Shown here: in pieces, positions 1-64,000 of the stretch | Layout: each line of letters begins with the position of its first letter | Position numbering within the stretch: position 1 is the first letter of the stretch | Source: an uncultured Rhizobium sp. | GTDB taxonomy: Bacteria; Pseudomonadota; Alphaproteobacteria; Caulobacterales; Hyphomonadaceae | NCBI GenBank assembly: GCA_964407665.1 | Contig: CAYOWK010000016.1 | Location: 13,288 to 77,287 of the forward strand | Length of the DNA: 64,000 bases | Direction: 5' to 3' | Position numbers and translations under genes: made by a program | Notes under the pieces: generated by a model | Databases searched by the model: none | Seen by the model: only the letters and a program-made list of their open reading frames with translations | What the model was told of the DNA's origin: nothing

Positions 1-300
1 GGCGCCTGTCGTTTCTGGACTTCGGAGGCCTCCCGAAACCCTCCAATGACAGGCGCGAGGGAGAGATTACGGGAGGTTTGGACCCCTCCGGTCTGAAAGG
101 GCGCATTTTATTTTTGCAAGCGGCCCGGAGGGCCGCGGTCCTCGCGCATGCGAGGATCCAGACTTTCAAAATTGTGTGCGGGGTCAGGTTGTTAAGTCTG
201 GATTCCCGCATTCGCGGGAAACACGGACAGCAAGCTGTCCGCTTCCAGAAGCGGCGTCCAGGTGTGGAAGATCATGCTTGGATGTCCCACATCTCCAAGC

Positions 301-1260
301 CTAGCCTCTTGGCGTCTGGACGCCGGTGGAGGCGCCTTCGGCGCGGGTTTCGCGGATGAAGCGGTAGAGTTCTGCGGGGCGGCCGCCGGTGGCGGTGGAC
401 TGGATGCCGGTGCCGGCCACGAGGCCGGAGCGGTCGAGGGCGCGGCGGAAATTCTGCTTGTGCAGCGATACGCCGAGCAGGGCTTCTACGACCTGCTGCA
501 GCTGGGAGAGGGTAAAGCGATCGGGGGTCAGCTCGAACACGACAGGCCGGTAGTTGATCTTGCCGCGCAGGCGGCCGATCGCTGTGGCGAGGATGCGGCG
601 GTGGTCTGAGATCATCGGCTCGCCAATGATGCTGGACGCCAGATGTCCGGGGAAGTCGCCATCGGGGTCGTCGCGCCGGGCTTCCTGCGCAAGCCCCGCC
701 TCGTAGAGCAGTTCGTAGCGTTCCAGAACGCGCGATTCGACCCAGGGCCGCCCGGCCAGTCCGAAGGCGATACGGGCACGGTCGAGGCGGGCGATGGATG
801 CAGCGCCGCCCGATTCGGCCCAGCGCAGAAGCGCCGGCGCCAGATGGGCGTCGAGCGCGGCGGGACGTCCGTTGCGATGGTCTTCCCACGGGAAGTAGGC
901 GTACCAGTCGCGCCAGCTGGCGTCGAAGGCCGAGATGTCGGTGCGTTCCGGGGTGAGGGCGAGATAGCCCACCGAGATCAGGCGGGCGTTGGGCGGCGCG
1001 TCGCCATAGGCCGCCTGCGGCAGTTCGCGGCCCTGATCCCCGAAGGTGTAGAGCTGCTCGACATAGCCGAGATCGAATCCGGTCTGCTGGCTCACCCAGT
1101 CGCGCAGGCCGAGTTCGAAGGTGCGGTGGCCGTCCGGATCGAAGCGGCCATGCGGCAGGCCGGTGACGCCGTCGGCATGGCGCGTGGCCAGTGCATAGGC
1201 CGAGCGCTCGTCCGCCGCCACGATCACCGCGCTGAGGCCGACGGCGATGGGCGCGGTCAT
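301..1260 (-). CDS. Nudix-hydrolase-domain protein with C-terminal winged-helix, NrtR-like (Nudix-related transcriptional regulator) candidate
   Basis: 319-aa ORF. The N-terminal region looks like a Nudix fold. The C-terminal ~90 aa (TLSQLQQVVEALLGVSLHKQNFRRALDRSGLV...) resembles the NrtR wHTH tail. The ATG at 1258-1260 overlaps the stop of the upstream PTP-like gene (ATGA coupling on minus strand). A perfect 7-bp inverted repeat (GGACAGC-AA-GCTGTCC, 225-240) lies just downstream of the stop. Confidence 0.55.
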   Translation of the reverse strand: MTAPIAVGLSAVIVAADERSAYALATRHADGVTGLPHGRFDPDGHRTFELGLRDWVSQQTGFDLGYVEQLYTFGDQGRELPQAAYGDAPPNARLISVGYLALTPERTDISAFDASWRDWYAYFPWEDHRNGRPAALDAHLAPALLRWAESGGAASIARLDRARIAFGLAGRPWVESRVLERYELLYEAGLAQEARRDDPDGDFPGHLASSIIGEPMISDHRRILATAIGRLRGKINYRPVVFELTPDRFTLSQLQQVVEALLGVSLHKQNFRRALDRSGLVAGTGIQSTATGGRPAELYRFIRETRAEGASTGVQTPRG

Positions 1261-1787
1261 GCGGGGGCAGGCGCGCCAAAGATGGACGGGATCATGAAGG
1301 GCTGGGCTTCGGCGGCGATGGAGCCGCGGCCGATGCCGGCGACGGCGCGCGCCATGCGGCCACTGCGGCCCAGCAGGGCGTCGGCGTGGGCGACGAGGCG
1401 CGGATTGGGCGATGCGGTCGGGGAGGCGTTGCGGATCGCCAGTGCGATCTCTTCCTCGTCCGCGGACGGGTTGTGGACGCAGGCTGTGATGAAGGCGGAG
1501 GCGGTCGAGCGGCTGATGCCGGCCCAGCAGTGGATCAGCATCGGCGCCGAGCGGTCCCAGCCTTCCACGAAGCGGATGACGCGCTCGGCGTCTGTCATGG
1601 CCGGGGCGCGCCAGTCGCCGACATCGTCGACGATGTCGTGAACGGGGACGCGAAGGTGGCGGGCGTCGTCGTGGCCGTCGAAGACGGGGAAGGTGTCATA
1701 CGGGCTGAGCAGGCTGACGATCAGCGCCGGCTTGTGGCGGGCGGCGAGCGAGGGGGCGAGCTCGAGGGACGAAATCCAGATCGACAT
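1257..1787 (-). CDS. protein-tyrosine / dual-specificity phosphatase-like protein (CX5R P-loop HCWAGISRS)
   Basis: 176 aa with the canonical PTP catalytic loop H-C-x2-G-x2-R-S. The ATG at 1785-1787 lies 6 bp from the HD gene stop. Same strand as both neighbours, which suggests an operon. Confidence 0.6.
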   Translation of the reverse strand: MSIWISSLELAPSLAARHKPALIVSLLSPYDTFPVFDGHDDARHLRVPVHDIVDDVGDWRAPAMTDAERVIRFVEGWDRSAPMLIHCWAGISRSTASAFITACVHNPSADEEEIALAIRNASPTASPNPRLVAHADALLGRSGRMARAVAGIGRGSIAAEAQPFMIPSIFGAPAPA

Positions 1788-1792
1788 GGGGG

Positions 1793-2371
1793 TCAGGCGT
1801 CCTGTCTGTGGCCGTCGAGGCTGGCCAGCAATACCTCAAAGCGCGTCAGAAACATGACCTGCGCCTCCGGCGCGGGGAGCGGCGTCACGTCCGGAGCGAC
1901 GCCGGGCGGCGGGGCTCCGAAGAAGGAGAGGCTCTCGTCGATATCGAAGCCGGCGAGGCGGGTGGCCTCGAAGAAGGCGGCGGCGCGGTCGGCGTCCTTG
2001 AGGCGGGCGTGGGCGAACGCCGTCATGTGGGGCGTGAGGCCGAAACGGATGCGGATGGCGGCCTCCAGCCGGTCCTCGAACTGGCGGTAGTCGACGCCGA
2101 GCGCGGCCTTGAAGGGCGAGATCATGTCGCCGATCACATATTCCGGGGCGTCGTGGAGCAGGGCGCCGAGCTGGTCGGCCAGCGTTGCTTCGGGCCAGAC
2201 ATGCGGCAGCAGGCTTTCCACCAGCAGCGAATGCTGGGCCACGGAGAAGGCGTGGTCGCCGCGGGTCTGGCCGTTCCAGCGGGCGACGCGGGCGAGACCA
2301 TGGGCGATGTCTTCTATCTCGATGTCGAGGGGAGAGGGATCGAGCAGGTCGAGGCGGCGGCCGGACAGCAT
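1793..2371 (-). CDS. HD-domain phosphohydrolase (YfbR-like 5'-deoxynucleotidase family)
   Basis: HD motif ...SVAQHSLLV... and ...LLHDAPEYVIGD... with spacing typical of YfbR-like HD hydrolases. Start chosen at ATG 2369-2371 (MLSGRRLDLL...). The track ORF extends to 2593, but the extra N-terminal 74 aa is Pro/Arg-rich and probably not coding. Confidence 0.55.
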   Translation of the reverse strand: MLSGRRLDLLDPSPLDIEIEDIAHGLARVARWNGQTRGDHAFSVAQHSLLVESLLPHVWPEATLADQLGALLHDAPEYVIGDMISPFKAALGVDYRQFEDRLEAAIRIRFGLTPHMTAFAHARLKDADRAAAFFEATRLAGFDIDESLSFFGAPPPGVAPDVTPLPAPEAQVMFLTRFEVLLASLDGHRQDA

Positions 2372-3089
2372 CCGCTGCCAGGCGCGCTGGGGCGGCGGCT
2401 TGCGGGTGGAGCGGGAGGGTTTGCGAGGAGCTGGCGGCATGGCGTGTGGCGCTTCGAGTGCCAGAAAGGCTGGCGGGGAGGCAATCGAATTGTTGGAGGG
2501 GGCAGCCCGGGACGGGGCGCGCAGGGGGCGCCCGCGACGATCTGGCGGAGCAGAAACCGGATGCCGGAACCTGTGTATAAATGTTGCGTTCACCCTTTGC
2601 AGAATGCGCCCGCCTGCGGGCGGCGCCTCGCGGACCGAAGGCCGCCGAGCGATCCGAAAAACGGTCCGGATGCGGAGAATCTTTCTTCGGAGCCGGCTGG
2701 GTCAGGGTTTCTTAAAACCGGGCACGTAGTGTCTCATCAAAGCGCCGCGGGAGAGCACTGTAGTATGTGGGATGTATTGGTGGCTGCAGCGCATTCGAGC
2801 GCGCTGCACTGGACGGTCGTCGGCGGGGCCATGGCGGCTCTCGTCTACAAGCTCTTCAGCTCGGCCGACCATCCTTTGATGGGCGACCTGTTTGGAGACG
2901 ACCTCGACAACTGAAATCCGTGACCGGTCCGGGTGCGTCTCAGGCGCGCCTGACCCAGGCGGTGTGAGCGACCGAGACGCTCGGCAAGGGCGCAGGTGAT
3001 GGTGAGAAGGGCGGTCCTCGCATGAGGGCCGCCCTTCCGGTTTTCGGGCGGAAGGTCCATACAGCGCCGAATACTCAGGAAGGCGCCCC

Positions 3090-4430
3090 ATGCCCCAGGT
3101 CTTCGAACTTCTCATCAAGCGCGGCACCGTCGTTACGCCGGGCGGAGCGGCTATCGCCGACATCGCAGTGGACGGCGGGCGGATTGTCGGGATCGGCGAC
3201 TACATGCCGACCAGCGCCGGCAAGGTCTATGATGCGACGGGGCTGCACGTGCTGCCGGGCGTCATCGACAGCCAGGTCCATTTCCGCGAACCGGGCCTCG
3301 AGTGGAAGGAAGACCTCGAGACGGGCTCGCGCCAGGCGGCGCTGGGCGGGGTGACCGCCGTGTTCGAGATGCCAAACACCGATCCGGCCACGATCACGCC
3401 TGACCTGCTGGCGGACAAGCTGCGCCGGGCGGCGGGGCGGATGCACGTTGACCATGCCTTCTATGCCGGCGCCACGGCCGAGAACATGGAAGACCTCAAG
3501 GTCATGGAGAAGATGGCCGGGTGCTGCGGCGTGAAGGTGTTCATGGGCGCCTCGACGGGGTCTTTGCTGGTCGAGGACGATGAAGGCGTGGCGCGCGTGC
3601 TGGGGGCGATCACCCGGCGGGCGGCGTTCCACTCCGAGGACGAATACCGGCTGGCCGAACGGCGCAAGCTGGCGAAGCAGGGCGACTGGACGTCGCATCC
3701 GGTGGTGCGCGACGCCGAGGCGGCGATCCAGTCCACACAGCGCCTGCTGCGGCTGGCGCGGGCGGCGGGCAAGCGCATCCATATCCTGCATGTCACGACG
3801 GCCGAGGAGATGGAGCTGATCGCGCAGGCCAAGGACTTTGCGACCTGCGAGGTGACGCCCCAGCACCTGACCCTCGAGGCGCCGGAAGCCTATGAGCGGC
3901 TCAAGGCCTACGCCCAGATGAACCCGCCGATCCGAGAGGCGCGCCATCGCGAGGCGCTGTGGAAGGCGATTCAGCAGGGCATTCCGGACGTAATCGGATC
4001 GGATCATGCGCCGCACACGATCGAGGAGAAGTCGCGGCCCTATCCGGCTTCGCCCTCGGGCATGCCGGGCGTGCAGACGCTGGTGCCGATCATGCTGACG
4101 CATGTGGCCGAGGGACGGATGACGCTGGAGCGGTTTGTGGAGATGACCAGCGCGGGGCCGCAGCGTGTGTTCGGGATCGCCGGCAAGGGCCGGATCGCGC
4201 GTGGGTACGACGCCGACTTCACAATCGTGGACCTGGCCGCCCGCAAGACCATAACGAACGAATGGAGCGCCTCGCGCTGTGGCTGGACGCCGTTCGACGG
4301 GTTCGAGGCGAAGGGCTGGCCGATGGCGACGTTTGTACGCGGCTGCATGGTAATGAGCGAGGGCGACCTTCTGGCGCCCGGTCTGGGCAAGCCGGTGCGG
4401 TTCGGCGAGGCGCTGATCACAGGGGAGTGA
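3090..4430 (+). CDS. dihydroorotase-like cyclic amidohydrolase (PyrC/allantoinase superfamily)
   Basis: 446 aa. The motif GVIDSQVHFREPG aligns to the DHOase DVHVHLREPG metal site, but the first His is Gln. Downstream ligands are retained (GVKVFMG Lys, FHSED, HILHVTT, GSDHAPH). RBS aggaagg precedes ATG 3090. Intrinsic terminator follows. Confidence 0.7.
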   Translation: MPQVFELLIKRGTVVTPGGAAIADIAVDGGRIVGIGDYMPTSAGKVYDATGLHVLPGVIDSQVHFREPGLEWKEDLETGSRQAALGGVTAVFEMPNTDPATITPDLLADKLRRAAGRMHVDHAFYAGATAENMEDLKVMEKMAGCCGVKVFMGASTGSLLVEDDEGVARVLGAITRRAAFHSEDEYRLAERRKLAKQGDWTSHPVVRDAEAAIQSTQRLLRLARAAGKRIHILHVTTAEEMELIAQAKDFATCEVTPQHLTLEAPEAYERLKAYAQMNPPIREARHREALWKAIQQGIPDVIGSDHAPHTIEEKSRPYPASPSGMPGVQTLVPIMLTHVAEGRMTLERFVEMTSAGPQRVFGIAGKGRIARGYDADFTIVDLAARKTITNEWSASRCGWTPFDGFEAKGWPMATFVRGCMVMSEGDLLAPGLGKPVRFGEALITGE

Positions 4431-4613
4431 TCCCGGACGGAACGTGGCGCCGCGACGGAAGTCGCCGGGGCGTCACGTTTGACTGCCAACGTGGCTGCGG
4501 CCGGTCCCACAAGGGCTCGCCGTTCGAGTTCAGGAAACCTGGCGCCTCCCCAAGGTTCAGTTTCCAGCCTGTCCTGCCCGGGTCCAATCGATCCGCCACG
4601 CGCATCCGGGGAC

Positions 4614-4648
4614 AAGCCGGCCTTCCAGCGGGAGGCCGGCATTTTTTT
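4614..4648 (+). terminator. rho-independent terminator (GCCGGCCTTCC-AGCG-GGAGGCCGGC + T8)
   Basis: Perfect GC-rich hairpin followed by ATTTTTTT, directly after the amidohydrolase stop. Confidence 0.65.
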
Positions 4649-4657
4649 GGTCCGGCT

Positions 4658-6772
<2,115 letters not shown>

Positions 6773-6926
6773 CGGGTTGAGGTTCAGAATGCCCGATCAG
6801 GGTAAGGGAATCGTGCACTGCATGCAGAGGAACCGGGAAAATCGGGCCCAAAAGCCGCTTATCTGCTGGCTGATTGTGCGGATCGGAGGCGGCGCAGACC
6901 TGCAGGCCTCAATCCGCCCGTCCCGA

Positions 6927-7352
6927 TCAGTCCAGATAGGTCTGGGCGATACTGTCGGACAGCTGGCGGCCCCGGGCGGCGATGGCCGCTTCAACCTCGC
7001 TGGAATTGGCCGCGCAACCGTCCATGCGTCCGCGCTGGGCCCGATACCCCCGGTTGAAAGCGCTGGTGAGAGACGAGCGCCGGGCGCCGCCGGGGGCCTC
7101 GAACTCGATCAGATCGAGCATGTAGTTCCGCCAGGTCTGGTCGCCCTCGCCATTGCAGGCGGCGCGGACGGCGTGGGCCTCGCCGAGAATCGCGGCGAGT
7201 TCGGTGAGGACGGCTATCGAAGGGCCAGCGGGGGCCGCCTCCGTCTCGACGACCTCCTGCGCGCCTGCAACCGGAGCCGCAGGGGTGATCAGCAGCCCCC
7301 CGGCCAGTGTCAGGGCGAGGGCGGCGGGGACAAGTCGGGCGGCAAGACGCAT
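6927..7352 (-). CDS. secreted conserved hypothetical protein (TIGR02301-like, conserved Cys pair)
   Basis: 141 aa with a signal peptide (MRLAARLVPAALALTLAGG) and conserved ACNGEGD...DGCAAN cysteines. The family assignment is from memory only. Confidence 0.5.
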   Translation of the reverse strand: MRLAARLVPAALALTLAGGLLITPAAPVAGAQEVVETEAAPAGPSIAVLTELAAILGEAHAVRAACNGEGDQTWRNYMLDLIEFEAPGGARRSSLTSAFNRGYRAQRGRMDGCAANSSEVEAAIAARGRQLSDSIAQTYLD

Positions 7353-7439
7353 GCCCCCTCATACCGTTACCGGAGCCAGACCGGAAGCGGGTTTGGCGGC
7401 TTGCCTAAACGGGCGTTCGGGGGTCTACAAACCTCCGAC

Positions 7440-7524
7440 GCGGGCGTGGCGAAACTGGTAGACGCATTCGACTTAAAATCGAATGGAGCAATCCGTGCCG
7501 GTTCAAGCCCGGCCGCCCGCACCA
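7440..7524 (+). tRNA. tRNA-Leu (anticodon TAA)
   Basis: Sequence GCGGGCG-TG-GCGAAACTGGTAGACGC...ttcgaCTTAAAAtcgaa...GGTTCAAGCCCGG-CCGCCCGC-A-CCA. Acceptor stem 7 bp. Long variable arm typical of tRNA-Leu. Encoded CCA end. Confidence 0.85.
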
Positions 7525-7718
7525 GACCGGGCCTCGGGGATGGGGGGCGCCCGAGGTTGCGGGCCGTTCGCAAGACGCGACCATAAATCCCGGCCCTGAC
7601 GCAGCGTTTCGTGCAGGCTGTCCCCAGGCATGAGCATCAAGCAGCCTTGCCGCGTTCGCGCCGCCGGATAGGTTGCCGCCGACGGTATGTCCGCAACAAT
7701 GCGGGGAGGCGCCCGGCC

Positions 7719-8873
7719 ATGATGGCGAACCTGGACTTCGATCTCGGCGAGATGGCCGAACAGATACAGATGACGACCCGCCGGTTTGCGGCGCAGCGCA
7801 TCCAGCCGCGCGCGGCGGACATCGATCGCGACAACGCCTTTCCGCGCGACCTGTGGGTTCCGATGGGCGAGCTGGGCCTGCACGGCATCACGGTGGAAGA
7901 GGAGTGGGGCGGGCTGGGTCTCGGCTATCTGGAACACGTCATCGCCATGGAGGAGGTGAGCCGCGCCTCGGGGTCTGTCGGCCTGTCTTATGGCGCGCAC
8001 TCCAACCTGTGCATCAACCAGATCCGCCGCTGGGGTCGGCCGGAGCAGAAGCAGAAATACCTGCCGAAGCTGATCTCGGGGGAGCATGTCGGCGCGCTGG
8101 CGATGTCGGATGCCGGCGCGGGGTCTGACGTGGTGTCGATGTCGCTGCGGGCCGAGGCGGTCGGCGACCGGTTCATCCTCAACGGCACGAAGTTCTGGAT
8201 CACCAATGCGCCGCACGCCGACACGCTGGTGGTCTACGCCAAGACGTCGCCGGGGGCAGGCTCGGGCGGCATCACGGCCTTCCTGATCGAGAAGGGGATG
8301 AAGGGGTTCACCGTCTCGCCCAAGCTGGACAAGATGGGGATGCGTGGGAGCGACACCGCCGAGCTGGTGTTCCAGGATTGCGAAGTGCCGGTCGAGAACG
8401 TGATGGGCACTGTCGATGGCGGCGTCGGCGTGCTGATGAGCGGGCTGGACTATGAGCGCGCCGTGTTGGCGGGCGGGGCGCTTGGGATCATGCAGGCGGC
8501 GCTGGATGTGGTGTTGCCCTATGTGCGCGAGCGCAAGCAGTTCGGACGCGCCATCGGCTCGTTCCAGCTGATGCAGGGCAAGATCGCCGACATGTATGTC
8601 GCGCTGAATTCGGCGCGCGCCTACGTCTACGCCGTCGCCAAGGCGTGCGATGCAGGCAAGACCACACGCCACGATGCGGCGGGCGCGATCATGTTCGCCA
8701 GCGAGAACGCCGTGAAGGTGTCGCTGGAGGCCGTGCAGGCGCTGGGCGGCGCGGGATACACCAAGGAGTGGCCGGTGGAGCGTCTGGTGCGCGACGCCAA
8801 GCTCTACGACATCGGCGCGGGGACCAACGAGATCCGCCGCTTTCTGATTGGGCGGGAGATCATCGGGGCATGA
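7719..8873 (+). CDS. ivd: isovaleryl-CoA dehydrogenase (acyl-CoA dehydrogenase family)
   Basis: Acyl-CoA dehydrogenase fold throughout. Start ATG 7719 ([11 protein letters not shown]) with gggagg RBS 10 bp upstream. The assignment as isovaleryl-CoA dehydrogenase rests on context with the MCCase subunits. Confidence 0.8.
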
Positions 8874-9376
8874 GTTTCGTCTGCTCCGTTTGTGGCGAAG
8901 AACACCACGGCGAGTTGCCCGCGCTTGCTTTTTCAGCACCAGATTACTGGTTTCAGCTGTCCGACGAGCAACGTCTGCGAGGGAAGCTGACAGCTGACGA
9001 CTGCGTAACGCCTGATGGTCATTTCTTTATCCGATGCACACTGCGCATTCCCATTGCGGACCGCGATGGCCTGAGCCTGGATTTTGGCGTCTGGTCGACG
9101 TTGAGCGAAGCGAACTATCTGCGTTATGCAGGCGCCTTTCTCGACACTGACCAATCCAAACTGGGCACGATGTTCGGCTGGTTTTCGAATGAGTTAGCTG
9201 GCGATTTTGGGGGGGCACTCAATCTCAAGTGCGAGATCCTCCCTCAGGACGATCGGCAGAGGCCGCTTGTCCAGCTTGAGCCGACTGATCATCCCCTTGC
9301 TGTCGCTCAGCGGGCAGGTATCCGTTTTTCTCAGCTAGAGACTTTGCTCCACGCGGGCGGAGGACATGCGGTATGA
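8870..9376 (+). CDS. hypothetical protein (DUF2199-like), low-GC insert
   Basis: 168 aa. The ATG overlaps the ivd stop (ATGA). GC content is visibly lower than in the flanking liu genes. Starts [17 protein letters not shown] with a CxxC. Confidence 0.5.
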
Positions 9377-9728
9377 GTCGCGATACGGTTTTCATGCTGC
9401 GCATCATGCTGAGTGGTTTCGCATTGCTCGCTTGCCTGTTCGGCCTGCTGTTTCAGGATCAAGTTTTCTGGGTTCTCACCCCTGCGGCAATGGTTGTCAG
9501 TCTGCTGGCTGCAATACGGTCAAAAGGCTGGAGGCCAGGGATTGGAGATTCGGTTCTGCTGGCGGCCTGGCCAGCCGTTCTCGGTGGAGGCTTATTGGCG
9601 AGCTTTGGCTCGCTCGCGTTCGCCGACCACGCTGCAAAAATTGCGGCGATGGCGGCTGTGTTCGTTGTAGCAATGTTCGTGGTGTCGCGGTTTGACTCGA
9701 CATCCAAGGAAGAGCCGGAGCTGCTCAC

Positions 9729-9732
<4 letters not shown>
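9373..9732 (+). CDS. small membrane protein (3 predicted TM), hypothetical
   Basis: 119 aa. ATGA overlaps with both the preceding gene and mccB, so it is translationally coupled on both sides. Hydrophobic throughout. Lower GC. Confidence 0.45.
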
Positions 9733-11297
<1,565 letters not shown>

Positions 11298-11301
11298 GGC
11301 C

Positions 11302-11598
11302 ATGTCCAGATCCCGGATCACCGTCGCCATCCGGAAGAATGCGCAGGGCGAGCCAGACGGGGTGCTCCTTTACCTGAATCCGGAAGGCCGGGACGAGCTG
11401 GTGAAGGAGCTGCTGAACCTGAGCGAACGGTCCGATCATTTCCACATGCTGCAGGATGAGGAGGCGGAGGTCGTACTGGCCTCAATCCCCTACGAAGCGG
11501 ATGAAGTCCTTCCCTACGAGGTGAAGGTGATGCTGCGGCCCGATGAGTGGGATCGCCAGTACTTCCCCCATGTGATGGCGAGCGAGGACGGCACATGA
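11302..11598 (+). CDS. hypothetical small acidic protein (98 aa), low-GC insert
   Basis: ATG 11302 lies 4 bp after the mccB stop. The ORF sits between two copies of the mccB 3' end. No recognisable motif. Confidence 0.4.
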   Translation: MSRSRITVAIRKNAQGEPDGVLLYLNPEGRDELVKELLNLSERSDHFHMLQDEEAEVVLASIPYEADEVLPYEVKVMLRPDEWDRQYFPHVMASEDGT

Positions 11599-11611
11599 TT
11601 GAGTCCCTCCG

Positions 11612-11654
11612 GAACGCGCCCATCCAGGAGACACGCCGTAGCGTGTTCAGGATG
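11612..11654. repeat. 43-bp degenerate direct duplicate (39/43) of the mccB 3' end (11252-11294)
   Basis: GAACGCGCCCATCcAGGAGACACGCcgTaGCGTGTTCAGGATG matches GAACGCGCCCATCgAGGAGACACGCttTgGCGTGTTCAGGATG at the end of mccB. The two copies bracket the 11302..11598 ORF. Confidence 0.75.
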
Positions 11655-11658
11655 CGAT

Positions 11659-11964
11659 ATGGCTGACGATGCTCGGAAGCGCGCGCTGAGGAAGCTTGTT
11701 CGCGACGGGGAGCGGCAGGGATTCATTGGGGCGATGCCGATTACAATCGGGCAAGCGCAATCGCTGATGGTCGAACTCGAAAAGGGCCTGCTGGCTACGC
11801 CCTGCGACCACACATTACGCATACTGCATGGGTGGGGCGCAGCCAATGGCATTGATCAGACAACGATGACATCTTGGGTGCAGACTCATGGTGGTTTCTG
11901 CGACTGCGAAGTGTTGGCCAATGTTGCCGAACGCATTGAAGATGCCGGAAAGCTGATCCGGTGA
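11659..11964 (+). CDS. hypothetical protein (102 aa), low-GC insert
   Basis: ATG 11659 lies immediately after the duplicated mccB tail. GC ~55% versus ~67% background. No motif recognised (MADDARKRALRKLVRDGERQGF...CDCEVLANV). Confidence 0.4.
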   Translation: MADDARKRALRKLVRDGERQGFIGAMPITIGQAQSLMVELEKGLLATPCDHTLRILHGWGAANGIDQTTMTSWVQTHGGFCDCEVLANVAERIEDAGKLIR

Positions 11965-12016
11965 TGAGTCCCTTCTCATTGCGACCCGGGGCGCGGACAT
12001 CCGCTGCCGTCGGCGG

Positions 12017-12685
12017 CTAGAACAGCACCCGCAGACCGCCCCGCGCCGATACGCTTGGAGCCCACGCGACGGTTTCGTCCGAGCCGGTCCAGCTGCTTAC
12101 CTCGATCGCCAGGCCCAGCGTCTGGACCCGGCCTTCCACGAAGAGGCGCACGTTGTCGGTTACGGCGAACGCCACGCCGCCCACGGCCTGGAGGTGAACG
12201 CCGCCGCCCGACGAGTCGATGAAGCCGTCGTCAAGCTCGATGTTGGCGACCCCTATGCCGGCCCCGACGTAGGGCGACACGGTCTCCTGAGGTGCAAAGT
12301 CGTAGTAGCCGAGCACGGCGAGCTTCAGCGCCTTCATGCCGTCACCGTCCGCAATGAAGCCCATCGGCACAGTGGTCTCCGCCTGGTTGTGGACGGCATA
12401 GCTGAGGGCGACCTCGGTCCGGAAACCGTTGCGGAAGGCAAGGCCATAGACGCCCTCGAGGACGTACCCGGACTCAACTTCGGACGTCTGCTGGGACGCC
12501 CAGCCGGAGGGCGTGTCGTACTCGAACTCCATCCCTCCCGCGTATCCTGCGGCGAAACCGGCATAGCTGCGGAAGGCGGGCTCGTCCTGTGTGTCAGCGG
12601 CGCTGGACTCGGAGGCCTGGGCGGCTGCTGTTTGCAGTCCCGCAGCGAATGTGGACGCAGCAAGGCAGACGGCTATGCGGAACAT
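12017..12685 (-). CDS. outer-membrane beta-barrel protein (OmpA-like/OmpW-like porin family)
   Basis: 222 aa. Signal peptide MFRIAVCLAASTFAAGLQTAAAQA. Alternating hydrophobic beta-strand pattern. C-terminal aromatic F. Opposite strand to the liu genes, which splits the cluster. Confidence 0.65.
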   Translation of the reverse strand: MFRIAVCLAASTFAAGLQTAAAQASESSAADTQDEPAFRSYAGFAAGYAGGMEFEYDTPSGWASQQTSEVESGYVLEGVYGLAFRNGFRTEVALSYAVHNQAETTVPMGFIADGDGMKALKLAVLGYYDFAPQETVSPYVGAGIGVANIELDDGFIDSSGGGVHLQAVGGVAFAVTDNVRLFVEGRVQTLGLAIEVSSWTGSDETVAWAPSVSARGGLRVLF

Positions 12686-13043
12686 CGTTTTCCCCCAATG
12701 TCGCTGGCTATCCGACCAGCTGTTGCTGCTAGCTACCGAGGGCTGAAGACCCTGTCTACCATGCGGCGATCAAATTGCGCGGGTGGTTCCGGGTCCTTGC
12801 CGCGTGGTTCGGGGGCTACCTGAACTGAGCACCCGCAGACCTGCTGGTGAGGGCTCGCGCCAGCCCCGTTTTCGCGTCGGCCCAACGGCCCGGTTGCTGT
12901 GGCCTGACGAGTCATCCTTGAGCATTGCATTCCCCCCGGCGCCATGCTTCGCATGGGGTGTCTTCGGCGAGGCAGGCTTGCGAAGGCGACCCTTCCACCC
13001 CCCAGCAAGCTGGGGAGGACTGGCTCCAGCGCTTGAGATTGGC

Positions 13044-15023
13044 ATGATTGACTCTCTTCTCATCGCGAACCGGGGCGAGATTGCGCGGCGGATCATCCGG
13101 ACGGCGCGGCTGATGGGCGTGCGCACCGTCGCCGTCTATTCGGACGCCGACGAGGACATGCCATTCGTGCGGGAGGCGGATCTGGCGATTCCCATCGGTC
13201 CGGCGCCGACGCGCGAGAGCTATCTTGTGCCGGAGAAAATCCTCGTGGCGGCGAAGTTCGGCGGGGCGGATGCGATCCATCCCGGCTACGGATTCTTGTC
13301 CGAGAATGCGGGCTTTGCGCGGGCCGTGAAGCAGGCGGGGTATGTGTGGGTGGGGCCGCCGCCCGAGGCCATCGAGGCGATGGGGCTCAAGGATGCAGCC
13401 AAGCGCCTGATGAGCGAGGCGGGCGTGCCGGTGACGCCGGGCTATCTGGGCGATGATCAGGGCGCGGAGCGTCTGGCGCGCGAGGCGGCGGCCATCGGCT
13501 ATCCGGTGCTGATCAAGGCGGTTGCTGGAGGCGGCGGCAAGGGGATGCGCCGCGTGAACGGTGCGGACGCTTTTGGCGCGGCGCTGGAGAGCTGCCGTCG
13601 CGAGGCGGCGGCGAGCTTCGGCGATGATCGCGTGCTGATCGAGAAATACATCACCCGGCCGCGCCATATCGAGGTGCAGGTGTTCGGGGACACACACGGC
13701 AATGTCGTGCACCTGTTCGAGCGGGATTGTTCGCTGCAGCGCCGCCACCAGAAAGTGATCGAGGAAGCGCCGGCTCCGGGCATGGACCGGGCGACTCGGG
13801 CGGCGGTGTGCGAGGCGGCTGTGCGGGCGGCGAAGGCCGTGAACTATGAAGGAGCCGGGACGGTGGAATTCATCGCCGACGCCAGCGAGGGGCTGCGGCC
13901 CGACCGCATCTGGTTCATGGAAATGAACACGCGCCTGCAGGTGGAGCATCCCGTGACCGAGATGGTGACGGGGTTCGATCTGGTGGAGTGGCAGCTGCGG
14001 GTGGCCTCGGGCGAGCGCCTGCCGTGCCTGCAGGATGACATCAAGTTGCAGGGACACGCGATCGAGGCGCGGCTCTATGCGGAGAACCCCGCGACGGGAT
14101 TCCTGCCGTCCATCGGGCGGATCGAGCACATGCGGCTGCCGGAAGGTATCCGCGTCGACAGCGCCGTGGGCGAGGGCGATGTGGTCTCGCCGCACTACGA
14201 TCCGATGATCGCCAAGCTGATTTCCTATGGCGAGACGCGCGATCAGGCGGCGGCGATCCTGGCCGAGGCGTGCGCCGAGACGGAGATCTGGCCTGTGCGC
14301 ACGAATGCGGGCTTTCTGGCGCGCTGCCTGTGGCATCCGGATTTCCAGGACGGAGCCATCGATACAGGGTTCATCGAAGCCAACCTCGAAGACCTGGTGA
14401 CGCCGCCTCCGGCGAGGGATGCGCTGGGGGCTGCAGTCTTGCTCCGGCTGGAGGAGTTTGTGGGGGCAGATTACCGGCCCGATATCTGGGAGCCTGCTCC
14501 GACCCGGCTGTTCGGGTTCCGCCTCAACCAGACGCACGCGTCGGCTGTTCGTCTGCCGCTGACGGTGGGCGGTGAGGCGCGCCGGCTGGAGGTCGGCGTG
14601 CGGCGTCCCGGGCCGCTGCGGCCCTATGAGTGGGAAATCGAGCTCGATGGCGAGCCGTTCGTGGGCTCGGCCACTGCCACCGTGGTGGGGGATGAGCCCT
14701 ATCTGATTTTCTCCGACGGCGATCCGATGGAGGTGAGCTTCCGGCCTGCTTCTGCAACGGCAGGCGAGGGCGCGGTGAACGATGGCTCCATCCTGTCGCC
14801 AATGCCGGGCCGGATCGTCGCGGTGCTGGCCAGCGTGGGCGAGCGCGTAGCGAAGGGTCAGACGCTGCTGACGCTGGAAGCCATGAAGATGGAGCACACG
14901 ATGACGGCTCCCTTCGATGGCGTGGTGGAAGACATGAAGGTCGTGCAGGGCGACCAGACGGTGGAGGGCGCGCTGCTGGCGCGTATCGCACCGGATGGCG
15001 GCGCGGCAGGAGCAGGGAGCTGA
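13044..15023 (+). CDS. methylcrotonoyl-CoA carboxylase alpha subunit (biotin carboxylase + biotinyl/BCCP domain)
   Basis: Start ATG 13044 (MIDSLLIANRGEIARRIIRTAR). ATP-grasp biotin carboxylase motifs. C-terminal biotin attachment motif EAMKMEH. Confidence 0.85.
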   Translation: MIDSLLIANRGEIARRIIRTARLMGVRTVAVYSDADEDMPFVREADLAIPIGPAPTRESYLVPEKILVAAKFGGADAIHPGYGFLSENAGFARAVKQAGYVWVGPPPEAIEAMGLKDAAKRLMSEAGVPVTPGYLGDDQGAERLAREAAAIGYPVLIKAVAGGGGKGMRRVNGADAFGAALESCRREAAASFGDDRVLIEKYITRPRHIEVQVFGDTHGNVVHLFERDCSLQRRHQKVIEEAPAPGMDRATRAAVCEAAVRAAKAVNYEGAGTVEFIADASEGLRPDRIWFMEMNTRLQVEHPVTEMVTGFDLVEWQLRVASGERLPCLQDDIKLQGHAIEARLYAENPATGFLPSIGRIEHMRLPEGIRVDSAVGEGDVVSPHYDPMIAKLISYGETRDQAAAILAEACAETEIWPVRTNAGFLARCLWHPDFQDGAIDTGFIEANLEDLVTPPPARDALGAAVLLRLEEFVGADYRPDIWEPAPTRLFGFRLNQTHASAVRLPLTVGGEARRLEVGVRRPGPLRPYEWEIELDGEPFVGSATATVVGDEPYLIFSDGDPMEVSFRPASATAGEGAVNDGSILSPMPGRIVAVLASVGERVAKGQTLLTLEAMKMEHTMTAPFDGVVEDMKVVQGDQTVEGALLARIAPDGGAAGAGS

Positions 15024-15026
15024 ACG

Positions 15027-15515
15027 ATGGCTGGACTCTGGTTCGAAGAGCTTGAGGCCATGGCGGCCGGATCAGGATCTGGCGCCGTGATGCGCCACGC
15101 GCTGTCGCGCACCGTGACCGAGACCGACAATCTCCTGTTCACGACGATGACCCACAACCCGCAGCCGCTGCACCTCGACGCAGAGTACGCCGCCGGTACC
15201 GAGTTCGGGCGGATCGTCGTCAACGGCCTCTACACGTTCGCGCTGATGGTGGGCGTGTCGGTCGGGGACACGACGCTGGGAACGCTGGTCGCCAATCTCG
15301 GCTATGACGATGTGCGGATGCCGAAGCCGGTCTTCATCGGCGACACGCTGCGCTGCGAGACCAGCGTCGTCGAGACGCGGGTGTCGAAGTCGAGGGCGGA
15401 CGCCGGGCTCGTCGTGTTCGAGCACCGCGCCATCAACCAGCGCGGCGAGGTCGTTTGCGCCTGCAAGCGGACGGCGCTGATGCGTCGTCGGCCTGCTGAG
15501 AGCATTGTCACATGA
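15027..15515 (+). CDS. MaoC-like (R)-specific enoyl-CoA hydratase (hotdog fold), candidate 3-methylglutaconyl-CoA hydratase
   Basis: 162-aa hotdog-fold dehydratase sequence. 4 bp after the mccA stop, and it overlaps the CitE-like gene start. Confidence 0.7.
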
Positions 15516-16405
15516 TCCCGCGTTCCTGGCTGTTTGCGCCAGCCGACTCGCCCGCCAAGATGGGCAAGGCGTTTGCGTCAGGGGCAGACGCCATCATTCT
15601 CGACATCGAGGATAGCGTCGCCGAAGCCCGCAAGGCCGAGGCGCGGCTGGCCGTTGCAGAGTTTCTTCGCGAGAAGGCCGGCGTGGCCGGTCCGGAGCTG
15701 TGGGTGCGGATCAACCCGATGTCGGGTCCGCATGCGCACGCCGATCTGGCTGCGGTGATTGATGCGAAGCCGGCTGGCGTGATCCTGCCCAAGCCGGACA
15801 GTTCGGCGGACGGTGTCCGGCTTGCGGTCGATCTCGACCGGCTGGAGTCTCGTGCAGGTCTGGAGCGGGGCGGCATCCGCATCCTGCCGATCGCGACCGA
15901 AACGCCGATGGCGCTGTTCCAGCTGCATACCTGGGGGGCTCCGGTGTCCGATGGATCGAGCCTCGCGCGGCGTCTTGCCGGCCTGTCGTGGGGCGCGGAG
16001 GATTTGTCGTCCGCCGTTGGCGCCGTGACGGCGCGCGACGAGGCCGGGGAGCTGACGGATCTTTACAGGATTGCGCGGTCGCTCTGCATCGCAGGCGCTG
16101 CCGCTGCAGGCGTGCCGGCAATCGAGACGGTCTATCCCGACTTCCGCGATCTGGCCGGACTTGAGCGCTATGTCGCTCGCGGCCGGCGGGACGGGTTCAT
16201 TGGGATGATGGCGATCCATCCAACCCAGGTCGCGGTGATCAACGCCGGGTTCACGCCCGGCCAGGCGGAGATCGAATTTGCCCAGCGGGTCGTCGACCTG
16301 TTCTCGGCCAATCCCGACGCCGCCACGCTTGCGATGGACGGCAAGATGCTGGACCGCCCGCATCTGGTGCAGGCGCAGCGTGTGCTGGCGCGGCGGCCGT
16401 CCTGA
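15512..16405 (+). CDS. CitE/HpcH-family CoA-ester lyase (citryl-/citramalyl-/HMG-CoA lyase-like)
   Basis: 297-aa CitE-like beta-subunit fold ([21 protein letters not shown]...ILDIEDSVA). ATGA overlap with the MaoC gene. Confidence 0.7.
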
Positions 16406-16423
16406 ACCCGGATTGCAGCCTGA

Positions 16424-16448
16424 GCCGCCGGCAGGTCCTGCCGGCGGC
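16424..16448. terminator. GC-rich hairpin between convergent genes (GCCGCCGGCAGG-TC-CTGCCGGCGGC)
   Basis: Perfect 12-bp inverted repeat between the CitE stop (16405) and the convergent ORF stop (16467). No strong U tract. Confidence 0.4.
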
Positions 16449-16466
16449 CAGTGCTTCATTCATCGT

Positions 16467-17054
16467 CTAGCCACAGCCGGGTTGCCAGCCTGCCAGCTCC
16501 TGATCATCCGGCGTGCTCCACTGCACCTCGTCGGTCGTTCCCGACTGGCCGGTCGGCGAGGGCGTGATCACCTGGTAACGCATGCTCTTGTAGGCGATCT
16601 CCACCGACTCGGACGGCGGGTCAGCGGGGGTCGCGCCCGGGTAGACCGAGAACGACCGGATTTCGGCGCCTTCCAGGATCCAGCGGGCCTTGACCGTCTG
16701 GGGACGGCTGCGGGTCGCGGGTTCCGTGAAGGTGATCTCCACCGTACCGATCTCCTCGCCATCGACGGCGGCTAGGGCAAGGCGGGGCGAGGCGCGGTCA
16801 GGCGTCTTGTTGACCATCACGTTGCCCACCATGCGGTAGGTCTCGGGCGTGACGCCATCCTCGCCCATCGTCGGCATGTTGGAGATGCTGAGGCTGGCGC
16901 CCTGCAAGACGATCTGCTGTTCGAAGCCCTTGGCGGTCGCCTCACCCAGGGCGCTGGCGGCCTTCATGTAGACTTCTGCGCTGGCGGCTCCCGCCGGCAG
17001 CAGAGCCAGCGTGGCGGCAGCAAAAGCGCCGCGCATCAGCGAAAGACGGGTCAT
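16467..17054 (-). CDS. secreted hypothetical protein
   Basis: Start chosen at ATG 17052-17054 (MTRLSLMRGAFAAATLALLPAGAASA signal peptide). The track ORF extends further, but upstream residues are Arg-rich junk. Confidence 0.5.
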   Translation of the reverse strand: MTRLSLMRGAFAAATLALLPAGAASAEVYMKAASALGEATAKGFEQQIVLQGASLSISNMPTMGEDGVTPETYRMVGNVMVNKTPDRASPRLALAAVDGEEIGTVEITFTEPATRSRPQTVKARWILEGAEIRSFSVYPGATPADPPSESVEIAYKSMRYQVITPSPTGQSGTTDEVQWSTPDDQELAGWQPGCG

Positions 17055-17239
17055 TGGTCCCTCCGTGCAGCCGCGCGCCTGTGAACGCGCGATCTGCGTT
17101 TGTCCGGAGCGCCCGCCACTGCGGCGGCTTCTGGTCCGGACACCACACAATCTCGCGAGCATCCGCGGCGGGCGTAGGGCGCAGCGGCCACGCAATTGTG
17201 GCGGCGCGTGACGCTTTCACGGCTGAAGGGCTTTCGAGG

Positions 17240-17449
17240 CTACAGCTTGCCAGTGAGCCGCCGGTAGACCCGCCAGATCAGGACGCCGAAGGCGGCGACC
17301 GCCAGACCGCCGAAGACGATCCACGAGCCTGTCTTCGTGCTGGCGAAGGCGATCAGCGGCCCCGACACGCCCGGCAGCAGGAGCAGGACGATCAGGATTA
17401 CGGGAATGACAAAGGCCGCGATGGCCAGGGCGAGTTCGGCAGGCTTCAT
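17240..17449 (-). CDS. small 2-TM membrane protein, hypothetical
   Basis: 69 aa, two hydrophobic helices. Placed between two same-strand genes. Confidence 0.35.
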   Translation of the reverse strand: MKPAELALAIAAFVIPVILIVLLLLPGVSGPLIAFASTKTGSWIVFGGLAVAAFGVLIWRVYRRLTGKL

Positions 17450-17471
17450 GAAGGCGTCCTAACCCGGACGG

Positions 17472-19472
17472 TTACTTGTCCGCAACGCCCAGCTGCTCCT
17501 CGATGAAGGCGGCCTGGCGGCGGAAGTAGAACAGGCGGTTGGAGAGTTTGCGCCAGCCATGGCCCTCGTCGGGGATGCGGATGAAGTCCGCCCGGACGCC
17601 GTTCTTGCGAAGGGTCTTCACCATCGTCTCGGTCTCGGCGATGTCGATGCGCGGGTCCATCACGCCGTGCGAGTAGAGGACGGGAACCTTGATGCGGTCC
17701 GCCTGCCGGATGGGAGAGTTCTCGGCGTAGAAGTCTTTCCAGCGCTGCTCGGTGATGTCGCCGTACTCGATGCGGTCCGCAGCCTTCAGGGACGGAGAGG
17801 CGACTTCCAGCGCTGTGACCCAGTCCGCAACGCCGTAGAGCGAGACCCCTGCCTTGAAGGCGTCCGGGTAGGCCGCCAGCACGGCATTTACCATGTAGCC
17901 GCCATAGGAGCCGCCCATGACGGCGGCCCGGCCCGCGTCGACCCGGCCGTCCGTCTTCAGGAATTCCAGCATGTCGACGAGGTCACGCACGCTATCGAGG
18001 CGCTTTGTCTGGTCGTCGAGGGTTACGTAGGTGCGGCCAAAACCGGTGGAGCCGCGGACGTTCGGCGAGAATACGGCGACGCCGCGGTCGACGTGATACT
18101 GCGCCACGGCGTCAAATGAGGCCATCGACTGGCCTGTCGGTCCTCCATGTACCGCGAACAGGACGGGCGGGGGACCGCTGCCTTTGCGCGACGCCGCGTC
18201 GGGCAGATAGAGCAGGCCCTGGAGTTCGACGCCGTCACGCGCCTTCATGCGGATGGACTGGGGCCGGACGAGGCGCTCGGGTTTGAGCCCAGCCATGGCG
18301 CCCTCGAAGATCGTCTTGGTTTCACCCGTGGCGATGTTCCACGACAGGACGCTTCCGGGCGTCTTCCAGCCGCTCACGCGGATGGCGGCGGTGTCCGAGC
18401 CCGGGGCGCAGGTGATGCTCAGGACACCCTCCGGCAGTTTGGGCGTGCTGACCGCAGCGCCGGACACCAGGTCACGGGCATGCAGGGTGAAGAAGCCGTC
18501 GTCGTTGGTTGTCCAGGCTAGGTAGCGGCTGTTCGTCCCGCACAGCGAGACGCCGCCGATGTCGCGGGCGGCCTCCTGCACGAGCGATGTCCGGCCGGCG
18601 GCGACGTCGTGGAACATCAGGGCTGAGAATTCGCGGCCCTCGTTGGAGGCGAACCAGAAGCCCGACCCGTCCGGTTTCCATTCGAAGCCGCCATCGGCAT
18701 GGTTCGCGCGGGGGGCCGGCTTTGCAAGCGTGGTCAGCTTCCGGCTGGTCATGTCCAGCAGGTAGAGATTGTCGGAATCCTCGCCGACGGATTCCGTGAC
18801 GATGGCCTTCGATCCATCCGGCGACAGGGACTGCGCGATGTAGGCGAATGAGCCTTCGTAGATCAGCTCCGCCTTGCCGGAGAGATCCGACCGCCAGACG
18901 TCGAAGTCGAGGCCGTTGCGCTCTGTCGAGGAGTAGACGAACGACTTGCCGTCGCCGCTAAAATCGCCGAACGCCCGGAAGCCGCCTTTTGCGGCTGGCA
19001 GGACCACCCGTTCGCGCTTGCCGTCTGCAGAGATCACATAGAACGCGGGCTGTTCGTTGCCGTCATTGTCGGCGCCGTACATCAGCCCGGAGCCGTCCGG
19101 AACCCAGCGTGCGAACGTCACGCCGTTGCCATAGGTGAGCTGCATCGGCTGGCCGCCGTTGGCCGGCAGCGTCCAGAGCTGGGGTGTTCCGGTGATCGAC
19201 CAGGTGAAGGCGAGCGTTCTGCCATCGGGAGACAGCTCGATGCCGCCGGCGCCGCTGGCCAGCAGATAGCGCGCTATGTCGGACGGGTCGTCGCCGGCCT
19301 GACCGACCCGGATGGCTTCGGGCGAGGGCTCGATGGCCTCGATCGACTTGTCTGCGCCGGCCATGCCGCCAAAGGCTGTCCCCGGCTGGGCGGGCGCCGC
19401 CGTCTCGTCTCCGGCAGGCGTGGCGCAGGCCGCTAGGGCAAGCACCGACAGGCTGACCAAGGCTATGCGCAT
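17472..19472 (-). CDS. S9 family serine peptidase (prolyl oligopeptidase/dipeptidyl aminopeptidase with TolB-like beta-propeller), lipoprotein
   Basis: GGSYGGYM nucleophile elbow. C-terminal alpha/beta hydrolase fold. N-terminal propeller region. Start ATG 19470-19472 (MRIALVSLSVLALAAC lipobox). The track ORF start at 19895 is rejected. Confidence 0.8.
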   Translation of the reverse strand: MRIALVSLSVLALAACATPAGDETAAPAQPGTAFGGMAGADKSIEAIEPSPEAIRVGQAGDDPSDIARYLLASGAGGIELSPDGRTLAFTWSITGTPQLWTLPANGGQPMQLTYGNGVTFARWVPDGSGLMYGADNDGNEQPAFYVISADGKRERVVLPAAKGGFRAFGDFSGDGKSFVYSSTERNGLDFDVWRSDLSGKAELIYEGSFAYIAQSLSPDGSKAIVTESVGEDSDNLYLLDMTSRKLTTLAKPAPRANHADGGFEWKPDGSGFWFASNEGREFSALMFHDVAAGRTSLVQEAARDIGGVSLCGTNSRYLAWTTNDDGFFTLHARDLVSGAAVSTPKLPEGVLSITCAPGSDTAAIRVSGWKTPGSVLSWNIATGETKTIFEGAMAGLKPERLVRPQSIRMKARDGVELQGLLYLPDAASRKGSGPPPVLFAVHGGPTGQSMASFDAVAQYHVDRGVAVFSPNVRGSTGFGRTYVTLDDQTKRLDSVRDLVDMLEFLKTDGRVDAGRAAVMGGSYGGYMVNAVLAAYPDAFKAGVSLYGVADWVTALEVASPSLKAADRIEYGDITEQRWKDFYAENSPIRQADRIKVPVLYSHGVMDPRIDIAETETMVKTLRKNGVRADFIRIPDEGHGWRKLSNRLFYFRRQAAFIEEQLGVADK

Positions 19473-19568
19473 CACGACTCTCCCACACGTTGCCGCGCAC
19501 GCTAATCGCTTGCGGCGAGTTTGCCAGCCTCCCTTTCGCGATCCGATCCGAATGATTAGGAACGCGCC

Positions 19569-20501
19569 ATGACGATGCGCATAGCCTTCATGGGTTCCCC
19601 CGATTTCGCTGTTCCGGCGCTGGAAGCCTTGCTGGCGGCAGGCCATCAGGTCGCCTGCGTCTATTCCCAGCCGCCACGGCCTGCCGGCCGGGGGCAGGAG
19701 CTGCGCAGGACGGCGGTGCACCAGGCGGCTGATTCGCATGGGCTGGACGTCCGCACACCCCTGAACTTCAAAGCCGAGGAGGACCGCCAGGCCTTCCGTG
19801 ATCTCGGTCTCGATGTCGCGGTGGTCGTGGCCTACGGACTGATTCTGCCGAAAGCCATTCTGGAGGCGCCGCGTCTGGGATGCCTCAATCTCCATGGTAG
19901 TCTGCTACCGCGCTGGCGGGGGGCGGCGCCGATCCAGCGCGCGATCATGGCCGGGGATGCCGAAACCGGCGTTCAGGTGATGCAGATGGAGGCGGGACTG
20001 GATACCGGCCCGGTGCTCCTGACAGCCCGGACGCCGATTTCAGAGACCGATACGACCCGCGAGGTGCATGACCGGTTGGCCCAGCTGGGCGCCGCGTTGA
20101 TGGTGGAGGCGCTTGCGCGCCTTGAGGACGGGGACCTGCCGGCCACGCCCCAGCCGGACGAGGGCGTCACCTACGCCGCCAAGATCACGACGGAGGAAGC
20201 CCGCATCGACTGGTCGCGTCCTGCAGCTCAGGTCAGCGCCCATATTCGCGGACTGTCGCCGGCGCCGGGGGCGTGGTTCGAGTATCCGACGGACAAGGGT
20301 CCGGTTCGTATCAAGGTGCTGCACGCGCAGACGTCCGCCGAGGCTGGACCGCCGGGCGTCGTGCTCGACGGGCGCCTGACGATCGGATGCGGCGAAGGAT
20401 CGGTGCAGCTTACGCGCTTGCAGCGCGCGGGAAAGGGGCCGATGACCGCCGGAGATTTTCTGCGCGGCACGCCCATTTCGCAGGGCGACCGGCTGGGTTG
20501 A
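19569..20501 (+). CDS. fmt: methionyl-tRNA formyltransferase
   Basis: MRIAFMGSPDFAVP...LNLHGSLLPRWRGAAPIQRAI formyltransferase motifs. Confidence 0.9.
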   Translation: MTMRIAFMGSPDFAVPALEALLAAGHQVACVYSQPPRPAGRGQELRRTAVHQAADSHGLDVRTPLNFKAEEDRQAFRDLGLDVAVVVAYGLILPKAILEAPRLGCLNLHGSLLPRWRGAAPIQRAIMAGDAETGVQVMQMEAGLDTGPVLLTARTPISETDTTREVHDRLAQLGAALMVEALARLEDGDLPATPQPDEGVTYAAKITTEEARIDWSRPAAQVSAHIRGLSPAPGAWFEYPTDKGPVRIKVLHAQTSAEAGPPGVVLDGRLTIGCGEGSVQLTRLQRAGKGPMTAGDFLRGTPISQGDRLG

Positions 20502-20511
20502 GGAAACGGGC

Positions 20512-21024
20512 ATGGACGCCGACAAGGGCCTGATGATCACGATGCGCCCGGCCGCGCCTGCGGACGCCGAGGCGATTGCCGAACTTGCGACACAGGCGTT
20601 CGGCCGCCCTGATGAGGCGCGCATCATCGCTGATCTCGAGAAGGATGGCGCGATCTGGCTGCACGCAGTCGCCGAACTCGACGGCAAGATCGTGGGTCAG
20701 ATCGTGTTCTACCAGCTGGGCGTGTATGGCCGGCTGGGCGGACTGGGCCTCGGCCCGATGTGCGTCGATCCGTGGGTGCAGCGCCAGCGCATCGGCATGA
20801 GCCTGATCCGGTACGGGATCGAAGCCGCGCAGCGCGCGGGCGTGCCGATCATCTTCGTGCTCGGCCATGCCGACTATTATCCCAAGATGGGCTTCTCGGC
20901 GGACGCCGCGAAGGACTTCGAGTCGCCTTGGACGGGCAAGCCGGAGTTCATGGCGATCCGGCTGAGATACGGGCCGCCGATGTCGGGTCGGCTGGTGTTC
21001 CCGCGGGCGTTCGGGGTCGCCTGA
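20512..21024 (+). CDS. GNAT family N-acetyltransferase
   Basis: 170-aa acetyl-CoA binding fold (QRIGMSLIRYGIEAAQRAG). Confidence 0.75.
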   Translation: MDADKGLMITMRPAAPADAEAIAELATQAFGRPDEARIIADLEKDGAIWLHAVAELDGKIVGQIVFYQLGVYGRLGGLGLGPMCVDPWVQRQRIGMSLIRYGIEAAQRAGVPIIFVLGHADYYPKMGFSADAAKDFESPWTGKPEFMAIRLRYGPPMSGRLVFPRAFGVA

Positions 21025-21777
21025 GTGCCGCGTTACAAGCTCACCATAGAGTATGACGGCGGAGGCTATTCCGGCTGGCAGCGGCAGGCGGACCTGCCGT
21101 CCATCCAGGGCGCGCTGGAAGATGCCGCGGCGGTGCTCAACGGCGGCGAGCGGACCGATGTCACGGGAGCGGGGCGGACGGACGCTGGCGTGCATGCAGT
21201 GGGGCAGGTGGCGCACCTTGATCTGCTCAAGGCGTTTCCGGCGGAGAAGCTCGCGGATGCGATGAACGCCCACCTGCGGCCGCATCCCATCGCCGTCCTC
21301 GCGGCAGAGGCGGCGGCGGATGACTTTCACGCCCGCTTTGACGCTATCAGCCGCAGCTATCTCTACCGCATCGTCAACCGCCGCGCGCATCTGGCGCTGG
21401 AGAACGGCAAGGCCTGGCGGGTGCCGGTGAAGCTTGATCACGAAGCCATGCACGAGGCGGCGCAGGCGCTTGTCGGACGGCACGACTTCACGACCTTCCG
21501 CGACAGCCAGTGCCAGGCCGACAGCCCGGTCAAGTCGATCGATGTCATGGACGTGTCGCGGCTGGGACAGGACATCGAGATCCGCACCAGCGCGCGATCA
21601 TTCCTGCACCGGCAGGTGCGCTCCATCGTCGGATCGCTGGTGGAGGTCGGACGGGGGAAGGAACGGCCACGCTGGATTGGCGAGATCCTGGCGGCGGCGG
21701 ACAGGACGCAGTGTGGGCCTGTGGCTCCGCCGGACGGGCTCTATCTGGTCAGCGTCGGGTATCCGCTCTCCCGTTGA
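21025..21777 (+). CDS. truA: tRNA pseudouridine(38-40) synthase
   Basis: GTG start. [21 protein letters not shown] and RTDAGVHA catalytic Asp motif. Confidence 0.9.
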
Positions 21778-21941
21778 CGACGGGGGTTGGCGGTCCTATC
21801 TGGGCCCCGTGGTGATTTGTCCGGTCGGATTGCAGCCACGTTAAACAACTCGCTAAAAGGCCGTGGCGACGACACCTGCTTCTGCGCCCGGTCCTGTCAT
21901 GGTCCATCCCCTGTAGAGGGGCGAGCGCAAGGAAGTCCGCC

Positions 21942-22862
21942 GTGCCGATCCGAATTCCCGAAGATCTTCCCGCCCGCGACGTTCTCGTGCGCGAGGGCGT
22001 GAACGTGATGGACGAGCGTCAGGCCGCCCGTCAGGACATCCGGCCGCTGCAGATCGGTCTGCTCAACCTGATGCCCAACAAGGTCCGGACGGAGACGCAG
22101 TTCGCCCGCCTGCTCGGGTCGACGCCGCTCCAGATCGATCTGACGCTCATCCGCATCGGCGGGCATGCGGCGAAGAATACCTCTGAGGAGCACCTCATCT
22201 CGTTCTACCAGACGTGGGAGGAGGTGGCGCACCGCAAGTTCGACGGCTTCATCATCACCGGAGCACCGCTGGAGACGATGCCGTACGAGGACGTCACCTA
22301 CTGGGACGGGATTACGCGGATCTTCGAGTGGACGCGCACCAATGTGCACTCCACGTTCTCGATCTGCTGGGGCGCCATGGCCGCGCTCTATCATTTCCAC
22401 GGCGTGCCGAAGCAGGCGCTGGAGAAGAAGGCGTTCGGCGTCTTCCCGCACCTGAACCTCAAGCCGTCTTCGCCCTATCTCGCCGGCTATTCGGATGAGG
22501 TGAACATCTGCGTGTCGAGGTGGGCGGATATTTCACGGCGCGACATTCCGGCAGACAGCGGCCTCGATATCCTGCTGGAGTCGAAGGACGCCGGGCTGTG
22601 CCTGCTGTCCGAAGCGGACGGCAACCGCCTGCACCTTCTCAATCACGTCGAGTATGATTCAACGACGCTTGCCGAGGAGTATTTCCGCGATTTCGACGCG
22701 GGCAAGGCGATCGAGATCCCCCGCAACTACTTCCCGGAAGACGATCCATCACAGCCGCCGCTGAACCGGTGGCGCAGTCACGCTTTCCTGCTGTTCGGGA
22801 ACTGGCTGAACCAGGTCTACCAGACGACGTCGTTTGACCTCGAGCGGATCGGCGAGGGCTGA
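21942..22862 (+). CDS. metA: homoserine O-acyltransferase (MetA family)
   Basis: The MetA fold sequence [13 protein letters not shown]...ITGAPLE is present. 164-bp structured leader upstream. Confidence 0.85.
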
Positions 22863-22887
22863 TCAACGCCGGGCTCCCTGGCTTTCG

Positions 22888-22919
22888 CGCAACTGCAGTC
22901 CCTTGGACTGCAACGCGCT
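22888..22919. terminator. hairpin between convergent metA and tamB
   Basis: GCGC-AA-CTGCAGTCC-CTT-GGACTGCA-AC-GCGC extended inverted repeat, sitting exactly between the two stops. Confidence 0.4.
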
Positions 22920-25900
22920 TCAGTAGTCCTTCTTCCAGCGCAGGCGGATCTTGGTGTCGCCATTGCCCTGGGCGGATGAGATGACTGAAACCTCGTCGGT
23001 TGGCTCCCACTCGACTTCGGCGCCGACGCCGCCAGTCCCGCCTGTGCCGACTTCAAGATAGACATCGTCGGCGATATACTTGCCCGCCGAAACAACGGCG
23101 ACGCCGCCCGACGCTCCGATGCTGACGCGGTCGAGGCCGGTTGCGTTGCGCAGAAGGCTGGCGGGATCGAAACCGGCCTGTCCGCCAGCAAGTTGGGTCA
23201 GAGCCGCCGCGAGCTGTGCAGCTTCCAGCGCCGTCAGCTCGGCGGCGGACCGGCCGAACAGCACGCGCGCGAGGATTTCATCCTGCGGGAGCGAGGGGGT
23301 GGATGTCAGCGTGAACTTCGGATCGACCGGCGAGCCGGAGACCGTCACACGCGCCTCGATATCGTCTGTGTCCCGAACCGCCGAAATGTTCAGCCGGGCG
23401 GCCCGGATCGGGCCGTTCAGCTGGATGGTTCCGGTGTTGAAGTCGAACGAGCGGCCGCCAAGGCTGAGATCGCCGCGGACGAGATTTGCCGCGCCCTGGA
23501 CAGAGGGGTTGCTGATCGGACCCGTCACGTGGAAGTCGGCGCCCCATTCCGTGTCGAGGCCACGTCCGAAGATCACGATGCGTCTGGGCGCATCCACCTG
23601 CAGGTCGAGCCGCACGGGCCGGGTCGGAGCGGCCGGCCCACGATCATCCGTCTCGCGCTTCGGGAAGTTGATATAGCGCACGTTCGACAGGGTGGGCACC
23701 GAGGCGGAGGCGGGCAGCTCGATCGAGATGCGCGCCTGCGCCACTGTGAAGTCGCCCTTGACCATCACGGCGTCGGGCGCGAGTTCCAGAGAGCCGTTGC
23801 CGGACATCGTGGCCGAACGGTCGCTGCGTCCCAGCGCCTGGAGTTCGATAGCGCTGAACGCGACGCCGCCGGACAGCAACGGGCCGGACCAGTCGAACTG
23901 GCCGTCAGCGGATAGCCGGCCGCTCTTGCCGTCGACTGCGGACAACCGCGTAATGCGGAGCGAGCGCGTATCGAATTCGCCCGTCGTGGCGATCCGTTCA
24001 AGATGCAGCCCGGTCTCGCCGTGGTCGTAAACACCATCGGTCATGCTGAACCCGCCATCCAGCGCAGGCGAGGACGGCGTTCCAGTGACTCTCACCTCGG
24101 CCGCCAGCTGACCGCGAAGGGCCTGACCCTGCGGACCGAACAGCGCCCACAGCTGCTCGGCGCGACCGTTCAGCTTCACGTCGGCTGTCAGGGGCTCATC
24201 GCGAGCCGGGGTGATGTTGAAGCCGCCGCCAGCGTTCACGAACGCCTTGCCGGATGCCTCCAGCAGGAAGCCTTGTCCGCTTCCTGAAGCCCGCGCCGTG
24301 ACGGTCTCGCCGCGCAGTTGCGCTGAAAGAGCCACGGACACAGCGTCTGTTGTCACGCCGGCCGGGTTGGCGTCGGTCAGTGTCGCCGTCATGTCGCCGG
24401 TGGCGCCTGCACCCGTATTCGAGAACCTGAGATCGCCCGAGATGCGTCCTGTCATCGGATTGAACCGCAGCAAGGTCGTGAGCGGCTCGAGCTGGATGCC
24501 TGACAGGTTGACCTGCGCCGTATGGGCGTCCGGTCCCGATTTCGCGTCTGCGTCCACAGCGCCGCCGAGCACGTTGACGGCGCCATCGACGGACCAGGCT
24601 TGCTCGCCGAATGTCCAGGCCACTGGCTGCGGCGTCGAAACCGGCTCGCCTGCAAACTGTCCGGACAGCTTTGCTCCGCCGCGCCACAACCCGTCTTCTC
24701 GCCGTGCATCGACCGAGATTGTCGTGTCCAGCTGCTCGGCAGCCAGGCCGACAACCCGGGACTGCAGCGTCGCGTTGAGCCCATCCAGGCCAGCGCTTAG
24801 CGACACCTGCCGGAAGCGCAGGTCGCCATACCGAACGTCATTGATCTGCGAGGCCCAGGTCGCCGCCACTCCGTTTTCGGCGGCCGTATCGAAGTATCCC
24901 CGGCCCGTGATGGCGCCCTGTGTGAATCCGGCCAGGCCTGCCAGCGAACCATTCACGGTGAACTCGCCTCGGGCGCCCTCCGCCTCCGACCAGGTCAGCT
25001 CGGGCATGCTGGCCGAAATCGACGCCAGCTGCACGGCGCCGTCGAGAACCCGCCATTCTTCGCCATCGCCGCGGATGCGGCCCGATACGCTGGCCGGTTG
25101 TCCCAGCGATTGTCCTGTCAGGTCGAACCGGCCGTTGGTCTCGCCATTCATCGACAGGCTGGCGCTGCCAGCGACGTCGAGAATGCCCGTTCTGGCGACG
25201 ATGAGTTCGCCATCGCTCAGCGTCATGCGGATGTCCGGGCGCGTGATCGATCCTGTCATCGCGCCCTGGAAGGTCGCACGCGAGACGAGGGCGCCGGGCA
25301 AGCTCAGCGGACGGCGAACCTGCCCGTTGGCTGCGACCGAAATGGCGCCGTTCTCATCGATGCGTCCGTTCAGGCGCGCCGCGATTGCGCCGCCGTCGAT
25401 GGAGCCGGATTCGATCAGCATGCGGCCGTTACGCCAGACGCCCGCAAACACGACATTCGGCGTCCGGCCCATGACCTGCGAGAGGATGTCGATGGACGAG
25501 GCGATACCCGACCCCTTTACGTTCGCCCCCATGCGGAGGGGAGCGCCGGACGACCGCTGAGAAATCGACCACGTTCCACGCGCTGCACCCGAGAGGGGGC
25601 CGAACTCCGAGAGCCGGGCCAGCGCAGCCGAGCCGCCAAACTGCATGGCGCCGGTCTCGACCACGTATTCGCCGCGCGCAGTTACCGAACCCGCAGCGCC
25701 CGTCACCTGCGCCGCCGTGATGTCGACCCGGCGCGTACGGAGGTTGTAGGCTCCGCGCGTCGAGACGGCGTATGCGGCGGGATCGAGGCGAGGAAGGGCG
25801 TCGATGGCAACGCCTTTGGCCTCGGCCTTCTCGATAGTCCACGAGATCGCGCTGCCGTCCTGTGCGACCGTGACCGGACCGGAGACGTCCGAAGCCAGAC

Positions 25901-27056
25901 CGCCTGGAAAATCGAAATCCGCGACAGCTGCAAGCCCGTCGAATGTCCAGCCGGTCAGGCCGGTAAAGGAAACGCGCCCGTTGGCGTTCGCAAGGCCGGT
26001 ATGGTTCGGGATGAAGCGTGCAAGATCGATACGTTCGGCTGTGACTTCCAGCGGCGCCGTCAGGCGGCGGTCGCCGATGTCCGCTTCTCCGCGCAGCTCG
26101 ACGTGGCCGGCGGGGGCGTCAACGGTGATGACCGAGAGTGCGTCGCCGTTGGAGAAGGTCGTGCGGGCGTCGAAGGAAATGTCCTCGCCAGCCAGCTCCG
26201 CGACTGGCTCGGCCAGCGGCCAGCCTGCGAGGGAGAGACGTCCGGATACTGTCGCGATGTCGGCTTCGCGATCGCCGTCGATCACAATGATGGGGCGATC
26301 GCCGAACAGCAGGCGCGCTTTGCCCGCGATCTGGGGCAGCTCGCCGGACAGGTCGGCATCCAGCTTCACGGCGGCGCCATCCGGCGACTGGATCAGCGCG
26401 GCCAGGGCGCCGCCCTGCGGCCCCTCGGCTGAGGCGGAGGCGTTGAACGCGCCGATACCGGTCCATGTCGCGGCGGCCGTCAGCCGGTCGCCGGGCCCCG
26501 ACAGCGGCATCACGTCGAGGTCGACCCTACCGTCGTTGGAGCGGCTGCGCGTGAGGCCGCCCGCAATGCGGTAGGATGCGGCGGGGCCGAACACGCCGTC
26601 GGACACGCGGAAGTCGCCAATGCTTGCTGCGTCGAGCCGGAAGCCGAAGTCGGGCAGACCGCCGCCGTCGTCCGGGCGGTCCACGGGTTCAGGCGTGCGC
26701 CGCATCTCGACGCGCTCGATATCGGCCAGACCGATGGCGAGTTCACGCGAGAACAGGCGCTCTGGCGACCAGGTGAGCGTGATGTTGCGGGCCCGCAGCC
26801 ACTCGCCCTTCACGTCGACGAAGACCAGCTCGTCGAGCGTCATTGAGGAGAGCGGGTCGCCCTTCAGGCCGCTGATGCGGATGGTGCCGAGCGGCCCGAC
26901 TTGCCGTCCATCGACGAACTCGACCAGCATGCTGCGGCCGCTGTCCGTATTGATCCATGCGCGCAGGCCCACCAGCCCGGCAGCGGTCAGGGTGAGGACG
27001 ACACCCGTGCCGGTGACGATCCAGGCCCAGAGAGGGTAGGTGCGTTTTCCAGCCAT
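22920..27056 (-). CDS. tamB: translocation and assembly module subunit TamB (DUF490)
   Basis: 1378 aa. N-terminal TM anchor. Long beta-rich periplasmic body. Start overlaps tamA stop. Confidence 0.8.
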   Translation of the reverse strand: MAGKRTYPLWAWIVTGTGVVLTLTAAGLVGLRAWINTDSGRSMLVEFVDGRQVGPLGTIRISGLKGDPLSSMTLDELVFVDVKGEWLRARNITLTWSPERLFSRELAIGLADIERVEMRRTPEPVDRPDDGGGLPDFGFRLDAASIGDFRVSDGVFGPAASYRIAGGLTRSRSNDGRVDLDVMPLSGPGDRLTAAATWTGIGAFNASASAEGPQGGALAALIQSPDGAAVKLDADLSGELPQIAGKARLLFGDRPIIVIDGDREADIATVSGRLSLAGWPLAEPVAELAGEDISFDARTTFSNGDALSVITVDAPAGHVELRGEADIGDRRLTAPLEVTAERIDLARFIPNHTGLANANGRVSFTGLTGWTFDGLAAVADFDFPGGLASDVSGPVTVAQDGSAISWTIEKAEAKGVAIDALPRLDPAAYAVSTRGAYNLRTRRVDITAAQVTGAAGSVTARGEYVVETGAMQFGGSAALARLSEFGPLSGAARGTWSISQRSSGAPLRMGANVKGSGIASSIDILSQVMGRTPNVVFAGVWRNGRMLIESGSIDGGAIAARLNGRIDENGAISVAANGQVRRPLSLPGALVSRATFQGAMTGSITRPDIRMTLSDGELIVARTGILDVAGSASLSMNGETNGRFDLTGQSLGQPASVSGRIRGDGEEWRVLDGAVQLASISASMPELTWSEAEGARGEFTVNGSLAGLAGFTQGAITGRGYFDTAAENGVAATWASQINDVRYGDLRFRQVSLSAGLDGLNATLQSRVVGLAAEQLDTTISVDARREDGLWRGGAKLSGQFAGEPVSTPQPVAWTFGEQAWSVDGAVNVLGGAVDADAKSGPDAHTAQVNLSGIQLEPLTTLLRFNPMTGRISGDLRFSNTGAGATGDMTATLTDANPAGVTTDAVSVALSAQLRGETVTARASGSGQGFLLEASGKAFVNAGGGFNITPARDEPLTADVKLNGRAEQLWALFGPQGQALRGQLAAEVRVTGTPSSPALDGGFSMTDGVYDHGETGLHLERIATTGEFDTRSLRITRLSAVDGKSGRLSADGQFDWSGPLLSGGVAFSAIELQALGRSDRSATMSGNGSLELAPDAVMVKGDFTVAQARISIELPASASVPTLSNVRYINFPKRETDDRGPAAPTRPVRLDLQVDAPRRIVIFGRGLDTEWGADFHVTGPISNPSVQGAANLVRGDLSLGGRSFDFNTGTIQLNGPIRAARLNISAVRDTDDIEARVTVSGSPVDPKFTLTSTPSLPQDEILARVLFGRSAAELTALEAAQLAAALTQLAGGQAGFDPASLLRNATGLDRVSIGASGGVAVVSAGKYIADDVYLEVGTGGTGGVGAEVEWEPTDEVSVISSAQGNGDTKIRLRWKKDY

Positions 27057-28846
27057 CAGAACGCCTGCCCGATGGAGAGATAGATCTGGAAGTCGCCGTC
27101 GCCCTCACGCTTGTCGAGCGGGATGGCGATGTCGGCGCGGATGGGGCCAAATCCTGCATAGTAGCGGACCCCCAAACCCGCGCCCATTCGCATGTCTTCG
27201 AAGGGCGGTTCGATGCCTTCGCCAGCCGCACCCGCATCGAGGAAGCCAACAAAGCCGAGGCTCTCGCTGAAGCGCCAGCGCAGCTCGGCGCTGGTCTCGA
27301 CGATAGAGCGTCCGCCGCTCAGTTCGCCGGCGGCATTCCGCGGCGACAGCGACTGGTACTCATAGCCGCGAACGGATCCGCCGCCGCCTGCGAAGAACAG
27401 CCGGTCCGGCGGCGCGCCATCCGGGCCAAGAATGGCGCCGACGCGGCCGCGCAGCGCCGCCGTCACGTTGCTGGTGAACGCATCGCCATAGATCGACGCC
27501 TCGCCGCTGATGCGCGTGAAGCCGATGTTGGTGTCTCCGAATGTCACGCCCGGCTCGACGGCCAGCCGCGCCCGGACGCCATCCTGGGGATCAAGGATAT
27601 CTCGCACGCCGACATACTCACCCGCCACCGCGGCAGAAAGAAGGTAGACCTCGCGCCGTCCTGCACCGAGGGCGCGGGCGCGCTCATCGTTGATGCTGGC
27701 ATAGACAGCCTCGCCCGTGAGGGAGGCGAGGAAGCGTGGCGTGAACTGTTCCTCGATCATGGCCGTGACGCCGCCGCCTGTCAGATCGTAGGCGTCTGTT
27801 TCGACGTTTTCCGCCCCGATACTGATGCTTGTGTCGCGTCCGTAACGTCCGACATTCGGCCGCTCGTATTTTGCTTCCACACTGCTGTTCAACGTGGCGA
27901 TGCCGGCGCGCAGCGAGAGCGTGTCGCCGCGGCCCGTGAGGTTGCGTCGATCCCATTCACCCTCGACGCCATACCCTTCGCTGGTGGACGCCGAGCCGCC
28001 GAGCGCGATGGTGTGGCGCGGCCGTTCGGTCACCTCGACCAGGACGTCGCGAGCCGGCGCGCCGGTTGCGTTTTCGGGCGTGGGCGACAGCTGGGCGGAC
28101 GACGCATCGAACAGCCCGGTCTCTGCAAGACGCGAACGGTACTCGTCCATCTGCCGGGGCGAGAACAGCTCGCCCTCTTTCCAGGGGCGCAGCCTGCGGA
28201 GATAAGCCGGGTCGGTCTTCTCCGTTCCGCTGACCAGGACCTCGCCAAACGAAGCCCGCAGGCCGGGCTTGAGCCTGAAGGTGATGTCGACGGTATCGAG
28301 TGCACCGTCCGCCAGTGCATCGACCGGATCGGCTTCGGCGTCCGCATATCCCGATGCGCGCAGGATCCGGACCATAGCGTCGCCGATCTCGATGACCGGT
28401 TGCGCGCGCGCAGGTTCACCGATTGCGATCCCGTCCCGAATCGTATCGACAGCGTCCTGGGTCTTCTGGTCGGGCGGCGGCCCAAGATACTCGACCGCTA
28501 TCGCCCCGAAGGTGAACAGTGGTCCGGGCGTCAGGCGCACGGAACGGGTGAAGGTCTCGGCTCCGCCCGCTTCAGGCTCGATCTCGGCCTTGTAGTAGCC
28601 TTCCGATTCCATCAGCCGGGCGACGAGCGCTCCGGCCCGGTCGGCCTGGCGGCGCGCCTCGAACAGGCTGTCGGGGCGGGGCTCCTCCGGCAGCAGGCGG
28701 CGAGCCTCGTCGCGCAGGCCGGCTGGCAATCCCTCAACTGTTACGCGGCTTTGTTGAGCATGCGCCGCTCCGGTCGCCGCAAACAGCAGCGCTGTGGCAA
28801 AAAGCCCGGCCGCCCGCAGGCGAAGGATGGGAGAACGGGGCGACAT
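27056..28846 (-). CDS. tamA: translocation and assembly module subunit TamA (Omp85/BamA family, POTRA + beta-barrel)
   Basis: Start set at ATG 28844-28846 (MSPRSPILRLRAAGLFATALLFAATGAAHA) with GGAG RBS. C-terminal ...YLSIGQAF barrel terminus. Confidence 0.75.
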   Translation of the reverse strand: MSPRSPILRLRAAGLFATALLFAATGAAHAQQSRVTVEGLPAGLRDEARRLLPEEPRPDSLFEARRQADRAGALVARLMESEGYYKAEIEPEAGGAETFTRSVRLTPGPLFTFGAIAVEYLGPPPDQKTQDAVDTIRDGIAIGEPARAQPVIEIGDAMVRILRASGYADAEADPVDALADGALDTVDITFRLKPGLRASFGEVLVSGTEKTDPAYLRRLRPWKEGELFSPRQMDEYRSRLAETGLFDASSAQLSPTPENATGAPARDVLVEVTERPRHTIALGGSASTSEGYGVEGEWDRRNLTGRGDTLSLRAGIATLNSSVEAKYERPNVGRYGRDTSISIGAENVETDAYDLTGGGVTAMIEEQFTPRFLASLTGEAVYASINDERARALGAGRREVYLLSAAVAGEYVGVRDILDPQDGVRARLAVEPGVTFGDTNIGFTRISGEASIYGDAFTSNVTAALRGRVGAILGPDGAPPDRLFFAGGGGSVRGYEYQSLSPRNAAGELSGGRSIVETSAELRWRFSESLGFVGFLDAGAAGEGIEPPFEDMRMGAGLGVRYYAGFGPIRADIAIPLDKREGDGDFQIYLSIGQAF

Positions 28847-28967
28847 GAACTCCACACAAAGCGCAGGGGCGCCGACGGCGTTCCGTACGCCAAGCAATCG
28901 GCGCGCCGCGCCATAGCGTAACGTCAACCCCTGTTACGTCCGAAAACTGCGGCAGGATCGTGGACGA

Positions 28968-30119
28968 TTACTGCGCGGCGCCGAAGTATTTCGCGAGCAC
29001 CCGGTAATATATCCGGCAAAGTGTTTCGATTTCGTCGATTGCAGTGTGTTCATCGACTGAATGGGCGGTCTCGTTGCGCAGTCCGAGTTCCGCCACCGGG
29101 CAGTAGTCCTTGATCCAGCGGGCGTCGGATGTTCCGCCGCCTGTGGTCAGTTGCGGGGTGCGGCCGGTTTCCGCCCGCACGGCGTCCAGCACCAGATCCG
29201 TCAGCGGGCCAGGGGCGGTGTAGAACGCTTCGCCGGAGATCTTCGTCTCCACGGATACTGATACGCCGCCAGCCGAGCCCTCCACGGCTTCCCTGATGCG
29301 GCGGGCGAGGTCGGCCCCGGTATGGTTGGGGTTGAAGCGTATGTTGAACATCGCCTTCGCAGAGGCGGGCACCACGTTGTGGGCTGTATTCCCGACATCG
29401 ACCGAGGTGATTTCGAGGTGTGAGGGCTGGAAGCCCGGGCTGCCGTCGTCGAGCTTCAGACTGCGGAGTTTTTCCAGCGCGTCCAGGAGGTAGGGCACCG
29501 GGTTGGCGGCCTTGTGAGGGTAGGCGACATGGCCCTGCTTGCCGACGGCCTTCACGACGCCGTTTATGCTGCCCCTGCGCCCATTCTTCACCACATCGCC
29601 CAGCTGGTCTTCGGAGGTCGGCTCCCCGACAATGCAGACATCCAGCTTCTCGCCATCAGCGGCCACGGCGGGCAGGAAGACGCGCATGCCATAGGTGCCA
29701 GGGCCTTCCTCATCGCCGGAAATCAGCAGCGAAATCGAGCCGTCCGGCGCGCCATGATCGTCCAGATAGCGCGCGGTTGCAGAGATGAACGCGGCAATCG
29801 CGGCCTTCATGTCGACCGTTCCGCGGCCATACATGATACCGCCCTCTATCTCCGCCCCGAAGGGATCGTGCTTCCAGCCCGCCTCATCGCCGACCGGGAC
29901 GACGTCCGTGTGTCCCGAGAAGCAGAAATTGCGTCCCGAATTGCCCAGGCGGGCATAGAGATTGTTGGTCGTTTCAATGGGATAGCGGCGCGTCCAGAAT
30001 CCCAGTCGCTCCATCGCCTCCGCGATTACGTCCTGGGCGCCGTCATCGCAGGGCGTAACGGTCGGTTTGCGGATCAGCGCCTGAGTGAGGGCGACGGGGT
30101 CTTTCAGGTCATCATTCAT
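28968..30119 (-). CDS. dapE: succinyl-diaminopimelate desuccinylase
   Basis: M20 peptidase fold. GHTDVVP, ISGDEEG and GHVAYPH motifs. Confidence 0.85.
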   Translation of the reverse strand: MNDDLKDPVALTQALIRKPTVTPCDDGAQDVIAEAMERLGFWTRRYPIETTNNLYARLGNSGRNFCFSGHTDVVPVGDEAGWKHDPFGAEIEGGIMYGRGTVDMKAAIAAFISATARYLDDHGAPDGSISLLISGDEEGPGTYGMRVFLPAVAADGEKLDVCIVGEPTSEDQLGDVVKNGRRGSINGVVKAVGKQGHVAYPHKAANPVPYLLDALEKLRSLKLDDGSPGFQPSHLEITSVDVGNTAHNVVPASAKAMFNIRFNPNHTGADLARRIREAVEGSAGGVSVSVETKISGEAFYTAPGPLTDLVLDAVRAETGRTPQLTTGGGTSDARWIKDYCPVAELGLRNETAHSVDEHTAIDEIETLCRIYYRVLAKYFGAAQ

Positions 30120-30228
30120 GTCGCATCTTTAGCCGCTCGGAGCCTGAAACGAAAGCGATGGAGGCCGGGATTCACCCGGCAAAATCAAGGTTACCGGTTG
30201 CTCTTGCTGTTCCTTCCCAAGCGCCGGT

Positions 30229-31581
30229 ATGACTTGTCTGCGGGACGCCCGCATCCCGCTCCAGTCCCATACCGGGACATCGGGGCCGGGACAGAAGGAC
30301 ACGCGGCAGGTGAACGAGCTCCGTCGCAAGAGCCAGACGCCCTCAAGCGCTCCGCCGGTTGAACAACCGGAGCAGCCGCAAGGCGAACCCGCGCCACACC
30401 CGGCTGCGTCCCTCCACGTATTCCCTCGCGATCCGTTCAAGGAGCTGGCCGAGCTGCGCGGCCGCAAGCGGCCCCGCGCCATGGCCTGGGGCCCGGCCGG
30501 ACAGGACCCGTTCCGCCGGCGTCCCGATGCGTTCAAGCCGAATGTCCGCAAGGATGCGCCGCCACCCCGGGCGGAGGCGAAGCCGTCGTCACCGCCAGCG
30601 CCAGCTCCCACACCGCAGTCCGGGCCCGCGGCGCCGGCTGTACCGCCGCCGTTGCTGCTGATCCCGCCGGGCGAAGTCTTCCTCGATCAGGACGCCGCTG
30701 TCGGAACACCTTCTGGAGCCCCCCTCAGTGCTGCCGCCCTGGCGCCCGAAGCGCCTGCCCCGGCTCCGTCTGCAGCGAGGCCCGAACCCACCGCCCGTCG
30801 CGACTACTATGGCCGGGGCGGTTCGGGCGGTTCGGGCGGAGGCGACCCGCCAAAGCCGAAACGTTTTGACCAGGACGATATTGCCGCAGCGATCATGGCT
30901 CTCCTGCTCCTCCTCGCAATCGGATGGGGGGCGATGAGTCTGCTGGGCCACCGGAGCGACGGGACGGATGATCGCCGCCTGCTGCCCCAGTCGGCCGCGA
31001 TCGATCCGGAACCGGCGCCTGCGCCCGATCCGTTCGCTGGCGCGCCTGTCGACCTGACGCCTCGCTCAGTGCTCCCGGCGGTTCCATCCGAAGATCCCTC
31101 GCCTGTTCCCGAGGCTGTATCGCCCCAGACGGCGCTTGCAGCAGCGCCCCAGCCCGATACGGCGGCCGCGCCCGGCACGGCTCCGACCTGCGATCCGTCG
31201 CGTGTGGTGCGCGCCTATTTCTGCACGGCGAAGGCCGATCTCACGCCGCAATCGCGAGCGGCTCTGGAACGCCAGATCAAGGAAATGGGATCCTGCACCG
31301 ACGGTCGAGAATGGGTTGTCCGGGGCTTCACCGATACGCGCGGCGCCGAGACCTTCAACACCGAGCTGGCGGCGCGGCGTGCGGCCAGCGTTGCAAGCGT
31401 GCTGCGCTCCAGCGGTCTCACGGTCACGGAAGTGGTGGGCGTCGGCAAGCTGACCGACATGGAGCAGGGGCAGAACTGCGCCAACCAGCGCCGCGTCGAT
31501 GTCAGCCTGAAGACATCCCTGCCGCCGTCCAACCGCGCCTGCGCGCCGTTGCCGGAAGATGAAGCGCTGATCTGTCCGTAG
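30229..31581 (+). CDS. OmpA-family protein with long Pro/Ala-rich N-terminal region and a central TM segment
   Basis: C-terminal OmpA-like peptidoglycan-binding motif (VRGFTDTRGAETFNTELAARRAASVASVL...NRRVDVSL). Internal TM IAAAIMALLLLLAIGWGAMSLL. Start uncertain. Confidence 0.5.
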   Translation: MTCLRDARIPLQSHTGTSGPGQKDTRQVNELRRKSQTPSSAPPVEQPEQPQGEPAPHPAASLHVFPRDPFKELAELRGRKRPRAMAWGPAGQDPFRRRPDAFKPNVRKDAPPPRAEAKPSSPPAPAPTPQSGPAAPAVPPPLLLIPPGEVFLDQDAAVGTPSGAPLSAAALAPEAPAPAPSAARPEPTARRDYYGRGGSGGSGGGDPPKPKRFDQDDIAAAIMALLLLLAIGWGAMSLLGHRSDGTDDRRLLPQSAAIDPEPAPAPDPFAGAPVDLTPRSVLPAVPSEDPSPVPEAVSPQTALAAAPQPDTAAAPGTAPTCDPSRVVRAYFCTAKADLTPQSRAALERQIKEMGSCTDGREWVVRGFTDTRGAETFNTELAARRAASVASVLRSSGLTVTEVVGVGKLTDMEQGQNCANQRRVDVSLKTSLPPSNRACAPLPEDEALICP

Positions 31582-31668
31582 AGCGCGTTGCATTCCGAAG
31601 GGACGCGGTTGCGCGTTCAAGCAGCGCGCTCAACGTGCGTCCGTCAAAGCGCGGATAATGTCTGTCGG

Positions 31669-32094
31669 TCAGGAGGTGCGGCGGCGGACCAGCTTCAGGC
31701 CCGACCAGTCGGCGTCCACCGCGCACACCTTGATGTCGACCAGACCCATCGGGAGGGCGAGACTGCGAATGCCGTCCTCCGTCAGGTCTCGGTGCAGAGG
31801 CGACGTCTTCTTGGGCCACGAGACCCAGATCATGCCGCCCGTTGCAAGATGCGCCTCTGCCTGTGGCAGGCGCTCCTGCAGTTCGGCGGTGTCGCGCACA
31901 AACAGGTGGAGGAAGTTGAACTCTCCGCTGGCCGGTACGCTGCGTGCGGCGGGGATGGAATGGTCTTCCATCAGCGCGCCATAGTTGGCAGGCGCACCGA
32001 TAGCGATGGCTGTCATCTCCGCCTTCACGCCCAGCTTCTTCGCGAGCGGCTTGCCGGAGTAGCCGTGGGCGTCGCTCTCGGGCTGGCGAGGCAT
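31669..32094 (-). CDS. hypothetical protein (DUF3052-like)
   Basis: 141-aa conserved hypothetical. Stop 4 bp upstream of dapD start (operon). Confidence 0.5.
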   Translation of the reverse strand: MPRQPESDAHGYSGKPLAKKLGVKAEMTAIAIGAPANYGALMEDHSIPAARSVPASGEFNFLHLFVRDTAELQERLPQAEAHLATGGMIWVSWPKKTSPLHRDLTEDGIRSLALPMGLVDIKVCAVDADWSGLKLVRRRTS

Positions 32095-32097
32095 GTC

Positions 32098-32967
32098 TCA
32101 GGCCCTCAGAAGGTCGTTGACGCTGGTCTTCGCGCGTGTGCCGGCGTCGACCTGCTTCACGATGACCGCGCAGTAGAGGCTGGGTCCCCAGTTCTGACCG
32201 GGCATCGTGGCAGTGGCCGGGCGGTTGCCGGCGACGACAACAGAGTAGGGCGGCACCTCGCCATACAGGGTCTCGCCCGTGGCGCGGTTGATGATTGGCG
32301 TCGACTGGCCGAGATAGACGCCCATGCCGATCACCGATCCCTGACGTACGATCACGCCCTCGGCAACTTCGGAGCGCGCGCCCACGAAGCAGTCGTCCTC
32401 GATGATGACGGGATTGGCCTGCAGCGGCTCCAGCACGCCGCCGATGCCGACGCCGCCTGACAGGTGGCAGCGCTTGCCGATCTGGGCGCATGAGCCAACC
32501 GTGGTCCAGGTGTCGACCATCGTGCCTTCGCCGACATAGGCGCCAATGTTCACGAAGCTCGGCATCAGGACCACGTCCGGCGCGATGTAGGACCCACGGC
32601 GCACGACGGCGCCCGGAACCGCCCGGAAAGCGCCGGCGGAGAATTCGGCGTCGCTCCAGCCGGAGAATTTCGAGGGCACCTTGTCCCACCAGGCGCCGTC
32701 GCCGGGACCGTTCGAGACGCGGACGTTCGGGTTCAGCCGGAAGGACAGCAGCACGGCTTTCTTCAGCCACTGGTTGACGGTCCAGCCGCCGTTACCGTCC
32801 GGCTCGGCGACGCGGCGGCGGCCAGCGTCCAGATCGGCCAGCGCCGTTTCGACCGCCTTGCGGGCTTCGCCCTGCGTGCCGGCGTTGAGCGAGGCGCGAT
32901 CCTCCCAGGCTGCGTCGATGGCCGTGGACAGGCTGGCGGTGTCGGACAACGGGCGATCCTCCCTCAA
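32098..32967 (-). CDS. dapD: 2,3,4,5-tetrahydropyridine-2,6-dicarboxylate N-succinyltransferase
   Basis: Left-handed beta-helix hexapeptide repeats. The DapD-type N-terminal region is present. Confidence 0.85.
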
Positions 32968-33031
32968 TCAAAGGTGAGGGCGTTTAGCCCACGCCGGACG
33001 CCAAGCCAAGGTGAATGCGTCCGGCGCGGCC

Positions 33032-34084
33032 TCAGGGCGTTGCAGGTGCGCTGAAGCTGCGGTCGAAGAACTCGTAGACAAGCTTTCCATCTTCGGGCGC
33101 TGGCGTTTCGGCGAATTTTTCCTGGCGGAAATGCCGCTTGGCGCATTCTTCCTGCCCGAGAATCGCGAACTTCGAGCGCGAGATGCAGAAGCCGGTGGCG
33201 GCGGCCTTGAGGCGCCGCACGCCCTGCGGCGTCGCCTGCTCGGCATAGACGTAATGCGGGGCCGCGATCAGGCTTTCGTCAACAACCCGGACGCAACCGC
33301 CCGCTTCAAGTGACCACCAGCCGCGCGATTCCCATCCATCGGGACGGCGGCGCGCCATCGCGGCCAGTATCTTCGCATCCGTGCGGTTGCAAAGCATCAT
33401 GCCGACCGCGAGGGAGCGGTTGCGCGCGACATCTTCGAGGATGTCGACCAGTTCCACATCACTCGTCTTCGCGGGCAGGCTGCGCTCGGTCAGGAAGGTC
33501 GCCAGCGCGGCGCGGGAACGCCGTTGCAGATATCCGTCAATGGCGTCCGAATCGACGCCCGCATCCGAGAGAAGGCGCTGCAGGCCAGCTGCCAGCGCCG
33601 ACTGGCCGGGCTTGTCGTAGGGCTCGGTCTCCTTGAACGTCATCTGGCCGCCCGACGACTTGTCGATGCGGACGGCGCTGAACATGCGCTGTTCGAGGCC
33701 CACGGAGGCGCAGGAGGACGGGCTTTCGACCGCGAACGATCCGTTGGGATCAACACAGAGCGGCACGTCGCCGTTCCAGACGCGTTGACCGCCGCGGTGG
33801 GCGGAAGAGGATCGCGCGTAGGTGAAGTAGATGCCGGGCCGCAGCGGCGCCGGGATCGCCACGCGGCATTCGCCGGGGCGTAATCTGCGCCATCCTTCGA
33901 CAATCACCCGGTCGCCCTGCGGACGGCCCGTCGCGGCTTCCAGAACAAAACTGGTCTGGTTGCAGATCTGCCAGCCGGATGACGATTGCGCCTGAACCGG
34001 CGCGGCAAGGACAGCGGCGGCCAGAAGCGATCCGAGGATCGCCAGCCAGATGCCGGCTCTACTGGATAAGCGTCCCCGCTCCAT
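33032..34084 (-). CDS. DUF1036-like secreted protein
   Basis: Signal peptide. Repeated GW(Q/W)..CN.T / [10 protein letters not shown] modules. Overlaps argB 3' end by 26 bp. Confidence 0.55.
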
Positions 34085-34979
34085 GTTCAGTGAACAGCTC
34101 CATTAGAAGGGCGTGCGGCTTGCGGCCATCCAGGATGACTGCGGCCTCAACGCCCTTTTCCACTGCTTGGATAGCCGTTTCAAGCTTGGGTATCATACCG
34201 CCTTGTGCAGTGCCGTCGGCAATAAGTCCTTTCGCTTCGCCGACCGTCATCTGCTTGATGAGCTGACCGTTCCTGTCGAGCACGCCGGCAATGTCGGTCA
34301 GGAACAGGACTCGCTTGGCTTTCAGGGCGCCCGCGACGGCCCCTGCTGCCGTGTCAGCGTTGATATTGAAGCTGCGGCCGTCCGGCCCCACGCCTACGGG
34401 CGCGACGACGGGGATGAAATCATGCTCCTCCTGAGCCGCGAGCGCCATCAGCACCGAGGGGTCGACCTTGTCAGGTTCGCCCACAAAACCAAGGTCCAGG
34501 ATCTGTTCGATGTTGGAGTCGGGGTCTTTTCGCGTGCGGGTGGCCTTGACCGCTGTCAGCAGGTTCGCGTCTGACCCAGACAGACCCACGGCCTTGCCAC
34601 CGGCCGCGTTGATGGCCCGCACGATGGATTTGTTGATGCCGCCGGCCAGCACCATCTCGACGATCTCCATCGAGGCGGCGTCGGTGACGCGCAGGCCGTC
34701 CTCGAAGCGCGACACAATGCCCAGCTTCTCCAGCATGCGCCCGATCTGGGGGCCGCCGCCGTGAACGATGACCGGGTTCACGCCCAGCAGTTTGAGCAGG
34801 ACCACGTCCTTGGCGAAGATCGCCGACAGTTCCTCGCTCTCCATGGCGTGGCCGCCATACTTGATGACGATGGTCTCGCGATCATATCGCTGGATGAACG
34901 GCAGCGCTTCCGAAAGCGTCTTCGCGGTTGCGAGAGCCTCGGGATTGATCTGGATCGGGGCAGGGGTCTTCTTGTTCAT
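34059..34979 (-). CDS. argB: acetylglutamate kinase
   Basis: [10 protein letters not shown]...[11 protein letters not shown] amino-acid kinase motifs. Confidence 0.9.
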
Positions 34980-35021
34980 GCGCGGCGGTGTAGCGCCTTT
35001 GCATGACGGGATGAAGGGGGC

Positions 35022-36635
35022 TCAATCGTCAGCTGTCTGAGCCGCCTGTTTTTCCCAGAACTCCCGGAATCCGCGGCGCGGATCGTTCACAGCGTTGCTG
35101 GGGTGGCCGAATACCATCGTTGTCCGGTTCGTGGGGTCATAGGCCGGCCAGTGGGGTGTGCGGGCGTTGTTCGGATCGCCGGTTGCGGCAAAGGACGCCC
35201 AGGCTGCGGCGATCTGGTCGGACAGCCTGGCGTTCATCGTATCCGACGCCATCAGCGGGAACCGGTTGTCGTGCATGGAGGGCGAGACGTCCACGCCATG
35301 GGTGGCGCCATAGCGTCCGCCGAACGCTGTGGCGGGCGCTGTCCAGAGATAGGTCCAGACCTTCGCTCCGCCCGCCTGCGCCTTGAGGTCCGCCATCCTG
35401 ATCGCGGACCGGCGGAAGGTGTTGTCGGTGATGGCGCGAGCGTGGACGAGGTAGGGCGTGGCTGCCGGATCCTCGTCCCGGTACATCTGAACGAGACGGT
35501 CGGTTTCTGCTCCGGCCAGCCCGGTCAGCGCCTTCTTCGTATCCGCCCAGGTCATGTCGAAGCGCGCTTCGCGATAGCTGCGCTCGTCCAGCACCGTGCT
35601 CACGATGATCGGTACGCCAGCGGACTCCTGCGGCGCGTCGGGCGAGAAGGGGTGACGCGGGATCGACTGGCCCATCACCGGCGAGAAGGATCGCGGCGCC
35701 TCTCCGGCCGCCCGTTCCGCCGCCTCCACATCCGCCTGGGCGCTGAGCAGCGTGGTGAAGGGGATCGTCTGCAGCTTGCGGATATCCTTCGCGGTCAGGC
35801 CCAGTTTCTTTAGCAACTGGTCGGCCGGAACGGTCGCTGCCTCACGCGTCATCGCTGTCAGGCGCGAGCCGCTCATCACGCCTGCCGCGTGGAACAGGCC
35901 CTTGGCCTCCGGCATCGCCAGCAGGTGGCTGACTTTCGCCCCGCCGCCGGATTGTCCGAAGATCATGACGCGCGACGGATCGCCGCCGAACGCGCCGACA
36001 TTGCGTTTTACCCACTGAAGGCATGCCACCAGATCCTGCATGCCTGCCGCGCCGCTGTCGGCATAGGCTCCGCTGTCGCCCAGATAGAGATAGCCCAGGG
36101 ACGACAGCCGGTGGTTCACCGTGATCACCACGCAGTCGCCGAACCGCGCCAGCATCTCGCCGTCGCCACCCGGAGAGTTGCTGGAGCCGCCATAGAAGCC
36201 GCCGCCATGGAAGCGCACGATCACCGGGCGCTTGGAGGAGGCTTTCGGCTCCGGCGTCCAGAGGTTGAGGACGAGGCAATCCTCGCCCATGCCGCCTGGC
36301 TGGAGGTCGTTGAGGATCAGGTCCGCGTAGGCGCGACGCCGGTCAGCCGGGATCTGCGGGGCGATGTTGCCGTAGTCGAACGCATCGCGCACGCCGGACC
36401 AGGGCTTGAGCGGCTGGGGCGGCAGGAAGCGGTTCTTGCCCGACGTGTCGGCGGCGTAGCGCACGCCCTTGAACACCGCGATTCCGCCGGACGTCACGCC
36501 GCGCAGCTTGCCCTCGGAGGTTTCCACCACCGGGAAGAGGCTGGCCTCGTCGGCCCGCGCGGTCATCCAGTGCGTGGCAAGAAGGGCGGCTGAGCCGGCA
36601 ATGCTCCCGGCCAGCAGGCTGCGGCGGTCGATCAT
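35022..36635 (-). CDS. type-B carboxylesterase/lipase, Tat-secreted
   Basis: FGQSGGG nucleophile elbow. The N-terminal MIDRRSLLAGSIAGSAALLATHWMTARA resembles a twin-arginine signal. Confidence 0.8.
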   Translation of the reverse strand: MIDRRSLLAGSIAGSAALLATHWMTARADEASLFPVVETSEGKLRGVTSGGIAVFKGVRYAADTSGKNRFLPPQPLKPWSGVRDAFDYGNIAPQIPADRRRAYADLILNDLQPGGMGEDCLVLNLWTPEPKASSKRPVIVRFHGGGFYGGSSNSPGGDGEMLARFGDCVVITVNHRLSSLGYLYLGDSGAYADSGAAGMQDLVACLQWVKRNVGAFGGDPSRVMIFGQSGGGAKVSHLLAMPEAKGLFHAAGVMSGSRLTAMTREAATVPADQLLKKLGLTAKDIRKLQTIPFTTLLSAQADVEAAERAAGEAPRSFSPVMGQSIPRHPFSPDAPQESAGVPIIVSTVLDERSYREARFDMTWADTKKALTGLAGAETDRLVQMYRDEDPAATPYLVHARAITDNTFRRSAIRMADLKAQAGGAKVWTYLWTAPATAFGGRYGATHGVDVSPSMHDNRFPLMASDTMNARLSDQIAAAWASFAATGDPNNARTPHWPAYDPTNRTTMVFGHPSNAVNDPRRGFREFWEKQAAQTADD

Positions 36636-36713
36636 GGTGTTTCCCCGGAGACGTTTCTGTTTCCGTCAAGGGGCGTCAGCGCCAGTCTGAAGTCAAGATG
36701 GACTGGAAACGGA

Positions 36714-37541
36714 CTAGTTCTTCAGCCGGTACCCCGTCCGGAACATCCAGCCGATCACCACGAGGCAGACGGCGATGAAGATGCCGACCGCCGCAAGGCT
36801 CCAGGCCACGGGTACATCGCCGGTTCCGAAGAAGGTCCAGCGATAGCCCGACACCAGATAGACGATGGGATTGAACAGCACGATCTGGCGCCACATCGCA
36901 GGCAGCATGTCGAGCGTGTAGAAGACTCCGCCGAGGAAGGTCATCGGCGTCACGATCAGCATCGGGATGAAATTCAGCTGCTCGAAGCTCTGCGCCCAGA
37001 TGCCGATGATGAACCCGAACAGCGAGAAGGCGAAGGCGATCAGGATCAGGAACGCCACCATCCACACCGGATGCTGGATGTGCACGTCCACGAACAGCGT
37101 CGCCGTCGCCAGCGTGATCAGGCCGATGATCACCGACTTGGTCGCGGCCGCCCCGACATAGGCCAGCACGATCTCCAGATACGACACCGGCGCGGAAAGG
37201 ATCTCATAGATCGTGCCGGTGAACTTGGGGAAATAGATGCCGAACGAGGCGTTGAAGATCGACTGCGTGAACAGCGACAGCATGATCAGGCCCGGCACGA
37301 TGAACGAGCCGTAGTCGACCCCGCCGACCTCCTGCATGCGCGAGCCGATAGCGGACCCGAACACCACGAAATAGAGCGCGGTGGTGATCACCGGCGTCGC
37401 AACGCTCTCGCCGATGGTGCGGAAGAAGCGGGCCATCTGGAAGCGGTAGATGGCCCAGACGCCGTAGGCGTTGAAGGCGGGGATCGGGCGGGTGAGGGCG
37501 GCGGGGTCAGCTTTCGCCGCGGTCGAGGATGCATCGGCCAT
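36714..37541 (-). CDS. ABC-2 type transporter permease (NodJ-like)
   Basis: 275 aa, 6 TM. Adjacent to ATPase. Confidence 0.75.
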
Positions 37542-37552
37542 GGGTGGTCTCC

Positions 37553-38479
37553 TCAGGCGGCTTCGTGGACGAGGCTGACGAAGATTTCCTCGAGCGAGGA
37601 CGAGTGCGTGTCGAGATCGTGGAAGGCGACGCCCAGCTCCGTCAGGCGACGCAGGAGGGAGGTGACGCCGGTGCGTTCGGCATGGGTGTCGAACGTGTAC
37701 TCCAGCAGCCGGCCGTCGTCCGTCAGCGTCAGATCCCAGTCCGAAAGCCCATCGGGCAGGGCGGCGAGCGGCGCCGTCAGCGACAGCACCAGCCGCTTCT
37801 TGCCCAGCTTCTTCATCAGCGTGGCCTTGTCCTCGACGAGGATCAGCTGGCCCTTCTGGATCACGCCCACGCGGTCGGCCATCTCTTCAGCCTCCTCGAT
37901 GTAGTGGGTGGTCAGGATGATGGTGACCCCGCGCTCGCGCATCTTGCGCACCAGCGTCCACATGTCCCGCCGCAGCTCCACGTCAACCCCTGCCGTGGGC
38001 TCGTCAAGGAACAGAACCTCGGGCTCGTGGATCAGCGCCTTGGCGATCAGCACACGCCGCTTCATGCCGCCGGACAGCGCCATCAGCTTGGCTTTGCGCT
38101 TGTCCCAAAGGGAGAGGTCTTTCAGGACTTCCTCGACCTTGGCGGCGTTCGGAGCCATGCCGAACAGGCCACGCGAGAACGAGACGACGTCCCAGACGGT
38201 CTCGAACATGTCGATGTGCATTTCCTGCGGAACGAGGCCGATCAGGGTGCGGGTCGTGCGGAAGTCCTTGTGGATGTCATGGCCGGCGACGCTCACCGTG
38301 CCCGAGGAGGGCGTGACGATCCCGCAGATGGCGTTGATCAGCGTCGATTTGCCCGCGCCATTGGGGCCGAGCAGGGCGAAGATCTCGCCCTTTTCGATAT
38401 CGAGGTTGATGTCCTTCAGGGCCTGGTGGCCGCCCTTGTAGGTCTTGGTGAGGCCCCGCACCGATAGAACTGGCGCCAT
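37553..38479 (-). CDS. ABC transporter ATP-binding protein (NodI-like)
   Basis: Walker [10 protein letters not shown], signature LSGGMKRR, Walker B LFLDEPT. Confidence 0.85.
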
Positions 38480-38600
38480 GTCCCTGATCCCCTGCCGGTT
38501 TGCCGCACCCCACGCGTTGTCGCCATGTGGGCGCGGCGCCGCATCGTGTCCAGTAGGACGGTTCAGAAAGTGGGAGACCGACAGGCGCGGCGGGAAGAAT

Positions 38601-39239
38601 TCAACCCAGCTTCAGGATTTCCGCGCGCAGCTCGGCGATGCCCATCTCCTTCTCGGAGGATGTGGTCATCACGATGGGGTGGGCCGCGGGATGCTTCTTC
38701 AGGGCCGTCACCGTGGCCGCCTTCAGCGGTTCGATCTCGGATGTCCTCAGCTTGTCGATCTTGGTCAGCACGACCTGATAGGTCACGGCCGACTTGTCGA
38801 ACTGGCCCATGATGCCCCGGTCGACATCGGTGATGCCACGGCGGCTGTCGATCAGCAGGAACACGCGCTTCAGGGTCACGCGGCCGCGCAGGTAGTCGAG
38901 CGTCAGGCGGCTCCAGGCGTCCACTGACGCCTTGGGGGCTTCGGCGAAGCCATAGCCGGGAAGGTCGACGATGTAGAACTTGCCTTCGCCGAGGTCGAAG
39001 AAGTTCAGCTCCTGCGTCCGGCCCGGCGTGTTGGAGGTGCGGGCGAGGTTCTTCCGGTTGGTCAGGGCGTTGATCAGGCTGGATTTGCCGACGTTGGAGC
39101 GTCCGGCAAAGGCAATCTCTGGACGGTCGGCGTCCGGAAGGTGCTGCAGGGCCACCACGCCTTTGACGAAATCCACCGGCCCCGCGAACAGCTTGCGCGC
39201 GGTTTCGAGTTCCTCAGGGGTGTAGGCCGGTGCGGTCAT
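38601..39239 (-). CDS. engB: ribosome biogenesis GTP-binding protein YsxC/EngB
   Basis: [15 protein letters not shown]1 motif. Conserved position after yidC. Confidence 0.85.
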
Positions 39240-39327
39240 CGCAGTTCAGTTCCGATTTGACCCGGTCCACGCTCGCGGAACCGGGCCGATTATCGCGATC
39301 CGGACATGGATCCGGATCGCGATCCGC

Positions 39328-41112
39328 TCAACCCGCCTCGGCCTTCTTGCCGAACCGTTTGGCCAGGAACTTGTCGAACTCGGTTTCCACGCCGTTCTTC
39401 CGCATGATGTAGTACTGCTGGAAGATCGTGATGAAGTTCGACCAGGTCCAGTAGATGGCCAGACCGGCCGCAACGCCTGCGAACAGCAGCAGGAAGACCA
39501 GCGGCAGGAACTGCATGATCATCTTCTGCGTCGGATCGGTCGGCGGCGTCGACATGCCCTGCAGCGCCCACATCGTGGCTCCGTAGAGGATCGGCCAGAT
39601 GCCGATCATCAGAAAGTCGCCGACAAACGGCAGCTTCGAGGGATCCCAGGGGATCAGGCCGAACAGGTTGAAGATCGTCGTGGGGTCGCGCGCGGACATG
39701 TCCTGCACCCAGCCGAAGAACGGCTCGTGCCGCATCTCAAGCGCCACCATCAGCACGTGATAGAGCGCGTAGAACACGAAGATCTGCGGGATCATCGGAA
39801 GGCAGCCGGCGAGCGGGTTCACCTTCTCGCGCTGGTAGAGCTTCATGATCTCCTGCTGCTGGCGCGCGCGGTCGGCGGCGAAGCGCTCCTGGATTTCCTT
39901 CTGCTCCGGGATCAGCTTCCGCATCTTCGACATCGACTCGTACATCTTCATCTGCACGGGGAAGAAGACGGCCTTCACAACGACAGTGGTGGCGAGGATG
40001 GCGAGGCCGAACGAGCCGAACCAGCTCTGGAACAGCTGCAGCATCCAGAAGAAGGGCTTGGTGATGAACCACAGCCACGACCAGTCGACCGCGTCGGTGA
40101 AGGAGGGGATGCCCGACTTCTCGTAGTTGTCGAGCACCGACACGCGCTTGGCGCCGGCGAAGATGCGGTTGGTGGAGGTGATGGACTGGCCCGGAGCGAC
40201 CGTGAAGGTCGAGCCGGAATACCCGGCCTGGAATGTGAACTGGCCGTTGGCGTTGAGTACCGAGGCGCGCATGTCGACCGGCTGGCCTTGCTCGGGGATG
40301 ACGGCCGCCATCCAGTATTTCGTGGTCAGGCCAATCCAGCCAGCGGACGCGGCTTCGAGCACGCCCTTGCCCTTGGAGAGGTCCGAGTACTTGGTCATCT
40401 GGTTCTTCTTGGGGCCATAGACCCCGATGACGCCGGCGTGGGCCTGCGGCGGCGGCTTCAGGTGGTCGGGAAGCTGGCGTTGCCGCAGCACCGCGACCGG
40501 CTGCACGTTGAGCGAGGCCGCGCCTGTGTTGGTGACGGTGTCCGTCACGGTAAACATGTAGTTGGCGTCAATCGCGATGGTGCGGTCGATGCGGACGTCC
40601 GTGCCGGTGAACTGCAGCTTCAGCGGATTGGTGTCGCTCAGCGCTCCGGCGCCGGTCTGGGTCCAGGTCGACGATTCCGTCGGCAGGCCGGGCGCGCCCA
40701 GCCAGTTGACCACCGCATAGAAGGCGTCAGATGCGCCCTCGGGAGCCAGCACGCCGACTTCGCCGGCCTTGCTGCGGGCCTTCTTGTCTTCAACCGTCTC
40801 GTAGAAGCTCTTCAGCGACACGTCGTCGATGCGCGCGCCGCGCAGGGAGATCGAGCCGTCAATGGCGGGGGCGTCGATGGCGACGCGGGCTCCGGCGCCC
40901 TGGTCTTCCTGCACGATCTCCTCGGCGGAGCGCGGAGCGAGCGCAACGACGGGCGCTTGCGGGTTGGCCACCTGCTGTTCGGCGATCTGGCGCTGGCGAA
41001 GCTGCTGCTGTGCGCGCTGCTGCGGCTCCAGCACGAAGATCTGCCAGATGAACATGAGACCGACCACGAGGACGATCGCCAGCAGGAGGTTTCGCTGGTC
41101 GCTCTTTTCCAT
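39328..41112 (-). CDS. yidC: membrane protein insertase YidC
   Basis: 594 aa. N-terminal TM plus large periplasmic domain plus C-terminal 5-TM core. Confidence 0.9.
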   Translation of the reverse strand: MEKSDQRNLLLAIVLVVGLMFIWQIFVLEPQQRAQQQLRQRQIAEQQVANPQAPVVALAPRSAEEIVQEDQGAGARVAIDAPAIDGSISLRGARIDDVSLKSFYETVEDKKARSKAGEVGVLAPEGASDAFYAVVNWLGAPGLPTESSTWTQTGAGALSDTNPLKLQFTGTDVRIDRTIAIDANYMFTVTDTVTNTGAASLNVQPVAVLRQRQLPDHLKPPPQAHAGVIGVYGPKKNQMTKYSDLSKGKGVLEAASAGWIGLTTKYWMAAVIPEQGQPVDMRASVLNANGQFTFQAGYSGSTFTVAPGQSITSTNRIFAGAKRVSVLDNYEKSGIPSFTDAVDWSWLWFITKPFFWMLQLFQSWFGSFGLAILATTVVVKAVFFPVQMKMYESMSKMRKLIPEQKEIQERFAADRARQQQEIMKLYQREKVNPLAGCLPMIPQIFVFYALYHVLMVALEMRHEPFFGWVQDMSARDPTTIFNLFGLIPWDPSKLPFVGDFLMIGIWPILYGATMWALQGMSTPPTDPTQKMIMQFLPLVFLLLFAGVAAGLAIYWTWSNFITIFQQYYIMRKNGVETEFDKFLAKRFGKKAEAG

Positions 41113-41115
41113 AGG

Positions 41116-41556
41116 TCAGGCCTTCGATTTCGTTGGACGTGGCCCACGCGGCCGGTCCCGGTTGCCCGGATTGTTGTCTTCGCCAGCAGCGAGCCGGCGG
41201 CGGAGGCTTACCAATGCGCTTTCCACATCGTCAAGCAAACGCCCCCACGGGCACTCGGCCGTGTCGAGACGTGCAATGAAGACATAGTCGACGCCGGCCA
41301 CCCCGGACCGGGGCAGCAGGGCTCGCACGGCCTCGCGCAATCGCCGGCGCGCGCGGTTGCGCACAACGGCCCCGCCAATCTTCTTGGTGGAGGTAAAGCC
41401 GGCTCCGGCCTCTGGCCGGGGCAGCGTACGCACACGGGCCTGAACAACGACGTTGCGTCTGCGTTCAGCGACCCCCTGCGCTACATGCAGGAATTCGCGA
41501 CGCACACGCAGACGTTCGATGCGGAGACCCGCACCGTCGCTGTCACTGGCAGGCAA
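41116..41556 (-). CDS. rnpA: ribonuclease P protein component
   Basis: RnpA-like basic sequence (RLRVRREFLHVAQG...FTSTKKIGGAVVRNRARRRLREA). Start assigned to in-frame TTG 41554-41556. The track ORF runs through rpmH and is rejected upstream of that. Confidence 0.6.
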   Translation of the reverse strand: MPASDSDGAGLRIERLRVRREFLHVAQGVAERRRNVVVQARVRTLPRPEAGAGFTSTKKIGGAVVRNRARRRLREAVRALLPRSGVAGVDYVFIARLDTAECPWGRLLDDVESALVSLRRRLAAGEDNNPGNRDRPRGPRPTKSKA

Positions 41557-41567
41557 GATCGCAGGAT

Positions 41568-41708
41568 CTAGGCGCTGAGCTTCTTGCGGCCCTTGGCGCG
41601 GCGGCGAGCCAGCACCTTCCGGCCGTTCTTGGTCGCCATGCGCGCGCGAAATCCATGGCGCCGCTTGCGCTTCAGGTTGCTCGGCTGAAATGTCCGTTTT
41701 GTGGACAC
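41568..41708 (-). CDS. rpmH: 50S ribosomal protein L34
   Basis: Translation (V)[48 protein letters not shown] start. Not in the ORF track (too short). Confidence 0.8.
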
Positions 41709-41974
41709 GGGTCACGCCCCTTTTATCCTTTGGAAGGGGGGCGCGATAACCCGGCCTGTCACACCCGTCAAGCAGTTCATTCAAAACCGCCCCCGATCGT
41801 TTGAGCTTACGATTAGGCGCCCTGACCGAAAAACGATAAAGAGCATTACGAAACGCGACGGAATCGGTCGTAGCGGAAGTTCAAAAAGCCACAAGATCGC
41901 GGCCGGAGCCTGGCTCTCGAGACTCGCGCAAGGGAAACGTCTGGGGACTCGCATACTCAGGAAGACGCCACACG

Positions 41975-43401
41975 ATGCGGTTGAAGCGTCGCGGCCCGTC
42001 CGCAGCGGCGGGCCTGCGTTCTTTACCGGGCTGCGCGGCCGCCTGCTGTTTCTGACCGTTGTTTTCGTCCTGTTCTCCGAACTCCTGATCTATCCGCTTC
42101 TGGCCGCCGGGTACCGCAATACGTGGCTGCGCGAGCGGGGGCAGGCCGCCGAGATCGCCTCGCTGGCGGTCAAGGCGGCGCCGGACGGCCGCGTCAGCGA
42201 GGAGATGTCGAGGGATCTGCTGGCCCGCGCCCAGGTCGTGGCGGTCGCCGTCACGGGGCCGGACTACCGCGAACTGGTGCTGGCCCCGTCTGTTCCGATC
42301 AGTGGCCCCATCGTCACCATAGACCTTCGCGAGCAACAGGGCTTCGTCGCGGTGTCCCAGGCCGTCCAGAACCTGTTCTCGCCGCCCGGCCGATTCCTGC
42401 AGGTCCTGTTCGACCCCGAAATGACCGTCGACGAGGAGATGGAGGTCATCATCCCCGAGGACGCCCTGCGCGAGCGTCTGGCCGTCTATTCGCGCAACTT
42501 GCTGGTCATCTCGATCATCACCTCCATTGTCGTCGGCGCGCTGGTCTATTTTGCGATCTATGGCCTCGTGGTGCGCCCCATGAAGGATCTGACCCGCTCG
42601 GTCATCCGCTTCGGAGAGGCGCCCGAGGGCGAGCACATCGACTTCAGCCCCGGCGGCAGCGACGAGATGCGCCGCGCCCGCGAGGCCCTGAAGGCCATGC
42701 AGGAAACCGTCTCGACCTCGTTCCGGCAGCGCAAGCGGCTTGCCGAGCTCGGCGAGTCCGTCGCCAAGATCAACCACGACCTGCGCAACTCTCTGACCAC
42801 CGCCCAGCTGGTCTCGGAGAGTCTCTCCCAGTCCGACGACCCGCGCGTGCGCCGCGCCGCGCCGCGGCTGGAACGGGCCATTCAGCGCGCTGCCGCTCTC
42901 GCGGAAGCCACACTGAAATTTGGACGGGCGGAACCGCAGGCTCCGAAGATCCAGACGGTCGACGCCGCCGCCATCGTCAACGAGGCCGCCGAAGAAGTCA
43001 TTGAGGGCTGGCCGGGCATAAGCTGGAAACTGGAAGGGCAGGCGTCTGCGCTGGCGTCAATCGATCCGGATCAGCTGTTCCGCATCATCGTCAACCTCAC
43101 GCGCAACGCCGCCCAGGCGCTGGCGGACAGGCCATCTGGCGCAGCGGGCGGCGAGATCACGGGCCGCATCCAGCGCAAGGGCGACCGCCTCTGCATCGAG
43201 ATCGCGGACAATGGTCCCGGCATCGCGCCGCGCATCGCCACGCGGCTGTTCCAGCCCTTCTCCGGCAGCGCCGCCCGTGACGGCACCGGCCTTGGTCTCG
43301 CCATCTCCCGCGAGCTCGCGCAGGGCATGAACGGCGATCTCGTGCTGACCCGCTCCTGCGAGACAGGGGCGACGTTCACGCTGACGATACCGGCGGCGTA
43401 G
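41975..43401 (+). CDS. two-component sensor histidine kinase (2 TM, HisKA, HATPase_c), start/frame ambiguous
   Basis: Kinase body frame (TM1 LRGRLLFLTVVFVLF from ~42040). H-box KINHDLRNSL. G-boxes DNGPGI / GTGLGLAI. There is no in-frame ATG/GTG/TTG between rpmH and TM1. The nearest ATG (41975) is in the +1 frame and terminates at ~42053 (see findings). Confidence 0.6.
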
Positions 43402-43409
43402 GCGAGGGG

Positions 43410-45182
43410 CTACTTCACTGCCTCGACCGCAACGCCTTCGCGCCGCTTGTCGGAGCCGCCTTCATACTTGCCGTCGCGCGCCACGATCACGTTCAGGCCG
43501 GAGACTTCGCCTGTCACCTCCTGAACCTTGAAGCCCGCGTCAGACAGCATCTTCGACCACACCTTGCCGGTTGCGTTGGGGCCGGCTGTGGAGTCCGACG
43601 TTTCGACGCGGACGGTCTGGCCGCGCGCGATGACGTTGGGCAGGTCGACGGCCTCCTGGGCGGTCTTGCCCCAGTCGATGACGGCCGCGAGGGTCTTGGC
43701 TGTGTAGCCGATGATCGAGTTGCCGCCCGGCGATCCGGTCACCATGAACAGCTCGCCCCTGCTGTCGAAGACGATGGTGGGGGACATCGACGAGCGTGGG
43801 CGCTTGCCCGGCGCCGGAGCGTTCGCGACCGGCTTGCCGTTGAGTTCGGCCACGCGCGAGAAGTCGGTGAGCTCGTTGTTGAGCAGGAAGCCGCTGGCCC
43901 AGCGTGAGGAGCCGAAACCGCTTTCGACCGTGGCGGTGAACGAGACGGCGTTGCCCTGGTAGTCTACGAACGACATGTGCGTGGTGCCCGCCTGCGCGTC
44001 GTTGGTCTCGCGGCCCCACATGCCGATCACCGGCTTGCCGTGCAGCACCTGACCCGGGTCGCCCGGCTGCGGAGCGTCGCCCGGCTTGAAGCCCGAGGCG
44101 GCGCGTGCGGCCAGGTATTTCGGGTTCATCAGGTCGGCGACCGGGACCGTCACGAAGGCGGCGTCGGCGACATAGTGATCGCGGTCGGCGTAGGCGAGCT
44201 GGTTGGCCAGCACGAAATCACGCAGCTTGTCCGGCTCGCTGGCCGCGCCGCTGGCTTTGGTGAGGGCGTCATAGAGGCCCATCGTCTGGTTCATCGCAAC
44301 GCCGCCCGAAGACGAGGGCGGGGCCGAGCAGATGGTGTAGTCGCGGAACGGTCCGCACAGCGCCGGTACGACCCGCGCCTTGTAGCTGGCCAGATCCTGA
44401 AGCGACAGCACGCCCGGGTTGTCGCCTGACTGTGTGGCGGCCACGATGCTCTGCGCGATCGGACCCGAATAGAAAGCGGAAGGACCTTCGCTGGCCACGC
44501 GCTTGAGGGTGGCGGCATAGTCGGCGTTGGTGCGTACATCGCCCACCGCCAGCGTCTTGCCGTTGGGATAGAAGTAGGGGCCCGCCTTCGGGTCCTTCGA
44601 CAGCTGGCCCTTGCTGAAACGGGCGCTCTCCAGCGATTTCGACAGCCGGGACGAGACCACGAAACCCTTGTCGGCCAGGCCGATGGCCGCCTCGAAGTTC
44701 GAGGCCCAGGGGCGCGCGCCGAACCGGTCGTGGGCTTCCTTGTAGAGCGCCACGGCGCCCGGCGTACCCACCGAGCGGCCGGACCAGATAGACGACCCGA
44801 AATCCATGACCTTGCCGTCCTTCATGAACAGGTCGGGCGTCGCGGCCGCCGGGGCTGTTTCGCGCCCGTCGAACACGGTCGTCGTGCCGGATTTGCGGTC
44901 GTAGACCACCATGTAGCCGCCGCCGCCGAGGCCGGAACTCTGAGGCTCGACCAGCCCCAGCACGGCGTGGGCGGCGATCGCGGCGTCAACGGCCGTTCCG
45001 CCCGCCTTCATCGCGGCGAGCGCGGCTTCGACTGCGCGGGGGTCGGCGGCTGCGGCCATCGCCCGGCCTTCGAGGCGCCACGGGCCTGTATTTGCTGGCG
45101 TTTCCGTGGTCTGGGGCGAGGCTGCGCACCCGGCGAGCACGCCTGCAAACGCAAGGAAGGCCAGGGAATGGGCTGGACGCAT
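43410..45182 (-). CDS. ggt: gamma-glutamyltransferase, lipoprotein
   Basis: Catalytic TTHMSFVD and GGGGYMVV motifs. Start set at ATG 45180-45182 (MRPAHSLAFLAFAGVLAGC lipobox), not 45248. Confidence 0.8.
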   Translation of the reverse strand: MRPAHSLAFLAFAGVLAGCAASPQTTETPANTGPWRLEGRAMAAAADPRAVEAALAAMKAGGTAVDAAIAAHAVLGLVEPQSSGLGGGGYMVVYDRKSGTTTVFDGRETAPAAATPDLFMKDGKVMDFGSSIWSGRSVGTPGAVALYKEAHDRFGARPWASNFEAAIGLADKGFVVSSRLSKSLESARFSKGQLSKDPKAGPYFYPNGKTLAVGDVRTNADYAATLKRVASEGPSAFYSGPIAQSIVAATQSGDNPGVLSLQDLASYKARVVPALCGPFRDYTICSAPPSSSGGVAMNQTMGLYDALTKASGAASEPDKLRDFVLANQLAYADRDHYVADAAFVTVPVADLMNPKYLAARAASGFKPGDAPQPGDPGQVLHGKPVIGMWGRETNDAQAGTTHMSFVDYQGNAVSFTATVESGFGSSRWASGFLLNNELTDFSRVAELNGKPVANAPAPGKRPRSSMSPTIVFDSRGELFMVTGSPGGNSIIGYTAKTLAAVIDWGKTAQEAVDLPNVIARGQTVRVETSDSTAGPNATGKVWSKMLSDAGFKVQEVTGEVSGLNVIVARDGKYEGGSDKRREGVAVEAVK

Positions 45183-45271
45183 GAGAGTTGGCTTCCCGTG
45201 TTGCAACGCTGAACGCAGGCGTCGATATAGGCCCTGCCGGTCGATCACGGAACCGTAAACAGGAACATCTC

Positions 45272-46285
45272 ATGTCAGCGCGGCCCGGTCCCCGAAACCT
45301 CATCACTGACGTGGGCGGTCTGCTCGTCGGTTGCGCGCATGACGCCGCCGTCGCCACCGGCGTTACGGTGATCCTGCCGACCGAGCGCGCTGTGACGGCC
45401 GTTGCGGTCGCCGGAGGCGGGCCCGGCACACGCGAGACCGACGCGCTGGCGGCTGACACGCTGGTCGACGCGGTGGACGCGATCGTCCTCTCGGGCGGGT
45501 CGGTCTACGGGCTTGCAGCCGCCGACGGGGTCGCGGCTGCCCTGGGCGCTCAGGGCAAGGGCTTCGCCATGCGCACCTTGCCCGGCGTGCCGGTGTCGCC
45601 GGTCGTTCCCTCGGCCATCCTCTACGATCTGGCCAATGGCGGTGAGAAGATGTGGGGGGAGGACCCGCCCTACCGCGCGCTCGGGCGTCAGGCGCTGGAC
45701 GCCGCCACAGAAAGTGTCCCGCTCGGACGCTTTGGCGCTGGCCATGGCGCCCGCTGCGGACAGGAATGGGGCGGGCAGGGCTCGGCCAGCACGGTCACCT
45801 CCGACGGTCTCGTCGTCGGCGCGCTCGCCGCTGTCAACGCGTTCGGGTCGGCCCGCATGCCCGGGACCAGCGCGTTCTGGGCCTGGCCCTTTGAGCAGGC
45901 CGGCGAGTTCGGCGGCGCCCGTCCGCCCTCGGATTTCACGCTCGACCTGGATGACTGGGGCGCCGCCAAGGCCAACCCCGGCATGGACATCCAGCCCGCG
46001 GAGACGGGCCGCACCAACACCACCATCGCCTGCATCGCGGTCAACGTGGCGCTCACCCCGCCGGAAGCCCAGCGTGTCGCCAAGATGGCCCTGGCCGGTC
46101 TCGCCCGCTCGCTGCGCCCGGTGTTCGCGCCGTTCGACGGCGACGTGGTGTTCTGCCTCTCCACGGCCCAGATCGAGCGCACAGACGTCCGCCCCCTGCT
46201 GCTGGCGCGGCTGGGCGAGCTGGCGGCGAGCACGCTGGCTCGCGCGGTGGCGCGCGGCGTGTCTGAGGCGGGTAGGCTGGGCTAA
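45272..46285 (+). CDS. P1/S58 family peptidase (DmpA/L-aminopeptidase-like)
   Basis: 337-aa Ntn-hydrolase of the DmpA/OAT family (NLITDVGGLLVG...GGSVYGLAA). Confidence 0.7.
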   Translation: MSARPGPRNLITDVGGLLVGCAHDAAVATGVTVILPTERAVTAVAVAGGGPGTRETDALAADTLVDAVDAIVLSGGSVYGLAAADGVAAALGAQGKGFAMRTLPGVPVSPVVPSAILYDLANGGEKMWGEDPPYRALGRQALDAATESVPLGRFGAGHGARCGQEWGGQGSASTVTSDGLVVGALAAVNAFGSARMPGTSAFWAWPFEQAGEFGGARPPSDFTLDLDDWGAAKANPGMDIQPAETGRTNTTIACIAVNVALTPPEAQRVAKMALAGLARSLRPVFAPFDGDVVFCLSTAQIERTDVRPLLLARLGELAASTLARAVARGVSEAGRLG

Positions 46286-46302
46286 CAGGCTCCCGTCTGC
46301 GA

Positions 46303-48354
46303 TCATCCAGCTGAGGCGGCCTGTGGGCGGGGTAATGCGTAGGCGGAGATGAAATCGCCCATCCGGCTGTCGAAGTTGCCGTACCCCCCGGACGCGACCA
46401 CCACATACTGAACGCCTTCCCATTCGTATGTCATCGGGGTGGCGGCGGACGATGCTGGCAGCGGCGTGCGCCAGAGTTCATTTCCGGTTTCCGTATCGAG
46501 GGCCCGCAGGTAGCTGTCGAAAGCGGCTGAAATGAAGATGAGGTCGCCCGCCGTTGCAAGCGGCCCACCCAGGTTAGGCATTCCCGTTTCGATCTCGAGC
46601 CCGAACGGGGCGACATCGCGGGTCGTACCGAGGACGCGCCGCCAGACGATCTCGCCTTTTGCGACATCAATACCTGCAATGACGCCCCATGGCGGGGGCG
46701 TGCATGGCAGACCGAGCGGCGAGACCAGCGTCTCGCGGCTAACGCCGAAAGGCGCGCCCTCCATCGGGGCGATTTCCGCCGCCTCACTTGTCTCTTCGAG
46801 ACCTGCCGCGCGTTCCGTCGGGATAAGGGTGATCAGCTGGGCGATGTTGCTCATGTTTACGACCAGCAGGTTACGGCGCGCGTCGAACGCCGCGCCGCCC
46901 CAGTTTCCGCCACCGCCCGTGAAGGGCAGGAACAGCGTCCCCTGTTCGCTCGGCGGCGTGAATAGTCCCTCCGCGCGTGCACTCCGGATAAGGTTCGCGC
47001 ACGCGATCCTGTCGAAGATCGTGACCCCGAACGCTTTACCCGGTGATGCCGTGTTCGGCACCACCGGCGGCGGCCTCACCGGGAAGGGTTGAGTCGGCGA
47101 GAGGGTCTCGCCGGGCGGCGCGCCTTGCGGAACCGGTCGTTCCTCCACCGGGATAACAGGCTGACCGGTTTCGCGATCCAGCACAAACACAAGTCCCGTC
47201 TTCGCTGTCTGGACCACCACATCGCGCGGTCGGCCATCGATCGTGACGGTATGCAGTCCAGGCTGGGCTGGCAGATCGTAGTCCCAGACATCGTGGTGCA
47301 CCGTCTGGAAACTCCAGATGACGCGGCCGTTTTCTCCCTCGAGAGCTATAACGGAATTGGCGTGCCTGTTGTCGCCGGGCCGCAGGCCGCCGAAGAAGTC
47401 CGGGCTCGGGCTGGATGTGGGCAGGAACACCCAGCCACGTTCCTCATCGACCGACATCGTCGACCAGACATTGGCGTGGCCGGTGGTGCGCGCCGCAGAT
47501 TCGGTCCAGGTCGAGCCGGGCGCCGTCGCGCGCTCACGAGGAATGGGGTCGAATGTCCAGCGGACTGCGCCCGTGCGGGCGTCCAGGGCGTGGACGACCC
47601 CGGCCGGCGCAGCAGCGCGTAGATTGTCCGAGATTGCAGAGCCGACGACCACAACGTCTCCCACGATTGCCGGGGCGGAGGTGATCTGCTGTTCACCCGG
47701 CCAACGCAGCGCCATCGAGGGTTCGAGCTTGACCTCGCCGTTGCGACCGAAGTCGGAGCATGGCTGGCCGGTTGAAGCATCGAGTGCAACGACCCGCGAG
47801 TCGTTCGTGCCCATGAAGATGCGCCTGGAACAGACTGCTCCCACGCCCGCTTCCGTGTCTCGCCATTGCGATACGCCACGGCATACAAACTGGTTGGCTG
47901 GCCGCTGGTCCGGATCGACGCCAGGATCGTACCGCCATATCTCCCTTCCCGTTCCGGGGTGCAGAGCGGTCACGACATTGAAGGGGGTGCACGCGATCAG
48001 CTTGTCGCCGACCAGGATGGGCGTGGTTTCGAAGGCCGTTCTGCGGATGACGCTGGGTGGATGTCCGTCCAGCGCCCCCGTGCGAAACTCCCAGGCCAGT
48101 TCAAGGGCTCCGACATTGCTCCGGTCAATCTGTCTGGCGCCGCTGAATCGTCCTCCGCCAGGATCACCGCCATAGGCGTCCCACCCGCGAGAGCCGACAT
48201 CACTCTCGGCGACGATCTCCGCCCTCCCGTCGATGGAAAGGTCGTCGCCGAACCCGAGTATCCACCAGATCAGCGAACCGCCGAATATGACGACTGCAAG
48301 GCCTATGGCGACCACTGCGGAGGCTACAAGCGCGAGTCCGGTCGACAGTTTCAT
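46303..48354 (-). CDS. membrane-anchored PQQ-dependent sugar/alcohol dehydrogenase (quinoprotein beta-propeller)
   Basis: N-terminal TM. PQQ-propeller W-repeats (ELAWEFRTG, EIWRYDPG, ...). Confidence 0.75.
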   Translation of the reverse strand: MKLSTGLALVASAVVAIGLAVVIFGGSLIWWILGFGDDLSIDGRAEIVAESDVGSRGWDAYGGDPGGGRFSGARQIDRSNVGALELAWEFRTGALDGHPPSVIRRTAFETTPILVGDKLIACTPFNVVTALHPGTGREIWRYDPGVDPDQRPANQFVCRGVSQWRDTEAGVGAVCSRRIFMGTNDSRVVALDASTGQPCSDFGRNGEVKLEPSMALRWPGEQQITSAPAIVGDVVVVGSAISDNLRAAAPAGVVHALDARTGAVRWTFDPIPRERATAPGSTWTESAARTTGHANVWSTMSVDEERGWVFLPTSSPSPDFFGGLRPGDNRHANSVIALEGENGRVIWSFQTVHHDVWDYDLPAQPGLHTVTIDGRPRDVVVQTAKTGLVFVLDRETGQPVIPVEERPVPQGAPPGETLSPTQPFPVRPPPVVPNTASPGKAFGVTIFDRIACANLIRSARAEGLFTPPSEQGTLFLPFTGGGGNWGGAAFDARRNLLVVNMSNIAQLITLIPTERAAGLEETSEAAEIAPMEGAPFGVSRETLVSPLGLPCTPPPWGVIAGIDVAKGEIVWRRVLGTTRDVAPFGLEIETGMPNLGGPLATAGDLIFISAAFDSYLRALDTETGNELWRTPLPASSAATPMTYEWEGVQYVVVASGGYGNFDSRMGDFISAYALPRPQAASAG

Positions 48355-48435
48355 GTTTGCAGGTCCCCTTGCTCGACCATCCGGTCCGTCATCCCGGCGC
48401 GGCGACCCGAACGGACGCCGGCCCCAAACAGATTT

Positions 48436-49068
48436 TCACGACCCCTCCGCGAACATGGTCGCGACGAGCCTGCGCACGGCGGAGCGCACACGCTCCCAGT
48501 CGGCGGGTTCGCGCAATGACATCCCGGCGAAATGGCCCGACGCGGAGCCCGCCAGCACAAGATGCTGGATGGATGCGATCAGGAGCGCATTCATGGCCGG
48601 GGCGTCGACGCCGGGCGGCGGCTTGAGGTCTCCCTTCTGACCCGCCATCCAGATCATCAAGGCCCGCGAACGGGCCTCCGTGAGCCGCAGGACATGTGGG
48701 GACGCGTCCGATATCTCCCAGGCGACGAGCTTCTGGACCAGCGCATCTTCCCGGAGGGCGTCAAGAAATCCGACAGCGAGGCGCGCCATCAGCTCGGCGT
48801 AAGTCCTCGCTGGTTCGAGATGCTCGAGAGGCGCGAGGCTGGATTTCACCCAGTCGGCGAGATCGGCGCCGATGGCTTCGACAACGCCGTCCATGCCGCC
48901 AAAATACCTGTAGACGAGCTGCTTGTCGCACCCGGCGAGCCGCGCAACGGCGTTGACGCCAAATCCGCCGAAGCCGTTCTCGGCGAGCACCTGTTTGGCC
49001 GCTTCGACAATCGCCCGCCCAGTCGCTTCCCGGTCCCTCTGGCGCCTTGGTGTGGATGAACCTGTCAT
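48436..49068 (-). CDS. TetR/AcrR family transcriptional regulator
   Basis: N-terminal HTH GRAIVEAAKQVLAENGFGGFGVNAVARLAGCDKQLVYRYF. Start ATG 49066-49068. Confidence 0.8.
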   Translation of the reverse strand: MTGSSTPRRQRDREATGRAIVEAAKQVLAENGFGGFGVNAVARLAGCDKQLVYRYFGGMDGVVEAIGADLADWVKSSLAPLEHLEPARTYAELMARLAVGFLDALREDALVQKLVAWEISDASPHVLRLTEARSRALMIWMAGQKGDLKPPPGVDAPAMNALLIASIQHLVLAGSASGHFAGMSLREPADWERVRSAVRRLVATMFAEGS

Positions 49069-49147
49069 CCTGGTCTCCCCGTCGCCAGAGCAAAAGCGCG
49101 CCGCCGACAGCGACTGATAGGCAAGAAAACGCCAGACGTCGATCACA

Positions 49148-49167
49148 AAGTCACCGTATGGTGACTT
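49148..49167. promoter_or_regulatory. candidate TetR operator 1 (AAGTCACC-GTAT-GGTGACTT)
   Basis: Perfect 8-bp arms in the divergent tetR/DUF4386 intergenic region. Confidence 0.4.
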
Positions 49168-49196
49168 TTCGCTTGTCGCTGCGTCCGGCTCGGGTT

Positions 49197-50021
49197 ATGC
49201 GTATGTCACTGAAAGGTGACATACTGGATCCTCCGATGCTGACCGATGTGAACGATCACCCCGTGTCCTCCGGTCCGCGGCGGCTTCTCGGCGCGGTCTC
49301 GATCGTCTTCGCGGTTCTGTTCAACGTCCCTTACGCCGTGCTGGCGGTGACGTTCGACTATCCGGCGATCCTGCGACGGCCGCCGGGCGAGATCCTCGAG
49401 TTCTTCGCTCAAGGCGGCGCCGGCCTGATCCTGACCTGGCATGCGTTCGCCCTCAGCGCGCTGGCGCTCGCGCCGTTTGCAATTGCCCTTTCGATCACCC
49501 GCGATCGACTCTGGCGCCAACCGGGACTGGCGGTCGGGGCGGCTGTTCTCGGCGCCCTCGCGGGCGTCATGCAGGCGGTCGGTCTCTGGCGCTGGGTTTT
49601 CGTGACGCCCGCGCTCGCCCGCACTTACACCGATCCGGCGGCCTCTGCGGACGCTGTGCTCAACGCCACGCATGCCCTCGACCTCATGAACCGGTTTGGC
49701 GGCGTCGCGATCGGCGAACATCTCGGGCAAACCCTGACCGCGCTTTTCGTGGCCTGCGTCGCGGGGCTTCAATGGCGCGAGAAGTCGCCGATCACGGCGA
49801 CAATCGGCATGCTAGCCGCCCTCGCCATCCTGGCCGGCACAGGGGAGGGGCTCGCAATCGCCCTCGGCGCGCCCGGCGACCTTTTCAGCCTCGCCACGAT
49901 TGCCGGATTCCTGGGCCTGACGGTCTGGCTGATCGCCACCGGCATAGCTCTGGTCCGCCTGCCGGCCGAACGGCCGGGGGCTGGCCCGGAACACCCCACG
50001 CTCAATGCCGTCGGCGCATAG
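49197..50021 (+). CDS. DUF4386-like integral membrane protein
   Basis: Start ATG 49197 (MRMSLKGD). Alternative start ATG 49236. Multi-TM. Divergent from tetR. Confidence 0.55.
   Translation: MRMSLKGDILDPPMLTDVNDHPVSSGPRRLLGAVSIVFAVLFNVPYAVLAVTFDYPAILRRPPGEILEFFAQGGAGLILTWHAFALSALALAPFAIALSITRDRLWRQPGLAVGAAVLGALAGVMQAVGLWRWVFVTPALARTYTDPAASADAVLNATHALDLMNRFGGVAIGEHLGQTLTALFVACVAGLQWREKSPITATIGMLAALAILAGTGEGLAIALGAPGDLFSLATIAGFLGLTVWLIATGIALVRLPAERPGAGPEHPTLNAVGA
49201..49224. promoter_or_regulatory. candidate TetR operator 2 (GTATGTCAC-TGAAAG-GTGACATAC)
   Basis: Perfect 9-bp arms sharing the GTCAC/GTGAC core with operator 1. Overlaps the first codons of the divergent gene. Confidence 0.4.
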
Positions 50022-50046
50022 GCGGGCGGCGTTCGACGAACTGACA

Positions 50047-52302
50047 ATGGATGCAGGACGGATCATGCTCGGGTCGCTCCGCACAACCGCGCTCGCCACA
50101 ACCCTTGCACTGCTGGTCGCTCCGTCCGGCTTGGGCCAGGAGGTTCCGGCTGTGCCTGCCTCCGTGGGCGGCGATGCGTGCCCGCCTGCGCCAGCCCTGT
50201 GCGCGCGCCCCCGCGTTGCGCTTGTGCTCTCGGGCGGCGGCGCGCTCGGCATCGCCCACATCGGCGTTCTGAAGACGCTGGAGCAGGCGGGCGTCCAGCC
50301 CGATATTGTGGTTGGCACCTCAATGGGGGCTGTTGTCGGCGGTCTCTATGCGCTGGGCTATTCGCCTGCCGAACTGGAGGACGCCGTCACGACGCTCGAC
50401 TGGCCGGCTGTCTTTGCGGGAAAACCGCCTCGCGACGCACTCTCCTACCGCCGGCGGCGCGAGGAGGAGACATTTCCGGCCGAGCTGGCGTTCAGTGTCG
50501 ACCGCAAGGGACTTCGTCTGCCGCGCTCGGTGGTCAAGGACCAGATGCTCAATCTGGCCCTGCGAAACCTTGTGTCCACGCCGCCGCTGACTTCGTTCGA
50601 CGACCTGTCCGTCCAGTTCCGCGCTGTGGCGACCGACATCGCCAGCGGCGAGCCCGTGGTTCTCGACAGCGGAGACCTTGCGGCGGCCATGCGTGCATCG
50701 ATGTCGGCGCCGGGGGTCTTTGCGCCGGAGCGGATCGGCGATCGCGTTCTGGTGGATGGCGGACTGAGCAAGAACATCCCGATAGATGTCGCGCGCGACC
50801 TCGGAGCCGACATCATCATCGTCGCGACGCTGCAGGGACCGCTTCGTCCGGCGACGGAGCTGCGGTCAGCGGTCGATGTCCTGGAGCAGTCCATGACGCT
50901 TCTGGTGAGGACAAACGAAGCCGCCCAGCTGGCTCTGCTCGAAGAAGACGATATTCGCATCGCGATCGACTATGGCGGCCTGTCGACGACGGACTTCGAC
51001 AGGGGCCGGGACCTGATCGCGATGGGTCGCGCCGCCGCCGACGCCGAGCTTGGCCGGATCGCTCCGTATGCGCGCAGCGGAGCCACAAGGCGGAAGCCGG
51101 AAACGCCGCAGGTCGACTTCATCCGGATCGAGAATGGCACCACGCTCGACGACGCCGTGATAGGCACACGCCTGTCCCAGGAGATCGGCGCCCCGCTCGA
51201 CACCGAGGCGCTGTCACGCGATGTGGAGACCATTGCGGCGCTGGGCCACTTCGAGCGGGTGTCGTACCGGCTTGCGACAGAGGGCGACACGGTCGGCCTG
51301 GTTGTCGAAGGGGCGCCCCGACCCGCAGACGTGGCGAACATGCGCCTGGGGCTCACGCTCGACAACGACTTCCAGGGTGCGGGCGACTATCGCGCTTCCC
51401 TTGAATACAGGTCGCCGCCGATCGACCGCTACGGCTCCGAGATCAGGATCGAAGCTGTGTTCGGCGACCGGTTCAGGACATCTGCCGAACTCTTCCAGCT
51501 CTTTGCCCCGGACCAGGCGCTCTTTCTGGCGCCGCGCGCCAACATCGCGGTCCGCAACGTTCCGCTCTACCGGGCGGACGGATTCAAGACCGGTTCCTAC
51601 CGCGCCTCCTACGCCGAAGCCCAGCTCGACGTGGGCGTGCAGTTCGGAGGCTGGGGCGAGGCGCGGCTTGGCGTGCAGCGGGGAACCGGCGAGGCCGAAC
51701 TGCGGGAAGGCTCCGCCGATCCGCCCTCGGCGCCAATCGAGATCGGCCAGCTTGTGGCATCCGCAGGGGTCGACACGCTGGACAACCCTTACTTCCCTTC
51801 GGAGGGCGTCCGGCTGTCGACGCGGTGGATCGCGGGGGATCCTGCCCTTGGCGCCCGTTCGTCGTTCCAGACGGTCGAGATCGATACGACGTTTGTCGGG
51901 TCACGCGGCGCCGACGCCCTGATCCTGCAGGCTGAGGGCGGGGCGACGGTGACGGGCGACCTGCCGATCGAATCCCTGTTCCGGGTCGGGGGACTGTTCA
52001 GCCTGTCGGGATACAGGTCCGAGGAGCTGACCGGCGAGGCCTACGGCGTCGCCCGCGCCATCTACCGGAGGCGGCTGAACGAGGCCGAGCCTCTCTTCTT
52101 CGGCGTACCCATCTACTGGGGCGGTTCGCTCGAGGCCGGCGCCGCATGGGCGGACCGCCGGGATGCCGACATTGACGATCTTGCGCTGGGCGGCAGCGTG
52201 TTCCTGTCGGCCGACACCCAGATCGGCCCGGTCTACCTGGCCTATGGCAGCTCCGAAGGCGGCCGGCAGTCCGTCTATCTGTTCGTGGGCCGGCCATTCT
52301 AG
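50047..52302 (+). CDS. patatin-like phospholipase with POTRA + Omp85 beta-barrel (PlpD-like type Vd autotransporter)
   Basis: Signal peptide. Patatin motifs ALVLSGGGALGIAHIGVL and GTSMGA (GxSxG). C-terminal Omp85-like barrel ending ...VYLFVGRPF. Confidence 0.75.
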   Translation: MDAGRIMLGSLRTTALATTLALLVAPSGLGQEVPAVPASVGGDACPPAPALCARPRVALVLSGGGALGIAHIGVLKTLEQAGVQPDIVVGTSMGAVVGGLYALGYSPAELEDAVTTLDWPAVFAGKPPRDALSYRRRREEETFPAELAFSVDRKGLRLPRSVVKDQMLNLALRNLVSTPPLTSFDDLSVQFRAVATDIASGEPVVLDSGDLAAAMRASMSAPGVFAPERIGDRVLVDGGLSKNIPIDVARDLGADIIIVATLQGPLRPATELRSAVDVLEQSMTLLVRTNEAAQLALLEEDDIRIAIDYGGLSTTDFDRGRDLIAMGRAAADAELGRIAPYARSGATRRKPETPQVDFIRIENGTTLDDAVIGTRLSQEIGAPLDTEALSRDVETIAALGHFERVSYRLATEGDTVGLVVEGAPRPADVANMRLGLTLDNDFQGAGDYRASLEYRSPPIDRYGSEIRIEAVFGDRFRTSAELFQLFAPDQALFLAPRANIAVRNVPLYRADGFKTGSYRASYAEAQLDVGVQFGGWGEARLGVQRGTGEAELREGSADPPSAPIEIGQLVASAGVDTLDNPYFPSEGVRLSTRWIAGDPALGARSSFQTVEIDTTFVGSRGADALILQAEGGATVTGDLPIESLFRVGGLFSLSGYRSEELTGEAYGVARAIYRRRLNEAEPLFFGVPIYWGGSLEAGAAWADRRDADIDDLALGGSVFLSADTQIGPVYLAYGSSEGGRQSVYLFVGRPF

Positions 52303-52420
52303 GCGCCGGGATGCCTTTAGGGCTGTTCGCCGCAGCCGACGCAGCGATACTCGTTCGCCAAACCTGCCACCCACCGGCGCCATCGACTAAGACCGAGTCT
52401 GTGGAGGAATGAATTTCCCC

Positions 52421-52468
52421 GGCGCGCCCGGAACGATTCGAACGTCCGCCCCCCCCAGATTCGTAGTC
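52421..52468. repeat. partial (3'-half) copy of tRNA-Arg = distal att site of integrated element
   Basis: GGCGCGCCCGGAACGATTCGAACGTCCG-(C)n-AGATTCGTAGTC matches the plus-strand complement of the 3' half of tRNA-Arg at 54375..54420 (~46/48). Confidence 0.75.
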
Positions 52469-52628
52469 CGCTCCCAAGGGATACGCGCAATTACGCCCTG
52501 ATGCTGGCGACTACGCTAGAGCCCTGACATATATAGATATTTCCGGTCCACTTGGTCATCTTGGCTACCGAGAGCAGCGCAGCCGTTCGCTCCCGCCTGC
52601 TTCCAATATGCTTCCAAGTTCGGGACCG

Positions 52629-53825
52629 ATGCCCAACGCCAAACGCAAGGAAAAGCTGACCAAGACCCTGGTCGATGGACTGTCGCCGGCCCGCTCCGAA
52701 TATGCGGTTTGGGATACCCAAGTGGAGGGCTTTCACGTGCGGGTGTCGCCTGCGGGCCTGAAGACACTATGCGTCTTCTACCGGTCGAAGAGGAACCAAG
52801 CCCGTCGCCGGTCTCTGGGGCGTTTCCCGACCGTCGGTGTCGAGGAAACACGCCAAGAGGCGAGGCAGCTGATCGCTGCGTCCAAACGGGGTGAGGACCC
52901 GTTCGGCAAGCAGGACGCCCTGAAGGCTGTCCCCAAGCTGAACGCCTTCTGGGACACTTACTGGGCCGAGCACGCGGTACCCAAGAAGGCTGCCCGGTCG
53001 GCGCATGAGGATCTGCGGCTCTGGCGCATCCATCTGAAGCCGGCTTTGGGCGATCTGTTCATCGATCAGATCGACGCGAAGACCGTGCGCAAGTGGCATG
53101 CGGACAGGAAGGGCACGCCCGGAGCGGCAAACCGTGCGCTGGCCCTGCTGTCCAAGATGATGAGCCTCGCAGTCGCCAATGAGCTTCGCCCCACCAACCC
53201 GTGCAAGCACATCCAGCGCTATCCCGAGAACAGGCGTGACCCGAACGTTGATCCGGAACTTGCGGTAAAGCTCTGGGGGCTGGCCCAAATTGAGGAGCGG
53301 AAAGGGGACGCCGGCGCAGCTCGTGTGATGATGCTCATCATGCTGACCGGCGCGCGGCGCGGGGAGGTCCTGCAGGCGCGTTGGCGGGACTTTGATCTCT
53401 CTTCGTCCATGCCGCTGTGGCGCGTGCCGACCGAGCACATAAAGGGCGGGGAACGCCGCGGCATCAACATCACCCGAAATCTCAGCGCGGACACCGTGGC
53501 GCTCCTCCGGTCTTGGAAGGGCGAAGCAGGATCAGACGATCTGCTGTTTCCGAGTGTCAAAGGCGAAGGGGCCGCTCGGTACGATATCCGAGATCCGTGG
53601 GATCGCATTCGCAGGGCTGCAGGTCGCCCGGAGCTGCGTATCCACGACCTCCGCCACATGTTTGCGACGCTAGCGATCTTCAATGGTCACTCGCTCGACG
53701 AGATCGGAGAAACCATCGGCCACCGGGATCCCACGACCACGCGCCGCTACGCGCATATTCTCGCTCGCACAAAAAGTCAGGTCGCCAACTCAGTCAGTTC
53801 AATCGTCATCGGAATAACAAAATGA
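52629..53825 (+). CDS. int: tyrosine-type site-specific integrase (P4-like, N-terminal arm-binding DUF4102-type domain)
   Basis: MPNAKRKEKLTKTLVDGL...YAVWDTQVEGFHVRVSPAGLKT N-terminal domain. C-terminal catalytic core R...HDLRH...Y (IHDLRHMFAT, RRYAHIL). Start chosen at ATG 52629. Confidence 0.85.
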   Translation: MPNAKRKEKLTKTLVDGLSPARSEYAVWDTQVEGFHVRVSPAGLKTLCVFYRSKRNQARRRSLGRFPTVGVEETRQEARQLIAASKRGEDPFGKQDALKAVPKLNAFWDTYWAEHAVPKKAARSAHEDLRLWRIHLKPALGDLFIDQIDAKTVRKWHADRKGTPGAANRALALLSKMMSLAVANELRPTNPCKHIQRYPENRRDPNVDPELAVKLWGLAQIEERKGDAGAARVMMLIMLTGARRGEVLQARWRDFDLSSSMPLWRVPTEHIKGGERRGINITRNLSADTVALLRSWKGEAGSDDLLFPSVKGEGAARYDIRDPWDRIRRAAGRPELRIHDLRHMFATLAIFNGHSLDEIGETIGHRDPTTTRRYAHILARTKSQVANSVSSIVIGITK

Positions 53826-54310
53826 CAGACTACCCAAAGTATCCCTTCGAAACGGAAGCGAAGACCAAGGTCGCAAAGGCGCTGATGCGCCGGATCCAGC
53901 GTGCCGATCAGACCCTCGAACTCGGCCGAGAAATCGCAGTCTTCCTGTTCGATGATCTTAACCGTGTAATCATCGTAGCGAAGGCTTTGTCCGGTGACCT
54001 GCAGGCCGCGATCGCGATTTTTGAAGAGCTACTACCGGGATGGGTCTACAAAGTTTGCCGATGCCATCTGTCGGATGACGCCTGGGTTATCCCCGACAGA
54101 AATGATCCGAAGCACGGCGCCCGGTTGAATGCCACGCTGGGGCCGTGTGAGAGACAGAGCGGGTGGAGCCACGGATTTGATGTCGATTTGAGGCCCCCAC
54201 GTGGCCCATACCCCGCCGCTGCACTCCTGGTGGCGACGATTGGAGGCGTCGACGTGGCTCGCGCACGTGTCATGGAGTACCAGAAGCAGCTCGAGACTCA
54301 GAGCATCTGA
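53822..54310 (+). CDS. hypothetical protein (162 aa), sole cargo of the mini-element
   Basis: ATGA overlap with integrase stop. No motif recognised (MTDYPKYPFETEAK...CRCHLSDDAW...). Hand-count gives 53822; track lists 53817. Confidence 0.5.
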   Translation: MTDYPKYPFETEAKTKVAKALMRRIQRADQTLELGREIAVFLFDDLNRVIIVAKALSGDLQAAIAIFEELLPGWVYKVCRCHLSDDAWVIPDRNDPKHGARLNATLGPCERQSGWSHGFDVDLRPPRGPYPAAALLVATIGGVDVARARVMEYQKQLETQSI

Positions 54311-54373
54311 GGACAACTTCGCTCCTGGAAGCTTCCGATGTTGAAACGCCCAATAGCACCGAAGACTGTTTAT

Positions 54374-54450
54374 TGGCGCGCCCGGAACGATTCGAACGTC
54401 CGACCCCCAGATTCGTAGTCTGGTGCTCTATCCAGCTGAGCTACGGGCGC
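54374..54450 (-). tRNA. tRNA-Arg (anticodon ACG)
   Basis: Reverse complement GCGCCCGTAGCTCAGCTGGATAGAGCACCAGACTACGAATCTGGGGGTCGGACGTTCGAATCGTTCCGGGCGCGCCA. 77 nt including CCA. Confidence 0.85.
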
Positions 54451-54778
54451 GCACTTGGGAGGGCGGGTTGTAGCGTCGAGGCCCCCGATGCGCAAGGGGG
54501 ACGCGGCGACTGAAATTTTCCTTCGTTGTCAGGGGGACGGCGCGTTCGGCGCGGATCTGCCCGCGGCGCCTCTTCGGGCGACGGGGCAGCCCGTCTGGCC
54601 GGTCAGGCTGTCTTCCGGGCCCCGCCAGGCTGCGTCTTCCGCCGGCAGATACAAATCGGCCCTTGCACGAATGTTGCATTTAAAAACAATGTTAGGCGGG
54701 ACCGGGGGCTGGGCATCCTTCATCCGGGGCGGGGAAGCAGGAGCCTGGGGGGCGATCCCCGAGGGGGGAGCCGAAGCC

Positions 54779-55339
54779 ATGAGTGCAGAGCCCAAGACGG
54801 CGCAGCTGCTGATGGAATGGCAGGGCGGGGCGGTGGACGCCCGCAACGCCCTGATCGCGCGCCTGCATCCGGAACTGTCGGTTATCGCTGCGGCGCGCCT
54901 GCGCAAGGACCGCAACTCGTCCCTGTCCACCGGCGATCTCATCAACGAGGCTGTCCTGCGCATCGCCACCGCCGAGGGACTGTCGGTGTCGGACCGCGCC
55001 CACATGCTGGCGCTTGCCTCCCGGGTCATGCGCAACATCCTGGTCGATCACGCCCGCTCCAAATCGTCCAACAAGCGCAAGCACCAGAAGGTCGAACTCT
55101 GCACCCGCATCGAAGGCGAACAACGGTTTGATCTGATCGGGCTCGATTCCGCGCTTGTCAGATTGAAGGTCGTCGACAGCGACCTCGCGGAGCTTGTCGA
55201 GATGCGGTATTTTGGCGGCATGACCATCACTGACGTTGCGGAAGTGACGGGCTGGTCCGAACCTACGGTCAAGCGCCGCTGGATGGTGGCCCGGGCCTGG
55301 CTGCTGGACTGCCTTGAAAATCAGGTGACCGATGACTGA
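54779..55339 (+). CDS. ECF-family RNA polymerase sigma factor (TIGR02999-like, kinase-associated ECF group)
   Basis: 186 aa. N-terminal TAQLLMEWQGGAVDARNALIARLHPEL motif typical of the ECF clade that pairs with Ser/Thr kinases. Sigma region 2 and 4 sequences present. Stop overlaps kinase ATG (ATGACTGA). Confidence 0.75.
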   Translation: MSAEPKTAQLLMEWQGGAVDARNALIARLHPELSVIAAARLRKDRNSSLSTGDLINEAVLRIATAEGLSVSDRAHMLALASRVMRNILVDHARSKSSNKRKHQKVELCTRIEGEQRFDLIGLDSALVRLKVVDSDLAELVEMRYFGGMTITDVAEVTGWSEPTVKRRWMVARAWLLDCLENQVTDD

Positions 55340-57725
55340 GGTTTCCCTCGACCGGGAAGCGCTCCGTCTGTTCGAGACCCTGCTGGAAACGGCGCCCGGC
55401 GACATCGAAGGCTGGCTGGCGGAACGGACGGCGGACCGTCCCGATCTTCTCAGCCGCATGCGTACGCTGCTGTCGGCGGACATGCGCGCCACGATGGCGA
55501 CGGGCGGCGCGGTGGAGTCGTTCGAGAGCTTCGATCCGCCCGAGCGCCTGGGCGCCTATCGCATCGGCGCGCCGATAGGACAGGGCGGCATGGGCTCTGT
55601 CTTTCATGCCGAGCGCGACAAGGGCGACTTTGCCCACAACGCAGCCGTCAAGATCATCAAGCCGGGTCTCCTGTCCGAGCGGCTGGTCGAGCGGTTCCGG
55701 CGCGAGCGGCAGATCCTCGCGGGCCTCAAGCATCCCAACATCGCCCAGCTCTACGATGGCGGCGAGACCGAGGAGGGCTCGCCCTACATCATCATGGAGT
55801 ATGTCGGCGGCCTGCCGATCCTCCAGTGGGCCGAGGCGCACGATGCCTCGCGCGAGGAACGCGTCGAGAAGTTCCGCCAGATCTGCACGGCGGTGGCGTT
55901 CGCCCACCGCAATCTCGTGGTGCACCGCGACATCACGCCGTCCAACGTCCTCGTCACGCCTGACGGCGTTGTGAAGCTGATCGATTTTGGCATCTCGCGG
56001 CCCGTGGATGAAGCCATCGCGGCCAGTCGCCCGGCCGGTCAGGCCTCGCTGCAGAGCCTCAGCCTGACGCCGGGCTACGCAGCGCCCGAGCGCCTCATCG
56101 GGGCCGACGTGTCGACGTCCGCCGACATCTATTCGCTGGGCAAGCTGCTGGAGAAGCTGCTCGCCAGCGAGGAGGTCAACCCCGAATTCGCGGCCATCGT
56201 CGCGCGGGCGTCCGCAGCTGTTCCGGCGGACCGCTATCCGACGGTCGAGGAGCTCTCGGCGGACCTCGACGCCTACCTTCAGAACCGTCCGGTAGCAGCC
56301 ATGCCCGGCGGCGGCGCCTATCGCTTCCGCAAGTTCATCCGCCGGCATCGCTTCGCCAGCATCGCCGTGGTGTCGGCGACCGCCATTCTTCTGAGCGCCT
56401 TTGGCGCAACCGCCGTCTCATACGTGAACGCCGAGAACGCCCGGGCGGCCGAGGCGCAAAGGTTCGGCGAGGTGCGCCAGCTGGCCAACTACCTGCTGTT
56501 CGACCTGAACGAGCAGCTTCGCCGCACGCCTGGCAACACGGCGGCCCGCGCCGACCTCGCGCAGAAGGCGCAGGGCTATCTGGAGGCGCTGGAAAAATCG
56601 CCGCTGGCCGACCGCGCCGTCAGGCTGGAGACGGCTACCGGCTTTCTGAGACTGGCGGAGATCCAGGGATCGCCCCTGGAGCGAAATCTGGGCGAGCGCG
56701 AAGCCGCCCGCGCCAACTTCGACAAGGCGCGGGCTCTGTTCGCAGCCCTGCGCATGGATTATGGCGACGCGACCGATATTCTGCTGCCGGAGTCCCGGCT
56801 CGAGACGAACGCGGGAATGGCCGCTCTCTATGGCGACGCGGACGCCGACAGTGCCCGCAAGCTGCTGGACCGGGCGCTGGCGCTGATCGAGCAGGTCCCC
56901 GAGACGGATCGCGGGCCAGAGTGGCATGTCGCGCGCGCCAATGTCGCCGAGTCCGATCTGGAATACATGGCCAGCAACGAACAGCCCGACGAACTCAAGG
57001 CGGCGGCGGAGGCCCAGATCGCCCGCATCCAGGCATGGCCCGAGGCCGCAAAGGCGGGGACGGATGACGAATTCCTGATCGCCACAGCGCGCTATAACCT
57101 AGGCGCGGCGTTCCAGCTGACGAGGGACGACGCCTCTGCCTTACCGCATTTCGCGGCTTCGCACGATGCTCTCGTTGCGCTTGAGGCCGCATCCCCGGGC
57201 GATGCCAACCTGCTGTACTGGATCGGGTGGGCGGGCGCCGAAGCCTACGCCGCAGGGGTCCGGCAGGATGACGCCTCCAAGTTCGAGCGCTTTCTGACGT
57301 CCTCCTCCGAGGCCTCCAGACGTTTGGCGGCCATCGAGGACAAGGACGAGTCGGCTTACGCGCTGAACATGATGTCGGGCGAGCTTTACGCCCAGCACCT
57401 CTCGAACGTTGGGCGCTATGAGGAGGCGATTGCCGAGCAGCGCCGCATCATCGACGAGCGCAAGCGCCGGATCGGCGGCGTGACCAACGAGCGTATCGGG
57501 ACCGATCTCGCCTTCAGCCAGATGATCCTTGGAACCATTGCCCGGAAGGCGGGAGACCGGGCGCTGACCTGCGAGATGTACACCAGCGCCGACGCGATCT
57601 TCACGCCCATCGACAAGGCCGGCAACCTTATTGCCTTCCAGGCTGCCTTCCTGCCGGGCATTCGCGCCAACGTGGACCGGTGCCGCAACGGCGAGCCCCT
57701 CTCGGCTTTCCAGCCCGTACGTTAA
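55332..57725 (+). CDS. serine/threonine protein kinase with TM segment and C-terminal TPR-like repeat domain
   Basis: Kinase subdomains GAPIGQGGMGSVFHA, AVKIIK, HRDITPSNVLV, DFGIS and APE. TM FASIAVVSATAILLSAF. Long helical repeat C-terminal region. Confidence 0.85.
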   Translation: MTEVSLDREALRLFETLLETAPGDIEGWLAERTADRPDLLSRMRTLLSADMRATMATGGAVESFESFDPPERLGAYRIGAPIGQGGMGSVFHAERDKGDFAHNAAVKIIKPGLLSERLVERFRRERQILAGLKHPNIAQLYDGGETEEGSPYIIMEYVGGLPILQWAEAHDASREERVEKFRQICTAVAFAHRNLVVHRDITPSNVLVTPDGVVKLIDFGISRPVDEAIAASRPAGQASLQSLSLTPGYAAPERLIGADVSTSADIYSLGKLLEKLLASEEVNPEFAAIVARASAAVPADRYPTVEELSADLDAYLQNRPVAAMPGGGAYRFRKFIRRHRFASIAVVSATAILLSAFGATAVSYVNAENARAAEAQRFGEVRQLANYLLFDLNEQLRRTPGNTAARADLAQKAQGYLEALEKSPLADRAVRLETATGFLRLAEIQGSPLERNLGEREAARANFDKARALFAALRMDYGDATDILLPESRLETNAGMAALYGDADADSARKLLDRALALIEQVPETDRGPEWHVARANVAESDLEYMASNEQPDELKAAAEAQIARIQAWPEAAKAGTDDEFLIATARYNLGAAFQLTRDDASALPHFAASHDALVALEAASPGDANLLYWIGWAGAEAYAAGVRQDDASKFERFLTSSSEASRRLAAIEDKDESAYALNMMSGELYAQHLSNVGRYEEAIAEQRRIIDERKRRIGGVTNERIGTDLAFSQMILGTIARKAGDRALTCEMYTSADAIFTPIDKAGNLIAFQAAFLPGIRANVDRCRNGEPLSAFQPVR

Positions 57726-57812
57726 TCGCAGACGTCTGCCCGCGCCTCGCCGCTCCGGACCTTTGCGCCGGCGGCGCAGGCGCGTGCCCCGGACGCGGTC
57801 CAGGCATCCCCC

Positions 57813-57842
57813 AAAAAAAATCGGCGGGTTCAGGTTCCCGCG
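57813..57842 (-). terminator. minus-strand intrinsic terminator (hairpin CGCGGGAACCTGAACCCGCCG + U8)
   Basis: Plus strand reads A8-TCGGCGGGTTCAGGTTCCCGCG. On the minus strand this is a GC hairpin followed by eight U. No minus-strand gene lies upstream of it. Confidence 0.45.
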
Positions 57843-57905
57843 TGATCCGGTTTCCCCGGCTTCTCCGCCTTAATCAGTAGAAGGTCCTGAAGGGGATGAA
57901 GCGAC

Positions 57906-58454
57906 ATGAACGACCCGATCCAGATTCCGGCGGAATACCTGCCCATCATCGACGCCATCTACACCGGCACGATTGTCTTCACAGCGGTCTGGCTGCTGCT
58001 GGTCCTGCTGATCATCCTGCGCCGCCGCGCCTCGAACCTCACGCCGATCCATGCCGCCAAGGTCAACCGCAACGCGACGCCTGACTTCCTGTCGGTCGAC
58101 CACAAGAAGCAGAAGCAGATGCTGAAGGACGGCGCGACCTACGACGCCGAACTCGACCGCCGCGACGCGAACCAGGAGAAGGCGGATCGCGAAACGCGCC
58201 GCGGGCCCGAGACGGCCATGTCCCGCATCGCCCGCCTGATTGCGCTGCTGATGTCGATCTTCACGCTCGCCACGATGATCGGCTCGGTCATCTTCAACGT
58301 GAACTACATCGGCGGGATGCTGCAGACCTACTCGGCTGGCGACCGCTTCATGTCGGTCATCACCAACCATCCGATCGCCACGTCCGTCGCCGTGATCGTC
58401 ATCGGCTACCACATCTACAGCTACATCGCCGGCAAGAAGTGGCGCCCGGCCTGA
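57906..58454 (+). CDS. 3-TM membrane protein, hypothetical (first gene of kinase/FHA/SPFH operon)
   Basis: 182 aa. TM1 IVFTAVWLLLVLLIIL. Charged middle region. Two C-terminal TMs. Confidence 0.5.
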   Translation: MNDPIQIPAEYLPIIDAIYTGTIVFTAVWLLLVLLIILRRRASNLTPIHAAKVNRNATPDFLSVDHKKQKQMLKDGATYDAELDRRDANQEKADRETRRGPETAMSRIARLIALLMSIFTLATMIGSVIFNVNYIGGMLQTYSAGDRFMSVITNHPIATSVAVIVIGYHIYSYIAGKKWRPA

Positions 58455-58519
58455 TCGCCAGTCTGATCGTCTGAAACCTGATCGCCAGCGCCCGCCAAAC
58501 ATCTCCAGGAACTGATCCC

Positions 58520-60115
58520 ATGGTCACCGAAACAATCACAGTCAGCGATCCCCGGATCCTCGCCGAATTCATCAAGCAGGACCGCTTCAAGGGCATCTTC
58601 GAGAAGCGGATCGGCGTCCCGCCGGACCACATGGCTCTGCTGATGCGCAATGGCGAGTTCGTCGACGCTTACATTGGCGCCCACTTCTCGGCTGGCGGCA
58701 TCATCCACCGGATGCGCGGTATCGTTGGCGGCTCGCACCAGATCAGCCTGCTGATTGCCGATCTCAAGACCTTCCAGCTCAAGATGCCCCTGCGGGCCAC
58801 AAGCGCGGACAATGTCGAGATCGTCGGAACGGCGTCCATCGACCTCCAGATCAATCCGGAGAAGCCGCAAAACATCATCGGCATCATGCAGGCGCGGAAG
58901 TTCCTGCTGAAGTCCGACATTCTCGAACGCATCAAGTCGCACATCTCCGACCGCGTCGTTGAAGCCGCCGTTGGCCGCATGAAGGCGGAAGAGCTGCGCG
59001 GCAATATCGGCTTGCAGGACAAGATCCAGGCCGACCTGATCACGGAAGTCGAGCGGGTCGTCGGCGACCTTGGCGTGCTGATCCGCGCCGTGTCGGTCGA
59101 ATGGGCGGTCAACGAGATCGAGCGCGAGGCGATGGACCGCGCTGTCGCCGAGCGGCAGCAGGAGCAGATGGACTACCGGCTCGCCACCATCAAGCGCGAG
59201 CTCGCGAGGACGATGGAATCCGAGACCGTCCAGATCCAGGCCAATGTCGATCTTGCGAAGCTCCAGGGCGCCAGCGAGGCCGAAATCGCGAAGATGGTGC
59301 TCGACAACGAGCTGTCCTTCGTCGACGCCCGCGAAACCGGCCAGCGCGTCCAGGAGCTGAAGGCGCTCCAGCACGAGATCGAGGTTCTGGAGCGCGAACG
59401 CGCTGTTCAGATGAAGAACGCGCTGGAAGACGCCGACCACGTCGTCAACCTGACGGAACGCCAGGCGAAGCTCAGCGCGCTCGAGCGGGACATCAAGAAG
59501 CTCGACGTCGAGCTGAAGATCCAGCTGGAGAGCGCCGAGGCGATGGCGAAGATCGCCATCCAGAAAGCTCAGGACGCCGCCGCCGTTGCGAAGATCGCCG
59601 CGCTTCAGGAGGTCGAGCTGAAAGGCTTCGCCGAGGAGACTGTCATCAAGGACAACTCGGCGAACAACCAGACCCAGCGCGAGATCAATGTCATCAACGC
59701 CAACGCGGCGGTCAAGCAGGGCGAGCTCGGCATTTACGCGGGCATGTCGCCCGAGCAGATCCTCGCCGTGAGCGCTGGTCTCAGCCCGGCTGTCGCGGCG
59801 GTGCTGGCCGAGCAGGCCAAGGCGTCGGGACAGGGCAACGCCCAGACCATGGCGATCATGCAGCAGATGGTCGATCAAGCTAACCGCGCGCACGTCCAGT
59901 CCGAGCAGCAGGCCCGCGCCATGTTCGAGATGGGCATGAAGGGCGCGGTCGGCGTCTCCCACGGCGCTGGCGGCAAGTCCGCAGGCGCCGCGTCCGCCGC
60001 CATGGGCGAGGAGCCCCCGAAGGCTGCCGGGTCCGAGTGCCCGAAATGCCATCACGTGAATGCGCTCGACATCCGCTTCTGCCGCAATTGCGGAACCCAG
60101 CTCCGGACCAACTGA
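58520..60115 (+). CDS. soluble SPFH/band-7 (flotillin-like) domain protein with long coiled coil and C-terminal zinc ribbon
   Basis: N-terminal ~230 aa with the SPFH fold pattern. Coiled coil of ~250 aa. C-terminal CPKCHHVNALDIRFCRNCGTQL (CxxC-x12-CxxC). Confidence 0.65.
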   Translation: MVTETITVSDPRILAEFIKQDRFKGIFEKRIGVPPDHMALLMRNGEFVDAYIGAHFSAGGIIHRMRGIVGGSHQISLLIADLKTFQLKMPLRATSADNVEIVGTASIDLQINPEKPQNIIGIMQARKFLLKSDILERIKSHISDRVVEAAVGRMKAEELRGNIGLQDKIQADLITEVERVVGDLGVLIRAVSVEWAVNEIEREAMDRAVAERQQEQMDYRLATIKRELARTMESETVQIQANVDLAKLQGASEAEIAKMVLDNELSFVDARETGQRVQELKALQHEIEVLERERAVQMKNALEDADHVVNLTERQAKLSALERDIKKLDVELKIQLESAEAMAKIAIQKAQDAAAVAKIAALQEVELKGFAEETVIKDNSANNQTQREINVINANAAVKQGELGIYAGMSPEQILAVSAGLSPAVAAVLAEQAKASGQGNAQTMAIMQQMVDQANRAHVQSEQQARAMFEMGMKGAVGVSHGAGGKSAGAASAAMGEEPPKAAGSECPKCHHVNALDIRFCRNCGTQLRTN

Positions 60116-60116
60116 G

Positions 60117-61265
60117 ATGATGACGGACCCCGTCAACGCCACAACAGTCAGCTCCTGCTGTTTTAAGACGGCGGCTGACGCGTCGGCCTCCTTCTGCGGC
60201 GACTGCGGCAAGCCCGTCCTGCGCTGCATGGCGTGGGCGGAGTGCGGCGGCCTGGTCGGCGACGACGGGCGCTGCACGGTCTGCGTCCGGCCCCAACTCT
60301 TTCTCGACAAGGGCGCCGTGCGGGAGGTGAAGGTCGGCGGACGCATGGTCCTGCCGCTCCTGTTCCGGAACGATGCAGCTGTGGGCCGTCCGCTGTTCGT
60401 AACCCGCGTATGGGTGAAGGAGGGCAATGGCGAGCGTGTCCAGCAGGAGCTGGCCTGGGAGCGTCTGGATGGCGGCATGGCGCTGCCGTGGTCGCTGCAG
60501 ACCAGCCCGCTCGATGTGGCAGGCCGGGTTCGCATCGAGATCAGCTTTGCAGTGGCCACGCGCTATCGCTGGAGGCAGGAGACGTTCCTCTTTGTCGCCG
60601 AACTCGACATGGAGGCCGAAGGCGGCGGCGAGCTGGTCATCAACCAGACAATCCACGCCTCGGACGCCGCCACCGCCTACGCGCCGATCCGCATCGATCC
60701 GTCGCGAATGGCCAAGGCTGCTGCAGCGATCCAGCCAGCGCAACTCGCCCTGGTGCGCGGTGAGAGGCTTGAACGGGCCGAGGCGATCCGCGGATATCCT
60801 GACGACGGCGCCATCCAGCGCGGCGCCCGGCTGCACTGGAAGGGCTTTGCCTCCAGCGAAGCCCCGATGGACGGGCCGATTACTGCGCCAGACAGCCTTC
60901 TGGGCTTTGGACGCGCACTGACCCGCCGCAGCGGCGGCGAGGGCGATGTCCGCCTGCTCGTGCGCGACGCGGACGGCGTCATCGACGACGGCCTGTCCGC
61001 CGCCATCTCACGCCGTCACCTCGATCTCTTCATCCAGGATGGCCGCCTCTATGTTCACGCCGCCGGCGGTACGGGCCTCCTCCTGAACGACCGCTCCCTT
61101 GGGCGCGGGTCGATCGCACCAATCCAGGACGGCGACACCCTCAGCGTCCTGCCGATGGCGAAGTCCGCCATCTCCCTCACGTTCAGCTTCAAGGCGCACC
61201 ACCGGATCGTGGAAGACATCACGATCCAGCGCGCACCGGCATTCAGGGAAGCCACACGCAGATGA
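60117..61265 (+). CDS. N-terminal double zinc-ribbon + C-terminal FHA-domain protein
   Basis: The ATG lies 1 bp after the previous stop. CCFKTAADASASFCGDCGKP...CTVCVRP Cys clusters. FHA sequence GRALTRRSGGEGDVRLLV...ISRRHLDLFIQDGRLYVHAAGGTGLLLNDRSL...DGDTLSV. Confidence 0.65.
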   Translation: MMTDPVNATTVSSCCFKTAADASASFCGDCGKPVLRCMAWAECGGLVGDDGRCTVCVRPQLFLDKGAVREVKVGGRMVLPLLFRNDAAVGRPLFVTRVWVKEGNGERVQQELAWERLDGGMALPWSLQTSPLDVAGRVRIEISFAVATRYRWRQETFLFVAELDMEAEGGGELVINQTIHASDAATAYAPIRIDPSRMAKAAAAIQPAQLALVRGERLERAEAIRGYPDDGAIQRGARLHWKGFASSEAPMDGPITAPDSLLGFGRALTRRSGGEGDVRLLVRDADGVIDDGLSAAISRRHLDLFIQDGRLYVHAAGGTGLLLNDRSLGRGSIAPIQDGDTLSVLPMAKSAISLTFSFKAHHRIVEDITIQRAPAFREATRR

Positions 61266-62782
61266 AGTGCCCATTCTGTCAGGCCGCAAACCCCGCCGAC
61301 GCCATCTACTGTGGCGAGTGCGGCAAGCGGATCGTTGAGAAACTGGCCTTCCAGGAAACGGACGCCAGCGCCTTCGCCAATGAATCGACTCGCCGCCCGT
61401 CCGATGGCAACCGTCACATACTGGCGCCGGGCGAGGTGTTCGCAGGCCGCTACACCATCGCCGCCGTCATTGGCGAGGGCGGCATGGGCACCGTCTACCG
61501 GGCCGACGACCGCGTCACCGGACAGAGCGTGGCGCTAAAGCTCGTTCGCGCCGACCGCCTCGCAGGCACAGGCGCTGTCCAGCGCATGATCCAGGAAGGC
61601 ATCACCTCCCGCGACATCCGCCATCCGAACGTCGTCGCCGTCTACGACGTGGGCGAGGCCAGCGGCCAGCCCTACCTCTCGATGGAGCATCTCAACGGCC
61701 TCTCGCTGCGGTCGTGGACCCGCCAGCAGATGGCCGCCGGAACCGACTGCTCGATGAAGGCGGCATCCCGCATCGTTCTCGAAATCCTTGCAGGCCTCGA
61801 AGCCGCGCATGCAGCAGGTGTCGTCCATCGCGACCTCAAGCCCGAAAACGTCATGCTGCTGTCGCAGCCGACGGACGACGCCGTGAAACTGAAGTTGCTG
61901 GATTTCGGGATCGCCCGCGCCGGCGGCGCCACCGACACTGGCATGACCTCGACCGGCACCGCCCGCTACATGGCGCCGGAGCAGGCGACGGCCCCGGACG
62001 CCGTGCAGCCCTCCGCCGATCTCTATTCGCTGTCGGTCATGTTCTACGAGCTGCTTGTAGGCGTGGTCCCGCAAGGCCACTGGCAGCCGCCGAGCGGCGG
62101 CCGGTCCGATGTGCCCCAGGGCATCGACGACCTCATCCAGCGCGGCCTCTCGAATGCGCCCCGGTCGCGCCCGCAGTCCGCCGCCGAGTACCGCGGCCTG
62201 CTGGAAACCGTGCTCAAGGGCGGGAAGGCTCCCAAGCCAGAACCCAAGCCAGAACCCAAGCCCGATCCGAAGCCGGTTCCGAATCCGTTCGCCAACATCT
62301 GGCCGCCAAAAGGGAAACAGTGGATCTGGTGGGGCGCCGCCGCCGCGGTTGCGGTCGCCGCCTTCGCGATGAGCGAGATGGACATCGATCCCGGCACGGG
62401 CCCCACTCCCGAGCCTGACTGGGTGCAGCGCGAAGACCCGGTCGGGCCCGTCATCGGCCCCACGCCGCCTCCGGCCCAGCCTTCGTTCACACAGCTGAGT
62501 GGCCGCTGGTATGACGATTTCGGCAATGCCTGGAGCGTCCAGGTCAATGGCAATGGCGGATTTTCAGGGCGCGCCACCAGCGGGGACCTGCGCGGGTGGA
62601 TCATGGAGGGCGGCTTCTCCAACGGCTACGCCCAGCTGACCATCGGCCAACCTGGCAACCCGGTGGCGAGCGTCTCAGGCACGTTCGACCAGTGCCACAT
62701 CTACTACAGCGCGCCGGACGCGATGGGCAACGTTGGTCCTCGCGAGATCCACTTCAACCACGGGGCCAATACCTCATGCTGA
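61262..62782 (+). CDS. serine/threonine protein kinase with N-terminal zinc ribbon, TM segment and C-terminal periplasmic novel repeat domain
   Basis: ATGA overlap with FHA gene. MKCPFCQAANPADAIYCGECGKRI zinc ribbon. Kinase motifs GEGGMGTVYRA, ALKLV, HRDLKPENVML, DFGIA and APE. PEPKPEPKP linker. TM WIWWGAAAAVAVAAFAM. C-terminal ~95-aa repeat unit. Confidence 0.8.
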   Translation: MKCPFCQAANPADAIYCGECGKRIVEKLAFQETDASAFANESTRRPSDGNRHILAPGEVFAGRYTIAAVIGEGGMGTVYRADDRVTGQSVALKLVRADRLAGTGAVQRMIQEGITSRDIRHPNVVAVYDVGEASGQPYLSMEHLNGLSLRSWTRQQMAAGTDCSMKAASRIVLEILAGLEAAHAAGVVHRDLKPENVMLLSQPTDDAVKLKLLDFGIARAGGATDTGMTSTGTARYMAPEQATAPDAVQPSADLYSLSVMFYELLVGVVPQGHWQPPSGGRSDVPQGIDDLIQRGLSNAPRSRPQSAAEYRGLLETVLKGGKAPKPEPKPEPKPDPKPVPNPFANIWPPKGKQWIWWGAAAAVAVAAFAMSEMDIDPGTGPTPEPDWVQREDPVGPVIGPTPPPAQPSFTQLSGRWYDDFGNAWSVQVNGNGGFSGRATSGDLRGWIMEGGFSNGYAQLTIGQPGNPVASVSGTFDQCHIYYSAPDAMGNVGPREIHFNHGANTSC

Positions 62783-63657
62783 TCTCTCGCACCCTGATCG
62801 CTGGACTGGCTGCGACTCTTCTGGCGGGCGTTTCCGCCTGCAAGGCGCCCATTCCGGGACGCACTGCGGAAGAGCAGGCGGCAAAATGGTCCTCCGCAGA
62901 GTGGCGGGACGACATCGGCAATATCTGGCAGGCCACTGTCGAGGGCGGCAAGGTGACGGCCAGAGGCGTCGCCGGCGCCTCGCAGGGCCTGACGCTCAGC
63001 GGCGCATTCACGGCAGAGGGCTTGCCCTACACGATCGCGCTGCCGGATGGCTCGGTGATCGCAGAAGGCGAGGCGAAGCTCGTCGACGAGAGTCATGCCC
63101 TCTTTGCAACCCGCCTGATCAATGGCGAGACCAACGCCCACGGGCTGCTGCACTTCAATCACGCAGCCACGATCTCCACGATGCTGGAAGCGGCTGGCGG
63201 CCAACCCATGCCGCAGGTCTCGGACCTCTCGGGCGCGTGGATGGACGATGGCGGCAATGTCTGGGCGGTCTCCATCGACCGTGACGGCAAGCTTCTCGGC
63301 GTCGGCGCGAGCGGCGCTGTGATCGGCGGCAAGTTCGAGGGCTCGCTGGCAGGGGGCAAGCTGACCTACGTCGCAACCGGGCCGGACGGATCGTCGATGG
63401 CCGGCGGCGGCGAGTGGGACGGCGGATGCCATGTCTCCTGGCGCACCCTCGCTGAAACGCCCCTGCTCGAAAACGGCGGCGCTCTGCACATCAACCACGC
63501 ACCTGGCCAGAACTGCGACGGTACATGGCAAGGTTCCGCCGAAACGCCGCTCGACGGCGCCGTCAACGCCGATTTGTCGGGCCCGCGTGATCCGGTTTCC
63601 GGAGAAACGACGCCATTAGCTGATGAGAGGGGTCCTGTGGACCTCACGCCGAAATAG
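62776..63657 (+). CDS. lipoprotein composed of two copies of the kinase-tail repeat domain
   Basis: The ATG overlaps the kinase stop. Lipobox LLAGVSAC. Two ~100-aa units, each with W-x-DD-x-GN-x-W ... H-(F/I)-N-H. Confidence 0.6.
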   Translation: MLISRTLIAGLAATLLAGVSACKAPIPGRTAEEQAAKWSSAEWRDDIGNIWQATVEGGKVTARGVAGASQGLTLSGAFTAEGLPYTIALPDGSVIAEGEAKLVDESHALFATRLINGETNAHGLLHFNHAATISTMLEAAGGQPMPQVSDLSGAWMDDGGNVWAVSIDRDGKLLGVGASGAVIGGKFEGSLAGGKLTYVATGPDGSSMAGGGEWDGGCHVSWRTLAETPLLENGGALHINHAPGQNCDGTWQGSAETPLDGAVNADLSGPRDPVSGETTPLADERGPVDLTPK

Positions 63658-63690
63658 GTCCCGGTTGGGGGCCTGGGGAGTCCGAACGTC

Positions 63691-64000
63691 ATGTCGCGCA
63701 GCAGGAAGCTTCTCGGCGGGTGCATCCCGGAGACGACGCCCGCTCCGGCGCCCCAGATGCAGGTGCTGGCCGCCGCCCAGCCGCCCAGCGAGGTCGATCT
63801 GCGTGACATGTGTTCCCCGATCGAGCACCAGTACAACATCGGCAGCTGCACGTCGCAGGCTGTGGTCGCCGCCCTCGAGTACCACCAGCGCCGCCTCTAC
63901 GGGCAGCACACCGATCTCTCGCGCCTCTTCCTGCACTTCAACGCGCGCCGCATGGCGGGCAATGAAGGCAAGGAGATGGGCTCATCCCTGCACCAGTGCC
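63691..64000 (+). CDS. papain-like (C1 family) cysteine peptidase, N-terminal fragment (continues beyond window)
   Basis: IEHQYNIGSCTSQAVVAALEY matches the C1 oxyanion-Gln-x5-catalytic-Cys (Q...GSCW) layout. ORF is open to the window end. Confidence 0.5.
   Translation, partial: MSRSRKLLGGCIPETTPAPAPQMQVLAAAQPPSEVDLRDMCSPIEHQYNIGSCTSQAVVAALEYHQRRLYGQHTDLSRLFLHFNARRMAGNEGKEMGSSLHQC

Follow-up and report, generated by a model that had tools for sequence, protein, structure and literature searches.

A gene cluster spanning several bacterial phyla joins an SPFH protein, a Hanks kinase, an FHA protein and papain-like peptidases, with a probable role in signal-gated proteolysis at the inner membrane

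A 64,000-nucleotide stretch of DNA from an uncultured member of the Hyphomonadaceae (the window) ends in a tightly packed row of genes, which raises the question of whether these genes form one functional unit and which function such a unit would have. The six open reading frames claimed in the original prediction were all found on the plus strand, from position 57,906 to the window end. They comprise gene A (57,906 to 58,454; 182 amino acids [aa]), gene B (58,520 to 60,115; 531 aa), gene C (60,117 to 61,265; 382 aa), gene D (61,262 to 62,782; 506 aa), gene E (62,776 to 63,657; 293 aa), and gene F1, which starts at 63,691 and is cut at position 64,000 by the window end. The rest of F1 and two further genes, F2 and F3, were read from the identical longer contigs L001 and L002, which run past this end. 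Gaps of 65 nt and 33 nt separate A from B and E from F1, respectively. Among the start/stop overlaps proposed originally, the ATGA at 61,262 (C/D) is genuine. The sequence TGAGATGATG at the B/C junction (60,113 to 60,122) is present but non-overlapping, consisting of a stop codon, one spacer base, and an ATG, and the D/E junction at 62,776 to 62,782 is a 7-nt overlap with the sequence ATGCTGA, not ATGA. Scanning of the interval from A to F3 detected no sigma-70-like promoter and no plus-strand terminator. The tight or overlapping junctions and the lack of such internal signals support the reading of A to F3 as a single operon.

Comparison with other genomes revealed the core order A-B-C-D-F, with all of C, D, and F next to B, in 60 of 62 informative loci (species genomes) from Hyphomonadaceae, Sphingomonadaceae, Acidobacteriota, Planctomycetota, Gemmatimonadota, and others. 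The individual neighbors of B were A in 76/76 loci, C in 74/76, D in 70/71, and F in 61/62. Across phyla, the B proteins of these loci share 36 to 56% identity. Of the 80 loci recovered, over half are from Hyphomonadaceae. The phyletic distribution is patchy, which is also compatible with a conflict system. The neighborhood search suggested with the original prediction thus found the genes for the SPFH-zinc ribbon, FHA, and kinase proteins together in 60/62 loci, and the predicted functional coupling is supported by the same gene order in about 60 species genomes of several phyla. The cassette is a real gene cluster that spans several bacterial phyla. It was sought in PADLOC, plasmids, phages, and the searchable literature and was not found; in agreement with the earlier view that it matches no named system, no counterpart was present in PADLOC, among Pfam/NCBIfam names, or in the searchable literature. 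The cluster is apparently undescribed so far.

Upstream of A, an extracytoplasmic function (ECF) sigma factor gene (54,797 to 55,339, plus strand; Pfam Sigma70_ECF, E = 2e-31) overlaps the gene of a Hanks-type Ser/Thr kinase, K0 (55,332 to 57,725, plus strand; Pfam Pkinase, E = 5e-37). The sigma start is uncertain, since gene callers place it at window position 54,488 or 54,780 on identical contigs. The sigma factor belongs to PF07638 and resembles the ECF43 group. In the linked sigma factors, the sigma-2.2 motif SLSTGDL is conserved, with Ser/Thr present and one Asp retained, whereas ECF43 members have Thr in place of the acidic DxxD residues (consensus, QTTA). K0 consists of the kinase domain, one transmembrane (TM) segment (residues 344 to 362), and a C-terminal region of about 430 aa, in which Pfam found only TPR_12 at 21.5 bits, below the cutoff of 30.1. 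A conserved ECF-type promoter-like motif with a -35 element TGAnCCG, a spacer of 16 to 17 nt, and a -10 element CGCCT lies upstream of A. In the window, it reads TGATCCGGTTTCCCCGGCTTCTCCGCCT (57,843 to 57,870, plus strand), about 62 to 63 nt before the A start codon, and the 64-kb sequence holds one other loose match. In most sigma-linked loci, the motif occupies positions -59 to -67 relative to the A start, and it was found in 34 of 45 loci with the sigma factor and in 7 of 32 without it (Fisher P = 6e-6). The motif is found as well in front of a linked gene for a 4-TM protein, which may belong to a putative regulon with A, and a relocated copy of C.

In 34 of 52 loci, the sigma and K0 genes are both found no more than 10 kb from the cassette. 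The adjacent pair and the motif are missing in the other 18 of 52 (about a third), which indicates that ECF control is lineage specific. The position of the operon immediately downstream of this pair had been noted correctly; on the evidence of the shared promoter motif, the pair is probably its regulator rather than a mere neighbor, with the sigma factor as the transcriptional activator. A nearby integrase-bearing tRNA island had been taken as a hint that the operon is accessory. The island does not bear on that question, since its integrase lies in a separate, self-contained insertion of 1.95 kb that is flanked by tRNA-Arg 3'-half repeats and sits on the opposite side of the tRNA from the operon.

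The assignment of B as an SPFH protein came out of structural comparison. The Pfam/NCBIfam scan missed an SPFH domain in B, with Band_7 (PF01145) not reaching the gathering score; among 18 B homologues, one matched this model (E = 9e-5). Some database homologues of B carry a precomputed PF01145 annotation. The YdjI-type Pfam model Band_7_1 did not match B. The assignment is by fold only: with an AlphaFold2 (AF2) model (pLDDT, 74), a Foldseek search of the PDB returned SPFH-fold proteins as all of its top 50 matches, including HflK/C (best match, 7vhq; E = 7e-10), stomatin, prohibitin, flotillin, QmcA, and major vault protein, and the model clearly identifies B as a member of this family. The modeled protein comprises the SPFH domain (residues 1 to 195), a helix of about 200 residues, a helical C-region, a disordered Gly-rich linker, and a zinc ribbon (residues 507 to 524). 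The latter is the sole Pfam match of B (Zn_Ribbon, E = 4.7e-5), and C507, C510, C521, and C524 of its CxxC...CxxC motif are invariant in 67 homologues. No hydrophobic segment of B exceeded the threshold of the hydropathy scan, and no N-terminal membrane anchor (TM segment or hairpin) was thus detected.

Hydropathy analysis confirmed A as a protein with three hydrophobic segments and, besides these, a charged loop of about 65 aa that is predicted to be cytoplasmic. An alignment of 76 homologues revealed two invariant loop motifs, RR-x-A-x-N-L-T (with T46 as the last residue) and PDFL-x-VD-x-x-AR. C consists of an N-terminal zinc module (residues 1 to 58), a beta-sandwich (about 59 to 168), a disordered linker, and the predicted FHA domain (about 208 to 373). 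This domain scores above the Pfam gathering score and has the FHA beta-sandwich fold with the Gly-Arg and Ser-x-x-His loops kept; its phosphothreonine-binding motifs GR...SRRH are invariant. Terminal zinc ribbons had been claimed for three proteins. They are present at the C terminus of B and the N terminus of D, but the N-terminal part of C is an eight-cysteine module (invariant C14, C15, C27, C30, C37, C43, C53, and C56) and not a simple CxxC...CxxC ribbon.

The kinase D is ordered as an N-terminal zinc ribbon (Pfam DZR, E = 1.6e-4), the Hanks kinase domain (Pfam, E = 9e-43, as expected from the prediction of a Ser/Thr kinase), a Pro/Lys-rich linker, a likely TM segment at about residues 353 to 372, which was read by eye and lies below the hydropathy threshold, and a C-terminal ectodomain of about 100 aa. 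In 75 homologues, at least 90% conservation was observed for the four ribbon cysteines as well as for the Gly-rich loop and the HRDLKPEN, DFG, and APE motifs. On the basis of these catalytic motifs, D is predicted to be an active Hanks kinase. The ectodomain has conserved W, C-H, and H-x-N-H residues, and at least 55 loci encode a D homologue that carries it. E, described originally as a repeat lipoprotein, does carry a lipoprotein signal (lipobox VSAC), and its repeats are two tandem copies of the ectodomain of D itself (in pairwise BLASTP, the D tail matched E with E values of 7e-13 and 3e-10). Such standalone copies occur in a subset of the loci only; E is an optional accessory. A profile of the ectodomain and the E repeats matched avidin and rhizavidin in the PDB (E = 8e-5 to 3e-3) over at most 70 positions of the barrel of about 110 residues. 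With hhalign, the ectodomain aligned to streptavidin over 30 residues only (probability, 25%), and Pfam Avidin matched 3 of 22 members (E ≥ 0.009). These values point weakly to an avidin-like fold.

A single C1 peptidase had been predicted at the end of the row. The papain family was correct (Pfam Peptidase_C1, E = 2e-15 to 6e-11), and the number was not: contig L001 encodes three tandem xylellain-like C1A peptidases, F1 to F3, of 334, 332, and 318 aa. Across the loci, one to three diverging paralogues are present. The catalytic Gln, Cys, His, and Asn of F1 to F3 all align with those of papain, and judging from these retained residues, the proteins are catalytically intact papain-family enzymes. 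The closest PDB relative of F1 is xylellain (3ois; E = 4e-23). Neither a signal peptide nor an N-terminal hydrophobic segment was found in F1 to F3. No hydrophobic segment above the threshold was detected in F1 or C, and one each was detected in F2 and F3, inside the peptidase domain. Pfam detected no I29 prodomain, and only about 30 residues precede the mature domain. The F proteins share a conserved N-terminal motif, L-x-G-C-L-x-E..AP, and a C-terminal extension of about 90 aa whose end is a conserved basic helix, in some cases together with GPGAGGGY repeats; the basic tail (...FRxRLRGPGxGGGY) is conserved across loci. Relatives lacking this tail were found in unrelated gene contexts.

Taken together, the cluster unites a flotillin-like scaffold, a phosphothreonine signaling pair, papain-like proteases, and a dedicated stress sigma factor. 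Its function is probably signal-gated proteolysis at the inner membrane, most likely in the form of phospho-gated, SPFH-scaffolded proteolysis during an envelope stress response. To the specific reading of A-B-C-D-E-F1-F2-F3 as one transcription unit coding for a membrane-proximal, phosphorylation-gated proteolysis module, a probability of roughly 0.45 is assigned. According to this reading, an envelope signal would activate K0, which would phosphorylate the ECF43-like sigma factor and allow transcription of the operon from the TGAnCCG-N16-17-CGCCT promoter. B, having no TM segment, would form an oligomeric scaffold on the cytoplasmic side of the inner membrane, and A would anchor this scaffold through its conserved cytoplasmic loop, as is assumed from gene adjacency only. 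The His-rich ectodomain of D may sense a second periplasmic cue, and the secreted paralogue E, where present, may modulate this sensing. D would then phosphorylate a threonine, the best candidate being the invariant T46 in the juxtamembrane NLT motif of A. Reading of this phosphothreonine by C would alter how the SPFH complex assembles or how open it is, and the state of the complex would set the place and time of action of the cytoplasmic C1 peptidases. The peptidases are probably latent, given an N-terminal segment similar to the xylellain pro-region that covers the active site. Their basic C-terminal tails might dock them to the scaffold or the membrane. A gene for a Ser/Thr phosphatase, of the PPP type, is linked in 9 loci only and is absent from the window.

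A bolder version, which we consider very unlikely, holds that B forms a closed or gated SPFH cage on the cytoplasmic side of the inner membrane; the cage would sequester the peptidases through their basic or GPGAGGGY cargo tails and would be opened or assembled by FHA-read threonine phosphorylation. Such a cage would be a phospho-gated proteolytic nanocompartment with an SPFH shell, comparable, in bacteria, to cargo loading of the vault or encapsulin kind, possibly with a role as a regulated self-digestion or defense device.

Latent cytoplasmic proteases also recall the effector logic of known conflict systems (PMC7159879). A conflict (abortive-infection) system, directed at phages or otherwise, is a possible but unlikely explanation; here, infection or a perturbed membrane would be sensed by D or the SPFH assembly, and the C1 peptidases would be released as toxic effectors that degrade host or phage proteins. 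The spread over at least five phyla suggests horizontal transfer, yet with Hyphomonadaceae predominating, the cassette looks more like a lineage trait than a strain-variable one, and the searched plasmids and phages held no copy of the cassette. The protease gene occurs as one to three diverging paralogues, as effector genes often do, and the kinase domain of D scores well against defense kinase models, among them PD-T4-6 and MADS6. However, the PADLOC-DB 2.0 matches were to generic kinase models (PD-T4-6, MADS6, and PglW) and to this domain only; A, B, C, E, and F matched no defense model. The flanking open reading frames that were read look like ordinary metabolic, transport, and regulatory genes and not those of a defense island, control by an ECF sigma factor is typical of envelope stress regulons, and no SPFH-based defense system turned up in the searchable literature.

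Repair or remodeling of the membrane in the manner of the Psp response appears quite unlikely. B would then take the role of Bacillus subtilis YdjI and recruit repair factors to sites of damage, with the peptidases processing components or being exported unconventionally, e.g., in vesicles. B and YdjI have the SPFH domain and C-terminal zinc ribbon in common (PMC11237479; PMC10936438), an envelope-type sigma/kinase pair adjoins the cassette, and A shares its putative regulon with the 4-TM protein. Against this, the cassette and those flanking open reading frames that were read showed no PspA/ESCRT-III gene, Band_7_1 does not match B, and the conservation of the peptidase at the level of the scaffold (61/62) argues for a core output, not an accessory. 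Finally, although kinase, FHA, zinc ribbon, and C1 domains are each widespread and Pfam alone links none of them, accidental adjacency of common families in this genome is excluded by the gene order in 60/62 loci of several phyla at 36 to 56% B identity, and it is further opposed by the overlapping or near-overlapping junctions, the common promoter motif, and context-specific features such as the F tail, the A motifs, and the D ectodomain.

The preferred reading, phosphorylation-gated proteolysis on an SPFH scaffold, parallels in its logic both SPFH-protease pairs and kinase/FHA switches. As in HflK/C-FtsH of Escherichia coli, the archaeal stomatin PH1511-NfeD/STOPP PH1510 pair, and prohibitin-m-AAA, an SPFH protein with a long helical wall is encoded with a protease at the membrane, which it presumably controls. 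In contrast to these pairs, the conserved neighbor of B, which itself lacks a TM anchor, is a separate 3-TM protein, the protease is of the papain family (C1A) rather than AAA+ or ClpP-like serine type, the cassette has an integral Hanks kinase and FHA reader, and B ends in a zinc ribbon. The order SPFH-coiled coil-C-terminal zinc ribbon is that of YdjI, which is encoded in the ydjFGHI psp operon and tethers PspA, and of archaeal Meth_adaptin ESCRT-locus proteins; their operon partners likewise include zinc ribbon proteins and small membrane proteins (PMC11237479; PMC10936438). The partners in the cassette are instead a kinase, an FHA protein, and a C1 peptidase, without PspA/ESCRT-III, TPM, or Vps4, and no PspA or TPM-domain partner was found in the Pfam-annotated gene calls of L001 and the Hyphomonas neptunium locus.

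Vibrio parahaemolyticus EcfP-PknT and Xanthomonas citri EcfK-PknS, pairs of the ECF43 group, also place a PF07638 sigma factor beside a transmembrane Ser/Thr kinase; the cognate Hanks kinase phospho-activates the sigma factor, whose phospho-acceptor site in sigma-2.2 is a position at which the linked sigma factors have Ser/Thr (PMC13147305). A target regulon made up of an SPFH-kinase-FHA-protease operon and a 4-TM protein is so far undescribed for ECF43. In the threonine phosphorylation pathway of the Pseudomonas aeruginosa H1-T6SS (PpkA-Fha1-PppA with TagQRST), a Hanks kinase that spans the membrane and bears a sensor domain in the periplasm acts with a dedicated FHA adaptor to switch a membrane-associated machine posttranslationally, and periplasmic or lipoprotein cosensors modulate the kinase. 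The cassette likewise pairs a kinase with a dedicated FHA protein, and E might act as these cosensors do; it differs in having no T6SS genes, an SPFH/protease pair as output, and no phosphatase in the window. The alignment of F1 with xylellain of Xylella fastidiosa reaches into the short N-terminal region before the mature domain, and in the xylellain structure, an N-terminal pro-region covers the active site. The F peptidases are distinguished from xylellain by the C-terminal extension of about 90 aa and the L-x-G-C-L-x-E motif, both specific to the cassette.

Analysis of the region from 57.9 to 64.0 kb of the window revealed six successive open reading frames on the plus strand. They encode a three-segment membrane protein (A, 57906-58454, 182 aa), an SPFH protein with a C-terminal zinc ribbon (B, 58520-60115, 531 aa), a protein with an eight-cysteine module and an FHA domain (C, 60117-61265, 382 aa), a protein with a zinc ribbon, a Hanks kinase and an ectodomain (D, 61262-62782, 506 aa), a lipoprotein with two copies of this ectodomain (E, 62776-63657), and a C1 peptidase of the papain family (F1, from 63691, running past the window end). 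An exact-match look-up of B retrieved the same locus on three longer contigs, in which E is followed by three tandem C1 peptidase genes (F1 to F3; 334, 332, and 318 aa) and then by an unrelated short-chain dehydrogenase gene. The original prediction had joined B to E by start/stop overlaps. C and D do share ATGA. The overlap between D and E is seven bases long (ATGCTGA), and the TGA of B is separated by one base from the ATGATG of C. The spacing is 65 nt between A and B and 33 nt between E and F1. A sequence scan from A to the third peptidase gene found no sigma-70-like promoters and no plus-strand intrinsic terminators.

A search of one-genome-per-species collections with a B profile yielded 80 loci from Hyphomonadaceae (Hyphomonas and Henriciella), Sphingomonadaceae, Acidobacteriota, Pirellulaceae/Planctomycetota, Gemmatimonadaceae, one gammaproteobacterium, and others. 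Comparison of the window proteins with these loci by tblastn revealed the order A-B-C-D-(E)-F nearly everywhere. When the counts were restricted to loci with sufficient flanking sequence, A adjoined B in every case (76/76), C was found in 74 of 76 loci, D in 70 of 71, and a C1 peptidase in 61 of 62; C, D, and F occurred together in 60 of 62. The variants differ in peptidase number (one to three), have a second kinase, or reverse the order of C and D; in one locus, C is relocated. The cultured Hyphomonas neptunium ATCC 15444, whose genome is complete, carries a minimal five-gene cassette (CP000158.1, about 1.669-1.675 Mb; including HNE_1635) and a divergent sigma/kinase pair. Members are publicly labeled only as "hypothetical," "FHA domain-containing," "zinc ribbon domain-containing," "Band 7 domain-containing," or "C1 family peptidase." The cassette is solidly established as a conserved, uncharacterized system, and the mechanism set out below is offered as a hypothesis.

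The operon was originally considered possibly accessory on account of a nearby integrase. The integrase does not bear on this question: the tyrosine integrase gene (52608-53825) is confined to a separate, minimal integrative element of 1.95 kb (52421-54420) with a 48-nt direct repeat, matching the 3' half of tRNA-Arg(ACG), at either end (52421-52468 and 54375-54420). The element contains one further open reading frame (163 aa, without a family match) and has a lower GC content (0.62 versus 0.67). The operon lies outside it, on the 5' side of tRNA-Arg, and was rejected as island cargo because the repeat-bounded element is on the opposite side of the tRNA. Relatives of B were absent from plasmid and phage collections searched by tblastn. 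Just left of the element, a gene at 50005-52302 encodes a protein of 765 aa that combines Patatin, POTRA, and Omp85 domains, an architecture like that of the outer membrane phospholipase PlpD.

A has no match in Pfam or NCBIfam. Hydropathy analysis showed three hydrophobic segments, and the charged loop of about 65 aa after the first is predicted to be cytoplasmic by the positive-inside rule. Alignment of 76 homologues revealed two invariant loop motifs, RR-x-A-x-N-L-T and PDFL-x-VD-x-x-AR-x-x-A-x-x-RG, and Ser or Thr at position 46 in 100% of the sequences. The NLT motif was rejected as an N-glycosylation sequon given the predicted cytoplasmic location. In B, Pfam detected the C-terminal zinc ribbon alone. 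Neither Pfam nor NCBIfam nor a profile search against PDB sequences picked up the SPFH domain, which was detected only by fold search. When the AlphaFold model of B (pLDDT 74) was compared with the PDB, the best 50 matches, at E values down to 7e-10, were all SPFH-fold proteins (HflK/C, stomatin, prohibitin, flotillin, QmcA, and major vault protein). In the model, a helix of about 200 residues comes after the SPFH domain, and more helices and a disordered Gly-rich linker lead to the ribbon, whose four cysteines are invariant among 67 homologues. No hydrophobic segment of B exceeded the scan threshold.

The structural model of C is of high confidence (pLDDT 87, pTM 0.84). Its N-terminal cysteine module, first described as a CxxC...CxxC zinc ribbon, is present and contains eight invariant cysteines. 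It is followed in the model by a generic beta-sandwich (ApaG and Fn3-like matches) and a disordered linker. The phospho-threonine-binding residues of the FHA domain, GR and SRRH, are invariant in the homologue alignment. D starts with a four-cysteine ribbon and a Hanks kinase in which, according to Pfam and the homologue alignment, every catalytic motif is conserved. A Pro/Lys-rich linker then leads to a hydrophobic stretch, which lies under the hydropathy threshold and is read as a transmembrane segment, and to a C-terminal ectodomain of about 100 aa. Two tandem D-like kinases, the first without and the second with the ectodomain, are encoded in six loci (L061, L062, L064, L067, L069, and L080). 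E, which has no match in Pfam or NCBIfam, consists of a lipoprotein signal and two copies of the D ectodomain (pairwise E values of 7e-13 and 3e-10). An ectodomain HMM recognized the D C terminus in at least 55 loci and standalone secreted copies in a subset of loci only. The conserved positions (a Trp, a Cys-His pair, an H-x-N-H motif, and a terminal Cys) suggest a disulfide-stabilized, possibly metal-binding sensor. The ectodomain profile resembled avidin and rhizavidin only weakly (E about 1e-4); since hhalign covers only the first 30 residues, assignment to an avidin-family fold is tentative.

The F1 to F3 peptidases retain the Gln, Cys, His, and Asn residues of the papain family and carry neither a signal peptide nor an I29 prodomain; their nearest solved relative is xylellain (Protein Data Bank entry: 3ois; E=4e-23). 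Across loci, the peptidases share an N-terminal L-x-G-C-L-x-E..AP..L motif, in which L-x-G-C was rejected as a lipobox for want of a hydrophobic h-region. They also share a C-terminal extension of about 90 aa, ending in a basic amphipathic helix (...LR..L...L..AK.DFR.RLRG). Shorter C1A relatives without this tail occur in unrelated gene neighborhoods. One subfamily terminates in RLRGPGAGGGY, and some members end in an unusual Gly/Tyr-rich stretch of two to five GPGAGGGYD(R/K) units in tandem (L042:13982-15058, L046:14829-15899, L051:14015-15106, and L056:7924-8994).

Directly upstream of the cassette, Pfam identified a PF07638-type ECF sigma gene and an overlapping gene for a transmembrane Hanks kinase (K0), whose long C-terminal region is mostly without family assignment. 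Such a pair lies within 10 kb of the cassette in 34 of 52 loci, mostly divergent to A. Most sigma-linked loci carry the motif TGA(C/A/T)CCG-N16-17-(G)CGC(C/T)T 59 to 67 nt 5' of the A start codon (57843-57870 in the window); it was present in 34/45 loci with the sigma gene versus 7/32 without (Fisher p=6e-6). A gene for a 4-TM protein of about 148 aa, linked to the cassette in 34 loci, among which its position and orientation vary (e.g., L035:8923-9366 and L036:15432-15878), has its own upstream motif copy in many (e.g., L005, L010, L014, L017, L027, and L035). A lipoprotein of about 365 aa is encoded beside it in about ten loci. Neither protein has a family match, and the 4-TM protein has no homologue in the window. 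The relocated C (L026:10490-11680) likewise has its own motif copy and lies beside a divergent sigma/kinase pair. This placement of motif copies, before A, the 4-TM gene, and the relocated C, is the pattern expected of a small regulon. In a clade with K0 after the peptidase gene, a motif copy lies between the two, antisense toward the peptidase (L007:15915, L006:15957, L014:15956, and L010:11907, all on the minus strand). In region 2.2, the linked sigma factors share SLSTGDLVNEA where ECF43 sigma factors bear the phospho-acceptor Thr; ECF43 factors are activated through phosphorylation by the cognate Hanks kinase (PMC13147305). A PPP-type (calcineurin-like) phosphoesterase is encoded near the cassette in nine loci (L027:7378-8121, L013, L033, L034, L040, L041, L043, L046, and L065), with none in the window, and could plausibly serve this pathway as its Ser/Thr phosphatase.

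SPFH scaffolds have protease partners in HflK/C-FtsH, stomatin-STOPP, and prohibitin-m-AAA protease. In the threonine phosphorylation pathway of the T6SS, a transmembrane Hanks kinase and an FHA adaptor switch a membrane machine posttranslationally. The cassette unites these two logics, and because of these precedents we favor a two-tier model. In the first tier, the ECF43-like sigma/kinase pair would induce transcription. In the second, D, together with E, would sense a periplasmic cue and phosphorylate a threonine, with the invariant T46 of A as the best candidate. C would read the phospho-threonine, the SPFH assembly anchored by A would shift its state, and this change would control latent cytoplasmic C1 peptidases docked via their conserved tails. 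Beyond the domain assignments and conservation data, we infer all of these steps. The chief alternative is a system for conflict or abortive infection in which the proteases would be the effectors. The patchy phyletic distribution and the expanded peptidase paralogues speak for it; against it, PADLOC defense-model matches were limited to generic kinase-domain hits, the flanking genes that were read appear ordinary, one bacterial family predominates among the loci, and the cassette is under apparent ECF control. The cassette might also have a Psp-like function in repair, but no PspA gene was seen in it or among the flanking genes read.

SPFH proteins (flotillins, stomatins, prohibitins, and HflK/C) are universal, and to our knowledge the on/off switching of their assemblies is largely unknown; the biology of cytoplasmic bacterial papain-like peptidases is poorly understood. 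Here, one small conserved operon couples an SPFH scaffold with a sensor kinase, a reader of phospho-threonine, and proteases of a class new among SPFH partners. If the two-tier model is true, this would be the first phosphorylation-gated SPFH function in bacteria, a new regulon of ECF43-type sigma factors, and a role for cytoplasmic papain-like peptidases. No account of the cassette emerged from literature searches that combined SPFH, FHA, kinase, and papain or cysteine protease, used locus tags of H. neptunium, or addressed SPFH-based defense. As originally predicted, no named system matched: the combination of an SPFH-zinc ribbon protein, a 3-TM partner, a kinase/FHA pair, and tailed C1 peptidases with an ECF43-like sigma factor was not found in PADLOC, the family libraries, or the searchable literature. 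Zinc ribbon-kinase and zinc ribbon-FHA architectures are common. SPFH proteins with a C-terminal zinc ribbon are already known from YdjI (PMC11237479) and from archaeal ESCRT-linked proteins (PMC10936438). The cassette is not categorically new in class and builds on two known kinds of system, SPFH scaffolds paired with proteases and switches made of a kinase and an FHA protein.

What the first reader, a model, noticed from the sequence alone, without database searches (positions are those of the whole stretch)
62400..63657. Unnamed ~95-aa periplasmic repeat domain shared by the kinase tail and the downstream lipoprotein
Three copies align clearly: the kinase at LSGRWYDDFGNAWSVQVNGNGGFSGRATSG...REIHFNHGANTSC, lipoprotein copy 1 at SSAEWRDDIGNIWQATVEGGKVTARGVAGA...GLLHFNHAATIS, and copy 2 at LSGAWMDDGGNVWAVSIDRDGKLLGVGASG...GALHINHAPGQNC. 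The conserved skeleton is [LS]SG-W-x-DD-x-GN-x-W-x-V ... G ... H-(F/I)-N-H. Presumably the kinase senses something through this domain, and a free secreted paralog encoded in the same operon could act as a co-receptor or decoy. I do not recognise the domain.
Basis: seen in the sequence. Interest (0 to 1): 0.65.

Follow-up and report, generated by a model that had tools for sequence, protein, structure and literature searches.

The report
Avidin-like sensor barrel on a kinase
The repeated ~100-residue unit is a real, uncatalogued periplasmic domain with an avidin-like beta-barrel fold that lacks avidin's biotin-binding residues; it forms the outside-facing end of a membrane protein kinase and of a neighbouring lipoprotein, and most likely serves as the signal-receiving part of a conserved signalling gene cluster in Hyphomonas-like marine bacteria.

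Summary
Three ~100-aa copies (kinase aa 407-506; lipoprotein aa 37-135 and 149-247) align at 27-33% identity. Scores lie 14-15 SD above shuffled controls, so this is not Gly-rich noise.

The family is rare: 95 representatives among 1.84 billion proteins. The domain is always extracytoplasmic and nearly always C-terminal. It occurs on Zn-ribbon/Ser-Thr kinases, small lipoproteins, a helical-domain membrane protein in a second kinase/PP2C/PrsW/VWA operon, and periplasmic caspases.

In all 33 related loci the kinase-borne copy sits in one cluster: membrane protein, SPFH-like protein, FHA protein, kinase, papain-like peptidases, with an ECF sigma/kinase pair alongside in most loci long enough to show it. 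The free lipoprotein is present in only about a third of them.

Best reading: an avidin-fold input or binding module for Ser/Thr-kinase signalling. The ligand is unknown. The lipoprotein is an optional accessory; its second copy is of the kinase type.

The parts
61262..62782 (+). Receptor-type Ser/Thr kinase, 506 aa: N-terminal Zn-ribbon (aa 2-24), Hanks kinase domain (aa 64-274), TM helix, Pro-rich linker, C-terminal domain X
   Evidence: Pfam Pkinase E=9e-43; DZR/Zn_Ribbon_1 hits are sub-threshold. The sequence shows VALK, HRDLKPEN, DFG and APE.
62315..62374 (+). Single TM helix of the kinase (about aa 352-371, WIWWGAAAAVAVAAFAM). Lys residues precede it and acidic residues follow, giving N-in/C-out topology
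   Evidence: Hydropathy scan and sequence
62375..62479 (+). Pro-rich periplasmic linker between the TM helix and domain X
   Evidence: The linker is 38 aa with 34% P+Q. The family median is 44 aa with 33% P+Q.
62480..62779 (+). Domain X, kinase (K) subtype: avidin-like 8-stranded barrel. Conserved residues are W416, D418, H479, H497, H500 and the Cys478/Cys506 pair
62776..63657 (+). Lipoprotein, 293 aa; its start overlaps the kinase stop codon
   Evidence: Lipobox ending at Cys22. Orthologues P0001-P0007.
62776..62841 (+). Signal peptide plus lipobox (LLAGVSA|C22)
   Evidence: Sequence. Every lipoprotein-class family member carries a lipobox; the motif was the criterion for assigning that class.
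62884..63180 (+). Domain X copy 1, lipoprotein (L) subtype. No Cys pair; carries the HA.F and HGLLHFNH motifs
   Evidence: 115 bits to the L-type HMM vs 57 to the K-type HMM
63220..63516 (+). Domain X copy 2, kinase (K) subtype, with the Cys pair C218/C247
   Evidence: 91 bits to the K-type HMM vs 46 to the L-type HMM
63631..63651 (+). Conserved short motif GPVDLTP (family consensus P.DLRP) at the end of the disordered C-terminal tail of the lipoprotein
   Evidence: G286, P287, D289, L290 and P292 are invariant in P0001-P0007 although the rest of the tail varies. 15 of 20 other lipoprotein-type representatives carry [DE][LI][RL]P.
63691..64000 (+). Start of the first of three papain-like (Peptidase_C1) genes; it runs off the window. 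No signal peptide
   Evidence: L001 gene calls and Pfam; translation
60117..61265 (+). FHA-domain protein with an N-terminal Cys-rich ribbon; its stop overlaps the kinase start
   Evidence: Pfam FHA E=2.8e-5; gene calls
58520..60115 (+). 531-aa protein: SPFH-like N-terminal region by eye (my reading, no Pfam support), a coiled-coil part, and a C-terminal Zn-ribbon
   Evidence: Only sub-threshold Zn-ribbon hits. Conserved in every one of the 33 related loci whose contig reaches that position (28 of 33).
57906..58454 (+). 182-aa multi-TM protein, first gene of the operon
   Evidence: Conserved synteny. No + strand terminator-like site between 57906 and 64000.
54488..57725 (+). ECF sigma factor (PF07638) plus a 797-aa Ser/Thr kinase with TPRs, adjacent to the operon
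   Evidence: Pfam. One or both are seen beside the operon in 25 of the 33 related loci; the other eight are mostly contigs that end too close to the operon to tell.

Best explanation
Domain X is a previously uncatalogued, divergent member of the avidin/streptavidin-like 8-stranded beta-barrel fold. It has lost the biotin site and acts as the extracytoplasmic input or binding module of Hanks-type Ser/Thr-kinase signalling systems.

In the window it is held in the periplasm on a flexible Pro-rich linker behind the single TM helix of an active-looking kinase. I propose that binding of an unknown periplasmic or envelope cue changes the oligomeric state or partner contacts of X. The cue could be a small ligand, a metal ion or a partner protein. 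It would engage the conserved residues: an inward-facing W/D pair at the avidin ligand end, and an outward-facing His cluster (H479/H497/H500) on strands 7-8. That change would alter kinase autophosphorylation. The signal would then pass to the co-operonic FHA protein and on to the SPFH-like protein and the cytoplasmic papain-like peptidases.

The lipoprotein carries one lipoprotein-type and one kinase-type X domain, plus a conserved C-terminal P.DLRP peptide. It is an optional accessory that probably modulates the kinase ectodomain as co-receptor, competitor or tether.

Shown: the repeat, the fold prediction, the family, its topology, its architectures and its synteny.
Inferred: homology to avidins, the location of the functional residues, the sensing role and the signalling order.
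For: - Repeat significance.
- Sequence: a 47-sequence profile finds avidin-family chains at every E<=0.01 hit among 177,635 PDB sequences (2.7e-4 to 6e-3). The alignment covers strands 1-5, including the GxW(Y)(N/D)xxG(S/N) motif. hhalign against a three-sequence avidin alignment gives 92.6% probability, E 4.7e-7.
- Location: X follows a signal peptide or lipobox, or a TM helix plus a P/Q-rich linker of median 44 aa. In most members it ends within 0-5 residues of the C-terminus. K-type copies have an invariant Cys pair.
- Signalling association: 31 of 95 representatives are kinase fusions. All 33 related loci keep FHA, kinase-X and Peptidase_C1 in that order, preceded by TM182 and the SPFH-like gene wherever the contig reaches them; an ECF sigma and/or large kinase lies alongside in 25. 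An independent architecture (helical domain-TM-X) sits in Pkinase-PP2C-PrsW-VWA operons, with an FHA-FHA gene upstream in one of them.
- Operon: overlapping stop and start codons, and no + strand terminator-like site.
- Conserved residues and their in/out pattern.
- Lipoprotein copy 2 is of the kinase subtype.
Against: - No ligand, metal or partner has been identified. I could not inspect model coordinates, so the clustering of the three His and the inward position of W/D rest on strand alternation and the meander topology, not on measured distances.
- A small 8-stranded barrel can arise convergently.
- About two thirds of loci lack the lipoprotein, so any model that needs it cannot be general.
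- The AF2 model of the whole lipoprotein was poor (pLDDT 63, pTM 0.48) and says nothing about X-X contacts.
- The long flexible linker fits a tethering role as well as a sensing role.
Confidence: 0.55

Rival explanations
1. X is a bona fide biotin-binding avidin. The kinase senses, or the lipoprotein scavenges, periplasmic biotin.
For: Avidins are the top hits by fold and by profile. The position of streptavidin N23 is occupied by a nearly invariant Asp, and the S27 position by Asn or Gly.
Against: - In the profile alignments the loop 3-4 segment carrying S45/N49 is deleted (6 residues).
- Y43 aligns to Gly/Ala and D128 aligns to an always-hydrophobic position.
- No conserved Trp matches W79, W92, W108 or W120; the only conserved Trp are W10 and W18.
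- No member reaches the Pfam Avidin model.
- The family-specific invariant His residues have no counterpart in avidins.
Confidence: 0.05
2. X is a beta-barrel protease inhibitor, like staphostatin or the Inh/LupI metalloprotease inhibitors, that controls the papain-like peptidases encoded immediately downstream.
Against: - The peptidases have no signal peptide or pro-region, so they are predicted cytoplasmic. X is extracytoplasmic in every architecture. The compartments do not match.
- Inhibitor barrels score below avidins.
- X also occurs in operons without Peptidase_C1.
Confidence: 0.07
3. X is a passive anchoring or spacing module. It would bind peptidoglycan, an outer-membrane component or itself, and fix the position of the kinase, lipoprotein or caspase in the envelope without sensing any variable signal.
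For: X is always C-terminal, behind long flexible P/Q-rich linkers. It is attached to unrelated periplasmic enzymes such as caspases. From my own knowledge, avidins are obligate oligomers. Lipoprotein members carry a conserved terminal peptide that could dock elsewhere.
Against: The invariant W, D and three His in a family at about 20-40% identity point to a specific chemical site rather than a generic surface. The repeated link to Ser/Thr-kinase, FHA and PP2C operons fits an input role.
Confidence: 0.2
4. The similarity is compositional noise or a recent local duplication with no family behind it.
For: The units are Gly-rich, at 12-22%.
Against: z is 14-15 against shuffles. 95 representatives match at E<=1e-3, 51 of them at <=1e-10, with the same invariant residues. 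The fold prediction is confident.
Confidence: 0.01

Closest known systems
Avidin/streptavidin family (Pfam PF01382; streptavidin, rhizavidin, agroavidin, shwanavidin)
   Different: X is shorter, with loop 3-4 deleted, and most biotin-contact residues are absent. It has its own invariant His triad and, in the K subtype, a Cys pair. It fails the Pfam model. It is a C-terminal module of kinases, lipoproteins and caspases rather than a free tetrameric protein.
Extracellular sensor domains of bacterial Hanks-type receptor kinases (e.g. PASTA repeats of PknB/Stk1; the PknI sensor domain, PDB 5xlm)
   Different: There are no PASTA domains, and the NCBIfam Stk1 score of 220 is far below the 450 cut-off. 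The ectodomain is of a different family, and the N-terminal Zn-ribbon is unusual.
Beta-barrel protease inhibitors (staphostatins; Inh/LupI)
   Same: Both are small 8-stranded barrels encoded beside a peptidase gene.
Lipoprotein/inner-membrane sensor pairs of envelope stress systems (RcsF-IgaA, NlpE-CpxA); analogy from my own knowledge
   Same: A lipoprotein and an inner-membrane signalling protein are encoded or act together in the periplasm.
   Different: The folds and outputs are unrelated. Here the two partners share a homologous domain, and no interaction has been tested.

Membership tests
Avidin/streptavidin family (PF01382) | 8-stranded antiparallel up-and-down beta-barrel | tested here: met
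Avidin/streptavidin family (PF01382) | Sequence match to the family model at or above the curated threshold | tested here: not met
   No PF01382 hit at E<=10 in 47 domains, nor at E<=0.001 in 60 full-length proteins. Only profile-level similarity was found: E 2.7e-4 to 6e-3 against PDB avidins, and hhalign 92.6% local, 66% global.
Avidin/streptavidin family (PF01382) | Conserved biotin-contact residues (streptavidin N23, S27, Y43, S45, N49, W79, S88, T90, W92, W108, W120, D128; list from my own knowledge) | tested here: not met
   Only the N23 position (as Asp) and the S27 position (Asn/Gly) have polar counterparts. The Y43 position is Gly/Ala, the S45-N49 loop is deleted, the D128 position is hydrophobic, and there are no conserved Trp in strands 5-8.
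Avidin/streptavidin family (PF01382) | High-affinity biotin binding and dimer/tetramer assembly | not testable with these tools
   This needs purified protein. The two-domain lipoprotein model was too poor to show packing.
Hanks-type (eukaryote-like) Ser/Thr protein kinase, receptor type | Pkinase domain with the catalytic Lys (VAxK), HRDxKxxN, DFG and APE motifs | tested here: met
   Pfam Pkinase E=9e-43. VALK, HRDLKPEN, DFG and MAPE are read in the sequence.
Hanks-type (eukaryote-like) Ser/Thr protein kinase, receptor type | Single TM helix separating the cytoplasmic kinase from an extracytoplasmic C-terminal domain | tested here: met
   One hydrophobic segment at about aa 352-371, with Lys before it and acidic residues after it. 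The same layout holds in 24 or more homologues.
Stk1/PknB PASTA kinases (NCBIfam NF033483) | PASTA repeats; score at or above 450 bits | tested here: not met
   220 bits against a cut-off of 450. The match covers the kinase domain only.
Bacterial lipoprotein | Signal peptide ending in a lipobox [LVI][ASTVI][GAS]C | tested here: met
   MLISRTLIAGLAATLLAGVSA|C22. All 19 lipoprotein-class representatives carry a lipobox, which was the criterion used to assign them to that class. No dedicated predictor was run.
Beta-barrel protease inhibitors (staphostatin / Inh family) | Same compartment as, and inhibition of, the co-encoded peptidase | tested here: not met
   The co-encoded Peptidase_C1 proteins lack signal peptides, while X is extracytoplasmic. 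Inhibition itself cannot be tested here.

The most novel reading that the evidence does not exclude
X defines a new functional class of avidin-fold receptor domain in which a surface His triad (plus an internal W/D pair) binds a metal ion or envelope-derived ligand. The lipoprotein's conserved C-terminal P.DLRP peptide would act as an intrinsic ligand of the kinase-borne barrel, as the C-terminal tail does in bradavidin (PMC3344845). Together they would form a lipoprotein-to-kinase tether across the periplasm that reports envelope state to an FHA / SPFH / papain-like-peptidase effector module and to the neighbouring phosphorylation-activated ECF sigma factor.
Probability: 0.12. Interest if true: 0.75.

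Novelty: new variant of a known kind. Interest (0 to 1): 0.55.

Why it matters
Input domains of bacterial Hanks-type kinases are poorly known outside PASTA. The avidin fold is known almost only as a biotin trap. A conserved, non-biotin avidin-like barrel that recurs as the outside-facing module of two different Ser/Thr-kinase/FHA operon types, and of periplasmic caspases, would therefore do two things. It would add a new sensor-domain family, suitable for a Pfam entry. It would also give an experimental handle on a strictly conserved but uncharacterised signalling cluster in Hyphomonadaceae, a group that includes cultured strains such as H. polymorpha PS728 and H. oceanitis SCH89. That cluster sits next to an ECF sigma/kinase pair of the kind shown to work by sigma-factor phosphorylation in Hyphomonas neptunium (as reviewed in PMC8999054). 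The small, stable barrel with a His cluster may also interest protein engineers.

Tried and rejected
- **Word-indexed search with the kinase tail alone** found nothing, not even its own protein. The exhaustive profile search was needed.
A 12-sequence K-type alignment worked, but it biases the locus set towards kinase-borne copies.
- **The afdb50 fold library** was unavailable.
- **AF2 of the whole lipoprotein** was meant to test avidin-like pairing of its two barrels against single-chain dimeric streptavidin. It gave pLDDT 63 and pTM 0.48, so it was not used.
- **Model coordinates are not exposed**. I could not measure His-His distances or run a metal-site predictor.
- **PADLOC** gave only generic kinase-domain hits and nothing for the other cluster genes. 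I dropped the known anti-phage system idea.
- **Cluster look-ups** gave no informative names from sources.
- **Literature searches** for an avidin-like kinase sensor, or for this FHA/SPFH/papain cluster, found no description.
- **Long repetitive proteins** (P0038, P0071, P0078, P0084, P0090, P0096, P0097, P0102, P0103) in the profile search match only partial stretches. I set them aside as probably spurious.
- **Rejected readings:** biotin binding, protease inhibitor and compositional noise (see rivals).
Full report
**1.

The + strand carries a 506-aa protein (61262-62782) and, overlapping its stop codon by 7 nt, a 293-aa protein (62776-63657) that begins with a signal peptide and lipobox (LLAGVSA|C22). 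The three units lie at:
- kinase aa 407-506 (nt 62480-62779);
- lipoprotein aa 37-135 (nt 62884-63180);
- lipoprotein aa 149-247 (nt 63220-63516).

They align over their full length at 27-33% identity. Pairwise BLASTP E-values are 7e-10 to 9e-11. Smith-Waterman scores lie 13.7-15.1 SD above composition-preserving shuffles, and 0 of 2000 shuffles reach the observed score. The 'Gly-rich noise' alternative is excluded.

**2. It is a real but rare family with no catalogue entry**

- Pfam, NCBIfam and PADLOC give nothing on the unit, on the lipoprotein, or on any of 60 full-length relatives and 47 isolated domains.
- The word-indexed search found only 9 relatives of the lipoprotein and none of the kinase tail.
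- An exhaustive profile search of 1.84 billion representatives found 95 at E<=1e-3, of which 51 are at <=1e-10.
- In a 47-sequence alignment at about 20-40% identity, W10, G44, H91 and H94 are invariant. D12 and H73 are >90% conserved. The numbering is that of the 100-aa kinase tail, so these residues are W416, G450, H497, H500, D418 and H479 of the kinase.

**3. The fold is avidin-like**

- AlphaFold2 on a 13-sequence alignment gives a confident model (pLDDT 93, pTM 0.82) with eight consecutive antiparallel strands.
- The top 45 Foldseek hits are all avidin-family chains (E from 5e-3, prob 1.0, TM 0.46-0.60).
- Independently of structure, the family profile searched against all PDB sequences finds avidins at every E<=0.01 hit: streptavidin/rhizavidin hybrid 2.7e-4, avidin 1.2e-3, agroavidin 2e-3, rhizavidin 6e-3. 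The alignment runs over strands 1-5, and 'LSGvWyDdlGnvwqVsvsgaGqfsG' lines up with '[25 protein letters not shown]'.
- hhalign against a three-sequence avidin alignment gives 92.6% probability (E 4.7e-7) locally and 66% globally.

I therefore regard X as a probable remote homologue of avidins, and certainly a structural analogue. It is not a member of Pfam PF01382 as defined.

**4. It is not a biotin binder**

In the profile alignments:
- only streptavidin N23 (as Asp) and S27 (as Asn/Gly) have polar counterparts;
- Y43 aligns to Gly/Ala;
- the loop 3-4 lid with S45/N49 is deleted;
- D128 aligns to a position that is hydrophobic in 47 of 47 sequences;
- there is no conserved Trp in strands 5-8.

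The family has its own signature instead. Hydrophobic alternation shows I74, F/Y76, L/F90 and I/V/F92 facing the core. So H73 (first residue of strand 7) and H91 (strand 8) face outward. From the hairpin register they are cross-strand neighbours, with N93 and H94 following directly. Kinase-type copies add an invariant Cys pair (C72 next to H73, and the C-terminal ...PG.PCP). This fits a periplasmic disulfide pinning the tail beside the His cluster.

**5. Topology and architectures**

X is always extracytoplasmic. In most members it ends within 0-5 residues of the C-terminus. Among the 95 representatives:

| Class | Count |
|---|---|
| Ser/Thr-kinase fusions (Zn-ribbon, Pkinase, TM, P/Q-rich linker of median 44 aa, X) | 31 |
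| Small lipoproteins | 19 |
| ~110-aa helical cytoplasmic domain, TM, long P/Q linker, X | 7 |
| Signal peptide, Peptidase_C14 (caspase), X | 2 |
| Short fragments or other | 25 |
| Partial matches in long repetitive proteins, which I discount | 11 |

Sources.

**6. Genomic context**

A genome scan with the kinase-type alignment returned 31 loci. Most are Hyphomonadaceae, including cultured Hyphomonas oceanitis, H. polymorpha, H. chukchiensis, H. beringensis and H. pacifica. The rest are Caulobacterales, Parvularculaceae and Sphingosinicella-like MAGs.

- In these 31 loci and two fetched earlier, the order is invariant wherever the contig reaches: TM182, SPFH-like 531-aa protein, FHA protein, kinase-X, optional lipoprotein-X, then 1-3 Peptidase_C1 genes. 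An ECF sigma factor and/or a large kinase is seen beside it in 25 of the 33; the rest are mostly short contigs.
- The free lipoprotein occurs in about 10 of the 33 loci.
- Seven loci have two tandem kinases.
- In the window the genes overlap or abut, and there is no + strand terminator-like site between 57906 and 64000. The kinase and lipoprotein are therefore co-transcribed and probably translationally coupled.
- The helical-domain-TM-X proteins sit in a different phospho-signalling operon: Pkinase, PP2C, PrsW protease, VWA, X-protein, with an FHA-FHA gene upstream in one locus. VWA lies immediately upstream in 3 of 3 cases.
- The caspase-X protein lies among TPR/DUF900, OmpA and another caspase gene.

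The recurrent link to Ser/Thr-kinase, FHA and PP2C systems in two unrelated architectures is the main argument for an input role.

**7. The lipoprotein**

Subtype HMMs built without the window's clade show two things:
- copy 1 is of the lipoprotein type (115 vs 57 bits);
- copy 2 is of the kinase type (91 vs 46 bits), as is the kinase tail (87 vs 41 bits).

The window's lipoprotein is thus a lipoprotein-type barrel to which a kinase-type barrel has been added. Lipoprotein members also end in a disordered tail carrying a conserved P.DLRP motif. It reads GPVDLTP in the window, is invariant in its orthologues, and is present in 15 of 20 other representatives.

**8. Mechanism**

The kinase has all its catalytic motifs, so it should be active. 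I propose that X binds a periplasmic or envelope cue through the W/D pocket and/or the His face. Binding would change X-X or X-lipoprotein contacts and so control kinase autophosphorylation. Phospho-Thr would then be read by the co-operonic FHA protein and passed to the SPFH-like protein and the papain-like peptidases. The peptidases have no signal peptide and are therefore predicted cytoplasmic. Only the anatomy is shown; the ligand and the order of events are inferred.

Rivals:
- passive anchoring module (0.2);
- protease inhibitor (0.07; compartment mismatch);
- true biotin binder (0.05; contact residues absent);
- noise (0.01).

**9. Comparison and novelty**

The closest known family is the avidins. 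X shares the fold and the N-terminal motif, but fails the family model and lacks the biotin site. The overall protein works like a receptor-type Hanks kinase such as PknB, but with a different ectodomain and an unusual N-terminal Zn-ribbon. I found no paper describing an avidin-like kinase sensor or this gene cluster. I rate it a new variant of a known kind: a new, non-biotin branch of the avidin-like fold recruited as a signalling ectodomain. Interest is moderate (0.55). It is well defined and testable in cultured Hyphomonas, but the ligand and physiology remain unknown.

Noticed in passing
window 63691-64000 (runs off the end); L001 9268-10272, 10286-11284, 11295-12251; L005 10501-11460; L009 7302-8333, 8341-9291, 7092-7268: The papain-like (Peptidase_C1) proteins downstream have no signal peptide or pro-region. 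They share an N-terminal '..GGC[LI].E..P' motif. All end in a conserved tail '...DLxxAKKGFRDRLRGPG.GGGY*'. In L009 a 58-aa ORF consists of that tail alone. The function of the GGGY tail is unexplained.
   Followed up: partly
window 63631-63651; C-termini of P0008-P0051 lipoproteins: Lipoprotein-type members end in a disordered tail with a conserved short motif P.DLRP (GPVDLTP in the window). It could be a docking peptide, comparable to the intrinsic C-terminal ligand of bradavidin (PMC3344845). This was not tested.
   Followed up: partly
window 54374-57725: An ECF sigma factor (PF07638; 54488-55339) and a 797-aa Ser/Thr kinase with TPRs (55332-57725) lie beside the operon here and in most of the related loci long enough to show it. 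A tRNA-Arg(ACG) gene on the minus strand (54374-54450) lies about 40 nt upstream of the sigma gene. A review states that an ECF43 sigma factor of Hyphomonas neptunium is activated by phosphorylation by its neighbouring kinase (PMC8999054). This pair may be of that kind.
   Followed up: partly
window 58520-62782: Three consecutive operon proteins each carry a short Cys4 zinc-ribbon: the SPFH-like protein at its C-terminus, the FHA protein at its N-terminus and the kinase at its N-terminus. The Pfam scores are sub-threshold. These ribbons may mediate assembly of the three proteins.
   Followed up: no
L042 1776-9035; L046 3494-9008; L045 1-1844: There is a second conserved operon type containing domain X: Pkinase, PP2C, PrsW protease, VWA, then a helical-domain/TM/X protein, with an FHA-FHA gene upstream in L042 only.
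   Followed up: partly
L044 8001-9554: A periplasmic caspase (Peptidase_C14) is fused to domain X. It lies next to TPR/DUF900, OmpA and a second caspase-DUF4384 gene.
   Followed up: no
L011, L012, L013, L014, L016, L018, L028: In seven loci the cluster has two tandem kinase catalytic domains before the single X domain. This suggests a duplicated kinase without an ectodomain.
   Followed up: no
window 21799-21876 (+); 7440-7524 (+): There is a SAM_alpha riboswitch (78 bits; an alphaproteobacterial family) and a tRNA-Leu(TAA) gene. Both fit an alphaproteobacterial origin of the window.
   Followed up: no
kinase tail, window 62435-62779: The word-indexed protein search with the 115-aa kinase tail returned one candidate and no hit. 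Yet the full kinase is in that collection as its own cluster representative. This is probably a limitation of the index for short queries rather than biology.
   Followed up: no
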